The notes below the pieces were generated by a model. That model made no database searches and was not told the origin of the DNA. It saw only the letters and a program-made list of their open reading frames with translations. Shown one piece after another: positions 1-37,903 of a stretch of 37,903 nucleotides of DNA. The DNA lies in the NCBI GenBank assembly GCA_044344305.1, contig JBIJDE010000003.1, forward strand, positions 1-37,903. The letters run 5' to 3'. The position numbers and the translations under genes were made by a program. Source of the DNA: Armatimonadota bacterium (lineage in GTDB: Bacteria > Armatimonadota > Hebobacteria > CAIYQO01). Position 1 is the first letter of the stretch, and the number at the start of each line of letters is the position of its first letter.

Positions 1-264
1 TTTTGCCGGTTTTGGACGACTGTATTCATCAAATAAAACAGTGTATCCATCATCTTTTCCAGGAAACTCACGGTCATCCGTATCATAATTCCTATACCAC
101 CCGGCATCAACAACAAAATATTCATAACCATGCGGTTTCAATCGTTCTACAAAAACATTCAGGTTTTGCAATAAACGTTCTTCATTAACAAAACAGCCAA
201 AACTATCGTAACTGTTCCATCCCATTGGCGGATAAGGGGTGAGACTGTGGATATTTTTACTCAT
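1..264 (-). CDS. Glycoside hydrolase family 27 (alpha-galactosidase-like), N-terminal part, runs off the window
   Basis: Not in the ORF track. Manual translation from ATG at 264 gives MSKNIHSLTPYPPMGWNSYDSFG...LKPHGYEYFVVDAGWY, matching the GH27 PPMGWNS and Y-x-x-x-D-x-G-W motifs. The start overlaps the upstream sulfatase stop (ATGA). Confidence 0.85.
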   Translation of the reverse strand, partial: MSKNIHSLTPYPPMGWNSYDSFGCFVNEERLLQNLNVFVERLKPHGYEYFVVDAGWYRNYDTDDREFPGKDDGYTVLFDEYSRPKPAK

Positions 265-1643
265 AGATAATCTCCTTTTGATTTATTATTAAACTTTTTA
301 TCATAATTAGGCGGTATGGGTATCGGTACATAATCATTATGTTCTCGAAAAACATATGCTTTCAAATCTCGCATTAGATTCGGATACTCATTTTTTAAAT
401 CATTATCTTCATGATTATCAACAGCAATGTTAAATAACGCTTCATCATCATTAGTATTTTCAATCGAAAATGGCGCATTTCGATGGTCATATCTAAAAAA
501 TTTCCAGTCGCCACAACGAATTGCAATTTGATTCTGATATTCAAAATATAGATAATCATGTTCCAACTGGTTTGAATTATCTTCGCACAAAAGAGGTTTA
601 ATTGATATTCCATCACAGTTAGAAGGTATTTCTAAACCTGTCAAATCGCAGATAGTAGCCATTATATCAGGGAAAAAACCTATGTAATTTGATATCCCTG
701 GTTGAATCACACCTGGCCATCTTACAATAAATGGTATACGTATACCTCCTTCATGCAAACTGCGTTTATACCCTTGAAAACCACCTGAAGAATCAAACCT
801 TTTAACACTATGTCCTCCTTCATTATGTGGACCATTATCACTAGTGAAAATCACAATTGTATTATCAGCAATCCCTACTTCTTCCAAAGTTTTCAATATT
901 CTGCCGACAGTCTGGTCTATACGCTGTACCATACGAGCAAAACCTTTTTCATTTGGTGCCCAATCACGATCAATAAACTCGCCATAATTATCTACTTCCA
1001 TACCATCTGGACTATCTCCCCCTTCATTATTGGCATGTGGCAAAGTTGTACAATAATGAAGAAAAAATGGTCGGTCTGCACAATCACGTATAAACTCAAC
1101 TGCCTGTTCTTCAATTAAGTCCGGTGAATAGTCAATCTTTACAGCTGCTACACCAATACCTGTTTCCAACTGGTACAAATCATCAGCAGGCGGTAAGTTA
1201 CGCAATGGCACACGCAAACCATTCTCGCGTAGAAATGGTGGAAAATAGTTATGAGCATGCACCATACAGTTGTAACCATAATGATAATCAAAACCTTTGC
1301 GCAATGGATCAACATCAGGCTGTTTGTTTCCAACACCATATTTACCTAAGCAAGCACTGACATAACCACGTTTTTTAAGAATCCATGGAATAGTCATTAT
1401 ATCGTCCGGAAGATAAGGGTCAGATAATTCACGAATAGGCAAATGTCCAGAATGCAATCCAGTGAGAATAGATGCTCGCGCAGGAGAACATACAGGACTG
1501 GTAGTATAGAAGTCGGTAAAGCGAATACCTTCAGATGCCATGCAATCAATATTGGGTGTCAACCAATTTTGTTGTCCATAGCAACTGCAATCACCATAAC
1601 CAAGATCGTCACATAAAATTATTACAATATTAGGAGTATTCAT
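261..1643 (-). CDS. Arylsulfatase / formylglycine-dependent (S1) sulfatase, Cys-type
   Basis: PNIVIILCDDLGYGD, CSPARASILTG (CxPxR), FTSDNG and EGGIRIPFIVRWPG motifs. No signal peptide evident. Confidence 0.93.
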   Translation of the reverse strand: MNTPNIVIILCDDLGYGDCSCYGQQNWLTPNIDCMASEGIRFTDFYTTSPVCSPARASILTGLHSGHLPIRELSDPYLPDDIMTIPWILKKRGYVSACLGKYGVGNKQPDVDPLRKGFDYHYGYNCMVHAHNYFPPFLRENGLRVPLRNLPPADDLYQLETGIGVAAVKIDYSPDLIEEQAVEFIRDCADRPFFLHYCTTLPHANNEGGDSPDGMEVDNYGEFIDRDWAPNEKGFARMVQRIDQTVGRILKTLEEVGIADNTIVIFTSDNGPHNEGGHSVKRFDSSGGFQGYKRSLHEGGIRIPFIVRWPGVIQPGISNYIGFFPDIMATICDLTGLEIPSNCDGISIKPLLCEDNSNQLEHDYLYFEYQNQIAIRCGDWKFFRYDHRNAPFSIENTNDDEALFNIAVDNHEDNDLKNEYPNLMRDLKAYVFREHNDYVPIPIPPNYDKKFNNKSKGDYL

Positions 1644-1716
1644 GATTTTTCCTTTAATCTCTATTTTAATGTTATGCGATATATTAACATTTTCAAAATC
1701 ATACAGGTTTGTTTTT

Positions 1717-3606
1717 TCACTTCATTTCTTTGCTATTTAACAAAAAAGGAACTCCGAAAGGAGCTTCCATATATTGATTATTAAAAAGTGGATAATTATT
1801 AGTTGAAATATCATTACCGGCAACAGTTAAATTACGTTGCCAACCAGTTTCAATCTGGCCGATAGTTGGAGATTCGTATGACAGATTATTAATATCACCG
1901 CTAAACACAGCCGGTGATATAGTATCAATAAACCTTGCAAATGTACCATTTAGACGTGCAGATCCCATTTCGCACACCCAAACCACGTCAGTATCATTCA
2001 CATTCCATTCATACGGTTCATCAGAGCCGATACGTGCAGATAATTTAGGGTCTGGTTGAATCCACTCGCCGGGTTTATCAGGACGAAGCGCTACATAGCC
2101 ATCACCTTTGCGACCGAAACACCAACCATTCTGATCTATTACTTCCTCAAATGCACCACGAGGGAACCATGCATGTACTCGGTCTTCGCGCCACCATGGC
2201 GGCTGATCATAAATAGGACATGGCCTAACCCGGTGCATTGCGATTAATAAATTGCGATGCTGAACGACCTTTGGCAATACCCCATTACCAACCCATGGTC
2301 CCGGACGCCCATAAGGAATATCCGCAGGTGTAGGATTAGTAGTAAATACAACGGCACGTTTCCCCAATGTCGCGGACCAGATGAATTGTTGGTAACCAGG
2401 AGCACCCGGATGATAATCCTGTGTGCATCCAATCATATACTCTGGTGTGCGAAATGTATAAAGATTTGCACTGCCAAGTGCATGAGGAAGCGCCCATGAG
2501 TCAAATGAATCACCCTGTTCTTTACAGCGCTTATAATACTCCAAATCGTAATAATACCCGGGCCATTTTGATTGTCCATTGTTATATACATAATTCATTT
2601 CAGCAATTAAATGATGATGTCCCTGACCTGCCCCCATAAAAAACATGTAATCACGCAGGCGGTCAGGATAAACACCATGGGATGATGCTTCTTCAGCATC
2701 TAAACCATGTCGTTCACTATTTTCAATGTCATCTACATTATTTCTTCCAGCAGCCAGAATTTCTGGCGAAACCTTAAAATCACCAGCAGACAGCAACATT
2801 GCGGCTAAACCCATTCTTTTTGGCAAAAGACTATCGCCCCAGCAAACCTGCGCCATTATTGCCATCGCTGTTTCATTTGGCGCTATCTGTTGTTCTAAAT
2901 ATGCCCGTCCTTGTGAAGCACCGGTGATACCATTCCAACTGTTCAATGCGACATGCAGAACAATCATTTCCATTACTGTTTCAGCTTGATGACGTAATTC
3001 CGGGTCATCCGCAAAGTGAATCAGGTTTAATAACGCGGCAGCATCATCATCGTAATAACAACTGGAGTTCCATTCACTGAATGAGAATCTGCGACGCCAA
3101 TCAAGCCATAAATACAGTTTTTCCCTTGCGCGTTCACAATGCCAACGCCCGATTTTTCCTGAATTGATAAATTCTTCATCAGGATAAAGTTGTCCCATTA
3201 AATATTCAGAAGAAGCATATTGTATTTGATGATTTTCAGTATGCCAGCAACAACTGTCTTCACCCGGGTCATGTTCATCATATTTTGCAGAAAGAAGCAC
3301 CTTTTCCATTTCAGATATCATTTCGGAAGTCAGCAAGTTAGATTTTTGGTATCGATAGAGCATCCATAACAACCCAACCATGGAAAAATCCTGACAATCC
3401 TTGCGCTGCCGCAGTAACTCAAGCGAATAATCAATCCATTCCCAGCGAAATATGCCAGGCGACTCGCCGCGACATTCCATTTCAAGTGCAGGTATTGCCT
3501 GAAAACAGGTATGCCCGCCAAAGCCACTGGGAACACCCCAATCTTTGTCAGCAAGCTGGCGTAAATATTTCAGCAAACGTTGATCATTTTTATATGATTC
3601 AGTCAT
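1717..3606 (-). CDS. Uncharacterised 629-aa protein, possibly a heparinase/alginate-lyase-like helical domain plus beta-sandwich
   Basis: Long co-oriented ORF. Motifs TENHQI, FSEWNSxxYY and GxxGRAY in a helical N-half, beta-rich C-half. The ORF is secure; the fold is inference. Confidence 0.7.
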   Translation of the reverse strand: MTESYKNDQRLLKYLRQLADKDWGVPSGFGGHTCFQAIPALEMECRGESPGIFRWEWIDYSLELLRQRKDCQDFSMVGLLWMLYRYQKSNLLTSEMISEMEKVLLSAKYDEHDPGEDSCCWHTENHQIQYASSEYLMGQLYPDEEFINSGKIGRWHCERAREKLYLWLDWRRRFSFSEWNSSCYYDDDAAALLNLIHFADDPELRHQAETVMEMIVLHVALNSWNGITGASQGRAYLEQQIAPNETAMAIMAQVCWGDSLLPKRMGLAAMLLSAGDFKVSPEILAAGRNNVDDIENSERHGLDAEEASSHGVYPDRLRDYMFFMGAGQGHHHLIAEMNYVYNNGQSKWPGYYYDLEYYKRCKEQGDSFDSWALPHALGSANLYTFRTPEYMIGCTQDYHPGAPGYQQFIWSATLGKRAVVFTTNPTPADIPYGRPGPWVGNGVLPKVVQHRNLLIAMHRVRPCPIYDQPPWWREDRVHAWFPRGAFEEVIDQNGWCFGRKGDGYVALRPDKPGEWIQPDPKLSARIGSDEPYEWNVNDTDVVWVCEMGSARLNGTFARFIDTISPAVFSGDINNLSYESPTIGQIETGWQRNLTVAGNDISTNNYPLFNNQYMEAPFGVPFLLNSKEMK

Positions 3607-3638
3607 TATATTCTCAACTTTTTTATATTTAAACTTCG

Positions 3639-5636
3639 TTAAACAATGTGATGTTTATAACTACCCTTTTGACAAAATGTAGCATCAAATACAGCAGCAA
3701 TTTCTATTTCATTATCGTTGTTATGAATTAAATGTAATAAAGATCCATCAGTTGTTACACCATCTACCTCATCAATCATTCTTTTTAATCCTTTTGTCCA
3801 AACAATATCATCAGTTATATTATCTTCCCAGTGAAGAGTTAATCGTTTAGGAGAACTATATACTTCCTTTAAAGATGATACGCATGCATCTACAGATGGC
3901 ATTGGCATCCCTGGTGACACTGGAATAAGAACTGTGACAAATGATAGTTCATGCATTTGTTCCATAGATAGTTCCTGAGTCAACTGAGGAGCCTTAGTAT
4001 ATCCATTTGAACTTGGCAGCCAACCCCTTAGTGGTTCCATTTCACCTTCATGTAATGATAGTCGAACACCCTCTGGCATTCCCGGGAAAAGCATCAATAA
4101 ATTTGATCCTGCCCTGTCAGTTCTAACACTATTATTGGATTCGTCTATAGATACAGAACCGCATTCAAATTGCCAATTAATTTCAAGCGTAGGATTTTCA
4201 CTACTATTATGAAAACTTTCTACTTCATCAATAACAACAATAAATCTATCTTTCACCCATAAAACAGTTCTTGTGTGCGCTGCTTGAATACCAGTACCAC
4301 AACCATCTGGATAAGTCCATAAATACTGACCAGGCCAATAACCACCATCATAAGTTGAACTCACCAAATCATAACCTTTAATATGGTGATGACAGGTGTC
4401 ACGAGGATTAGTTCTCACCTGATTCCATCCATTTATATTCACCGTATTATGTGCGCGAGTTGATTTACCATGAATACCGATAGTTTCAGCAAAGTTATAT
4501 GTAAGAAAACCAGGATCGACTAATACAGGTTCACCAGATATATATAGAGAAATACCGTTTCGGCTCTGATGGCAATGTGCCCCACCCCATTGTGACGCAT
4601 CAAAAACTAAATAAGTGGCAGTCGATTTCCATGAATCGCGCATAAATATTTGCCCGGCATTTGGATAATATTTTGACAAAGGAGGTAATATATCCGGTAA
4701 TCCAGCCTTTTCACGGAATGCATTACGGTCGCGCCGCATTATAAAAAGTATATCATATAAATGGTTGCGGGCTGATTGACAATCATGCAACGCATTCCAA
4801 CCACCATCAGGAGCCATACAAGCAAGTGAGTAATCATACATACTTTCTACAACAGATGTTTCAACAGCTATTCCTATCTCCGGCATGCATCTCCCTAATT
4901 CCCAAAATCTTTCTGTTACATTTGCCATCCAATGATGATAACTGGGATTTCTTTCTATATGAACACCATCAGGCAATATCTGACGACGAAAAGCATCATT
5001 TAAAATTTTCATTCCAAAATCACGAATATCCTCAGCTATTGGTCGTGTTTCTAACAAAATCCCGCTAACTACCAATGTGTCAGCACTGGTCAATCTCCAA
5101 TTCCCATCATTAGGGATGTGCTGCTTTAAAAATTTCAACTGCAATTCAACTGACTCCAGCAAATATTCGGTGAAAGCATCATCAAAAAATTTGCTGGATA
5201 AAAATATTGGGAGAGTACCAATCCAGCCTGGCCATTGTGAAGTACCCATCCGAATACCAAGGTTTAATGTATTATCGTTTCCAATAGTTTTCCAATCATC
5301 AACAGTCGGATGATCCTGTATCCAGTCCTCAATATAATCTCTGGCAGCCAGGGCATATTTATCATCCCCAGTTGCCCGATAACATGATGCCAAAGCTGCC
5401 AGAAAAAAGAAACGATTAAGTTGGGCTGCCCATTCATAATCATCATGATGATTTCCTTGCCAATCAATATTCCGTCGACCCACATGGGTTGGATACTCAC
5501 CATTGCAACTATATACCACAATACCATCAACAGCATAATCCGCTACCTGTTGTATTGCTGAGTCCCACTCTGGAATACGATTTTTCCATACACTATCAAG
5601 TCGCTGTGCCTGAGCAAGAAATTGCTGTTTATTCAT
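3639..5636 (-). CDS. Heparinase II/III family polysaccharide lyase (PL12-like)
   Basis: EWAAQLNRFFFL, GNW, QILPDGVHIERNPSYH, GGAHCHQ...LVDPG and RAHNTV are typical heparinase II/III motifs. Confidence 0.88.
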   Translation of the reverse strand: MNKQQFLAQAQRLDSVWKNRIPEWDSAIQQVADYAVDGIVVYSCNGEYPTHVGRRNIDWQGNHHDDYEWAAQLNRFFFLAALASCYRATGDDKYALAARDYIEDWIQDHPTVDDWKTIGNDNTLNLGIRMGTSQWPGWIGTLPIFLSSKFFDDAFTEYLLESVELQLKFLKQHIPNDGNWRLTSADTLVVSGILLETRPIAEDIRDFGMKILNDAFRRQILPDGVHIERNPSYHHWMANVTERFWELGRCMPEIGIAVETSVVESMYDYSLACMAPDGGWNALHDCQSARNHLYDILFIMRRDRNAFREKAGLPDILPPLSKYYPNAGQIFMRDSWKSTATYLVFDASQWGGAHCHQSRNGISLYISGEPVLVDPGFLTYNFAETIGIHGKSTRAHNTVNINGWNQVRTNPRDTCHHHIKGYDLVSSTYDGGYWPGQYLWTYPDGCGTGIQAAHTRTVLWVKDRFIVVIDEVESFHNSSENPTLEINWQFECGSVSIDESNNSVRTDRAGSNLLMLFPGMPEGVRLSLHEGEMEPLRGWLPSSNGYTKAPQLTQELSMEQMHELSFVTVLIPVSPGMPMPSVDACVSSLKEVYSSPKRLTLHWEDNITDDIVWTKGLKRMIDEVDGVTTDGSLLHLIHNNDNEIEIAAVFDATFCQKGSYKHHIV

Positions 5637-5715
5637 GAATAACCCCTTATTAAGGATTTAAATACCGTGTTAATGCTTAGTATATATAGTAAATAAATTT
5701 ATAGCCATACTCAAT

Positions 5716-6750
5716 TCAATTGCGATCACCTTCACCTGTTTGCAAAGTTGGCACATAACTTATTCCCCCGGTATCCGATGGTATTCGGTTTTCACGACCG
5801 GCTATGACGCCGGGGTCATAACCGTTGCCAATAATAGTGGCTGCTTCAAGGTTGCCAGCATAAGCGGCTTTGATACGATAATCTGTACTGGCGGTAAACA
5901 GGTTGTTAAGGTAACTGCCATGAGTGCCGGAATCTGTCAGCATAAATCCGATAACTGTATTATCGAAGGTGAAACTATTGCTGTAAACACGACAATTCAT
6001 GAAACGATTGAAAGGTTTTGCGACAAGAAAACCGTAACACTCCAGACCTTCATCAAATGGTGCGTCGGCATAACATTGGCTGTAGGAATCTCCCCATCCA
6101 TTGCAGAAAAAGTTGCGTTTCAACGGACCTTGCGCGGTGACACTCCAGACATGTACCTGCGAGAAATCATTAGAAGAGCTCTCACTGGCGACTCCGGTCT
6201 CGTATCCAATAATCACCACCTGACTGATGTAACTGTCGGTAATCTGTTCATAATGCAGTCCAATACTGCCCGGGGCATGTGCTGTTTCCAGGTCGATGGC
6301 ACAGCGGACACTGCGCACATTTACCTCATAACCCCAGGTTTTGTCAGAACTGCCGATGTAGATGCCTTTTTGCAGACAATCCACTATCTCAATATCACTA
6401 ATATCCAGTCGGCAAGCACCCGGCACATGAATGCCTATCAGGTTTTGACGACTGCCATCAATCATCCCGCCGGATATGCGTCCATTGAAATGGTGGATTC
6501 CTATTTCACCCCGTTGTTTTCGCAATACAGTATCACCCTGAAAATCGGGCATCGCCTTTATCCGGGCACCCGGTTCAAGGTGAAGACTAATACTGGTTGG
6601 CAATTCAATGGTGCGGCTAACCATATATGTACCAGCTTTAAGCTGCAAGCCAGTCATTCCGGCAGCAATGAATTGTGCAAAAACTTCTTCAAAAGCTGAC
6701 GAATTGTCAGTCTGCCCATCACCTATCAAAGTAGTAATAAATTTTGTCAT
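5716..6750 (-). CDS. Right-handed beta-helix protein (pectate_lyase_3 / GH28-like fold)
   Basis: N-terminal GDGQTDNSSAF...AGTYMVSRTIEL followed by beta-helix periodicity. Homologous to 21507..22697 (shared QVHVW, GWxDxxSQC, PFxRFxxC). Confidence 0.78.
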   Translation of the reverse strand: MTKFITTLIGDGQTDNSSAFEEVFAQFIAAGMTGLQLKAGTYMVSRTIELPTSISLHLEPGARIKAMPDFQGDTVLRKQRGEIGIHHFNGRISGGMIDGSRQNLIGIHVPGACRLDISDIEIVDCLQKGIYIGSSDKTWGYEVNVRSVRCAIDLETAHAPGSIGLHYEQITDSYISQVVIIGYETGVASESSSNDFSQVHVWSVTAQGPLKRNFFCNGWGDSYSQCYADAPFDEGLECYGFLVAKPFNRFMNCRVYSNSFTFDNTVIGFMLTDSGTHGSYLNNLFTASTDYRIKAAYAGNLEAATIIGNGYDPGVIAGRENRIPSDTGGISYVPTLQTGEGDRN

Positions 6751-6783
6751 GGTTTTATTTCCTTACCCCGCTAAATATCTTAA

Positions 6784-6873
6784 AATTACAGGACTTTCTC
6801 TTAATATCGCTGAGCCTGTCGAAGCGACCACTTTTTAAATAGATTTCACTTGTAAAGCGAAAGTCCTGTAATT
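6784..6873. repeat. ~90-bp MITE/REP-like element, copy A
   Basis: Perfect 15-bp inverted repeat AATTACAGGACTTTC (6784-6798) / GAAAGTCCTGTAATT (6859-6873). Contains the hairpin TCGCTGAGCCTGTCGAAGCGA. Related copy at 35581-35661. Confidence 0.75.
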
Positions 6874-6990
6874 ATTTAAGTGACTTTCACTAATAATTTA
6901 TTTTTACCTGCATTTCTATTCAAATAGAATGTGACACAGTATAATGCAGTGGAAGCGGTAGCACTTTCGTAGTCATAGTCCACAATAAGC

Positions 6991-7267
6991 TCATTTTGCC
7001 ATTGGCTCATTCTTGACTGGCAATACAGGTGTCAACGTGATGTCGTCAATGTCGACGCTGCCGGTGCCCTTCGCTTCGAACAACCAACTAAAAAAATAGG
7101 CTTGCCGCAGAATCGACGTCTCGAAACCGAGTCACACCCAGTCGCCCGGGCCGTCGAACTTCACCTTGGCCGATGGCTTGGAGTAGGTATTGGGTTTCGG
7201 GTAGGTTGCCGAATCTATCGCGCAGCTGATCTGGAAACACAAATAAAATATTTGGTCTGTCTGTCAT
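6991..7267 (-). pseudogene. Chimeric remnant: sulfatase 5' end joined to an unrelated 3' gene fragment
   Basis: RBS-like AAAGGA and ATG at 7267 give MTDRPNILFVFPDQLR (sulfatase N-terminus), then homology is lost. A different, GC3-rich frame reads ...KVKFDGPGDWV*LGFE...GTGSVDIDDITLTPV... with an internal TGA at 7132-7134 and a stop at 6991. Confidence 0.65.
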
Positions 7268-7464
7268 AGGTATCCTTTCAATCGAACAACTCGTTGGAGA
7301 TCACCAGGGTATTCTGTGTCTTTCTCGACATTGAGCACGGACTGGGCCGGCGGGATGTTGAGTCTCCGAAAAAACGACGCGAACAGGTTTATTTTCGGCA
7401 ACTTTTTTCCTCGTCCACTGCAATGCGGAGGGGTCAGTTGCGCTTGCTATGCAGCAGTTCAATG

Positions 7465-8886
7465 TCAGTATCCCCCGGTGATTGCAGGTCCAAGATCAAG
7501 TGCGGCAGCCAGGGCGTCAAAGCTCTGGCGGGTTAATTCAAAGCGCACTTCCGCACAGCCGGGATCGTCCCACAAGTTGTCAAACTCCCATGGATCCTGT
7601 TGCAGATCGAAGAGCTCACCCAAACCGGTCCCGTGGTAGATGGTTAACTTATAACGGCGGTTGCGAATCATAGTGGCCCGAGTGCCGGTATTCGGCTGCG
7701 GATGCTTGCCCATGGGGAGCGCGGCGTAGTATTCGCAGCGGACGAAATCGCGATGTTGTACCGGCAATGCACCGCCTTTCAGGATGGGAAGGAGTGAACG
7801 TCCCTGCATCTCCACGGGTACTGATAAACCGGCCAATTCAAGGAGCGTCGGGGCAATATCCGTCAGTTCAACCAGTGTCTCGCTACGCAGTCCGGCGGGA
7901 ATCTGTCCAGGTAGACGAAGCAGCAAGGGCACGCGCACCAGTCCCTCGTAGAACCGGCAGCCTTTCATCAGCAAGCCATGATCACCGAGGGTTTCGCCAT
8001 GGTCACTGGTGAAGATTACCAGGGTGTTCCCGGCCTGACCGGTGCGTTCGAGGGCATCGAGCATACGCCCGACATTCTCGTCGATCAACTCCACCATCGC
8101 CCAATAGGCGGCCTGCAGGCCACGGGCATTAAACGATTCCGGATGGCGCGGTTTGTTCTGAAAGTAATCAATGCCGCCAGACAGTTTCTCCTGAACAGCG
8201 AGGTCGCTCTCCTGGAAGTAAGGCCCCGGCATGGCGTCGACCGGATAGCGATCACTATAAGACTGCGGTGGGTCGAATGGCGCGTGAGGGTCGAATATGT
8301 TAACGCTGAACAGCCAGGGTTGGTCTCCTGCTGCTTCGATAAAATCTATGGCCCGGTCGGCGCACCAAGTGGTCTGGTGAAGTTCGGGAGGGATGCCGGC
8401 GGGATCCTTACGCAACTCGGCCAGGGAATATCCCTGTTTTGTCAGCCAGACATCGTACTCGTGGCCGGGATGGTCCAGATGGATCGGCCCGTGCGACCAG
8501 TGGAAGACGCGATAGCCGTCGTCGCCACGCTTTTCGATCCGGTTCTCAGCTGCCGCGAGGTGGAGCTTGCCAGAGAGTCCACAGTCGTAGCCAGCCTCGG
8601 ACAGGAGTTTTGTTACCAGGGGGGCGGCGCCGGCCCATACGTCGTTGCCGTTGCAACAGGCCTGTACCCGACTGGGATACATGCCAGTGAGAAAGCTCGC
8701 ACGACTGGGGGTACAGATAGGGCTTTGGCAATAAGCGTGCGTGAAGGCCGCACCCTCGGCCACCAGACGATCGAGGTTCGGAGTGTGAATGTGCTCGTTG
8801 CCCAGGGCGTGGATGGTGTCGAAACGCTGCTGGTCGGTGCAGATCCACAGAATATTGGGAGGTGTCATAGTCTTTTTTGTTTTCAC
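7465..8886 (-). CDS. Sulfatase (S1, Cys-type)
   Basis: PNILWICTDQQR, CTPSRASFLTG, GKLH, DPHAPF and FTSDHG motifs. Start is either GTG 8886 (overlaps the upstream stop, AGGA upstream) or ATG 8868; the 8937 start in the track is unlikely. Confidence 0.93.
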   Translation of the reverse strand: MKTKKTMTPPNILWICTDQQRFDTIHALGNEHIHTPNLDRLVAEGAAFTHAYCQSPICTPSRASFLTGMYPSRVQACCNGNDVWAGAAPLVTKLLSEAGYDCGLSGKLHLAAAENRIEKRGDDGYRVFHWSHGPIHLDHPGHEYDVWLTKQGYSLAELRKDPAGIPPELHQTTWCADRAIDFIEAAGDQPWLFSVNIFDPHAPFDPPQSYSDRYPVDAMPGPYFQESDLAVQEKLSGGIDYFQNKPRHPESFNARGLQAAYWAMVELIDENVGRMLDALERTGQAGNTLVIFTSDHGETLGDHGLLMKGCRFYEGLVRVPLLLRLPGQIPAGLRSETLVELTDIAPTLLELAGLSVPVEMQGRSLLPILKGGALPVQHRDFVRCEYYAALPMGKHPQPNTGTRATMIRNRRYKLTIYHGTGLGELFDLQQDPWEFDNLWDDPGCAEVRFELTRQSFDALAAALDLGPAITGGY

Positions 8887-11800
8887 GGTTGTATTCCTAT
8901 TCTTGCAGGGGTAATTGGCATCGCCGGCCATTCCCATTCGGCAATCTTTACAGTGTGCTTGCCGGCGGAAACGCCGAGGGCAATACTGAACTGTGGGGTA
9001 ATCGTACCTTTGCTGATTGTGGGTTCATCGGCGAAGCCGGCGCACCAGCGTACGCCATCCATCCAATAGCCGGGACGAACAATCTTCTCGGGCCAGGTGG
9101 TGACGATGGTGCGGACGCCGCCGTCCACTGTGCCGGTGATGCCGTCAGCAGTGAAAGTAAGGTCGAATGGCCCCATTCCGCGCACGCCCACGTTACCGTG
9201 GGTCAACTTCACGTATACAGGGGCGGGGGCGACGAAACGGATTTTCCCACCTTCAGCAATAACTTGAGACTCGGTCACAGCAGGGCCATTGATTTTATTA
9301 CTCTTGTAGTTGAGCTTGCTGCCGCGCAGCAGAACCAGCTCCGGCTTGCCGGTATTAGGTATACGCACTGTACCGGCTTGACCGCTAAACTCAATGCCAT
9401 CGCCTTTATATTCCAGTGACGTGGTCGATAGAAAGACGTAGTCGGTACCTTCCGCCGTGACAACCTTAGTGACACCAGGCGCGAGTTGCATCGCGATCGG
9501 TGTAGTCTCGCCAGCGCCGCGCGGATACAGCACCCAAGCTATCTCCTGACCAGGCGCGCTCTGCAAGCGCAGCGTCACATGCTGTTCCTTGCCCCCCACC
9601 CAGTCGCGCGACGTGCCGGTGGGTTTGTTATATGCTCCCACTTGCATCGGCAGGTCATCTTCGACCATCTCGAAGGCCGGGTTGGCGCGGTTAGTGAACA
9701 GCATATCCAGTTTAGTTGGCCATTCAGTATCGAGAGACACCTTTGCACCGTCCATAGTCACATTGGTTTTACGTCCGAGTAGACTGAGGTTAAACCAACT
9801 CGCAAGCTGACCACCCTGCCCTGAGCCCGTCGAAGGATCCACCTGGGTGCTGTCGCGGATGACGAAGTAATTCGCTCCCTTGGCGTTCGGGCTCTTGAGG
9901 AATGCGACCTGGCGGTCCCATGTGAAAGCGCCTTCCTTCTGAGCGAGCCCCGCGACGATTTCGCGCGGTCTGCCGAAATCCAGGTTGTACGCAGAATTTA
10001 CACGGTTTACATGCCCCTTCTGGTAGCCGGGGTTGATGAACCAGTCCGGATAACCGATCGACGCCCAGGCGTAGTCCATGTTCCCGTCGAAACAGGCATC
10101 AAGGATATTACTGTCGACCCAGTCGTGCGGTAAATCATTTCCTGGAGCGCCGAAGCGCAGGAAGTTCTTGTCGGGGAAACGGTTGTCCTTCGGCCCGCCA
10201 TACTGGTAAGGCTGGGGCGGCAGCAGCACCGCACCCTTGGCGTAGAGCATGAGGTTGCCCTGGTCCTGGTTCCAGTGACTCCAGTGATAGCCGCTGCGCA
10301 GGTAGAGTGCTGTTTCATCGGCGCCTTGATGCGCGCGGAAGATGACGCCATACCCGGGGTAAACGCGGCTGGTGAGTTTTGGCTCTTTCGCGGCAATCGA
10401 GGGCCGGATCATGGCCGGAATAGTAATGGCATCGGCGCCAGTGCCAATCATCCGGCCATTGTTTTCCCACGCCCACCGGAGGTTGGCGGCGAACTCCGGA
10501 TCCTTGTCCGCCACCGTGCCCATCGCTTGAAGGTAATGCGGTGACTGACCCACCGGTGAGTTAGCGGTGCCGGGAATGGTGCGCGAACCGTAGCGCGGGT
10601 CCACCGGTGAAAGCAGGTTGAGAAAGTAGTCGAAATCGGCTCGGTTGTAGGCCCAGGCACGCTCGGTGGCAGGCATCTTATCCGCAAGCACGCCCATCAG
10701 ACCACGCTCAATCTTACCATACCCGTGCATGTGATAGCTCGTGCCGTATTCCATCCACGCACCCTCGGGTGCCATGAGGGTGCCCTGCTTGTACGCGAGA
10801 AACGACCCCATATATTCGGCCCAGGTCTTGTGCATCGGGTGATCAGGAATCAGTGCCGCCAGGTTACCGCGGTCGGAAAGGCGCGCTACGCCCATATTTG
10901 GGTTGCCGTGGTGCGAGCCGTTGCCGGCGCTGGTTACGTCCGGTTCAGTTAGTAAGTACGAGAGCAAGGCCAATCGGGTACGCAGTTGCCGCCGTTCTTC
11001 AGCCGACAGTTTGGGGTTCGCCAGTGCCGCCTCGGCCGCGCCTACTGGGCCACCGAAGTCCCCAAGCGCTTGATGATGATGAATCGAAATCGACGAGACA
11101 ATGTAGTTGATGCTGGCCTGCAAACTGCGACCGGATCCGCCAGAAATGGTGGGCAGTTCACCCTGCGCCGGCTTCGCCAGCCAGTCAGGCGTGGTGAAGA
11201 CGCGCGGATACGCCACCTTGCCGTCGGGCCTGCCCTGAGCGGAGTCGAAGGGCCAATCCAGGATGTAATCCTTGTAGCGGTCAAGCCCGACCACGCCGTA
11301 GTAGATGCGCACAGCGTTGCCGACGCCGGCCGCTCCTTGAAGATCCTTCGAGGTCATGGCCGGCGGGGTCAGCACCAGCGCCCAGATGCGCCGGCCATAA
11401 GTGATCGACAACGCCGGGTCATGCTCATGACAGGAGAAGGGCGAGGTGTCAGAACGTGGTTCATTGAGCCACGAAGTTTGCGTGACGGACATAGGGAATT
11501 GCACACGCACCTGACCACCCTTCACATAGACCGGCATGCTGTTCGCGCGCCGCCAGTCACCCTTGTGCAGCGGGGCGATCATAGCCAGCGGATAGTTCTT
11601 GGGGTCAGCCTGCCGTGCCGCCGCCACGTGTACGCCGTAGTAAGAGACAAACTTGTCGTAGTAAATGCGCATGACCTTGCCATCGCCTGCCGCATCACCC
11701 AGAAGATCCTTTGATTTCATGGTCGGCGAGGTCGGCAGCAGCGCCCAGTCGCCCCAGCAGGAGTCATGATGGATGAAGCGCAACGGCCGGTTGTCTTCGG

Positions 11801-12812
11801 ACACGGGCTTGAGATTGGCATCCATATTGGCCGGCTTCGACTTCTCCTCGTCCGCCAGGCTAACGAAAGTAACCGGGCTGTTACCCTGGCCGGCAACGTT
11901 CATGTGCTCAGCCGCGTCCGGCTGCCAGCCCTTGGATAAATCAAGCTGCCAGAAGTCGGTGTCGGCCTCAACGCCGAGGTCATATTCTTCCCGCACCTGC
12001 GCAAATGGAGCGCGGTCGGTTACACGAATCATCGCCTGGTAATATCCGCCGCCGGTATATTCGAGTCGGTAGCATATTTCGGTGAAGACCGGGCCTTTGG
12101 CCGTCTGCATCACGGTGAATTTCTTGACCGGCCGCTTGCTCAGGATCGTACCAGCACCGCGCCATGCACCTGCCCCGAGCCCCATCGAAGGGTCTGCCCT
12201 GAGCCCCGTCGAAGGGTCTGCCCCGAGTTCCATCGAGGGACCATCTGGTCCGCGGAAAGCGAGGATCGGCGCGGGCAGCGTGTCCGCTGCGACCGGCTTG
12301 TTAAAATTCTTCTTCTGGAGCGCCGGCACCTTCACGGCCACCTGCTGGTTAGCGAGTACCAGCGCGTCGCCGTCCTTTGTCGCCGACACTGCCGGCGTAG
12401 CCGTCGGCTCTTTGCCGTCTGTGCGCAGCGTATAGGTTGCCGTGCCGTTCGGCGCGACCGCAGCCACAAAGGAGAGTGTGGCCTTCCCCTTCTCGCCCGG
12501 CGTCACCTGCACGGGCTGCGACTTGCCGGTGGCGTCGTCAACGCGCAGGCTCTTGCCACCGTCCTTCGGTAAGTCGATAGTGTAATTCACCAGGTCCGGC
12601 GGAAAGCCCCGCCCCGTCCAGTCCTTGAGGGTGATGGTCTGCGGCTCAGCCGCGGTCAGCAGGCTGCCAGCGAGTAGCAATGCCGCCAGCGCTATATATT
12701 TTTTGATCCGAGAAATATTGCCAGCCTGGACCGCCACTGGACCGGCCTCACCTTGTTTCTCGATAATCCGTTGGTGCCGCTGAATAATGCAGTTTTCAGG
12801 AGTCTTCTTCAT
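8883..12812 (-). CDS. Large secreted protein with heparinase II/III-like C-terminal module (putative polysaccharide lyase), paralog 1
   Basis: 1309-aa ORF with a hydrophobic signal-like stretch (KKYIALAALLLAGSLLTAA), HHGNPNM, PEGAWMEYGTSYHMH and GVIFR...SGYHWSHWNQDQGNLMLY. Highly similar to 12950..16669. Confidence 0.75.
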   Translation of the reverse strand: MKKTPENCIIQRHQRIIEKQGEAGPVAVQAGNISRIKKYIALAALLLAGSLLTAAEPQTITLKDWTGRGFPPDLVNYTIDLPKDGGKSLRVDDATGKSQPVQVTPGEKGKATLSFVAAVAPNGTATYTLRTDGKEPTATPAVSATKDGDALVLANQQVAVKVPALQKKNFNKPVAADTLPAPILAFRGPDGPSMELGADPSTGLRADPSMGLGAGAWRGAGTILSKRPVKKFTVMQTAKGPVFTEICYRLEYTGGGYYQAMIRVTDRAPFAQVREEYDLGVEADTDFWQLDLSKGWQPDAAEHMNVAGQGNSPVTFVSLADEEKSKPANMDANLKPVSEDNRPLRFIHHDSCWGDWALLPTSPTMKSKDLLGDAAGDGKVMRIYYDKFVSYYGVHVAAARQADPKNYPLAMIAPLHKGDWRRANSMPVYVKGGQVRVQFPMSVTQTSWLNEPRSDTSPFSCHEHDPALSITYGRRIWALVLTPPAMTSKDLQGAAGVGNAVRIYYGVVGLDRYKDYILDWPFDSAQGRPDGKVAYPRVFTTPDWLAKPAQGELPTISGGSGRSLQASINYIVSSISIHHHQALGDFGGPVGAAEAALANPKLSAEERRQLRTRLALLSYLLTEPDVTSAGNGSHHGNPNMGVARLSDRGNLAALIPDHPMHKTWAEYMGSFLAYKQGTLMAPEGAWMEYGTSYHMHGYGKIERGLMGVLADKMPATERAWAYNRADFDYFLNLLSPVDPRYGSRTIPGTANSPVGQSPHYLQAMGTVADKDPEFAANLRWAWENNGRMIGTGADAITIPAMIRPSIAAKEPKLTSRVYPGYGVIFRAHQGADETALYLRSGYHWSHWNQDQGNLMLYAKGAVLLPPQPYQYGGPKDNRFPDKNFLRFGAPGNDLPHDWVDSNILDACFDGNMDYAWASIGYPDWFINPGYQKGHVNRVNSAYNLDFGRPREIVAGLAQKEGAFTWDRQVAFLKSPNAKGANYFVIRDSTQVDPSTGSGQGGQLASWFNLSLLGRKTNVTMDGAKVSLDTEWPTKLDMLFTNRANPAFEMVEDDLPMQVGAYNKPTGTSRDWVGGKEQHVTLRLQSAPGQEIAWVLYPRGAGETTPIAMQLAPGVTKVVTAEGTDYVFLSTTSLEYKGDGIEFSGQAGTVRIPNTGKPELVLLRGSKLNYKSNKINGPAVTESQVIAEGGKIRFVAPAPVYVKLTHGNVGVRGMGPFDLTFTADGITGTVDGGVRTIVTTWPEKIVRPGYWMDGVRWCAGFADEPTISKGTITPQFSIALGVSAGKHTVKIAEWEWPAMPITPARIGIQP
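9817..9840. repeat. 24-bp in-frame hairpin insert (peptide DPSTGSGQ)
   Basis: TGCCCTGAGCCCGTCGAAGGATCC, preceded by CC. The same site is occupied in paralog 2. Confidence 0.8.
11231..11254. repeat. 24-bp in-frame hairpin insert (peptide PFDSAQGR)
   Basis: GGGCC[TGCCCTGAGCGGAGTCGAAGGGCC]AAT. The orthologous site in paralog 2 (~15320, TCAGGCCAATC) is empty. Confidence 0.88.
11655..11750 (-). repeat. In-frame, non-tandem diverged copy of segment 11295-11387
   Basis: DWALLPTSPTMKSKDLLGDAAGDGKVMRIYYD versus IWALVLTPPAMTSKDLQGAAGVGNAVRIYYG. Paralog 2 has a single Ser at this position. Confidence 0.85.
12171..12242. repeat. Three tandem 24-bp in-frame hairpin inserts
   Basis: TGCCCCGAGCCCCATCGAAGGGTC / TGCCCTGAGCCCCGTCGAAGGGTC / TGCCCCGAGTTCCATCGAGGGACC. 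Paralog 2 has one unit here. Confidence 0.88.
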
Positions 12813-12847
12813 CGTGTTCCCCTATTTCACCTTGCTGCAAGGTTGGA

Positions 12848-12908
12848 GGGTAAGGATTCGGTTGTTCCGCGCCTTACCCCGTGGGACGGACATCTTGCCC
12901 GTCCCACG
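12848..12908. repeat. Two adjacent intergenic hairpins, the second REP-like
   Basis: GGGTAAGG (12848-12855) pairs with CCTTACCC (12872-12879). CGTGGGACGG-ACATCTTGC-CCGTCCCACG (12880-12908) has a 10-bp perfect stem. No U-tract. Confidence 0.6.
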
Positions 12909-12949
12909 AGGAGGCATCAGAACCTACCGAATTATTCCCTTACCGGTTC

Positions 12950-15900
12950 CTATTTCTCCAGCGTCAGCGCAGTCCGCGCTGGCGGCGTTGGCATCGCCGG
13001 CCATTCCCATTCGGCGATTTTCACCGCGTGCTTACCGGCAGAAACACCGATGGCGAGGCTGAACTGAGGAGTTGCCATGCCTTTGCTGATTGATGGTTCA
13101 TCGGCGAAACCGGCGCACCAGCGCACTCCGTCCATCCAGTAACCCGGGCGGACTATTTTCTCTGGCCAGGTGGTAACAATAGTACGAATGTCGCCGTCTA
13201 CCTTGCCGATGATGCCGTCGGGAGTGAAAGTGAGGTCGAATGGCCCCATACCACGCACACCCATGTTGCCGTTGGTCAACTTCACGTATACAGGGGCGGG
13301 AGCGAAGAAACGAACCTTTCCACCTTCAGCAATAACCTGCTGTTCATTCGCTGCAGGACCATTGACCGTCTTACCCTTGTATTTAAGCTTGCTACCGCGT
13401 AAGAGGACCAGTTCTGGCTTACCTGTATTAGGTATACGCACTGTACCAGCTTGGCCGCTGAACTCGATGCCATCACCTTTGTATTCCAATGGCGTGGTCG
13501 ATAGAAATACATAGTCGGTGCCTTCCGTCGTGACGACCTTAGTTACACCCGGCGCGAGTTGCGTCGCGGTCGGTGTGGTCTCGCCGGCGCCGCGCGGGAA
13601 GAGTACCCAGGCGACCCCCTGACCCGGCGCACTCTGCAGGCGCAAGGCTACGTGTTGTTCTTTCTTATTGCCGTTAGTCCAGTCACGCGACGTGCCAGTG
13701 GGATTGCTATACGGTCCAACTGCAAGCGTCAGGTCATCTTCGACCATCTCAAAAGTCGGGTTGGCGCGGTCAGTGAAGAGCATATCCAGCTTGGTCGGCC
13801 ATTCGGTATCAAGCGACACCTTCGCACCGTCTATCGTCACATTGGCCTTACGCCCGAGCAGACTGAGGTTGAACCAACTCGCGAACTGACCACCCTGCCC
13901 TGAGCCCGCCTGTCCTGAGCCAGCCGAAGGGGCCGAAGGGTCCCCCTGGGTACTATCACGAATAACGAAGTAGTTCGCACCCTTGGCGTTCGGGCTCTTG
14001 AGGAACACAACTTGCCGGTCCCAAGTAAAAGCACCTTCTTTTTGACCAAGACCGGGGATCATCTTACCATTGACTCCGCCCCCCACGTTAGGAACCCCCT
14101 TGGCCCAGCCGGGAGGTGCGCCTGGAGTAATCCACCAATCGGGATAGCCGGTCGAATGCCAGGCATAGTCCACGTTCTGACCGAACTGCGCGTCGAGGAT
14201 GTTACTGTCAGACCAATCATAAGGCATTTCGGCTACCGGTGATCCGAACCTTAGGAAGTTCTTATCAGGAAAAGCAGGATCCTTTGGGCCGCCATATTGG
14301 TAAGGTTGCGGCGGCAATAACACTGCGCCTTTGGCGTAGAGAATCATATTCCCCTGATCATGGCCCCAGTGGCTCCAATGGTAACCGCTACGCAGGTAGA
14401 GCGCTGTTTCATCGGCGCCTTGATGCGCGCGGAAGATGACGCCATACCCGGGATAGACGCGGCTGGTGAGTGTTGGCTCTTTCGCGGCAATCGAAGGCCG
14501 TATCATGGCTGGAATGGTGATAGCGTCACCACCGGTGCCAACCATCTTGCCATTGTTTTCCCAGGCCCATCGAAGGTTGGCGGCTAATTCTGGGTCCTTG
14601 TCCGCCACCGTGCCCATTGCCTGGAGGTAGTGTGGCGACTGTCCGCATGGTGCATTAGCGGTGCCGGGGATGATACGCGAACCGTAACGCGGGTCTATTG
14701 GCGACAACAGGTTGAGTAAATAGTCGAAATCGGCGCGGTTGTACGCCCAGGCCTGATCCGCCTGCGGTGTCTTGTCAGCGAGTAGACCCATTATACCGCG
14801 CTCAATCTTTCCATACCCGTGCATGTGGTAGCTGGCGCCGTACTCAATCCATGCACCCTCAGGTGCCATGAAGGTAGCCTGCTTGTAAGCGAGGAACGAC
14901 CCCATGTAATCAGCCCAGGTCTTGTGCATCGGGTGATCGGGAATCAGCGCAGCCAGATTACCGCGGTCGGAAAGGCGCGCCACGCCCATGTTGGGGTTGC
15001 CGTGGTGTGAGCCGTTGCCAGCGCTGGTCACGTCTGGTTCGGTTAACAAGTACGAGAGCAAGGCCAGTCGTGTGCGCAATTGCCGCCGTTCCTCAGCCGA
15101 TATATTGGGGTTGGCCAGTGCCGCTTCGGCAGCGCCTACCGGTCCGCCAAAGTCCCCAAGCGCATGATGGTGATGAATTGAAATCGATGAAACGATGTAG
15201 TTAATGCTTGCCTGCAGACTGCGTCCGGATCCTCCTGAAATGGCGGGCAACGCTCCCTGCGCCGGCTTAGCCAACCAATCTGGAGTGGTGAAAACGCGGG
15301 GATAATTCACCTTTGCATCAGGCCAATCTAATACGTAGTCTTTATAGCGATCAAGACCTACTACGCCGTAATAGATGCGCACAGCGTTGCCGGTTCCTGC
15401 TTCTCCCTGAAGATCCTTTGATGTCATAGTCGGCGGGGTCAGCACTAATGCCCAAACGCGTCGGCCATAAGTGGTCGGCAATGCCGGATCATGCTCATGG
15501 GCGGAGAATGGTGATGTGTCAGAGCGTGGTTCTTTGAGCCACGAGGTTTGTGTGACGGACATCGGGAATTGCACTCGCACCTGTCCACCCTTCACGTAGA
15601 CCGGCATGCTATTCGCGCGTCGCCAGTCACCTTTATGCAATGGTGCGACTATGGCCATCGGATAGTTCTTGGGGTCGGCCTGCCGTGCTGCCGCGACTTG
15701 CACACCGTAGTAAGCGACAAACTTGCTGCCCCAGCAGGAATCGTGATGGATGAAGCGCAACGGTACGTCGCCACCAGTCTCGGTTTTTATATTAGCGTCG
15801 ATGCTGGCGGGTTTCGCCTTTTCCTCGACAGCCAGGCTAACGAACGTTGCCGGGCCATTACCCTGGCCGGCAACGTTCATGTGCTCCGCCGCATCCGGCT

Positions 15901-16669
15901 GCCAACCCTTGGATAAATCAAGCTGCCAGAAGTCGGTGTCGGTCTCAACGCCGAGGTCATATTCTTCCCGCACCTGAGCAAATGGAGCGCGGTCAGTGAC
16001 GCGAATCACGGCCTGGTAATAGCCGCCGCCAATGTACTCAAGGCGATAGCGGATCTCAGTAAACACCGGACCATTGGCTGTCTGAACCACTGTAAATTTT
16101 TTCACCGGTCGCTTAACAAGCATCGTTCCAGCACCACGCCATGCGCCTGTCCCGAGTTCCGTCGAGGGGCCGTCCGGGCCGCGGAACGCCAATATTGGTG
16201 CTGGTAGCGTATCGGCTGCGACAGGTTTGTCATAAGTATTATCTACAAGTGTAGGTACTTTCACTGCAAAATTCTGATTTGCGAGGACAAGGGTATCGCC
16301 ATCACGAATTGCCGATACTGTTGCCGGTGCTGCCTGATCTTTACCATCTGTTTGAATGGTGTAAACCGACGTGCCATTAACAGATACCGAGGCAACAAAA
16401 CTCAGTGTTGATTTCCCTTTTTCGCCCGGTGTTAATTGCACTGGCAATGACTTACCTGTGGAATCTAATACGCGCAAACCGGTGCCACCATCAGCAGGAG
16501 TTGGGATGATATAATTCACCAAATCCGGAGGAAACCCGCGACCAGTCCAATCTTTTATGGAAACCGTCTTCGGTTCAGCAAACACACTGATAGTAAGTAC
16601 TATCAGACTCAATAACGCAAACAATAGCTTTTTAGCTAAGTTTGAATTAAAAGTGAAGCAAATCATCAT
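12950..16669 (-). CDS. Large secreted protein with heparinase II/III-like C-terminal module (putative polysaccharide lyase), paralog 2
   Basis: 1239-aa ORF with a signal peptide (KKLLFALLSLIVLTISVFA-EP), the same motifs as paralog 1, and SHWGHDQG. The start overlaps the SGNH stop. Confidence 0.75.
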   Translation of the reverse strand: MMICFTFNSNLAKKLLFALLSLIVLTISVFAEPKTVSIKDWTGRGFPPDLVNYIIPTPADGGTGLRVLDSTGKSLPVQLTPGEKGKSTLSFVASVSVNGTSVYTIQTDGKDQAAPATVSAIRDGDTLVLANQNFAVKVPTLVDNTYDKPVAADTLPAPILAFRGPDGPSTELGTGAWRGAGTMLVKRPVKKFTVVQTANGPVFTEIRYRLEYIGGGYYQAVIRVTDRAPFAQVREEYDLGVETDTDFWQLDLSKGWQPDAAEHMNVAGQGNGPATFVSLAVEEKAKPASIDANIKTETGGDVPLRFIHHDSCWGSKFVAYYGVQVAAARQADPKNYPMAIVAPLHKGDWRRANSMPVYVKGGQVRVQFPMSVTQTSWLKEPRSDTSPFSAHEHDPALPTTYGRRVWALVLTPPTMTSKDLQGEAGTGNAVRIYYGVVGLDRYKDYVLDWPDAKVNYPRVFTTPDWLAKPAQGALPAISGGSGRSLQASINYIVSSISIHHHHALGDFGGPVGAAEAALANPNISAEERRQLRTRLALLSYLLTEPDVTSAGNGSHHGNPNMGVARLSDRGNLAALIPDHPMHKTWADYMGSFLAYKQATFMAPEGAWIEYGASYHMHGYGKIERGIMGLLADKTPQADQAWAYNRADFDYLLNLLSPIDPRYGSRIIPGTANAPCGQSPHYLQAMGTVADKDPELAANLRWAWENNGKMVGTGGDAITIPAMIRPSIAAKEPTLTSRVYPGYGVIFRAHQGADETALYLRSGYHWSHWGHDQGNMILYAKGAVLLPPQPYQYGGPKDPAFPDKNFLRFGSPVAEMPYDWSDSNILDAQFGQNVDYAWHSTGYPDWWITPGAPPGWAKGVPNVGGGVNGKMIPGLGQKEGAFTWDRQVVFLKSPNAKGANYFVIRDSTQGDPSAPSAGSGQAGSGQGGQFASWFNLSLLGRKANVTIDGAKVSLDTEWPTKLDMLFTDRANPTFEMVEDDLTLAVGPYSNPTGTSRDWTNGNKKEQHVALRLQSAPGQGVAWVLFPRGAGETTPTATQLAPGVTKVVTTEGTDYVFLSTTPLEYKGDGIEFSGQAGTVRIPNTGKPELVLLRGSKLKYKGKTVNGPAANEQQVIAEGGKVRFFAPAPVYVKLTNGNMGVRGMGPFDLTFTPDGIIGKVDGDIRTIVTTWPEKIVRPGYWMDGVRWCAGFADEPSISKGMATPQFSLAIGVSAGKHAVKIAEWEWPAMPTPPARTALTLEK
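13896..13943. repeat. Nested pair of 24-bp hairpin inserts
   Basis: TGCCCTGAGCCCGCC[TGTCCTGAGCCAGCCGAAGGGGCC]GAAGGGTCC. The inner copy (13911-13934) sits within the outer copy, with GCC repeated at both ends. Confidence 0.85.
16148..16171. repeat. 24-bp in-frame hairpin insert (peptide PSTELGTG)
   Basis: GCC[TGTCCCGAGTTCCGTCGAGGGGCC]. Corresponds to the third unit at 12219-12242. Confidence 0.78.
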
Positions 16670-17409
16670 TTTTCTCCCTTTAGATTATTTTGTATTTGAT
16701 TAAATGCTGTTTCAGCCCAAACAACATGGCCCCGGTTAGTAGGGTGGCAATTATTCGCGTTAAAATGGTAATCGGCCCAGTTTTTACCGTTATCAGTTGC
16801 TGTTAATATGGCAGTACGAATATCGATAAATGGAACTTTTGCTTCTGTTGCCGCCGCCTTTTGAGCGGCTAATGTCTCATCAAGATGTTTAAAGAAAGGT
16901 TTCAACAGATTATCTCCGCCGGTTCCAACTATAATGGCATCCGCGTTGTATCTTTTGTGTATTTCAGTCGCCAGTGAAGTCAAAGCAAGTTTAGTTTCTT
17001 CCGGTACCAGATAATGGTAACTACAATCATTTGCGCCAAACGCGATTAACACCAAATCCGGCTTAAATGGTTCCAGATAATCAAGCCGTCCCAACCCTTC
17101 ATAACTGTTTTGCCCGCCGATAGCAAAGAAACTGACAGTGAAAACAGAGTCAGGATATGCCGCGCCAAGTTTTTTAACTAAAACCGACCCCCAATTATCG
17201 TCCACCGTTTTCGCGCCGCCATTCCACCCCTTTTTCACTTCGCTGATAGAGTCGCCATATATGACTACTTTAACAGGCTTTTTATCAACAATCAATTGCC
17301 GGGTATGCGGCAGCAAATCAGTTTTAATTTCATTTGCGACAGGTTCCGCGGTAAAACCCATAATATTTAATATTCCTGTCAACAACAGAGATATTGCAAA
17401 ATATTTCAT
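16666..17409 (-). CDS. SGNH/GDSL-family hydrolase (carbohydrate esterase-like), secreted
   Basis: GDSIS (block I), GGQNS (II), FGAND (III), NCHP (V). N-terminal signal peptide; GGGGG RBS. Confidence 0.9.
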   Translation of the reverse strand: MKYFAISLLLTGILNIMGFTAEPVANEIKTDLLPHTRQLIVDKKPVKVVIYGDSISEVKKGWNGGAKTVDDNWGSVLVKKLGAAYPDSVFTVSFFAIGGQNSYEGLGRLDYLEPFKPDLVLIAFGANDCSYHYLVPEETKLALTSLATEIHKRYNADAIIVGTGGDNLLKPFFKHLDETLAAQKAAATEAKVPFIDIRTAILTATDNGKNWADYHFNANNCHPTNRGHVVWAETAFNQIQNNLKGEK

Positions 17410-17438
17410 TTTTCCCCCTTAATTATTTCTTTTTATTA

Positions 17439-17470
17439 TATGACACCAAATGCTTAGGAACGTCCCATAA
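17439..17470 (-). promoter_or_regulatory. Conserved bipartite upstream motif with a LacI-like palindrome, copy 1
   Basis: TATGACAC-N8-TAGGAACGTCCCATAA (plus strand), 30 bp upstream of the SGNH start. Near-identical copy with the same spacing at 35497-35528. Confidence 0.68.
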
Positions 17471-17557
17471 ATATTATTTTTATTCTTAAACAGATAACAA
17501 CTAAATCCGTACAGAAAATCATAATTTTAAGTTGATTTTTTGTGTTTGTGGTATTTG

Positions 17558-17687
17558 CTACTCGATCGACGTGATTTCGAAATCGTCCCCCTGCGCCTTC
17601 GGCGAGAGGGTGCTAATACGCAGCCAGATATTCGCCTTCAGGTCGGCGGCCAGGCAACGATCGAGATCTGTCTGCATACAAACTCAT
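17558..17687 (-). pseudogene. Deletion scar: coupled gene start joined out of frame to an orphan 3' end
   Basis: GAGGAG RBS and an ATG at 17687 overlapping the GH1 stop give only 24 codons. Another, GC3-rich frame reads DLDRCLAADLKANIWLRISTLSPKAQGDDFEITSIE* and ends where the sequence turns AT-rich. Confidence 0.55.
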
Positions 17688-19045
17688 GTCAACTCCTCGC
17701 CATTCGTTGCGATCAGCTTACTATACCAATCAAAACTGTCTTTCGGTGTGCGCTTCTGGGTGGCGTAATCTATATGAATCAGGCCAAACCGCTGTTTGTA
17801 GCCCTCGGCCCATTCAAAGTTGTCCATCAGCGACCAGTAGAAATAGCCACGCACGTCCACGCCGTCGCTGACAGCCCGGCTCAGTGCCTTCAGGTACTGT
17901 CGCGTGAAATGGATGCGGTACGGATCGTGGACCGCGCCGTCCTCGGTGACCCAGTCGTGGCCGGACATGCCGTTTTCGGTGATCACAATCGGCAGCTTGT
18001 AGCGTTCGGCCAGGAAACGTGGTCCCCAGTAGAGCGACTCTGGCACCGTGTGCCAACCCATCATCGTGATCGGGTGTCCCTGCACCTCCTGGCGCTCCGG
18101 ATAGTCGCCGGTGTCATTGGTACGCGGCTCGACGGTCACCCCGCCGTAGATGTTAGCCCCGAGAAAGTCCAGCGGTTGATGCATCAGTTCCATGTCTCCC
18201 GGCTGCACCGGCGGCAGAACGTCGTGGAAAAGTTTCAGATGGTCTTCCGGGTATCTTCCCAGAAGCATTGAATCCATATAGAAGGCGTTGTTGAAATGGC
18301 CACGGTTGGTGACGGCAAACATCGCCTGGCGCGCCAGTTCAATCCCTTCCGGGTTGTCTTGCGGCGGTATCTTGACGAATGCCGCCGGGGCAAAACCGAT
18401 TTGCGCGGGCTGGCGTGCCTCGGCGCGCAACGCCTGCACCGCCTTACCGTGTGCGCAAAAGGCATGATGGCAGACGCGCAGCATCTCGGCATCGGCATAC
18501 TTGACTCCCGGCGCGTGCGAGCCGGCCACGTGCCCGAGGGCCAGGAACATCTGCGGCTCGTTGAAGGTCATCCAGTTAGTGACGCGATCCGACAGGTGCC
18601 GGGCCACCACCTGGGTATACTCGGCAAACCAGTCAATCGAATCGCGGTTCAGCCAACCGCCGCGGCAGAAGAGTTCATGAGGATAGTCCCAATGAAACAG
18701 CGTTAGCCACGGCTGGATGCCGGCGGCCAGCAATTCATCCACCAGCCGGTCGTAAAAGTCCATCCCCTTTTCATTCACCCGCCCCACGCCCTCGGGCAAT
18801 ACCCGCGACCAGGAGACGGAGAAGCGATAGCCGCGCAGACCGAGTTGTTTCATCAGCGCCACATCTTCCCGCATCCGGTTATAATGGTCACAGGCGACAG
18901 CGCCGTCCTGACCGTTCCAGATGGCACCGGGCTTGCGGCAGAGCATGTCCCACACCGACAGACCGCGGCCGTCCGCGGACGCCGCACCTTCAATCTGATA
19001 CGCGGCCGTCGCCGCACCCCATACAAAATCAGTAGCAAATTTCAC
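17684..19045 (-). CDS. Glycoside hydrolase family 1 beta-glucosidase
   Basis: FVWGAATAAYQIEG, TFNEP (acid/base), ITENG (nucleophile) and WSLMDNFEW. Start set at GTG 19045 with AAGGAG RBS rather than 19138. Confidence 0.95.
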   Translation of the reverse strand: MKFATDFVWGAATAAYQIEGAASADGRGLSVWDMLCRKPGAIWNGQDGAVACDHYNRMREDVALMKQLGLRGYRFSVSWSRVLPEGVGRVNEKGMDFYDRLVDELLAAGIQPWLTLFHWDYPHELFCRGGWLNRDSIDWFAEYTQVVARHLSDRVTNWMTFNEPQMFLALGHVAGSHAPGVKYADAEMLRVCHHAFCAHGKAVQALRAEARQPAQIGFAPAAFVKIPPQDNPEGIELARQAMFAVTNRGHFNNAFYMDSMLLGRYPEDHLKLFHDVLPPVQPGDMELMHQPLDFLGANIYGGVTVEPRTNDTGDYPERQEVQGHPITMMGWHTVPESLYWGPRFLAERYKLPIVITENGMSGHDWVTEDGAVHDPYRIHFTRQYLKALSRAVSDGVDVRGYFYWSLMDNFEWAEGYKQRFGLIHIDYATQKRTPKDSFDWYSKLIATNGEELT

Positions 19046-19046
19046 A

Positions 19047-20057
19047 TCAATCTCCTTGGTTGAACAGGCCGTCAACGCGACGGCACAATGTTGATAACGC
19101 CGACCCGGCTCCGGCAAAGCGAGTGATCGAAGGCACACCGTCGATCCAGTCGAGTCGGTCGACGCACATCTGCCGGTCGGTCATGGCTTCGTTCCAGGCA
19201 TGGTAAACCGCGTAGTCCACGCCCTCGGGCGAAGTGACAATCGAGTGGTGCCCCGGCCCGATCACCTGGCCCGGCACCGAGCGCATTAGTTGCGGGCCGC
19301 GCTCGCAACCTATTTCCCGCCAGGGGCCAAAAATATTGTCTGCCTCCAGCCAGTCCACGCCGTAACTGTCATTCTGGTAACAGCCGCCAGAGTAGAAGCA
19401 GTAATAACGGTCGCCACGCTTGCAGACAGTCGGCCCTTCGAGTGTATACCAGTCAGCCACGACGCCATGGCTATTTTGCTGCACTTCGTACCGCTGCCAG
19501 GGCCAATGGGCGCGCATTACCACCTGCGGGTTGCCCTCCAGTTCGGTCATGTTTTTCAGGCGGTCCACCACCATCGCCGTACCACGATAAGTCTTGTCGT
19601 CAAAGTCAAGAAAGTTGGTCGCGTAGAACAGGTACCACTGGCCGTCATCGTCCTGGAAGGCGTGCGAATCGATGGCGAAGGGATTCTTGTCCGGATCGGT
19701 CAACGGCGTGCCAGTATCGCGGTACGGCCCTTCGGGGTGGTCGGCCACGGCGACGCGGATGTGATAGCCTCCCTTGTCGGCCCGGCAGGGATGGTAATAC
19801 ATATAGAAGCGATCATCGTGGACGGCGATCTCCGGCGCCCAAAAACAAATGAAGGGCTCAGTCGGCAGTTCGAGCACCCGCCCGACCCGTTCCCAATGTT
19901 GCAAGTCGCGCGACTTCACCATTGGCACCACGTGGGGCCCTTTGAAGGAGGGTGAGTAGCCCTCGCCCTTACCGGTGGCGACGGCGTAGTACCAACCGTC
20001 GTAACGAAAGCAGAATGGGTCGGCAAGATAGTCCGGTAGAACCGGGTTGTTTTTCAT
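19047..20057 (-). CDS. Glycoside hydrolase family 43
   Basis: ADP, WAPE, AIDS, LEGP and GPGH five-bladed propeller motifs. Confidence 0.92.
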   Translation of the reverse strand: MKNNPVLPDYLADPFCFRYDGWYYAVATGKGEGYSPSFKGPHVVPMVKSRDLQHWERVGRVLELPTEPFICFWAPEIAVHDDRFYMYYHPCRADKGGYHIRVAVADHPEGPYRDTGTPLTDPDKNPFAIDSHAFQDDDGQWYLFYATNFLDFDDKTYRGTAMVVDRLKNMTELEGNPQVVMRAHWPWQRYEVQQNSHGVVADWYTLEGPTVCKRGDRYYCFYSGGCYQNDSYGVDWLEADNIFGPWREIGCERGPQLMRSVPGQVIGPGHHSIVTSPEGVDYAVYHAWNEAMTDRQMCVDRLDWIDGVPSITRFAGAGSALSTLCRRVDGLFNQGD

Positions 20058-20070
20058 CAGGCATTCCTCT

Positions 20071-21510
20071 TTAAAAGTAACTGCGGCGCAGCGGCAAGGG
20101 GTCGGTGGTGAAGGCTATGCGGTCGCAGAGGTCGGCGAGGAGGTCTCCCCGTAGAGAAACACAGTCGTCCTGCCGCCAGCAGTTATGCAATTCGTGTGGA
20201 TCGACGAGGAGGTCGTAGAGTTCGCCGTCCTCCTGGCCATGGGCCCGCACCAGTTTGTACCGTGATGTGCGTATCATGCTGGCCCAGGCTTGGGGATCGT
20301 GACTGAAGCCGGCGTTGCCATATTCGCAATATACGCTCTCGCGATGCATACGGGACAGGTCAGGGTCAGCGAGTAGCGTCCCAAGAGAGCACCCCTGCAT
20401 GCCGGGGTGTTCCGGCTGGCCGCACGCCTCGAGCAGGGTTGGGGCAAGGTCCACCAATTCGACCAGAGCGTCCCGGCGCGTCCCTGGGGCGATCCGGCCG
20501 GGCATTGCCAGTATCAGCGGAACCCGCACTGCCCCCTCATAAAAGTATGGCCCCTTGAGGTAAAGACCATGGTCGCCCAGCATCTCCCCATGATCAGAAG
20601 TGAAGATTACCAACGTATTGTCACGCTGCCCGGTCTCGTCAAGCACCGCCAACAGGCGGCCAACTTTTTCGTCGATGTCCTCGACCATGGCGTAGTAGGC
20701 GGCCCGGATCCAGCGTTGGTCGCGGTCGCTCATACCGGTTGCTGTCATCCCCTTACCACCATAAGCGCCGCGCCGATCGATGGCCTGCCACACCGGCTTG
20801 TCCGCGTCCTCTCCCTCCCGGCGCCATGGCAGAGGGAGTCCATCAACCCGTCCGCGCCAGTCCTCGACCCGGTCAGCGGGCAAACGGAACGGATGATGGG
20901 GATCGAAGAGATTGAGCGAAAAGAGCCAGGGCCGTCCATCGTTCGGAGCCTGGCGAATGAAGCCCTCAGCCATTGCCGCCGCCCAGGCTGTGGCGGTGCC
21001 ATGAGAGGGCGGGCCAACCTCGACCTTGGGGGCGTCGGGAAGCAAGGTAAACTGCCGCGACAGACCGAGTCGATCAAGCCATTTCCCGTATGCGGCCCAA
21101 GGCCACTGGTCGTGGTGCCAGAAGAAGGCCGTATCGTCGTAGCCGTCATCAATGCGCCGCTCTGGTTGCCCCTGTAGGATTTTTGGATCGCAGGCACTCA
21201 GGTGCAGCTTGCCAGCCAGGCCGCAGCGCCAACCGGCGTCCCGCAACAGTCGGGTAACCAGAATCTCGTCAGCCGGTATATTCTGGCCATTTTGTCGGCA
21301 ACGGGTGGTACGGGGATAGCGGCCGGTGAGGAAGCTGGCCCGACTCGGGGTGCACACCGGCGACTGGCTGAAGGCGAGTGGGAATAAGGCACCATCACCC
21401 GCCAGACGGTCAAGGTGCGGAGTACGGACATGCGGGTTGCCAAGACACCCGAGGGTGTCCCAGCGCTGCTGGTCGGTGGTAATCCAGAGGATGTTGGGGC
21501 GATCATTCAC
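20071..21510 (-). CDS. Sulfatase (S1, Cys-type), homolog of 7465..8886
   Basis: PNILWITTDQQR, CTPSRASFLTG, GKLH, DPHHPF and FTSDHG motifs. Confidence 0.93.
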   Translation of the reverse strand: MNDRPNILWITTDQQRWDTLGCLGNPHVRTPHLDRLAGDGALFPLAFSQSPVCTPSRASFLTGRYPRTTRCRQNGQNIPADEILVTRLLRDAGWRCGLAGKLHLSACDPKILQGQPERRIDDGYDDTAFFWHHDQWPWAAYGKWLDRLGLSRQFTLLPDAPKVEVGPPSHGTATAWAAAMAEGFIRQAPNDGRPWLFSLNLFDPHHPFRLPADRVEDWRGRVDGLPLPWRREGEDADKPVWQAIDRRGAYGGKGMTATGMSDRDQRWIRAAYYAMVEDIDEKVGRLLAVLDETGQRDNTLVIFTSDHGEMLGDHGLYLKGPYFYEGAVRVPLILAMPGRIAPGTRRDALVELVDLAPTLLEACGQPEHPGMQGCSLGTLLADPDLSRMHRESVYCEYGNAGFSHDPQAWASMIRTSRYKLVRAHGQEDGELYDLLVDPHELHNCWRQDDCVSLRGDLLADLCDRIAFTTDPLPLRRSYF

Positions 21511-22697
21511 GAGCTCTGACCTCCCAGCTCCATCCGGCAGTGCGACCAGCCTTGCGGGGTTCTGAGGTAGAGCGTCGCGGCGCCGTCCCCGGCCAGCCAG
21601 CGGACTTCGCCGATCTGCCCTTCGTCGAACCGCGGCGCTTCGGCGCAGGCATCCGCGAGTCGCACGCCTTCTCCGGCAAAGCCGACCACCGGTTGCCAGG
21701 ACGCCCCGCCGGTGCCGGAGGCGAACTGGTTGATCTGCTGGTCGCGCGGGACGTGCGGATTGTACAGTGTGCCGACCACGGTGCAGGCCTCCAGCGTGCC
21801 GTCAAAGACCTTCACGAAGGGGTGCTTCGCCGACGGGTTGATGAAGGTGCCGGCGAAGAAGCAGTGCGTGCCGCGTCCGGTCAACCGGACGGCGACCCCC
21901 TGCGATCCTTCGAGCTTCAGCCAATCGCCCCCGCCCTGCACCATGCACGATTCGAAGCGCTGGAACGGCGCATCGACGAGGAAGCCGACCTCCTGGCACT
22001 CGTCCACCTGACACTGGCTGAAGCAGTCGTTCCAGCCGCCGCAGTGGAAGCCGATCTTGAACGGGCGGTGCCGCCCTTTCCAGACATGGACCTGATGCCA
22101 GCAGGTGCTGCCGGAGGCGCCCTTGACGCCGATGTCGTAGCCGATCGTCAGCAGTTGGGTGACCTGGTTGTCGCTGCCGCGCACGACCTCGACGCCGATC
22201 GCGTCGGGCAGGCAGGTCACGTCGAAATCGATCTGCACGCGCACTCCGCGCAGCGTCGTCTCGTACCAGCCTTGCTCGCCGATGCGGATGCCGCCCGCCA
22301 GGCAGTTGAAGATCTCCAGGTCGTGCAAGACGAACCGGCGCGTCCAGCGGCCGATGACGCCGTGGATCGGCAACTTGCCGCCGTCGATGATGCCGCCGCC
22401 GATGCGGCCCGAGTAGCCATGCGCTGTCCAATCCAGGTCGCCGGCCGGCCTCTCGCCCTTGATGACGACAGCTTCCCCCTCGAAACCAGGCATGGCGAAG
22501 AGCCGCGCTGCCGGCGCCATGGCGATCGAGACGTGGTTGGGCACGACGACCGGACGCAAGACGCCGAAGTCGCCGTCCGGAATGTGGACGGTCGCCTGGT
22601 CGCAGTCGGCCAATGCGGTACACGCGGCGGCGAAGGCCGACGACCAGTCGCCGGCCGGGCCGGGTTGGAAGTCAAGTATCGAGATGCCTCTGTTCAT
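21507..22697 (-). CDS. Right-handed beta-helix protein (pectate_lyase_3-like), homolog of 5716..6750
   Basis: DWSSAFAAA...IPDGDF leader, GGIIDG, QVHVW and GWNDCFSQC. AGGAG RBS; strong GC3 bias in this frame. Confidence 0.78.
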   Translation of the reverse strand: MNRGISILDFQPGPAGDWSSAFAAACTALADCDQATVHIPDGDFGVLRPVVVPNHVSIAMAPAARLFAMPGFEGEAVVIKGERPAGDLDWTAHGYSGRIGGGIIDGGKLPIHGVIGRWTRRFVLHDLEIFNCLAGGIRIGEQGWYETTLRGVRVQIDFDVTCLPDAIGVEVVRGSDNQVTQLLTIGYDIGVKGASGSTCWHQVHVWKGRHRPFKIGFHCGGWNDCFSQCQVDECQEVGFLVDAPFQRFESCMVQGGGDWLKLEGSQGVAVRLTGRGTHCFFAGTFINPSAKHPFVKVFDGTLEACTVVGTLYNPHVPRDQQINQFASGTGGASWQPVVGFAGEGVRLADACAEAPRFDEGQIGEVRWLAGDGAATLYLRTPQGWSHCRMELGGQSS

Positions 22698-22705
22698 CGG
22701 GTCTC

Positions 22706-24775
22706 CTATTGAAAACGGTTCACACGATCGGCGATCGCTACCCGCGCATACCCTTCGGTGAAGCGCACCGGGTTGGCGCGGCTGGCTAGGTAGGCACGGA
22801 CATAGGGAGAATCGGCGCCCGGCGCGGCGGTGACGCTGAGGTCGAAGGCGAAGGCGTCCGCATCGTCAGGCAAACCCAGGGTCGCGAACGGCACGAGCAG
22901 CCGCAGCCGGTAACGGCCGGTTCCGGTCTCGCACGCGGCGCTTACGGCGGATTCGTCCACGAGGCCGTGATCGGTCGCGCGCTGGATGCGAACCGGGCGT
23001 CCGTCCGCCGGCGGGGCGATGAGCAGTTGGGCCTTCGTCCCGGCCGGCGCGTCCGGCGGCGCGACGAAGAGCTCCAGGCTCGACGCCTCCCAAGGGTTGT
23101 CGGCCTGCGCCAACCGGTGCTCGGTGATGTCGAGGTCGATGGCGAGTGAGGCCCCCGCCGCCGCCAGGCGCACGGTGGCCAGAGGGTGACCGGCCGGGGC
23201 GATGGTCGCGGTGGTCCAGCGTTCGTTCGGCGCCAGCGCTTCCGCCGAGGCGGCCGTGGGGATCCGCGGCAGGATCAGCTTCGGGCCGGGCCCCAGCTCG
23301 GTCACCGGCTTGGCGGCCTGGAAGGGGTACTTGGCCAGGCTCACGGCCAGATGCATGAGGAGCTGGCGGGTCATCGCTTCGCGGCGGGCGAAGTGTTCCG
23401 GGGCGTGATAGAGATCGTGCCACTCCTGGGGGTCCTCGGCGAGATGGAAGAGGTTGCCCTTGACCTGGTCGGTGCGCAGCAGCGCGCCCGGCACCTCGCC
23501 GTCGAGCCAGAGGATGAGCTTCCAGTCCTTGGTGCGCCAGGCATAGGTCGGAGCCGCCTGCAACTGCTCGTAGCCCTTGCCGTGCATCTCGGTGAAAGTC
23601 CCCAGCCGACAGGGCGGCCCCAGCAGGTCGCCGCCGGGCAGTTCGGGTGGAATGGCCACGCCGGCTGCCTCCAGCAGGGTCGGCAGGATGTCGACCAGTT
23701 CCGCGGGCCGGTCGTCGACGGTCCCGCACTTCTCGGCCGGCACCCCTGCCCCGGCGATGATCAGAGGCACTCGGATGCTGTCCTCGTAGAGGCAGAACTT
23801 GGCGAAGCGATGGCCGCGATTAGCCAGCATCTCGCCGTGGTCGGAGCACCAGAGGATCAGGGTGTTCTCGAGTTCTCCGGTGCGGCGCAGTGTCGCGATG
23901 GCTTTGCCGAAGCAGTCGTCGATATAGCTGCAGAGGGCGTAGTAGCGCAGCACCGCCCGTTTTCGCATTTCAGGATCGAGCGCCTTCCAGCCCGCGGCCC
24001 GGTTGTCGGGAGCGACGTGATCGTCGTACGGACAGTCGGTTTCCCAGGGCGGGAGCGGGAGTTCCTCGATCTCCGCGATGTCATAGAGTTCCTCGTAACC
24101 CGGTGGCACATTGTGCGCACAATGGGGGTAGTTGAAGCTTAGGTAGCAGAAGAAAGGTCTGGAACGATCCCGACCACCTTCGAGAAAGTCGATGGCCTGA
24201 CGGGTGAACCAGCCTTCATGATGCTCGTCGGCGGAGAGCGCCGAGGTCTGGCCGATGTAGCCGGAGATGCTCGAGCCGCCCCGGCCGTGCGCCCGATGTT
24301 CCTCCTCCATCATCCCGACGGCTTGGGCCATGGCCGGATCCTCCTCCCAAACCGCCATGCCCGGCTCGTAGTACATGTGCCCCGGCCGACCATTGCAGGC
24401 GCGGATCTCGAAGCCGCGGGTGGTCGGCTCCCAAGGCACGCCGGCCTGGTCCTCGTACCAGTGGGTCTTGCCGAAACCGGCGGTTTGGTAACCGGCCGCC
24501 CGGAGCCGCTGTGCCAGGACTGGCAGCGGCAGCAGCTCGTCGTGCGGCACGATCTGGGTATTGTGCTTCAGCCCCGTCTGTGACCCGTAGAGCCCCGTCA
24601 TCATGGAGTAGCGGCTGGCGACGCACATGGGCACCTGACAGACTGCCTGGGTGAAGCGGATCCCCCGCGCCGCCAGGGCGTCGAGGTTGGGGGTCTTGAG
24701 CACGGGGTCCGCGCAGCCGATGGCATCGTGGCGGTGCTGATCGGTCATCAGGAACAGGATGTTCGGTTGTTTCAT
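22706..24775 (-). CDS. Sulfatase with an extra C-terminal beta-sandwich (CBM9-like) domain
   Basis: PNILFLMTDQHR, CVASR (CxAxR), GKTH and SDHG. The last ~190 aa contain PWEASSLELFV, YRLRLLVPFATLG and FAFDLSV, a CBM9/DOMON-like pattern. Confidence 0.88.
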   Translation of the reverse strand: MKQPNILFLMTDQHRHDAIGCADPVLKTPNLDALAARGIRFTQAVCQVPMCVASRYSMMTGLYGSQTGLKHNTQIVPHDELLPLPVLAQRLRAAGYQTAGFGKTHWYEDQAGVPWEPTTRGFEIRACNGRPGHMYYEPGMAVWEEDPAMAQAVGMMEEEHRAHGRGGSSISGYIGQTSALSADEHHEGWFTRQAIDFLEGGRDRSRPFFCYLSFNYPHCAHNVPPGYEELYDIAEIEELPLPPWETDCPYDDHVAPDNRAAGWKALDPEMRKRAVLRYYALCSYIDDCFGKAIATLRRTGELENTLILWCSDHGEMLANRGHRFAKFCLYEDSIRVPLIIAGAGVPAEKCGTVDDRPAELVDILPTLLEAAGVAIPPELPGGDLLGPPCRLGTFTEMHGKGYEQLQAAPTYAWRTKDWKLILWLDGEVPGALLRTDQVKGNLFHLAEDPQEWHDLYHAPEHFARREAMTRQLLMHLAVSLAKYPFQAAKPVTELGPGPKLILPRIPTAASAEALAPNERWTTATIAPAGHPLATVRLAAAGASLAIDLDITEHRLAQADNPWEASSLELFVAPPDAPAGTKAQLLIAPPADGRPVRIQRATDHGLVDESAVSAACETGTGRYRLRLLVPFATLGLPDDADAFAFDLSVTAAPGADSPYVRAYLASRANPVRFTEGYARVAIADRVNRFQ

Positions 24776-25173
24776 AAGGTCTCCATTTGATTAGGGCTGC
24801 CGACAACGACAATCATCACCCGTGCATAACCGTCGGTATACTGGTTGATGCGTTTGGCCAGGTAGGCGCGGACATAGCCGGCCTCAGAGGCTGGCGCGGT
24901 GATGACGCTGAGGTCGAAGGCAAAGGTGGTCGCGTCGGTAGGCTGGCCCAGGGTCGCGAACGGCACGAGCAATCGCACCCGGTAGCGGCCAGCTCCTGTC
25001 ACGAACGCAGAGCTCACCGCAGATTCGTCGACGAGACCGTGATCAGTCACACGCTGGATGCGCGCCGGCCATCCACCCGGACCGCCCGGAAAATCTGTCC
25101 CTACAGATGGAGCAGTAAACCCCATAACATTTAATAAACCAGTTAACAACAGAGATATGATAAAGTATTTCAT
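24772..25173 (-). pseudogene. In-frame chimeric ORF: SGNH-type signal peptide fused to half of a CBM9-like domain
   Basis: MKYFIISLLLTGLLNVMGFTA resembles MKYFAISLLLTGILNIMGFTA (17409). The remainder matches the C-terminal ~85 aa of the adjacent sulfatase. Composition switches from AT- to GC-rich near 25090. Confidence 0.75.
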
Positions 25174-25230
25174 TTTTTCACCTGAATTTATATTTTTACT
25201 AAATTCTTGCTTCCGGGTATAGTCCCCCAA

Positions 25231-25245
25231 AAGAGAAAGTCCTGT
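25231..25245. repeat. Solo end of the CAGGACTTTC element
   Basis: AAGAGAAAGTCCTGT is the exact reverse complement of 6788-6802. Confidence 0.5.
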
Positions 25246-25345
25246 TTTTATTAGAGTTGTCCGGAAATAAGCCTAATCATGTTAATCCATGTAAATAAAA
25301 TATATCATGTGAACTCTAACTACCTGGGTTAAAGCTCCACCACAA

Positions 25346-27604
25346 CTATTTTATATCAATTATCTGATATACAACTGTTCCCGCTGTTGTCATGTTAAAC
25401 TTTATTTCCTGCGTATCTTTCGCTACTTCATTGCCGGTAATCAGGTTTATTACTTTCGCGCGTCGCGGCAAGTGGATGATTTTATCACCCGGCACCACGC
25501 TGTGCAGGGCTACTATTTGCTGGCTGGCGACAATTACGTCATCGCTATCGCACCATACGTGTGCTTTCGCTAATTTAGCCGCGTTTCGCCAGAATCCTGC
25601 CGGCAACGGTAATGATGCGGCAAACACACTGGCCCAACCTTCTTGCTCCTTAACCGATAACGCGCTGCAATTTTGCGATTGCTGTGTAAATGCTGATGCC
25701 AGAGTTGTGCCGTCGGATGGATATAATTGCGGGCCATAACCCAATCCATCGCCTATTGCCTGTCCGGCGATACCATTTGTTAACGCGTGACCGCCTAAAA
25801 GCAAACCTCGACGCTGATAATTTCCCTTTATTACATCAAAATTAAAACCGGTCAAACGCGTTGCGTTTGCAGCATCAATTTTATTACCATCGCTGATGCC
25901 GGAGCCAGGCCCCCACACTATTACATTTCCATCTCGCTGTATACGTTTTAACAGTTCAAGCCGACGTGCATCGCTACGGAAAATATTCGGGAAATACCAT
26001 ACCTTGTGTGGTGGTAAATTAGCCAGCGAAAGGTCTTCCAGTAAATATATCCGGTATGGTACACCACAACGTGCTATCCCCAACCGCAACTGTTCGGACA
26101 CCGCCAGGAATGGGTAGCGTCCGGCACCATTGGTATCCAGCATGGCAGCGTCATCAATTACAATGGCTATGCCCGGTTCGTCTTTATGTGGCCAGTTAAC
26201 GGCTTCATTAAGCACCTTTACCTGGCGTGAAATTACCGGTTGCATTGCCGGGTCGCTGAACCAATTCGCGTATAAATCCATCCAGTATGGCCACCAACCG
26301 CGGGATAAAGCAGTGGCAATATTGCGCCAGGTTATCGCTTCAAATTCCGCCAGGTTGCGCGCCGGTGCAGATTCCCGGTTTTTAAAATTACCGGCATAAG
26401 TGCGGGTATCCATTTCACATAAAAACAGTTTCCCGCGCAAAGTGCATGAATCCGCCGCGCCTTCCGGCTCAAAGATTCCACCCATCCCGCGCGATTGGTA
26501 ATCATGTGGAGTTATCAACCCGTCTATACCCGGGGCGTCAAAAAGTTCTGCAACCGCAGATGACCCGCATCCCCCCATTAACTCCAACCCGAAAGGCTGC
26601 ATAGGTTGTCGGGTATCAAAAAAGTCGGAAATATTCCACCCTTGCATCGTTTGTTTAAACATATCATGCAAAATAGGCACGCGGCCATTGCAACCATCTT
26701 TCATCGCCGCGGCAACCTGGCGGACACGCTGATGAAAAAGCCCGCGCAGACAAAGCATCCAATCGCTCTGTTGTGCGTTATCTTTGCCGGCCTGCCAGAA
26801 TGGGATCATCGCCGCATCGCGAACATTGCCGCGCAGTTTATCTGCCGGTGGTATGGCAGCGTCGATTGTAATTTTATCATCACCCCAGGCTGCCTGCAAT
26901 TTTGTATCATCGCCATAAGTTTTCTTCAAATATTCGCGCCATGCGGTCACCATCACCGGACTGCGGTCGCTGAGCCACCCCATAATTGTTGATTCATGGG
27001 TACCCTCACATCGCCAAAAATCAGCATAAGCAACTATCTTATCGCGGTAAGGTTGTTTTTCATACCAACGAATCAAAGCGCCGGCAGCACTGGCAGAATT
27101 CTCCCAGAACTTGGCGGATGCCAGTGAAGGAACATTCAGCCTTTCACCCGTTTCAGTCAGCACTAAATCATCAGGGTTAGCCTTTTTCCAGGCATCAGAC
27201 TCGTCCAATCCAAAACGCACTATTAATGAAGATTCCGGTGCAAGATTCATCGTATGCAGTGCTCCGCCATCAAAAACATCATATTTACTGGAATTCGGCG
27301 TCTTATATATCGGATTTTCCGCAATAGTATTATCAGGATTCCAGAAAAACAGTGTTCCTTGCATCACCGGCGGTCCGGTAAAAATGAACCCCGGTTTATA
27401 TTGCGAAAAGTTGCTGACATGCTTTTCAACCCACGGTTTCTCCCAGAATATCGGGCTGTAACCGGACATTGGCAACGATTTTCCATCGACAGACAAGACC
27501 GGCCGACCATTATTTAAAGATACTTTTGTCTCAACGGCATTGGGTATTAAAACCGCAAATATCAATAAGACAACAATCCATAATTTTATAATTAACTGTG
27601 GCAT
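25346..27604 (-). CDS. Secreted putative glycoside hydrolase (GH42/beta-galactosidase-like barrel plus trimerisation-like domain)
   Basis: Signal peptide; PSLAS, WREYLKKTYG...LQAAWG, PxDYxxR, E-x-D-x-RT and GVPYRIYLLEDL features seen in GH42-like proteins. Family assignment tentative. Confidence 0.68.
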   Translation of the reverse strand: MPQLIIKLWIVVLLIFAVLIPNAVETKVSLNNGRPVLSVDGKSLPMSGYSPIFWEKPWVEKHVSNFSQYKPGFIFTGPPVMQGTLFFWNPDNTIAENPIYKTPNSSKYDVFDGGALHTMNLAPESSLIVRFGLDESDAWKKANPDDLVLTETGERLNVPSLASAKFWENSASAAGALIRWYEKQPYRDKIVAYADFWRCEGTHESTIMGWLSDRSPVMVTAWREYLKKTYGDDTKLQAAWGDDKITIDAAIPPADKLRGNVRDAAMIPFWQAGKDNAQQSDWMLCLRGLFHQRVRQVAAAMKDGCNGRVPILHDMFKQTMQGWNISDFFDTRQPMQPFGLELMGGCGSSAVAELFDAPGIDGLITPHDYQSRGMGGIFEPEGAADSCTLRGKLFLCEMDTRTYAGNFKNRESAPARNLAEFEAITWRNIATALSRGWWPYWMDLYANWFSDPAMQPVISRQVKVLNEAVNWPHKDEPGIAIVIDDAAMLDTNGAGRYPFLAVSEQLRLGIARCGVPYRIYLLEDLSLANLPPHKVWYFPNIFRSDARRLELLKRIQRDGNVIVWGPGSGISDGNKIDAANATRLTGFNFDVIKGNYQRRGLLLGGHALTNGIAGQAIGDGLGYGPQLYPSDGTTLASAFTQQSQNCSALSVKEQEGWASVFAASLPLPAGFWRNAAKLAKAHVWCDSDDVIVASQQIVALHSVVPGDKIIHLPRRAKVINLITGNEVAKDTQEIKFNMTTAGTVVYQIIDIK

Positions 27605-27609
27605 TTTAC

Positions 27610-30048
27610 TTATTCCTTTTTATCATCGATTTTCCCGGCTGTGAAGGTCATGCCTTCGCCGACCTTTACATAAACCGTAACGCGGTGCAGGCGTAAATCA
27701 GTAGAACCTGCCGGTGCAGGCTGCCAACGGGTAGGCAGAATAGTTCGGGCATCTTTTAACATTTCACGCAAAAATTCGGGTGACATTTTGCCGATTGCTG
27801 GCAAGTTCTTACCATTTTTACGGCATGCAAACATAGCAACTTCAGCAGATTTTGCCTGGTTGTCAAAATAAGGTTCACTATCACCGAAACTGGTTCCCAT
27901 CACCATGGCTTTCATCCCCTCGCCTGTTCCTGCCATCCGTAACTGTGGGTTCATCGCATTTAGTCCGGCACCAATCAGAGTAAACCGTCCGGTGAATCCG
28001 TCCAGGTCGATGCTAAACAGGTCCCTTCGCGCATCTTTGCCGGGAAGCGTCGCAATATGACCATTAAAAAATGTCAGGTTACCACGATCAGTAAGGTGAA
28101 TATAGCGTGGTTCTGAATCTTTCTTACTAACTGCCGTCTCATACCAGGTATCCCAAACCACCAGATTACCGCCATTTTTTACTACATGTGTCTGCATATT
28201 ATTAGAACCGGCACTGCCAAAAAAACCAACCCAGGCAGAACTATTTCCACCCTTGCCGCCAATGACAGTCAATCCTGCACCATCTGATGTGCCGCCACTG
28301 CCAGAACCCTGTGTCTCAACCCTGGTACGGGTCAAACCATCAAACAGCATGCCTGATCGTATACAGTTATTTGCACACACCTGATCGAACAAGATTTGTC
28401 CATCCTGCTGGTCAATATTTTCAGCCACAATGCCTTTGCCAAGAATCTGCCCCTTCGAGTTCCAAATGCCGGCAATGCGAAAATCACGCAATGTCGCCCG
28501 GGACGGACCGACGATTTTCAACATTGTGCCTTCATTCTCACCTTCCCATATCAAATTTGTTTCCTGCCCATCACCAATAAGTTGAAGATCAGCGCCAGCA
28601 GGAATAGTTAAAGTCGTGCTAACAGGAAAACGACCGGCCGACAGATGAATAATAGGCTTTTTGCCGATAAGTTTTGCTGCCTCATTAATGGCATTTTGTA
28701 TATCATTGCCTTTTGTGCCGGCTTTTATCTCAAACACCTGCCGTTCAATGCGAGGCGCAGTCGGCTGCAGATAAACTTCAACCTGTTTATATTGTGAATA
28801 TTTCAGAGTCTTATTATCCTGTTCGGTTAGTTCTCCCTTAACATCGAAACGCGAGGATCCATAAAAACTGTTGCCAATACTGATACACTGAGCGCCATCA
28901 GTCGGTGGATTGACTTGAACTACCGGTGAATCACCTGCTGGCTTCACAACAAAAGTATTATCTATCAACGTTAATGGTCCCTGTTGATTAACGAATACCG
29001 GCGTGGGGTCGGTTGGGTTTATAATAGTATTGCCTTGCAGCGCATGTTGCGAACCATAGGTATCTGCGTCGGTCCAGGCACCCCATGCTTTTACAGTTGG
29101 GTGGGTTAAACCTGGAGTATTAAAACCTTCTGGTCGAATAGTTTCCAGAAAACGCCTTGACCCTATAGAAGTATTTAAACGAATACCAAAATAGCTGCAG
29201 TGTCCAGTGCGGATATCAGCAACCTTTGAACCGCGAAAAATACAGCGATACAGATGAAAATGGCCGCCTCCATATTCACCCTTGGCGCAGTTGGTCGCGC
29301 CGACGCCGCAGTCGATGAACTCGCTGTCCCAGACCCACCAGTCGAGCGCGTTGAAGCTCTCGATGCTCAGGCCGGCCTCGGAGCAGCGGATGAACTTGCA
29401 GCGTTTTACCAGTGTCTCAGCATCCATACCATGGTTGTAATATTGAAGTTTGCCTTCCTTGTTAATAACCGGAACCACTTTACCGCCAATAATTCCACGG
29501 GCAACATCTTTAAAGACTTCATCCGCATGTTCCATATAGGTTACTGCCGGACCTGTTTTTGCCTCTGGATCCCACTGATGTGCCACAGCAGCGCGTGCTT
29601 TCCCCTGGCCATCCCAGGTGATGCGTCCGAACTTGGAATAGCTGACACCGTGACAGGTTAACATAACCTCGCCAACAGGACCATCATACATGATTGTTGT
29701 TTTTGCAGGGTCTTCACCAAGCAATGCAACACCAAGACGATTTTCCCATACTAACGGAGAAGTAATGCGGTAAGTACCTGCCGGAAGGTAAAGCACATAC
29801 GGAGCGCCCGGCTTGCCTTTGCCATGCTCGGCCAAGGACTCGAGGCCCGCCTTGAACGCGGCGGTGTCGTCAGCCTTGCCGTCGCCAACCGCTTTGAAAT
29901 CAGTTTTCAGATTCTTCCAACTCGCGAAAGGGCCGTTGAATTCTTCGGACGGCACTAATGCACTATTCTTAGCAGCGAAACCAGCAATGCTAAAAATTGC
30001 CAGCAGCGATAATAAAATCGCAATAAATCTAAACTTCATCTTAACCAC
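27610..30048 (-). CDS. Secreted pectate_lyase_3 / GH55-like protein with two beta-helix modules
   Basis: Signal peptide; FKAVGDGKADDTAAF...LYLPAGTYRIT, and a second leader DIQNAIN...IHLSAGRF...LIGDG. Start may be ATG 30039. Confidence 0.82.
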   Translation of the reverse strand: MVKMKFRFIAILLSLLAIFSIAGFAAKNSALVPSEEFNGPFASWKNLKTDFKAVGDGKADDTAAFKAGLESLAEHGKGKPGAPYVLYLPAGTYRITSPLVWENRLGVALLGEDPAKTTIMYDGPVGEVMLTCHGVSYSKFGRITWDGQGKARAAVAHQWDPEAKTGPAVTYMEHADEVFKDVARGIIGGKVVPVINKEGKLQYYNHGMDAETLVKRCKFIRCSEAGLSIESFNALDWWVWDSEFIDCGVGATNCAKGEYGGGHFHLYRCIFRGSKVADIRTGHCSYFGIRLNTSIGSRRFLETIRPEGFNTPGLTHPTVKAWGAWTDADTYGSQHALQGNTIINPTDPTPVFVNQQGPLTLIDNTFVVKPAGDSPVVQVNPPTDGAQCISIGNSFYGSSRFDVKGELTEQDNKTLKYSQYKQVEVYLQPTAPRIERQVFEIKAGTKGNDIQNAINEAAKLIGKKPIIHLSAGRFPVSTTLTIPAGADLQLIGDGQETNLIWEGENEGTMLKIVGPSRATLRDFRIAGIWNSKGQILGKGIVAENIDQQDGQILFDQVCANNCIRSGMLFDGLTRTRVETQGSGSGGTSDGAGLTVIGGKGGNSSAWVGFFGSAGSNNMQTHVVKNGGNLVVWDTWYETAVSKKDSEPRYIHLTDRGNLTFFNGHIATLPGKDARRDLFSIDLDGFTGRFTLIGAGLNAMNPQLRMAGTGEGMKAMVMGTSFGDSEPYFDNQAKSAEVAMFACRKNGKNLPAIGKMSPEFLREMLKDARTILPTRWQPAPAGSTDLRLHRVTVYVKVGEGMTFTAGKIDDKKE

Positions 30049-31510
30049 CTTTTTTTATTTTTATGCAAAATGGAGAGGCAGGCAACCCATTTTTATTTAT
30101 CAGGTTTCGGGTTAGACTATCCTTCCATCCATAACGAACTACAACCGGTTGTGCCACTTTAACATTTGAAACCAGTATCTTTTCACCATCTATCCGTGCA
30201 GTAGCAGGTATAAAAACACCATCTGCACCGGCAATTTCAAAACTCTTTAATTCGCCGCTATCTGAAGATGCTAATCCCATGCCAACGTGTGAAAAAGTTA
30301 AGCAAATGTTGCCATTTTCTATTGTTGCTATTTCCGGTAATGGACCGGAATATTCAATCTTTTCACCATACGCCAATGCCCGTGCTGCCAATGCAAGTCG
30401 TTCACCCACCGGCTTTTTATTAAGTGGATGCAGTCCGGAGTCAGTATCTGTACAAACCGCCATGGCAGTATTGGGTAATATTAATGCTTGTCGTTGCGCC
30501 TCGCGCAATCCTGAATAATTTTCACCACCTATGGGTGCCAACTGAACATACAAAAACGGAAAATCACCAATACCCCATTGCCGGCGCCAAGCGCGAATTA
30601 ACGTCATAAAATGGTCAGCATAATTTACCGGTTTCGCGGCATTAGCCTCACCTTGATACCAGATAACACCTTTCATCGCATATGGAACTAAAGGGGCAAG
30701 CATACCATTATAAAGAACTGTCGGTGTGCTGCGATGATTAATTGGATTAACAGTAAGTGGATTGTTTTTAAGGTTTTTCAGATATTCATCCCATGCTGTA
30801 TCCCATTCAGTCATTGCGCTTTTCATACTCGACTCGCTGCGGGCAGAATCGTTGCTTATCCATGCTTCAACACATGACCCGCCAAGAGTAACATTTAATA
30901 GTCCTATCGGAACTTTTAGTTTTTGATGAATAGCACGAGCAAAGAAAAAAGGAATAGCGGCAAACTTTGCGGATGTTTGCGGATTGCAAACTATCCAATT
31001 TCCTCCGCTATCTTTCTTCGGTTCAAACACCATGGTTTTATCATCAAAAGGCACCGTAAGCATGCGAATCTGCGGATAATCAGAATCAGCAATCTCTTTT
31101 TCAAAATCAGTAACTCCACCGGCAATCCAACTCCTTTCCGATTTGCCAAGCAGCATCTGCATATTTGATTGACCTGAACACAGCCATACTTCGCCAAAAT
31201 AGACATCCTGCAGATTAATTGAAGTTTTACCCGTTATTGTAATATTAAATGGCCCGCCTGCCGCATGTTTATTTAATCGAATCAGCCATTTTCCATTTTT
31301 ATCCGCAATGGTTCTCTTCTTTTCACGTTCCAATGCAACTGTAATTTTATCACCCGGCTCTGCCCATCCCCAAATCGGTACTTTAACATTTCGCTGTAAT
31401 ACCATATGATCTGAAAATACCGAAGGGATAGCCAATTCTGCTCCAATTACCTGGTAGATGCCGGTAAAAACCAGAATTATATTGATATATATAAATATCA
31501 GCCTTTTCAT
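30041..31510 (-). CDS. Sialate O-acetylesterase (SASA) family protein
   Basis: FSDHMVLQR, GEVWLCSGQSNM, WYQGEAN, LHPLNK and GLPASPF motifs; signal peptide. Confidence 0.93.
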   Translation of the reverse strand: MKRLIFIYINIILVFTGIYQVIGAELAIPSVFSDHMVLQRNVKVPIWGWAEPGDKITVALEREKKRTIADKNGKWLIRLNKHAAGGPFNITITGKTSINLQDVYFGEVWLCSGQSNMQMLLGKSERSWIAGGVTDFEKEIADSDYPQIRMLTVPFDDKTMVFEPKKDSGGNWIVCNPQTSAKFAAIPFFFARAIHQKLKVPIGLLNVTLGGSCVEAWISNDSARSESSMKSAMTEWDTAWDEYLKNLKNNPLTVNPINHRSTPTVLYNGMLAPLVPYAMKGVIWYQGEANAAKPVNYADHFMTLIRAWRRQWGIGDFPFLYVQLAPIGGENYSGLREAQRQALILPNTAMAVCTDTDSGLHPLNKKPVGERLALAARALAYGEKIEYSGPLPEIATIENGNICLTFSHVGMGLASSDSGELKSFEIAGADGVFIPATARIDGEKILVSNVKVAQPVVVRYGWKDSLTRNLINKNGLPASPFCIKIKKGG

Positions 31511-31535
31511 ATTTTCCTTATTTAATATTACTATT

Positions 31536-31553
31536 CAGGACTTTAGCTTAATA
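31536..31553. repeat. Solo degenerate end of the CAGGACTTTC element
   Basis: CAGGACTTTAGCTTAATA versus CAGGACTTTCTCTTAATA at 6789-6806 (16/18). Confidence 0.45.
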
Positions 31554-31673
31554 AACCACTTCCCGTAAATCGAGCCGGACTTGCGTCCCTTTCCATACGG
31601 TGACAGATTATTAATAACATATTCTACAAATATTGGTCTTCATATTTTGTATTAATTTTTATAATTGATACAA

Positions 31674-31835
31674 AATAATTCCATAGCCCACGGCAACGCC
31701 GTGGGTGGTTTTATAACATATATATTAACGCTCTGTAGGAGCATAATTCCTTTTGTCCGAGGAATTATGCCCCTACAGGGCGTAATTTCATTCTGCTCCC
31801 AGTCCCACAGCGATGCTGTGGGCTATGGAATTATT
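31674..31835. repeat. Composite REP/REPIN-like palindrome
   Basis: Outer arms AATAATTCCATAGCCCACGGCAACGCCGTGGG / CCCACAGCGATGCTGTGGGCTATGGAATTATT, each with its own hairpin. Central 23-bp imperfect stem at 31728-31783. Confidence 0.8.
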
Positions 31836-31957
31836 ATGTAAAAATATTCATATTTCTACACATTTTCGATTTATATAAAATAGACTTGTCCAATTTATTT
31901 GGGTTAGGATATACTTATATTTTTAAGCTTATAACCAGACAAGTCAATTAAACCTGG

Positions 31958-34900
31958 CTATTTCAATCTTGCTGTCAATTCTTCTTCTTTCAAAAATGTG
32001 CCTGTCAACGATACTAACCAACCATCAACGCCGTTCTGTTTCCACGGTTTCAGCGAACTTGTCACATCCTTCGCGTTCAGAGATACCTGTGGTTTCCCCT
32101 TTACGCCGGAAATAAACAATGCTGTCGCCGGGATTTTATCATCTTGCGGTCGATATACTCCGGTGAAAGGATAATATTTAATATCAATTATTTTCGAGTC
32201 TTTCACCAGCCAACTACCCATCGAACAGGCGCCATCTGCAACAATTTTTACTCCACCGGGTTCGGTAAAACTATAATCTATATAGTTTGGTAATGGATTT
32301 GTTGCGATAAATAGATTCTTTTTCGGGAAAGCATGCAGAAACATGTTCAGTTCTGGATGACGGGTTCCGCGTTCAATAACCGCACCGTTTTTCTCCATTT
32401 TTTTCCTGCCCATCTGTGATACCGGAGTATCCTGCCAGAGTGAACTTGCTTTCATTGTCGCATATGGATCTGTGCCATTAACGGTGAATCCATCCCATTT
32501 TGCGGATAAATTATCTTTACCGGTTGTATATGCGACACCTTCTTTGTTGCTATCAAGTTTTGCACTGCGAATGTGCGCCTGGAACTTTTCAAATGAACCA
32601 TACTCGTTGATATCACCCATTTCAACTACAAATCCTGTTTGCGCGCTATCAAGTTTTTTCAATGTATCTGCGCTGATAGCAACATCTTTTTTATACAGGT
32701 AGGCATTTATCAGCAATGCCGGTTGAATATTTGTATTTTCATGATATGCCTGGTTTTGCGGTTTTCCAGCTTCCAATCCTATCTCAATATCTCTGCCTAA
32801 ATCGTCAGTCAATAATGGTCGAATAGCAATATAACTGACACCGTCCTGAATTGTAATTATCTGCCCATAAGTCGCGGTGGCGGGTAACGCATCTATCTTT
32901 TTATCGTCAACAAAAATTGACCATGTCGCTGCCGGTTTTTCGTAATTAAACAACGCGGCTGTGCATTGCACGCTTTTAATTTCCTGTGCAGGTAGTGATT
33001 TTTGACCGAATTGATGTGCCGCACCTTGCTGGGCAATGACACCGGACTGCGGTCTGGCAAGCATAATCAGTTTGTTACCATGCTGGTAAGTGCGGTATTT
33101 CCCCTGTTCAGTAATAACGCCGGCACCATCGTCGCCTATCTGTGTCTGATTAAAACCTACCCGCATATCCAATGTTCCTATATCACGCATGCTCTCAGGT
33201 CGTTCTGCCTTGCGGCGCCAATGTCCAAGCACATGTATGCGCTGTGGAGAGAAACGAATGCTGGACAGGCCATAATTCACGCCGAAATATGTGCATACAC
33301 AATCACCGTCTGATACAACTTTTTTATCAACCATTGATGACCATGGCAACGGTTTTTCATCCAGCATCTCCACAAACCATGGTTCCGACCATGGGCCGGA
33401 CATACTTTGCAATGCGACAGCGGCTGCCGGGTAATCATGCCCCCATGTTGTGGTTCCAAGTTCCGGCAGGTTATGAGTACCCATATCACTTAGTGCGCCT
33501 TTTGGAGATAACACGTGAAGAATGTGATACAAACCATCCTGCTGACCGAGTACATGTTCATAATATGTCCTGCTGGCTGGACCCATTAGTTTTTTCAAAT
33601 TAGGATGATATCCGCCAGCAAGATCATTAACGGTCTTGAATAATATGCTTTGTCCAGCCATTTTATCTTCAGGTTTCTCACAGAAATCGGGGAACAATTT
33701 ATTTCCAGAGGTTGCAATAGCCCAATAGTAATGGTCAATATATTCCTGACCAACTCCGGAGTTATATGTCCACATCCAGAATGGGAATTGCATCAATCCC
33801 GCCCGACCATCCGCCATGGCATTTTCCGAACCGATAATCTGTCCATTCAACAATGAACCTGCTGATGCACTGGAATTAAAGTTGGCGGTACTCATCTCAC
33901 GGGTAAAACCGGAACGGTAATAACTCTTGTTACCACGCCAATCACCAGTTAATTTATAGTAAGTATCACCCTGGTTCCATTCCGCCTGTTTTCCGACTTT
34001 TGACTTTCCTACTCTCGGGTCATCTACCATCTGGTGTAATAACTTTCCAGAAATATCATCATACGTGCGGCGAAGTGTCGGGTCCAGTTGAGTTTCTTTA
34101 TCCGGCATCAACCAGGCATTCCAACTGCGCAGTATAGATTCCTGTACCGGACCAGGCATAGCCTCGCGATAACTATACCATTGAGTTGCATTATCCGAAC
34201 CGGTCAAGTGACCTTCCCAGAAACGTGGCGGTCGACCATTTACCCAATCCAGCCATGATAAATATACCGCATAATCCGCGTCAAACTTTTCATTATTCTT
34301 CTTTGCTTCACGAGTGCCGACCTCAATAGCACGATTTATAACATGCTGTGGTACTGCGCGATAATAAAATGGCTGTATCTTTCCTGCACTTTCCAGACCC
34401 ATCAAATCCTGAACGTGTTTGTATTGCCATTCCGGCATCCATGTCGGCTTTGCCATAATCTTTTCATTTAATTTTACAACTTCATCTGCAGTTGGAACCA
34501 CCGCTGACGGTTTTCCGGTTGGCTTTTCTTTATTTTTCTCTACAATTGATGCAATATCTATGGCATCCGTCAGGATAACCTTTTCGGCTTTTCCTGGTTT
34601 AAAAGTGATAACAAGATTTGGTTTTTTAATTAAAATAGCCCGGGGACCGGTACTTATAGCCCATTCGTAGGCACCTTGAAAATAACGCGCATCATATACT
34701 TCCTGTTTACTGATAATAAATCCACTGTCAGAAAGTTTACGCAATCGTTCTACCAATGTTTTGCCATAGACGATATCAGTCAATAAACTGGTTATATCCA
34801 TCCTGCCTTCCGGCTTGTATGATGAAACTTCTGCCGGGCCAAATTGCGCAGGAAAACGATCTTCCGTGGTATCAGATGCACCAAACTTCTTCCAATATAC

Positions 34901-35461
34901 AGCATTCTTAATTGCAGCATTATATGTTGGTCCGTTTGCAGCATCTGCCTGCCATGGTTTGCGCAAGGCGAATGCTATGGCATGCCAGTTGGGTCGCTGT
35001 TCACGATAAAGCCGGTCGCAATCCCAATTTGGTCGATATCGATACCCATCAGCACTCGGATAATCAGGACCAGACCCCTGTGGCCATATTTCTTCATCAA
35101 GATAAGGTAACACTAACTCAACCTTGTCAATTACATTACCTTCAGCCAGAGCATCTGCAATCTTCTTAGCGGCATCAGGGAAACGAACCAGCAAATTGCG
35201 ATGCACGGCATCAAACGCAAGCGGTCCGGCTTTCACGCCATTCCATACCGCTGTCTGACCGCGATCCTTCACTACGCTGTCTTTAAGCAATCGTTCGCCA
35301 TTCTCAGCTACAGGAATTGCCATATCCCAATGCGCGCGAAAACCACTCATACCCGCCACCTGCGGTGTATCAATTGTTATTACCACCGGTTCAGCAGCAA
35401 AAACCGAAACACAAAAGGTCGCAATCAGCGATAGTACAACCACAAGAAAAGATGCTTTCAT
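31958..35461 (-). CDS. Large secreted uncharacterised protein (~1167 aa), possibly a carbohydrate-binding N-domain plus lyase-like core
   Basis: AAGGAG RBS before ATG 35461; signal peptide MKASFLVVVLSLIATFCVSVFAA. Central motif order (TANF...GQ, QEYIDHYY, GPASRTY) parallels 1717..3606. Confidence 0.72.
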   Translation of the reverse strand: MKASFLVVVLSLIATFCVSVFAAEPVVITIDTPQVAGMSGFRAHWDMAIPVAENGERLLKDSVVKDRGQTAVWNGVKAGPLAFDAVHRNLLVRFPDAAKKIADALAEGNVIDKVELVLPYLDEEIWPQGSGPDYPSADGYRYRPNWDCDRLYREQRPNWHAIAFALRKPWQADAANGPTYNAAIKNAVYWKKFGASDTTEDRFPAQFGPAEVSSYKPEGRMDITSLLTDIVYGKTLVERLRKLSDSGFIISKQEVYDARYFQGAYEWAISTGPRAILIKKPNLVITFKPGKAEKVILTDAIDIASIVEKNKEKPTGKPSAVVPTADEVVKLNEKIMAKPTWMPEWQYKHVQDLMGLESAGKIQPFYYRAVPQHVINRAIEVGTREAKKNNEKFDADYAVYLSWLDWVNGRPPRFWEGHLTGSDNATQWYSYREAMPGPVQESILRSWNAWLMPDKETQLDPTLRRTYDDISGKLLHQMVDDPRVGKSKVGKQAEWNQGDTYYKLTGDWRGNKSYYRSGFTREMSTANFNSSASAGSLLNGQIIGSENAMADGRAGLMQFPFWMWTYNSGVGQEYIDHYYWAIATSGNKLFPDFCEKPEDKMAGQSILFKTVNDLAGGYHPNLKKLMGPASRTYYEHVLGQQDGLYHILHVLSPKGALSDMGTHNLPELGTTTWGHDYPAAAVALQSMSGPWSEPWFVEMLDEKPLPWSSMVDKKVVSDGDCVCTYFGVNYGLSSIRFSPQRIHVLGHWRRKAERPESMRDIGTLDMRVGFNQTQIGDDGAGVITEQGKYRTYQHGNKLIMLARPQSGVIAQQGAAHQFGQKSLPAQEIKSVQCTAALFNYEKPAATWSIFVDDKKIDALPATATYGQIITIQDGVSYIAIRPLLTDDLGRDIEIGLEAGKPQNQAYHENTNIQPALLINAYLYKKDVAISADTLKKLDSAQTGFVVEMGDINEYGSFEKFQAHIRSAKLDSNKEGVAYTTGKDNLSAKWDGFTVNGTDPYATMKASSLWQDTPVSQMGRKKMEKNGAVIERGTRHPELNMFLHAFPKKNLFIATNPLPNYIDYSFTEPGGVKIVADGACSMGSWLVKDSKIIDIKYYPFTGVYRPQDDKIPATALFISGVKGKPQVSLNAKDVTSSLKPWKQNGVDGWLVSLTGTFLKEEELTARLK

Positions 35462-35496
35462 TTTATTCTCCTTGATAAAATCAACCATTTATTATC

Positions 35497-35528
35497 TATG
35501 ACACTTATTAAATAGGAACGTTCCATAA
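35497..35528 (-). promoter_or_regulatory. Conserved bipartite upstream motif with a LacI-like palindrome, copy 2
   Basis: TATGACAC-N8-TAGGAACGTTCCATAA with a perfect GGAACGTTCC core. Minus-strand TATAAT boxes lie just upstream (~35530-35546). Confidence 0.72.
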
Positions 35529-35580
35529 TAATTATAACTTATTATAGTTTTTTTCGTCAATTTTGGATGAGGTTTTATTG

Positions 35581-35661
35581 ACAGGACTTTCGTTTTTAAA
35601 AGATAAATTCGTTTAAAAATGGTCGCAGATCCTGTCGAAGTGACCTTAAGCGAAATCCTGT
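35581..35661. repeat. ~80-bp MITE/REP-like element, copy B
   Basis: ACAGGACTTTCG...CGAAATCCTGT ends. Colinear with the reverse complement of 6784-6873, including TTTAAAAA(G)TGGTCGC. Confidence 0.7.
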
Positions 35662-35696
35662 GATTAAATATAAACTATCACACAATAAATTAAAAT

Positions 35697-35850
35697 TGCA
35701 ATTTGCACAGACTCTTGCAAAACCTATATTTTTTCTAAATGTTAAATTGTTGTTTAACGTTTTTTGAGAGTAAATCAGGGACTGACATCAAGCGGCGAAG
35801 CCGTGCTGGTGTCTGTCCCACCGGGTTTTGCAAGAGACTCTGCAATTTGC
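35697..35850. mobile_element. MITE-like element with terminal inverted repeats and a 10-bp flanking direct repeat
   Basis: TGCAATTTGC at both 35697-35706 and 35841-35850. TIRs CAGACTCTTGCAAAACC / GGTTTTGCAAGAGACTC (15/17). Internal GC-rich hairpin around GCGGCGAAGCCGT. Confidence 0.68.
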
Positions 35851-35867
35851 CATTTACCTCCTGTTCC

Positions 35868-36965
35868 TCAATACTCACATTCCTCACTATATACTTTCAA
35901 CGCGTATCTATACGCTTCCAAGGTTACTAACGGTGATATGGAATGGTCGGTGTGGAAAAAATATGGGGTGCCTTTTTCTTTCATTGCCCGCATTTTTGGT
36001 CTAATTTCTTCATCCATAGCCTTCTCGTCACCACTTTCCAAAGCACGGACATCGATGTTGCCCATGAATGCTATTTTTCCGGGATATTTGGTCGCAAAAT
36101 CGATTACGTTGTTACCGCATTTCGCTTCCATTGGTTGCAAACAATCAAAACCTGCTTCAATTATCGCTTCCACGCCATCAACAATGCGTCCACAACTATG
36201 CAATACCACTTTCATGTCGCGATTATGGAAAAAATCTACCAGACGTTTGTGAGAAGGCTGAATTAATTCGCGATACATATTCGGTGAACAATATAATCCC
36301 TTGCTGTAGCCCAAATCTTCGTAAATAAATGCACTGTCAGGCTGAACACCGGCTTCGTCATACAAATATTCAAGATGTTTTATGTAAAAATCAGTGTAGG
36401 TGTTGCAGAAATCCTGAATCCATTCCGGTTCCAAAGCGAAATTTTCCATCATTGCCACATCGCCGAGGATGCCGCGCAGCAATTCAAATACAAACATATT
36501 ACCCTGTGATGAATATTTATTCAGTGAACGCGCCTTTAAAATCTCATCTCGCATAGCAGTTGGATTCACCCGGGCTTTGTTGAGTTCCAATAGATTCGGC
36601 TTGTAATCCTGTTCCCATTTTTCTATCGATGTGCAATCAAAATCAACATGTTCCGGGGTGCCGGACTTATGTTTCCACCAGCGCAATGTTGCCCCGTTAC
36701 GGTTTTTTGTCAATTTCCATTCATCCGACTCGTCAACAGTAACATCTTCCAAATCGTACAATGGTGCGCTATCCAGCCAACCCGCCACAAACCGAATATC
36801 ATAATCAAAATATTCACCCGGGTCAGTATTCTCCGGGAATCCCTGTTTCAACCAATAATCAGGGATTGTCTCACCCCAATAATGGTCCATCAACCCCATT
36901 CGGTCAGGGGTCTTTTGATTCAGCAAAGCAGTCACCCGCTCAAAAGATGTCATCTCAGTTTTCAT
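35868..36965 (-). CDS. Uroporphyrinogen decarboxylase / cobalamin-methyltransferase (URO-D/MtaA-like) family protein
   Basis: MTSFERV...PDR N-terminus, EDLG, SPNMYRELIQP, LHSCG, GNID and DHSI. Does not look like canonical HemE. Confidence 0.88.
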   Translation of the reverse strand: MKTEMTSFERVTALLNQKTPDRMGLMDHYWGETIPDYWLKQGFPENTDPGEYFDYDIRFVAGWLDSAPLYDLEDVTVDESDEWKLTKNRNGATLRWWKHKSGTPEHVDFDCTSIEKWEQDYKPNLLELNKARVNPTAMRDEILKARSLNKYSSQGNMFVFELLRGILGDVAMMENFALEPEWIQDFCNTYTDFYIKHLEYLYDEAGVQPDSAFIYEDLGYSKGLYCSPNMYRELIQPSHKRLVDFFHNRDMKVVLHSCGRIVDGVEAIIEAGFDCLQPMEAKCGNNVIDFATKYPGKIAFMGNIDVRALESGDEKAMDEEIRPKMRAMKEKGTPYFFHTDHSISPLVTLEAYRYALKVYSEECEY

Positions 36966-37197
36966 TAGTAAAACCTCTGGCGGTATTATCTACTTTTAGT
37001 GTTGATTCTGCAATAGAAAATCAGAAAAATAACTATTCGTATTTTGCTGGTTTAAATTTTACATCGATTATTAGGATTAAAGAGATTTAATGTTATTTCA
37101 TCTACAAGAACTACAGTGATCTTTCATTGCAATTTTATCCTTTAAATCCTATTTATCGATGTAAAAATTTAAATATTCAACAGACAAATTCATTTAA

Positions 37198-37240
37198 ATC
37201 GCACGATATTATTGATATTATCGTGCGATATGGGTATAAT
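37198..37240 (+). promoter_or_regulatory. Sigma70-type promoter with overlapping operator palindrome for the TA operon
   Basis: TTGATA (37212-37217)-17 bp-TATAAT (37235-37240). The 11-bp inverted repeat ATCGCACGATA / TATCGTGCGAT flanks the -35 box. AAGGAGGT RBS downstream. Confidence 0.8.
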
Positions 37241-37284
37241 GAAGTTGAATCAGTGAGTAATAACCTATAAAGGAGGTAATATTC

Positions 37285-37503
37285 ATGTTAATAACAGCTA
37301 CTGAATTAAAAAGCAATATTGGCAAGTATCTCGTGCTTGCCGCGACCCACGATATCTATATAACTAAAAATGGAAAGAATATCGCGAAATTAACAAGTGC
37401 CACTGCTGATAAAGTTGCCTTGCTTGATAGCCTGGTGGGTATCGTCACAGATGAATCAATCACTATGGATAATATTAAGAAGGAACGTCTGGCAAGAAAA
37501 TGA
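37285..37503 (+). CDS. Phd/YefM-family antitoxin
   Basis: ITATELKSNIGKYL...DIYITKNGKNIAKL Phd signature; strong RBS. Confidence 0.9.
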   Translation: MLITATELKSNIGKYLVLAATHDIYITKNGKNIAKLTSATADKVALLDSLVGIVTDESITMDNIKKERLARK

Positions 37504-37903
37504 TGATTTTAATAGACACAAATATTATTCTTGATATTTTTCTAAAACGAGAACCGTTTTTTGAATCATCTTATGAAGTTATCAAACAATCAGCGACAAA
37601 CAATACCGAATGTATTGTATCCGCAACAGCAATTACTGATATCTATTATCTGCTACGAAAATCATTTAAAGATGATAATAAAGCGAAGGAGATCATAGAA
37701 CGCTTGCTTCAATTGGTTACCATTGCTGATGTGTTGGCACTGGATATTCAGGTCGCTTTATCTGATTCAATACCAGACTTTGAAGATGCTGTCGTTCATG
37801 CAGTCGCATTAAGAAATAAAGTAGATTATATTGTAACCCGCAATATTCAGGATTTTTCCGGTTCATCTGTACCGGTAATAAGTCCTGTAAATTATTTAAT
37901 GTT
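37500..37903 (+). CDS. PIN-domain (VapC-like) toxin, runs off the window
   Basis: Not in the ORF track. ATG 37500 overlaps the antitoxin stop; MMILIDTNIILD...DFEDAV...IVTRNIQDF contains the conserved PIN acidic residues. Confidence 0.9.
   Translation, partial: MMILIDTNIILDIFLKREPFFESSYEVIKQSATNNTECIVSATAITDIYYLLRKSFKDDNKAKEIIERLLQLVTIADVLALDIQVALSDSIPDFEDAVVHAVALRNKVDYIVTRNIQDFSGSSVPVISPVNYLM

What the first reader, a model, noticed from the sequence alone, without database searches (positions are those of the whole stretch)
9817..16171. A 24-bp hairpin micro-element colonises two protein-coding genes in frame (8 copies)
Seen: eight copies of approximately TGYCCYGAG-N5/6-CGARGG..CC at 9817, 11231, 12171, 12195, 12219, 13896, 13911 and 16148. 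Each adds exactly 24 bp: copies with a 5-nt loop have a tail one base longer. All share one orientation, each insertion site follows CC (often GCC), and they are read in at least two frames (PFDSAQGR versus PSTGSGQ/PSTGLRA). The paralogs give a direct filled-versus-empty comparison at 11231 and 3-versus-1 copies at 12171. Established: in-frame palindromic inserts are known as Rickettsia palindromic elements, which are several times longer. Inference: this is a minimal non-autonomous element mobilised in trans, retained only when frame-preserving, and a source of new loop sequence. No mobilising enzyme is in the window.
Basis: partly seen in the sequence, partly recalled or inferred. Interest (0 to 1): 0.85.

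Follow-up and report, generated by a model that had tools for sequence, protein, structure and literature searches.

The report
24-base insertion module inside lyase genes
Two neighbouring polysaccharide-lyase genes carry eight copies of a 24-base DNA module that is also scattered through many other bacterial genomes and always adds exactly eight amino acids to a surface loop; how such a tiny piece of DNA gets copied is unknown.

Summary
Eight copies of (N)GCC-TGYCCYGAG-loop-YCGARGG lie in one orientation at three sites of two tandem paralogous genes. Each copy adds 24 bp, and the motif is read in three different ways. Most homologs are empty at all three sites, so these are insertions, not ancestral linkers.

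- In the window's own genome the motif occurs only in these two genes.
- The same core is a dispersed repeat elsewhere: 52 of 401 genomes sampled from the window's phylum, 59 of 301 from a second phylum, and contigs classed as viral.
- There it sits inside longer repeats, forms 24-nt arrays, and lies in frame in unrelated genes.
- Filled versus empty non-coding repeats also differ by exactly 24 nt, so frame preservation is built in rather than selected.
- The window's copies were most likely inherited with GC-rich imported genes. Site A was probably shared between the paralogs by gene conversion and then expanded locally.

No mobilising enzyme was found, and Y1 transposases show no adjacency or association. 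The "hairpin" folds no better than shuffled sequence, although one stem pair covaries. The closest known kind is the small dispersed repeats of Nostocaceae.

The parts
8883..12812 (-). W1 (P0001, 1309 aa): secreted heparinase II/III-like polysaccharide lyase paralog. Carries 5 copies (site A x3, site B, site C). GC 59.6%.
   Evidence: ORF and translation. No Pfam family. AlphaFold model of aa 57-1110, pLDDT 80.6. Foldseek top hits are heparinase III/II and PL17/PL33 lyases, E 7.5e-12 and weaker. GC.
12950..16669 (-). W2 (P0002, 1239 aa): tandem paralog, 81% identical to W1. Carries 3 copies (site A x1, site C x2). GC 55.3%.
   Evidence: Its ortholog in a genome of the same genus (L002, 91% identity) has site A x1 and an expanded site C.
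9813..9836 (+). Site C copy in W1, 24 nt with a 4-nt loop. Read on the minus strand as PSTGSGQG.
   Evidence: Empty in 55 of 66 relatives (2 of these left unscored). Maps to low-confidence coil at model residues 940-942, between two strands.
11228..11251 (+). Site B copy in W1, 24 nt with a 5-nt loop. Read as PFDSAQGR. Boundaries are ambiguous by up to 5 nt (GGGCC on both sides).
   Evidence: W2, L002 and P0003 are empty here. The same 22-mer occurs in other genomes. Low-confidence coil at model 468-473.
12168..12239 (+). Site A in W1: three head-to-tail 24-nt copies (12168-12191, 12192-12215, 12216-12239). Read as GPSMELGA DPSTGLRA DPSMGLGA.
   Evidence: The third copy (TTCCA loop) matches the single copy of W2. 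Model residues 136-154 have pLDDT below 50 and are coil.
13892..13939 (+). Site C in W2: 48 nt. An outer copy is interrupted after ...GCC by an inner copy (layout 15+15+9+9 nt). Read as PSAPSAGSGQAGSGQG.
   Evidence: The same nested layout is found in the distant paralog L024 of another genome. The ortholog L002 has a 15+15+24 layout.
16145..16168 (+). Site A copy in W2, 24 nt, flanked by GCC on both sides. Read as GPSTELGT.
11658..11750 (-). 31-aa internal duplication in W1 (aa 355-385, a copy of the segment around aa 476-506). It is not the element but accounts for the other length difference from W2.
   Evidence: shared only with P0003. Gap in the blastn alignment to L002. Model residues 298-328 have low pLDDT.

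Best explanation
The eight copies belong to a widespread family of 24-nt insertion modules with the form (N)GCC / TGCCCYGAG / 4-5-nt loop / YCGARGG.

**How the module behaves (shown).** It enters DNA as a discrete 24-nt unit with no consistent target-site duplication. It therefore never breaks a reading frame. In this orientation it encodes Pro/Ser/Thr/Gly/Gln-rich octapeptides, which are tolerated in disordered surface loops.

**Where it sits here (shown).** It occupies three such loops of two tandem heparinase-like polysaccharide lyase genes.

**History in this genome (inferred).** The family is not proliferating in the window's genome. The two genes are GC-rich imports into a 42% GC genome, and the copies came with them. 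Site A was probably shared between the paralogs by gene conversion. Copy number then changed locally by tandem duplication or nested insertion.

**Primary insertion (inferred, happened or happens in genomes where the family is abundant).**
- My preferred mechanism, at about 45%, is copying-in by an unidentified trans-acting enzyme that recognises the conserved sequence and its short stem on single-stranded DNA.
- The main alternative, at about 35%, is enzyme-free template switching between copies at short GCC/GGCC homologies.
For: **Insertions, not ancestral sequence**
- On the 66-row family tree, site A is filled in 7 of 66, site B in 6 of 66 and site C in 11 of 64 scored rows. These need at least 5, 6 and 9 changes of state.
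- W1's sister P0003 (88% identity) is empty at all three sites.
- Site A in L004/L006 lies one codon away from its position in W1/W2/L002, so these are separate events.

**Dispersed family**
- The strict pattern gives 60 hits in G001 (31 forward, 29 reverse), with 0 hits for the reversed-pattern control.
- It gives 278 hits in 52 of 401 genomes of the window's phylum, against 6 control hits.
- It hits 59 of 301 genomes of a second phylum, against 1 control hit. Without the unpublished G582 this is 58 of 300.
- Of 89 matches in 80 viral-contig loci, 59 carry the unconstrained GC prefix and 78 the unconstrained G suffix.

**Fixed 24-nt unit outside genes (G549)**
- Host repeat a has a 1-nt spacer when empty and a 25-nt spacer in 6 filled copies.
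- Host repeat b has a 2-nt spacer in 2 empty copies and a 26-nt spacer in 2 filled copies.

**Other contexts**
- The unit sits nested in a ~140-nt palindromic repeat and forms 24-nt arrays in G001.
- It lies in frame in unrelated genes: an RHS-like ORF, and a second family in which 3 paralogs are empty where L115 has 3 copies.

**Loops.** All three sites fall in low-confidence coil of the model.

**Inheritance in this genome**
- The motif is absent from the rest of G000.
- Genes are 55-60% GC against 42% for the genome.
- W1 is missing at the syntenic locus of a genome of the same genus.
- W1 is closer to W2 than to P0003 over aa 165-288, which include site A.

**Structure or sequence constraint.** Among 92 matches in 31 genomes of the class, the Y and R positions read T..A 68, C..G 17, T..G 2 and C..A 5.
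Against: - No mobilising enzyme was identified.
- PF01797 (Y1 transposase) genes occur in G000 (9 matches), which lacks other copies. None was found in G232 (81% complete, one contig), which has 10 copies.
- None of 12 Y1 loci carries the motif within about 1.5 kb.
- The predicted stem is no more stable than shuffled sequence.
- Flanking homologies vary from 0 to 5 nt, so neither a defined target nor defined ends are proven.
- The Y/R counts pool related copies and could reflect two old subfamilies rather than repeated compensation.
- Import of the genes rests on GC content, synteny and tree position only. No donor is identified.
- Around site C, W1 is about equally close to W2 and to P0003, so conversion there is not shown.
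- Contigs from four lake metagenomes showed no 24-nt length variants at the copies (contigs drop rare variants).
Confidence: 0.7

Rival explanations
1. The element is the same, but no enzyme is involved. New copies arise when a nascent DNA strand ending in GCC/GGCC slips onto another copy, in an array or flanked by the same bases. It copies one 24-nt period and returns. The short stem only helps stalling.
For: - Direct repeats of GCC, ACC or GGGCC flank several copies (sites A and B).
- Tandem arrays of 24-nt period and nested copies placed right after an internal GCC are common.
- No transposase association was found.
- After insertion the sites keep changing by 15-nt and 9-nt duplications, as seen between W2 and L002.
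Against: - Several insertions show only 0-1 nt of flanking homology (site C; G549 host repeat a).
- Near-identical 21-mers persist across two phyla and on viral contigs. This conservation is easier to explain if a protein reads the sequence.
- Copy numbers are all-or-little among related genomes, as expected if an activity is present in some genomes only.
Confidence: 0.2
2. Purely local origin. The peptides are old linker loops of this lyase family that expand and contract by slippage and spread among paralogs by gene conversion. The likeness between sites is convergence on Gly/Ser/Pro-rich linkers.
For: - The motif is confined to the two genes in this genome.
- There are clear signs of slippage and of conversion around site A.
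- The same three loops are hit again and again in the family.
Against: - The same DNA word is read in different frames at different sites.
- Most homologs are empty.
- The identical core occurs in non-coding repeats, in unrelated genes and in other phyla.
Confidence: 0.04
3. A selected functional module. The sequence is kept because it does something in place, such as acting as a protein-binding site, an mRNA structure or a useful flexible loop in secreted enzymes. Its spread would then reflect selection rather than selfish copying.
For: - Gene-borne copies show a strong orientation bias. All copies in the family loci that carry the ctgc prefix (16 of 16), all 8 in the window, and those in L113, L114, L115 and L119 are antisense. 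Only one sense copy was seen (L117).
- The core is conserved and one stem pair covaries.
- The same loops are hit repeatedly.
Against: - Most orthologs do without it, including the nearest.
- Copies sit in unrelated non-coding repeats.
- The loops are predicted to be disordered and are not conserved.
- Part of the orientation bias follows from coding. The sense strand gives a TGA stop in one of three frames, and Leu/Cys-rich peptides in the others.
Confidence: 0.06

Closest known systems
Small dispersed repeats (SDR) of Nostocaceae cyanobacteria (Elhai et al. 2008, Genome Res 18:1484). The paper is not held, so details are recalled. Citing passages were read in PMC5861425, PMC2884548 and PMC3116915.
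   Same: - Units of about 20-27 nt.
- Dispersed and sometimes tandem.
- Judged mobile from filled versus empty homologous sites.
- Found inside larger repeats and genes (this last point is recalled).
- No known mobilising enzyme.
   Different: - The sequence is different, and the hosts are PVC-type and Anaerolinea-type MAGs.
[quoted passage not shown]
- Here near-identical cores span two phyla and viral contigs.
- No sequence comparison with SDR1-8 was possible.
REP elements with RAYT (TnpA-REP) transposases, and REPINs (passages read in PMC3733652, PMC3116915 and PMC6006769)
   Same: - Short (20-40 nt) imperfect palindromes in many copies.
- Some lie inside genes (PMC3733652 abstract and discussion).
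- Thought to be handled as single-stranded hairpins.
   Different: - No GTAG or CGTC end tag.
- No Y1/RAYT gene beside the motif in 12 loci and no association across 31 genomes.
- The stem is only 4 Watson-Crick pairs and is not distinctive on folding.
- Single units insert on their own.
Rickettsia palindromic elements (RPE) (passages read in the review PMC10969869)
   Same: Selfish repeats found inserted in frame in unrelated protein-coding genes, adding a peptide compatible with the fold.
   Different: - RPEs are about 150 bp, against 24 nt here.
- RPEs are limited to Rickettsia.
- The module here preserves frame by its length at every site.
MITEs
   Same: - Non-autonomous and dispersed.
- In G001 and G464 the module sits inside 100-250-bp MITE-like palindromic repeats.
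   Different: The 24-nt unit itself has no terminal inverted repeats beyond its 4-bp stem, shows no consistent target-site duplication, and is below the usual MITE size.

Membership tests
Small dispersed repeats (SDR, Elhai 2008) | Unit of about 21-27 nt | tested here: met
   24 nt per copy in genes and in non-coding host repeats. The size range for SDRs is recalled; a citing passage says 'some 20 bp'.
Small dispersed repeats (SDR, Elhai 2008) | Many dispersed copies in one genome | tested here: inconclusive
   Met in other genomes: G001 60, G549 40, G071 32 strict matches. Not met in the window's genome, where only the 8 copies in two adjacent genes exist.
Small dispersed repeats (SDR, Elhai 2008) | Present or absent in otherwise homologous sequence | tested here: met
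Small dispersed repeats (SDR, Elhai 2008) | Sequence relatedness to SDR1-8, and Nostocaceae host | not testable with these tools
   The paper and its sequences are not held. The hosts here are not cyanobacteria, judging by the record titles of related loci.
REP / RAYT (REPtron) | GTAG or CGTC tetranucleotide at one end of the palindrome (PMC3733652 abstract) | tested here: not met
   The ends are (N)GCCTGCCC and YCGARGG. CGTC appears only inside some loops.
REP / RAYT (REPtron) | A Y1 (RAYT) gene flanked by the repeats | tested here: not met
   0 of 12 PF01797 loci from 5 genomes carry the motif within about 1.5 kb. G232 has 10 copies and no PF01797 match (81% complete).
REP / RAYT (REPtron) | Stable imperfect palindrome of 20-40 nt | tested here: inconclusive
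   The size fits. Folding energy is no better than shuffles. One stem pair covaries: 68 T..A, 17 C..G, 2 T..G and 5 C..A of 92.
Rickettsia palindromic elements | About 150-bp element | tested here: not met
   24 nt here. The RPE size comes from a PMC10969869 passage.
Rickettsia palindromic elements | In-frame insertion in unrelated ORFs | tested here: met
   Lyase family, an RHS-like ORF, the L115 family and L119.
MITE | Terminal inverted repeats and a target-site duplication | tested here: not met
   Flanking identity varies from 0 to 5 nt. The (N)GCC comes with the unit.
Slippage minisatellite (VNTR) | All copies head to tail at one locus | tested here: not met
   Head-to-tail only at site A of W1 and site C of W2/L002. 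The other copies lie 0.9-1.4 kb apart and in other genomes.
Heparinase II/III-like polysaccharide lyases (the host genes) | Alpha/alpha toroid plus beta-sandwich fold like solved heparinases | tested here: met
   Foldseek hits to 4mmi, 5jmf, 4fnv, 2fuq, PL17 and PL33 lyases, E 7.5e-12 to 1e-8, TM 0.38-0.54 per target length. The model has pLDDT 80.6.
Heparinase II/III-like polysaccharide lyases (the host genes) | Match to the Pfam Hepar_II_III models | tested here: not met
   0 Pfam families for W1 and W2 at E <= 0.01. The neighbouring gene 3639-5636 does match. Catalytic residues were not examined.

The most novel reading that the evidence does not exclude
A single family of 24-nt, frame-neutral insertion modules with its own dedicated and still unknown insertion machinery. 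It is shared across at least two bacterial phyla and carried by phage-like contigs. This would be the smallest mobile DNA outside cyanobacteria, repeatedly writing eight-residue loops into secreted enzymes and nesting into other repeats.
Probability: 0.35. Interest if true: 0.85.

Novelty: new member of a known kind. Interest (0 to 1): 0.66.

Why it matters
- **Mechanism.** How repeats far too small to encode or flank anything get copied has been open since the cyanobacterial small dispersed repeats were described. This family offers many clean filled versus empty pairs. They occur in genes, in other repeats and in several phyla, so unit ends, target choice and candidate enzymes become directly testable.
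- **Protein evolution.** The fixed length of 24 nt means every insertion adds eight residues without breaking a gene. That is a ready source of loop variation in secreted carbohydrate-active enzymes.
- **Annotation and history.** The module probably explains recurrent odd peptides in predicted proteins from metagenomes (this link is from my recall, not tested). In the window it marks two genes as imports into a low-GC genome.

Tried and rejected
**Leads that gave nothing or went against a reading**
- RAYT/IS200-type mobiliser. PF01797 was found in all 5 genomes asked. The motif is absent from all 12 loci examined. There is no association in 31 genomes of the class: 27 of 31 have PF01797, including genomes with no motif, while G232, with 10 motif copies, has none.
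- Known RNA family. Rfam gave 0 matches at E <= 1 on 5 loci carrying the G001 repeat. The window itself was not scanned with Rfam.
- Stable hairpin. Not supported by folding.
- Hidden IS element in G464. The repeat around the motif is only about 100-250 bp long.
- DNA target GACGGY at the three sites. Present near the sites in only some empty homologs. This is inconclusive, because it follows from a conserved Asp-Gly.
- Population variation. Logan contigs of 4 lake or freshwater metagenome runs (X2, X3, X5, X6) showed no 24-nt indel rows at the copies. Contigs break at site B with unrelated loose ends.
- No RNA holder was listed for the stretch.

**Literature**
- Six peptide strings translated from the motif: 0 papers.
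- 'small dispersed repeat': 23 papers, none on these phyla judging by the titles and abstracts listed.
- I found no description of this motif, but only these searches were made.
- Elhai 2008 is not held.
- Supplements are closed. Additional file 3 of PMC3733652, which lists intragenic REPs, might bear on prior description.

**Not done**
- The taxonomy of G000 was not determined.
- Of the 120 viral stretches, 80 (L121-L200) were examined. No chance control was given for that scan.

Full report
**1. What is in the window**

Two tandem genes lie on the minus strand: W1 (8883-12812, 1309 aa) and W2 (12950-16669, 1239 aa). They are 81% identical. Neither matches a Pfam family.

An AlphaFold model of W1 residues 57-1110 (pLDDT 80.6) resembles heparinase III/II and PL17/PL33 polysaccharide lyases. 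Foldseek E-values run from 7.5e-12 and TM is 0.38-0.54 per target length.

The neighbouring genes fit a polysaccharide-utilisation cluster:
- four sulfatases
- a Pfam-positive heparinase II/III
- GH1 and GH43 glycoside hydrolases
- GDSL and SASA esterases
- pectate-lyase-like proteins

No transposase gene is in the window.

**2. The observation**

The eight copies are at the stated places.
- Exact patterns recover seven of them, against 0.00 and 0.05 expected by chance.
- The eighth (13896) is an outer copy split by the copy at 13911.
- All eight are in one orientation, antisense to the genes.

In the W1/W2 alignment each copy is exactly eight codons:

| Site | W1 | W2 |
|---|---|---|
| A | 3 copies | 1 copy |
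| B | 1 copy | 0 |
| C | 1 copy | 2 copies |

The same DNA word is read as PSTGSGQ, PSTGLRA/PSMGLGA or PFDSAQGR. Which one depends on the codon phase at the site and on whether the loop has 4 or 5 bases. So the likeness is at DNA level, not protein level.

**3. Insertions, not ancestral loops**

I compared W1 and W2 with 46 homologs from the protein search and with the coding sequences of 29 related loci. Most are empty at all three sites.

On a FastTree of 66 rows, built without the insert columns:

| Site | Filled rows | Minimum changes of state |
|---|---|---|
| A | 7 of 66 | 5 |
| B | 6 of 66 | 6 |
| C | 11 of 64 scored | 9 |

- W1's sister P0003 (88% identity) is empty at all three sites.
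- W2's sister L002, from a genome of the same genus, has site A filled and site C expanded.
- At site A the copy in L004/L006 lies one codon away from its position in W1/W2/L002, so these are separate events.
- In one other genome (G001), six paralogs of this family are filled at site C: L004, L006, L011, L024, L027 and L113. These include paralogs only 30-40% identical to W1, whose orthologs elsewhere are empty.
- All three sites map to low-confidence coil between secondary-structure elements, at model residues 136-154, 468-473 and 940-942.

**4. The family outside the window**

In the window's own assembly (G000: 5.1 Mb, 660 contigs, 82.9% complete, 42% GC) the motif occurs only in these two genes.

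Counts with the strict pattern CTGCCCYGAG-N4-6-YCGARGG, with the reversed pattern as control:

| Set searched | Matches | Control |
|---|---|---|
| G001 | 60 (31 forward, 29 reverse) | 0 |
| 401 genomes of the window's phylum | 278, in 52 genomes | 6 |
| 301 genomes of a second phylum | in 59 genomes | 1 |

- Top counts in the window's phylum are 32, 30, 29, 23 and 19.
- The two other genomes of the same genus have 2 copies (both in the orthologous gene) and 0.
- The second phylum is that of a MAG titled Anaerolinea sp. Its top counts are 40 and 19. One of its 59 genomes, G582, is unpublished.
In the 80 I examined there are 89 matches. Of these, 59 carry the GC prefix and 78 the G suffix, neither of which the pattern requires, and the loops are the usual ones.

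**5. Contexts elsewhere**

- *G001.* Most copies form the centre of a ~140-nt palindromic, MITE-like repeat (19 copies aligned). Some form arrays of 24-nt period.
- *G464.* All copies examined sit in one 100-250-bp repeat.
- *G549.* The unit sits inside two other kinds of short repeat. Comparing filled with empty copies shows a difference of exactly 24 nt in both:
  - spacer of 25 nt in 6 filled copies against 1 nt when empty
  - spacer of 26 nt in 2 filled copies against 2 nt in 2 empty copies
- This comparison also shows that the (N)GCC before TGCCC belongs to the unit. The 24-nt length is therefore a property of the element, not a result of selection for an open frame.
- *Flanks.* Flanking identities range from 0 to 5 nt: GCC or ACC at site A, GGGCC at site B, and almost none at site C or in G549. 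No consistent target-site duplication exists.
- *Unrelated genes.* The unit is also in frame in an RHS-like ORF, in L119, and in a second multi-copy family. In that family L115 has three copies where three paralogs are empty.
- *Orientation.* One copy (L117) is in the opposite orientation and reads PALSLSKG. Every other gene-borne copy seen is antisense.

**6. Is it a hairpin?**

- Folded as DNA, seven window copies give -0.6 to -3.8 kcal/mol. This is no better than dinucleotide shuffles (z from -0.87 to +1.16).
- The innermost pair of the CCCY/RGGG stem nevertheless covaries. Among 92 matches in 31 genomes of the class, 68 read T..A, 17 C..G, 2 T..G and 5 C..A (T..A obtained by subtraction).
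- These copies are related to one another, so this is a hint of constraint, not a proof.

**7. History in this genome**

- The two genes are 59.6% and 55.3% GC in a 42% GC genome. The window as a whole is a mosaic of 36-68% GC.
- A genome of the same genus is syntenic on both sides but lacks W1.
- W1 groups with P0003, and W2 with L002, inside a clade that includes high-GC sequences.
- Over residues 165-288, which include site A, W1 is closer to W2 (0.80-0.93 identity) than to its sister P0003 (0.70-0.85). This points to gene conversion between the neighbours. Around site C the two are about equally close.
- W2 and its ortholog L002 already differ at site C by 15-nt and 9-nt duplications.

I therefore read the window's copies as passengers of imported genes. 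They were then reshuffled by conversion and local duplication. I do not read them as signs of activity in this genome.

**8. Mechanism**

*Shown:*
- a discrete 24-nt unit
- seamless insertion
- nesting and tandem arrays
- conservation across phyla
- patchy, burst-like copy numbers among related genomes

*Not shown:* any enzyme.
- Y1/HUH transposase genes are neither adjacent (0 of 12 loci) nor associated. G000 has 9 such matches and no other motif copies, while G232 has 10 motif copies and no match.
- Rfam gives no match on the G001 repeat.

*My reading:*
- About 45%: an unidentified trans-acting activity that recognises the conserved sequence and stem on single-stranded DNA.
- About 35%: template switching at GCC/GGCC homologies.

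The orientation bias in genes may come from selection. The antisense reading has no stop in any frame and gives Pro/Ser/Thr/Gly/Gln-rich peptides. The sense reading gives TGA in one frame and Leu/Cys-rich peptides in the others. A mechanistic bias is not excluded.

**9. Comparison with what is known**

- The closest kind is the small dispersed repeats of Nostocaceae. I could not read that paper. Citing passages describe them as about 20 bp, possibly mobile, tandem in part, and not found in HIP1-enriched cyanobacteria outside Nostocaceae.
- REPs can lie inside genes, but they carry GTAG or CGTC tags and go with RAYT genes. Both features fail here.
- Rickettsia palindromic elements insert in frame but are about 150 bp.
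- My searches found no description of this motif. That is a limited search.
- My recollection that peptides of this type are common in predicted proteins from metagenomes comes from no call.

**10. Verdict**

- This is a new member of the 'very small dispersed repeat' kind. It is inactive or merely inherited in this genome, but it belongs to a widespread family that inserts as a fixed, frame-neutral 24-nt unit by an unknown mechanism.

Noticed in passing
window 11658-11750 (-): W1 carries a 31-aa internal duplication (aa 355-385) of a segment found about 120 residues downstream. Only P0003 shares it among the 48 aligned proteins. It is predicted disordered in the model.
   Followed up: partly
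window 1-37903: GC content is a mosaic: 36-42% at both ends, 57-60% over W1/W2 and 60-68% at 18-24 kb. A genome of the same genus is syntenic on both sides but lacks W1. This suggests stepwise import of carbohydrate-active genes into a low-GC genome.
   Followed up: partly
L041, L044, L046 ... L064 (G001): A ~140-nt palindromic, MITE-like repeat with terminal inverted repeats and three internal hairpins. The middle hairpin is the 24-nt unit. Some copies hold 2-5 tandem units. No Rfam match.
   Followed up: partly
L083, L091, L093 (G549): 'Sister' hairpins of the same build (CACCCTGAGC / 4-5 nt / GCGAAGGGTC) serve as hosts for the unit. This hints at a wider superfamily of CCTGAGC...CGAAGG hairpins.
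   Followed up: no
window sites A, B, C and their homologs: All three insertion sites lie at or beside a conserved Asp-Gly (PDG, PDGK, GDGK). This may reflect a permissive turn or a DNA preference for GCCGTC. The count did not settle it.
   Followed up: partly
L024 (G001), site B: A 54-nt insert whose two ends are the ends of the element but whose interior is longer. It may be a long variant of the unit, at the same site as the 24-nt copy of W1.
   Followed up: no
L145, L125 (IMG/VR contigs): Contigs classed as viral carry 4 and 3 copies, in L145 with nested or adjacent partial copies. They are a possible vehicle for spread between phyla.
   Followed up: partly
window 16169 (run X2) and 11218-11254 (runs X2, X3, X5, X6): One metagenome contig continues after the W2 site A copy with the start of another unit, which may indicate a strain with an extra tandem copy. 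Several contigs share only the site B element and then diverge on both sides.
   Followed up: no
window 37500-37901 (+): A PIN-domain gene (PF13470) runs off the end of the window.
   Followed up: no

Follow-up and report, generated by a model that had tools for sequence, protein, structure and literature searches.

Nested copies of a 21-24-nt repeat module in a lyase-like gene, and the case for insertion of one unit into the loop of another

Small dispersed repeats (SDRs) of cyanobacteria are non-coding, multi-copy sequences of 21-27 nt that are dispersed through genomes, form a small hairpin with compensatory changes and occur as nested copies, copies also lying within stretches of 7-nt repeats and within small units that resemble transposons. 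Rickettsia palindromic elements (RPEs) are palindromes of roughly 100-150 nt, found in one genus, which are selfish, lie in frame and are translated as an extra surface segment. SDR1-8 of Nostoc and its relatives were reportedly presented by Elhai et al. in 2008 (Genome Res 18:1484) as 'very small mobile repeated elements'. RPEs are mentioned in a review (PMC10969869). REP and REPIN sequences (PMC3116915, PMC3733652) are short hairpin repeats, often in inverted pairs, that are thought to move as single strands. The REP/REPIN-RAYT system is characterised by an imperfect palindrome of 20-40 nt with a conserved GTAG/CGTC head and by a RAYT (Y1 HUH) gene flanked by repeats. Here we describe a module for which the SDRs appear, on the features compared below, to be the closest known analogue; searches of the literature, covering the articles themselves, returned no description of it.

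The window, which is the whole 37,903-nt stretch analysed from contig JBIJDE010000003.1 of an Armatimonadota assembly (GCA_044344305.1, genome G000 below), contains two paralogous genes for lyase-like, sugar-degrading enzymes whose proteins are 81% identical, and which lie in a 57-60% GC island within a 42% GC genome. Paralog 2 matched no Pfam family. The features discussed are collected in Table 1. At site C, paralog 1 reads on the plus strand ...CCCTGCCCTGAGCCCG directly followed by TCGAAGGATCC, and paralog 2 reads ...CCCTGCCCTGAGCCCGCC, then the inserted TGTCCTGAGCCAGCCGAAGGGGCC, then GAAGGGTCC; the site is 48 nt long in paralog 2 versus 24 nt in paralog 1, and the paralog 2 protein has 8 extra residues (GDPSA-PSAGSGQA-GSGQGG versus VDPST-GSGQGG). 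A preliminary description of this DNA had reported one 24-bp element split by another at this point, and that arrangement is borne out: the extra 24 bases lie inside the outer copy and are absent from paralog 1, the outer unit without the inner 24-mer differs from the paralog 1 unit at one of 24 positions, and the inner unit separates the 5' half of the outer unit from its 3' part, which is a nested arrangement and not a permuted tandem copy. Placement of the inner unit is ambiguous by 3 nt (GCC on the plus strand), the interval 13908-13931 used here being equivalent to the 13911-13934 of that description. The insert falls in a disordered loop between two strands of the structural model (residues 487-507; pLDDT under 50 at 490-500). 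Contigs from four other lake-water runs carry the composite in the same form, three of them (X2 record 3, X5 record 14 and X7 record 15) covering at least 13779-14150 with 2 substitutions and 0 gaps and the fourth (X3 record 4) covering 13700-13963 with no difference. No indels at the composite were seen in these contigs, a form of data that drops rare alleles, and the presence of the composite in four other runs shows that its junctions are real and not an assembly artefact. The arrangement of two 5' halves and two 3' halves (2+2) is also found in 6 of the 8 members of the 90% protein cluster.

Table 1. Features of the window discussed in the text
Feature	Position	Strand	Details
Resident-type hairpin GGTCGCT-TCGACAGGCTC-AGCGAT, loop as in module	6806..6829	(-)	
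Paralog 1, 1309 aa	8883..12812	(-)	paralog of 12950..16669
Single unit, site C, paralog 1 (PSTGSGQG)	9813..9836	(-)	
Single unit, site B, paralog 1 (PFDSAQGR), other frame	11229..11252	(-)	GGCCC on both flanks
Site A, paralog 1: three head-to-tail units, third frame	12171..12239	(-)	
Paralog 2, 1239 aa	12950..16669	(-)	heparinase II/III and alginate lyase fold
Nested two-unit composite, site C, paralog 2	13892..13939	(-)	48 nt, 16 codons, DPSAPSAGSGQAGSGQG
Outer unit, spacer and 3' half (GGGCTCAGGGCAGGGT)	13892..13907	(-)	coding-strand parse
Inner unit CCCTTCGGC-T-GGCTCAGGACAGGC	13908..13931	(-)	24 nt
Outer unit, 5' half (CCTTCGGC)	13932..13939	(-)	coding-strand parse
Empty site B, paralog 2 (..TGG / CCT GAT..)	15317..15328	(-)	
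Site A, paralog 2: one diverged unit, C-G stem variant (PSTELGTG)	16145..16168	(-)	

The module common to these sites is GC-rich and 21-24 nt long, with a 5' half (C)CCYTCGRC, a spacer of 2-4 nt and a 3' half GCTCRGGRCAGG(C); one half is not the inverted repeat of the other. When the window was searched with a 17-nt degenerate pattern of the unit, 3 matches were returned where 0.04 would be expected, and since 0 of 100 shuffles reach 3, the occurrence of the module is not due to chance. Because identical nucleotides are read in three frames at the three sites of the two paralogs, we regard the module as an element at the level of DNA and not as a protein motif. Site A of paralog 1 combines an older diverged unit with two near-canonical ones (PSMELGA DPSTGLRA DPSMGLGA), recognised by Tandem Repeats Finder as an array of period 24, 2.8 copies and 86% match. 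In a hand count over 108 units (25 plus 83), in which copies related by descent inflate the numbers, one pair of positions covaries as T-A in 85, C-G in 19, T.G in 4 and C.A in none, which indicates a putative 4-bp stem CCCY/RGGG closing the conserved loop TCGRC-N-GCTC (as in TCGAC-N-GCTC). The GC-rich variant has this 4-bp stem plus a 3' tail (CAGG). The hairpin is formed by a single strand of this polarity, and a covarying stem that is strand-specific points to a single-stranded intermediate, which the module may use when it moves. Energy-based folding of single, tandem and nested forms was not better than that of shuffles (z -0.7 to +1.8), and Rfam gave no match at E up to 1 for the window and 12 array loci.

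The module was present in 28 of the 401 genomes of the phylum, at up to 28 copies per genome, and in 15 of the 31 genomes of the class (83 copies); a reversed control pattern gave 0 matches throughout both scans. A FastTree tree built from 108 homologs with at least 1000 aa shows the occupied genes in scattered positions, the fewest changes on the tree being 5 for site A (5 occupied), 8 for site B (8 occupied) and 11 for site C (12 occupied), so that these hot spots in one protein family would have been hit independently at least 5, 8 and 11 times. Five of nine divergent paralogs in genome G401 carry the module at site C, two as a single unit, one in tandem and two nested, and the site A insert is offset by one codon between the genes of G000 and its same-genus relative G001 and those of G401. 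In homologs L060 and L050 the nesting point within the unit is that of paralog 2, and protein P0026 has the same 2+2 topology. Two paralog-1-like metagenome proteins have a single unit at site C, as paralog 1 does, which agrees with the earlier proposal that the nested form originated after the divergence of paralogs 1 and 2. Unrelated genes and non-coding DNA also contain the module, which lies on either strand where it overlaps an open reading frame; a SASA esterase has a clean 8-codon insert that is absent from 6 homologous sequences. GAYGGY is present at or close to the insertion points of sites A, B and C and of one unrelated insert. A 'GACGGC' target rule was rejected: the motif was chosen post hoc, occurs at ~3.3 per kb in these genes and is present in only 7/15, 4/16 and 8/16 of the empty sites, and the site B insert lies 0-5 nt upstream of it.

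Nesting is a typical feature of the module family. Among the matches listed, 111 distinct metagenomic arrays have at least two 3' halves, and their copy numbers of 5' and 3' halves are (2,2) in 64, (3,3) in 5, (4,4) in one and (1,2) in 8, some of the (2,2) arrays being copies of one composite repeat, so that the 64 are not all independent events. Equal numbers of at least two each thus account for 70 of the 111 arrays among the matches listed, and unequal combinations ((3,2), (2,3), (3,5), (6,3), (11,6) and the like) for 16; the 5' half is doubled in none of 19 single units. In viral contigs, at least two 3' halves also accompany 5 of 6 strict doubled 5' halves, and a search for doubled arrays with mixed stem variants found one doubled array. 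Inverted nested copies gave 17 distinct matches in viral contigs, with true inverted units inside the loop in two (L305 and L323), which L114 and L208 of the metagenome set resemble; these are too few to count.

The parsed doubled units, 79 in number, bear on the targeted insertion with a short duplication at (G)CC that the preliminary description had proposed. Entry of a whole unit into the middle of an existing one is the typical behaviour of the family, whereas the (G)CC target is not upheld: insertions fall in the loop of the unit, directly after TCGRC in 64 of the 79 and directly before GCTC in 10. The spacers of the two units differ in 72 of the 79 (62 distinct spacer pairs) and in none is the spacer duplicated on both sides. 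At paralog 2, the apparent duplication GCC/GGC consists only of bases common to the unit's own 3' end (..CAGGC) and the 5' half of this copy (..TTCGGC), and the nested copy in L060 shares a single base; we therefore abandon the target duplication.

We consider it probable that the composite arose by insertion of a whole unit into the loop of an older copy, followed by local slippage, and this reading is favoured by the nesting typical of the family (64 (2,2) against 8 (1,2) arrays among the matches listed). A single unit would already have been present at site C of the ancestral lyase-like gene, and a second would have entered its loop after the split of paralogs 1 and 2 and before that of G000 and G001. 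Slippage of short homogeneous sub-arrays would then have given one 5' and three 3' halves in G001 and two identical 9-mers in G000. On this model the inner copy at 13908-13931 would have arrived as a whole unit, and the extra 24 bases would be the second copy of an insertion module, very small and non-coding, that multiplies within genomes, presumably by a trans-acting function, with the loop of an existing copy as its preferred landing place. Successive landings would build 'onion' arrays of n 5' halves and then n 3' halves, a form that to our knowledge has not been described for SDRs, and in-frame copies in tolerant protein loops would simply be translated.

Two independent slippage duplications, an older one of 15 nt in the 3' half that is shared with G001 and a recent one of 9 nt in the 5' half that is confined to G000, would give the same sequence with no new element, and several observations fit them. 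The preliminary description had set slippage aside; the arrangement is indeed nested and not a simple tandem, but the dismissal was too strong, since exact 9-nt and diverged 15-nt duplications together reproduce the composite and the G001 ortholog, in which a single 5' half is followed by three 3' halves whose spacers are identical, proves 15-nt slippage at this spot. Tandem Repeats Finder resolves this stretch into a pair of simple arrays, one exact with a period of 9 nt (13923-13940, 2.0 copies) adjoining one with a period of 15 nt (13886-13925, 2.7 copies, 80% match), and the two 9-mers of paralog 2 are identical, both having a derived G where paralog 1 and G001 show A, as fits a recent local duplication. 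The genome-wide search that had been suggested for a source of the inner 24-mer found no second copy, and hence no donor, in the 83%-complete host genome, the nearest matches having 5 mismatches. G000 and G001 are the only ones of the 31 class genomes with doubled 3' halves; this also speaks against insertion, as do the lack of a target duplication and of an enzyme partner, and a folding energy not above that of shuffles. The unequal metagenomic arrays (16/111 among the matches listed) likewise fit slippage. Nevertheless, we judge two slippage events alone unlikely, because independent slippage would not couple the 5' and 3' halves, and the family-wide coupling (a doubled 3' half with a doubled 5' half in 64 arrays versus 8 with a single one among the matches listed) counts against it; slippage also leaves unexplained the differing spacers and the presence of the same module at unrelated loci. 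The 2+2 topology recurs in the divergent L060, L050 and P0026. Moreover, 3 of the 15 bases distinguish the extra 15-mer from the adjacent one: in G000 and G001 alike, the first and last bases of the inner-type 15-mer are not those of the outer one, and both changes approach the family's usual form ..GAC-A/T-GGCTCAGGRCAGGC. The final 15-mer of the G001 ortholog matches the outer spacer and 3' half exactly.

The doubled segment might instead have been copied in by recombination or gene conversion from a homolog that already carried one, for example a gene like that of P0026, which shares the 2+2 order, has a comparable site A (GPSTGLGT) and is 65% identical over the region compared; the GC island also suggests import. 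We hold this to be improbable: the flanks of the composite group with the paralog 2/G001 lineage (91% identity), the outer unit equals that of paralog 1 at 23 of 24 bases, G000 outside the paralogs contains no GC-rich module save one diverged match in C407, and conversion between genes 40-65% identical seems unlikely. The most improbable of the readings is that selection has lengthened a Gly/Ser/Pro linker for its function, with no DNA element involved. The disordered loop would tolerate a change in length, but the reading of the same nucleotides in three frames contradicts a protein feature, as does the module's presence in non-coding DNA and on either ORF strand, where the non-coding doubled forms are mostly 45-47 nt long and not multiples of 3.

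The module resembles SDRs in several features: it is 21-24 nt long, dispersed, multi-copy and without coding capacity, forms a hairpin with compensatory changes across the 108 units (its folding energy alone not being significant) and occurs as nested copies (13892-13939, L060, L050 and 70/111 arrays among the matches listed). It appears to differ from SDRs in sequence, and it differs from them in its hosts, which are of the PVC group (Lentisphaerales-like and other PVC MAGs) together with many metagenomes and not cyanobacteria, in landing repeatedly in frame at the same loops of one protein family, and in the short stem and 3' tail of its GC-rich variant. Like RPEs it is in frame and translated, at sites A, B and C, in the SASA esterase and in a disordered loop of the model, but it is far shorter, lacks a long palindrome and has a folding energy that is not significant. 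Unlike MITEs, which have terminal inverted repeats and a target-site duplication, its halves are not inverted repeats, and there is no consistent target duplication at sites A-C or in the 79 nested units. The 9-nt and 15-nt sub-arrays and the 24-nt site A array vary between close relatives as mini- and microsatellites do, whereas the 24-nt unit is nested and slippage gives head-to-tail copies of one unit. Elements of this size are too short to hold a gene or the ends of a classical transposon. The locus and its homologs provide dated steps, with single, nested and slipped forms in close relatives, which together with the hot spots and the covarying stem make the mechanism testable. For annotation, 8-residue patches of the PSTGSGQA-, FDSAQGR- and STGLRA-type in metagenome proteins would be scars of an element and not motifs.

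The host genome also contains 64 further hairpins of the form GGTC[A/G]CT-TCGACARGCTC-AG[T/C]GACC, with a loop as in the module. A stem of at least 4 bp is present in 68 of 142 core matches in G000, compared with 1 of 66 for the reversed control, and the resident stems covary (A-T/G-C). Direct and inverted copies are paired in 25 of the 64, which, like their being short hairpins, recalls REP/REPIN sequences; the module differs from these in having no GTAG or CGTC tag, in a conserved part that is the loop and not the stem, and in lying inside genes. A RAYT/Y1 transposase as partner was rejected, as none of the 8 PF01797 loci of G000, a count limited by its 83% completeness, has a core hairpin within 1.5 kb. 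A DUF559 nuclease was likewise rejected, with neither module nor stemmed core hairpin within 1.5 kb of any of 13 PF04480 loci from G000, G055, G092, G221 and G401. We tentatively raise the possibility that the module represents a single stem variant within a widespread 21-27-nt hairpin family with the conserved loop TCGAC-N-GCTC and freely varying stems, which would move as one specific single strand through a widely shared function and prefer loops of its own kind. If so, arrays of n 5' and n 3' halves would be a readable record of serial self-insertion, the family would be among the smallest mobile elements known and active far outside the cyanobacteria, and the conserved protein loops that are hit repeatedly would amount to a natural target assay. 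Resident hairpins of G000 are likewise found within 7-nt repeat runs and within small units resembling transposons, a further likeness to SDRs, and the one in the window lies in an intergenic gap within a unit of ~80 nt with inverted ends (6788-6869).

The tandem lyase-like genes of the window, paralogs 1 and 2, are 81% identical, and their alignment reveals eight extra codons in paralog 2 at site C, one of three insertion places (sites A, B and C) in these genes (GDPSA-PSAGSGQA-GSGQGG versus VDPST-GSGQGG). The codons lie in a composite of two GC-rich hairpin-forming units of the 21-24-nt type, the outer of which is split by an inner 24-mer. When the inner 24-mer is removed, a single base of the 24 distinguishes the remainder from the paralog 1 unit (9813-9836). 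The preliminary description, which had proposed an extra 24-nt copy nested in an older unit, is thus confirmed on this point, and its placing of the insertion after the gene duplication also holds, since the event falls after the split of the paralogs. The inner-unit junction is ambiguous by 3 nt, the GCC at which an insertion with a short target duplication had been postulated; no such duplication was found. A GAYGGY target rule proved post hoc and weak, and a firm target rule was not found. The search for alleles lacking the inner copy, suggested at the same time, returned the same arrangement with no indels in contigs from four other lake-water runs.

The indels at sites A and B consist of the same nucleotides as the site C unit, which is built from the 5' half (C)CCYTCGRC and the 3' half GCTCRGGRCAGG, with 2-4 nt of spacer between them. 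Since these nucleotides are used in three reading frames, the module is a DNA element and not a protein motif. A degenerate 17-mer of the unit has 3 matches in the window against 0.04 expected, and in the host genome assembly (5.1 Mb in 660 contigs, 83% complete, 42% GC) the GC-rich form is confined to the two paralogs, apart from one diverged match in contig C407.

Location of the paralogs, units and resident-type hairpin in the window
Feature	Position	Strand	Description
Paralog 1	8883-12812	minus	1309 aa
Paralog 2	12950-16669	minus	1239 aa
Site A, paralog 1	12171-12239	minus	three head-to-tail units, translated ..DPSTGLRA..
Site A, paralog 2	16145-16168	minus	one diverged unit
Site B, paralog 1 only	11229-11252	minus	CCCTTCGAC-TCC-GCTCAGGGCAGG, translated PFDSAQGR
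Composite, site C, paralog 2	13892-13939	minus	48 nt; coding strand CCTTCGGC / CCCTTCGGC-T-GGCTCAGGACAGGC / GGGCTCAGGGCAGGGT
Inner 24-mer	13908-13931	minus	middle of composite
Resident-type hairpin	6806-6829	minus	inside 6788-6869

Among 108 units counted by hand (25 from the count of genomes G401-G405 and 83 from genomes of the class), the base before TCGRC and the base after GCTC were T-A in 85, C-G in 19, T.G in 4 and C.A in none, counts that are inflated by copies related through descent. This covarying pair therefore gives a 4-bp stem, CCCY/RGGG, and its wobble intermediate can pair on the module strand only. Energy-based folding of the single, tandem and nested forms was not better than that of shuffled sequence, and an Rfam search gave no match. 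The host genome also contains a resident hairpin family that shares this loop but has longer stems (GGTC[A/G]CT-TCGACARGCTC-AG[T/C]GACC, 64 copies); a flanking stem of at least 4 bp accompanies 68 of the 142 core matches found genome-wide, compared with 1 of 66 for a reversed control. Some resident hairpins are solitary within runs of TTTTCAG-type heptamers, while in 25 of the 64 cases a direct copy is accompanied by an inverted one, central in a unit of about 120 nt with inverted ends CAGGACTTTCGCTTAA. The module is thus a GC-rich variant, with a short stem, of a family of hairpins in which the loop is the conserved part. Another repeat of this genome, GGGGACTGGCAC-TTCGGCAAGCTCAGCAC.., found in AT-rich spacers of contigs C79, C575, C660 (two copies) and C40, has the core TTCGRC-AA-GCTCAG in common and no obvious stem.

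The 2+2 form is shared by six members of the 90% protein cluster; two others have DPST-GSGQA-GSGQA-GSGQG, the form of the ortholog in the same-genus genome G001. The DNA of this ortholog reads CCTTCGAC-A-GGCTCAGGGCAGGC-G-GGCTCAGGGCAGGC-G-GGCTCAGGGCAGGGT, and therefore 15-nt slippage is real at site C. The doubling event is placed after the split of the paralogs and before that of the host and G001. We favour, with moderate confidence, a history in which a second whole unit would have inserted into the loop of the older unit at site C, followed by slippage. Two local duplications could instead have given the composite, as the host copy has two identical 9-mers and TRF resolves this stretch into 15-nt and 9-nt arrays; we consider this purely local origin rather unlikely, however, as the outer unit is almost exactly that of paralog 1, the extra 15-mer of both genomes departs from the outer 15-mer at its first and last base towards the usual form of the family, and the same topology is seen again at loci L060 and L050 and in the homologous protein P0026. 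Import of the doubled segment by recombination is highly improbable. No partner enzyme of a whole-unit insertion was found among the candidates: 0 of 13 DUF559 loci had the module or a stemmed core hairpin nearby (within 1.5 kb), and 0 of 8 Y1-transposase loci had the hairpin at that distance.

Metagenome contigs scanned for two successive 3' halves (GCTCAGGRCAGG, 0-4 nt, GCTCAGGRCAGG) yielded at least 120 stretches, and 111 arrays of the 120 listed were kept once exact duplicates and 4 arrays truncated at the end of a locus had been dropped. Among these listed matches, 5' and 3' halves were equal in number as (2,2) in 64, (3,3) in 5 and (4,4) in 1; 8 were (1,2), 17 had no recognisable 5' half and 16 were otherwise unequal ((2,3) 3, (3,2) 7, (3,5) 2, (4,3) 2, (6,3) 1, (11,6) 1). 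Single units seen with their flanks had a doubled 5' half in 0 of 19 cases. In the 79 doubled cores that could be parsed, the second unit lies directly after TCGRC in 64, directly before GCTC in 10 and otherwise in 5; there are 62 distinct spacer pairs, and the same spacer occurs twice in 7 cores (3.6 ± 1.8 on shuffling, with 131 of 2000 shuffles reaching 7). When a doubled 5' half was taken as the starting point, in viral contigs, at least two 3' halves were present in 5 of the 6 strict matches; a looser 3' pattern (n=60) gave 34 (2,1), many of them chance coding matches, and 18 (2,2). Such coupling is explained by insertion of a whole unit into another unit's loop and not by half-unit slippage acting alone. 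At site C the earlier dismissal of slippage is too sweeping, given the 15-nt step in G001. A few inverted units also occupy another unit's loop (L305, L323, L114 and L208). In the module family nesting is the typical arrangement, and within the class doubled arrays are rare, being present in the host and G001 only.

The paralogs belong to a large family with no Pfam entry. Of 171 proteins found at E <= 0.001, the best 120 were examined, and most of those listed are empty at sites A, B and C (PD/GAW, W/PD and GD/GK, respectively). Occupied homologs are dispersed on a quick FastTree tree of the 108 listed proteins of at least 1000 aa (gap-rich columns removed): the fewest state changes needed are 5 at site A (5 occupied, 88 scored), 8 at site B (8 occupied, 108 scored) and 11 at site C (12 occupied, 107 scored). 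The regular expressions that coded the states overlooked paralog 1 (site A) and the homolog P0089 (site C). The same sites have thus received inserts repeatedly. DNA was obtained for 47 homolog loci, and one MAG, G401, is the source of nine divergent paralogs, whose site C holds a single unit (L029, L031), a tandem double (L054), a nested double (L060, and L050 with a diverged inner unit), a different insert (L067) or none (L033, L066, L068). In L060 the nesting point within the unit matches that of the window composite (CCTTCGAC / CCCTTCGGC-A-GGCTCAGGGCAGGC / AGGCTCAGGGCAGGCG). The site A insert falls at DG^AW in the host and G001 genes versus DGA^W in those of G401, and this one-codon offset makes them separate events. 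The site C loop of L067 is filled by ..PLASSRLREDATARQTGPA.., possibly of another mini-element family, and the two halves of the site B unit of L060 are separated by some 28 nt of different GC-rich sequence (PFDAA-PASAEATAGR-QGRS).

Of 401 genomes of the phylum, 28 contain the pattern CCTTCGAC-N2-5-GCTCAGGGCAG, the richest with 28 copies, and none contains its reversed control; a slightly wider pattern gives 83 copies spread over 15 of the 31 class genomes. G401 contains 21 copies, G402 3, G404 (labelled a Brocadiia MAG) 1, and G403 and G405 none. Many copies lie inside long ORFs outside the paralog family, mostly in the PSTGSGQA frame. One copy, in a SASA-type esterase of G402 (F-A-[PRPGSGQA]-GQK), was compared with homologs, and its eight residues are absent from 6 of 6 sequences. 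Longer hairpin repeats hold further copies in their loops; in G401, three copies of one such repeat (L075, L087 and L091) carry the module between GGAGCGGAGCCGCTTCCGGCTCCG and its complement. We found no description of the module in the literature searched. The nearest described elements by behaviour, likened by description and not by sequence, are the small dispersed repeats of Nostoc, of which the module is no member by taxon. These repeats are reportedly 21-27 nt long, with a small hairpin backed by compensatory changes, and are said to show nested self-insertions and to be embedded in heptamer runs and mini-transposons. The module lacks a defining feature of RPE, of REP/REPIN-RAYT and of MITEs.

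The fold model of the C-terminal 816 residues of paralog 2 (pTM 0.88) is similar to known structures of alginate lyases and heparinase II/III (6jp4_A, E 2.6e-17; 4mmi, 4fnv and 2fut), and neighbouring genes encode five sulfatases, a heparinase II/III, GH1, GH43, a GDSL esterase and a SASA esterase. In the model, the site C insert is a disordered link joining two strands (residues 487-507, pLDDT <50 at 490-500), which makes it most probably a loop extension that the protein tolerates. Relatives have an expanded family, which reaches 41 matches in one genome. Blocks of 55-68% GC at 8000-16000 and 18000-25000 of the window contain both paralogs and several sulfatase and glycosidase genes, compared with 36-44% in the contig flanks and 42% in the genome, which suggests imported DNA. 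Paralog 1 alone carries a 31-residue insertion at about residues 385-415 (DWALLPTSPTMKSKDLLGDAAGDGKVMRIYY, absent from paralog 2), by eye a diverged copy of WALVLTPPAMTSKDLQGAAGVGNAVRIYY, about 110 residues downstream.
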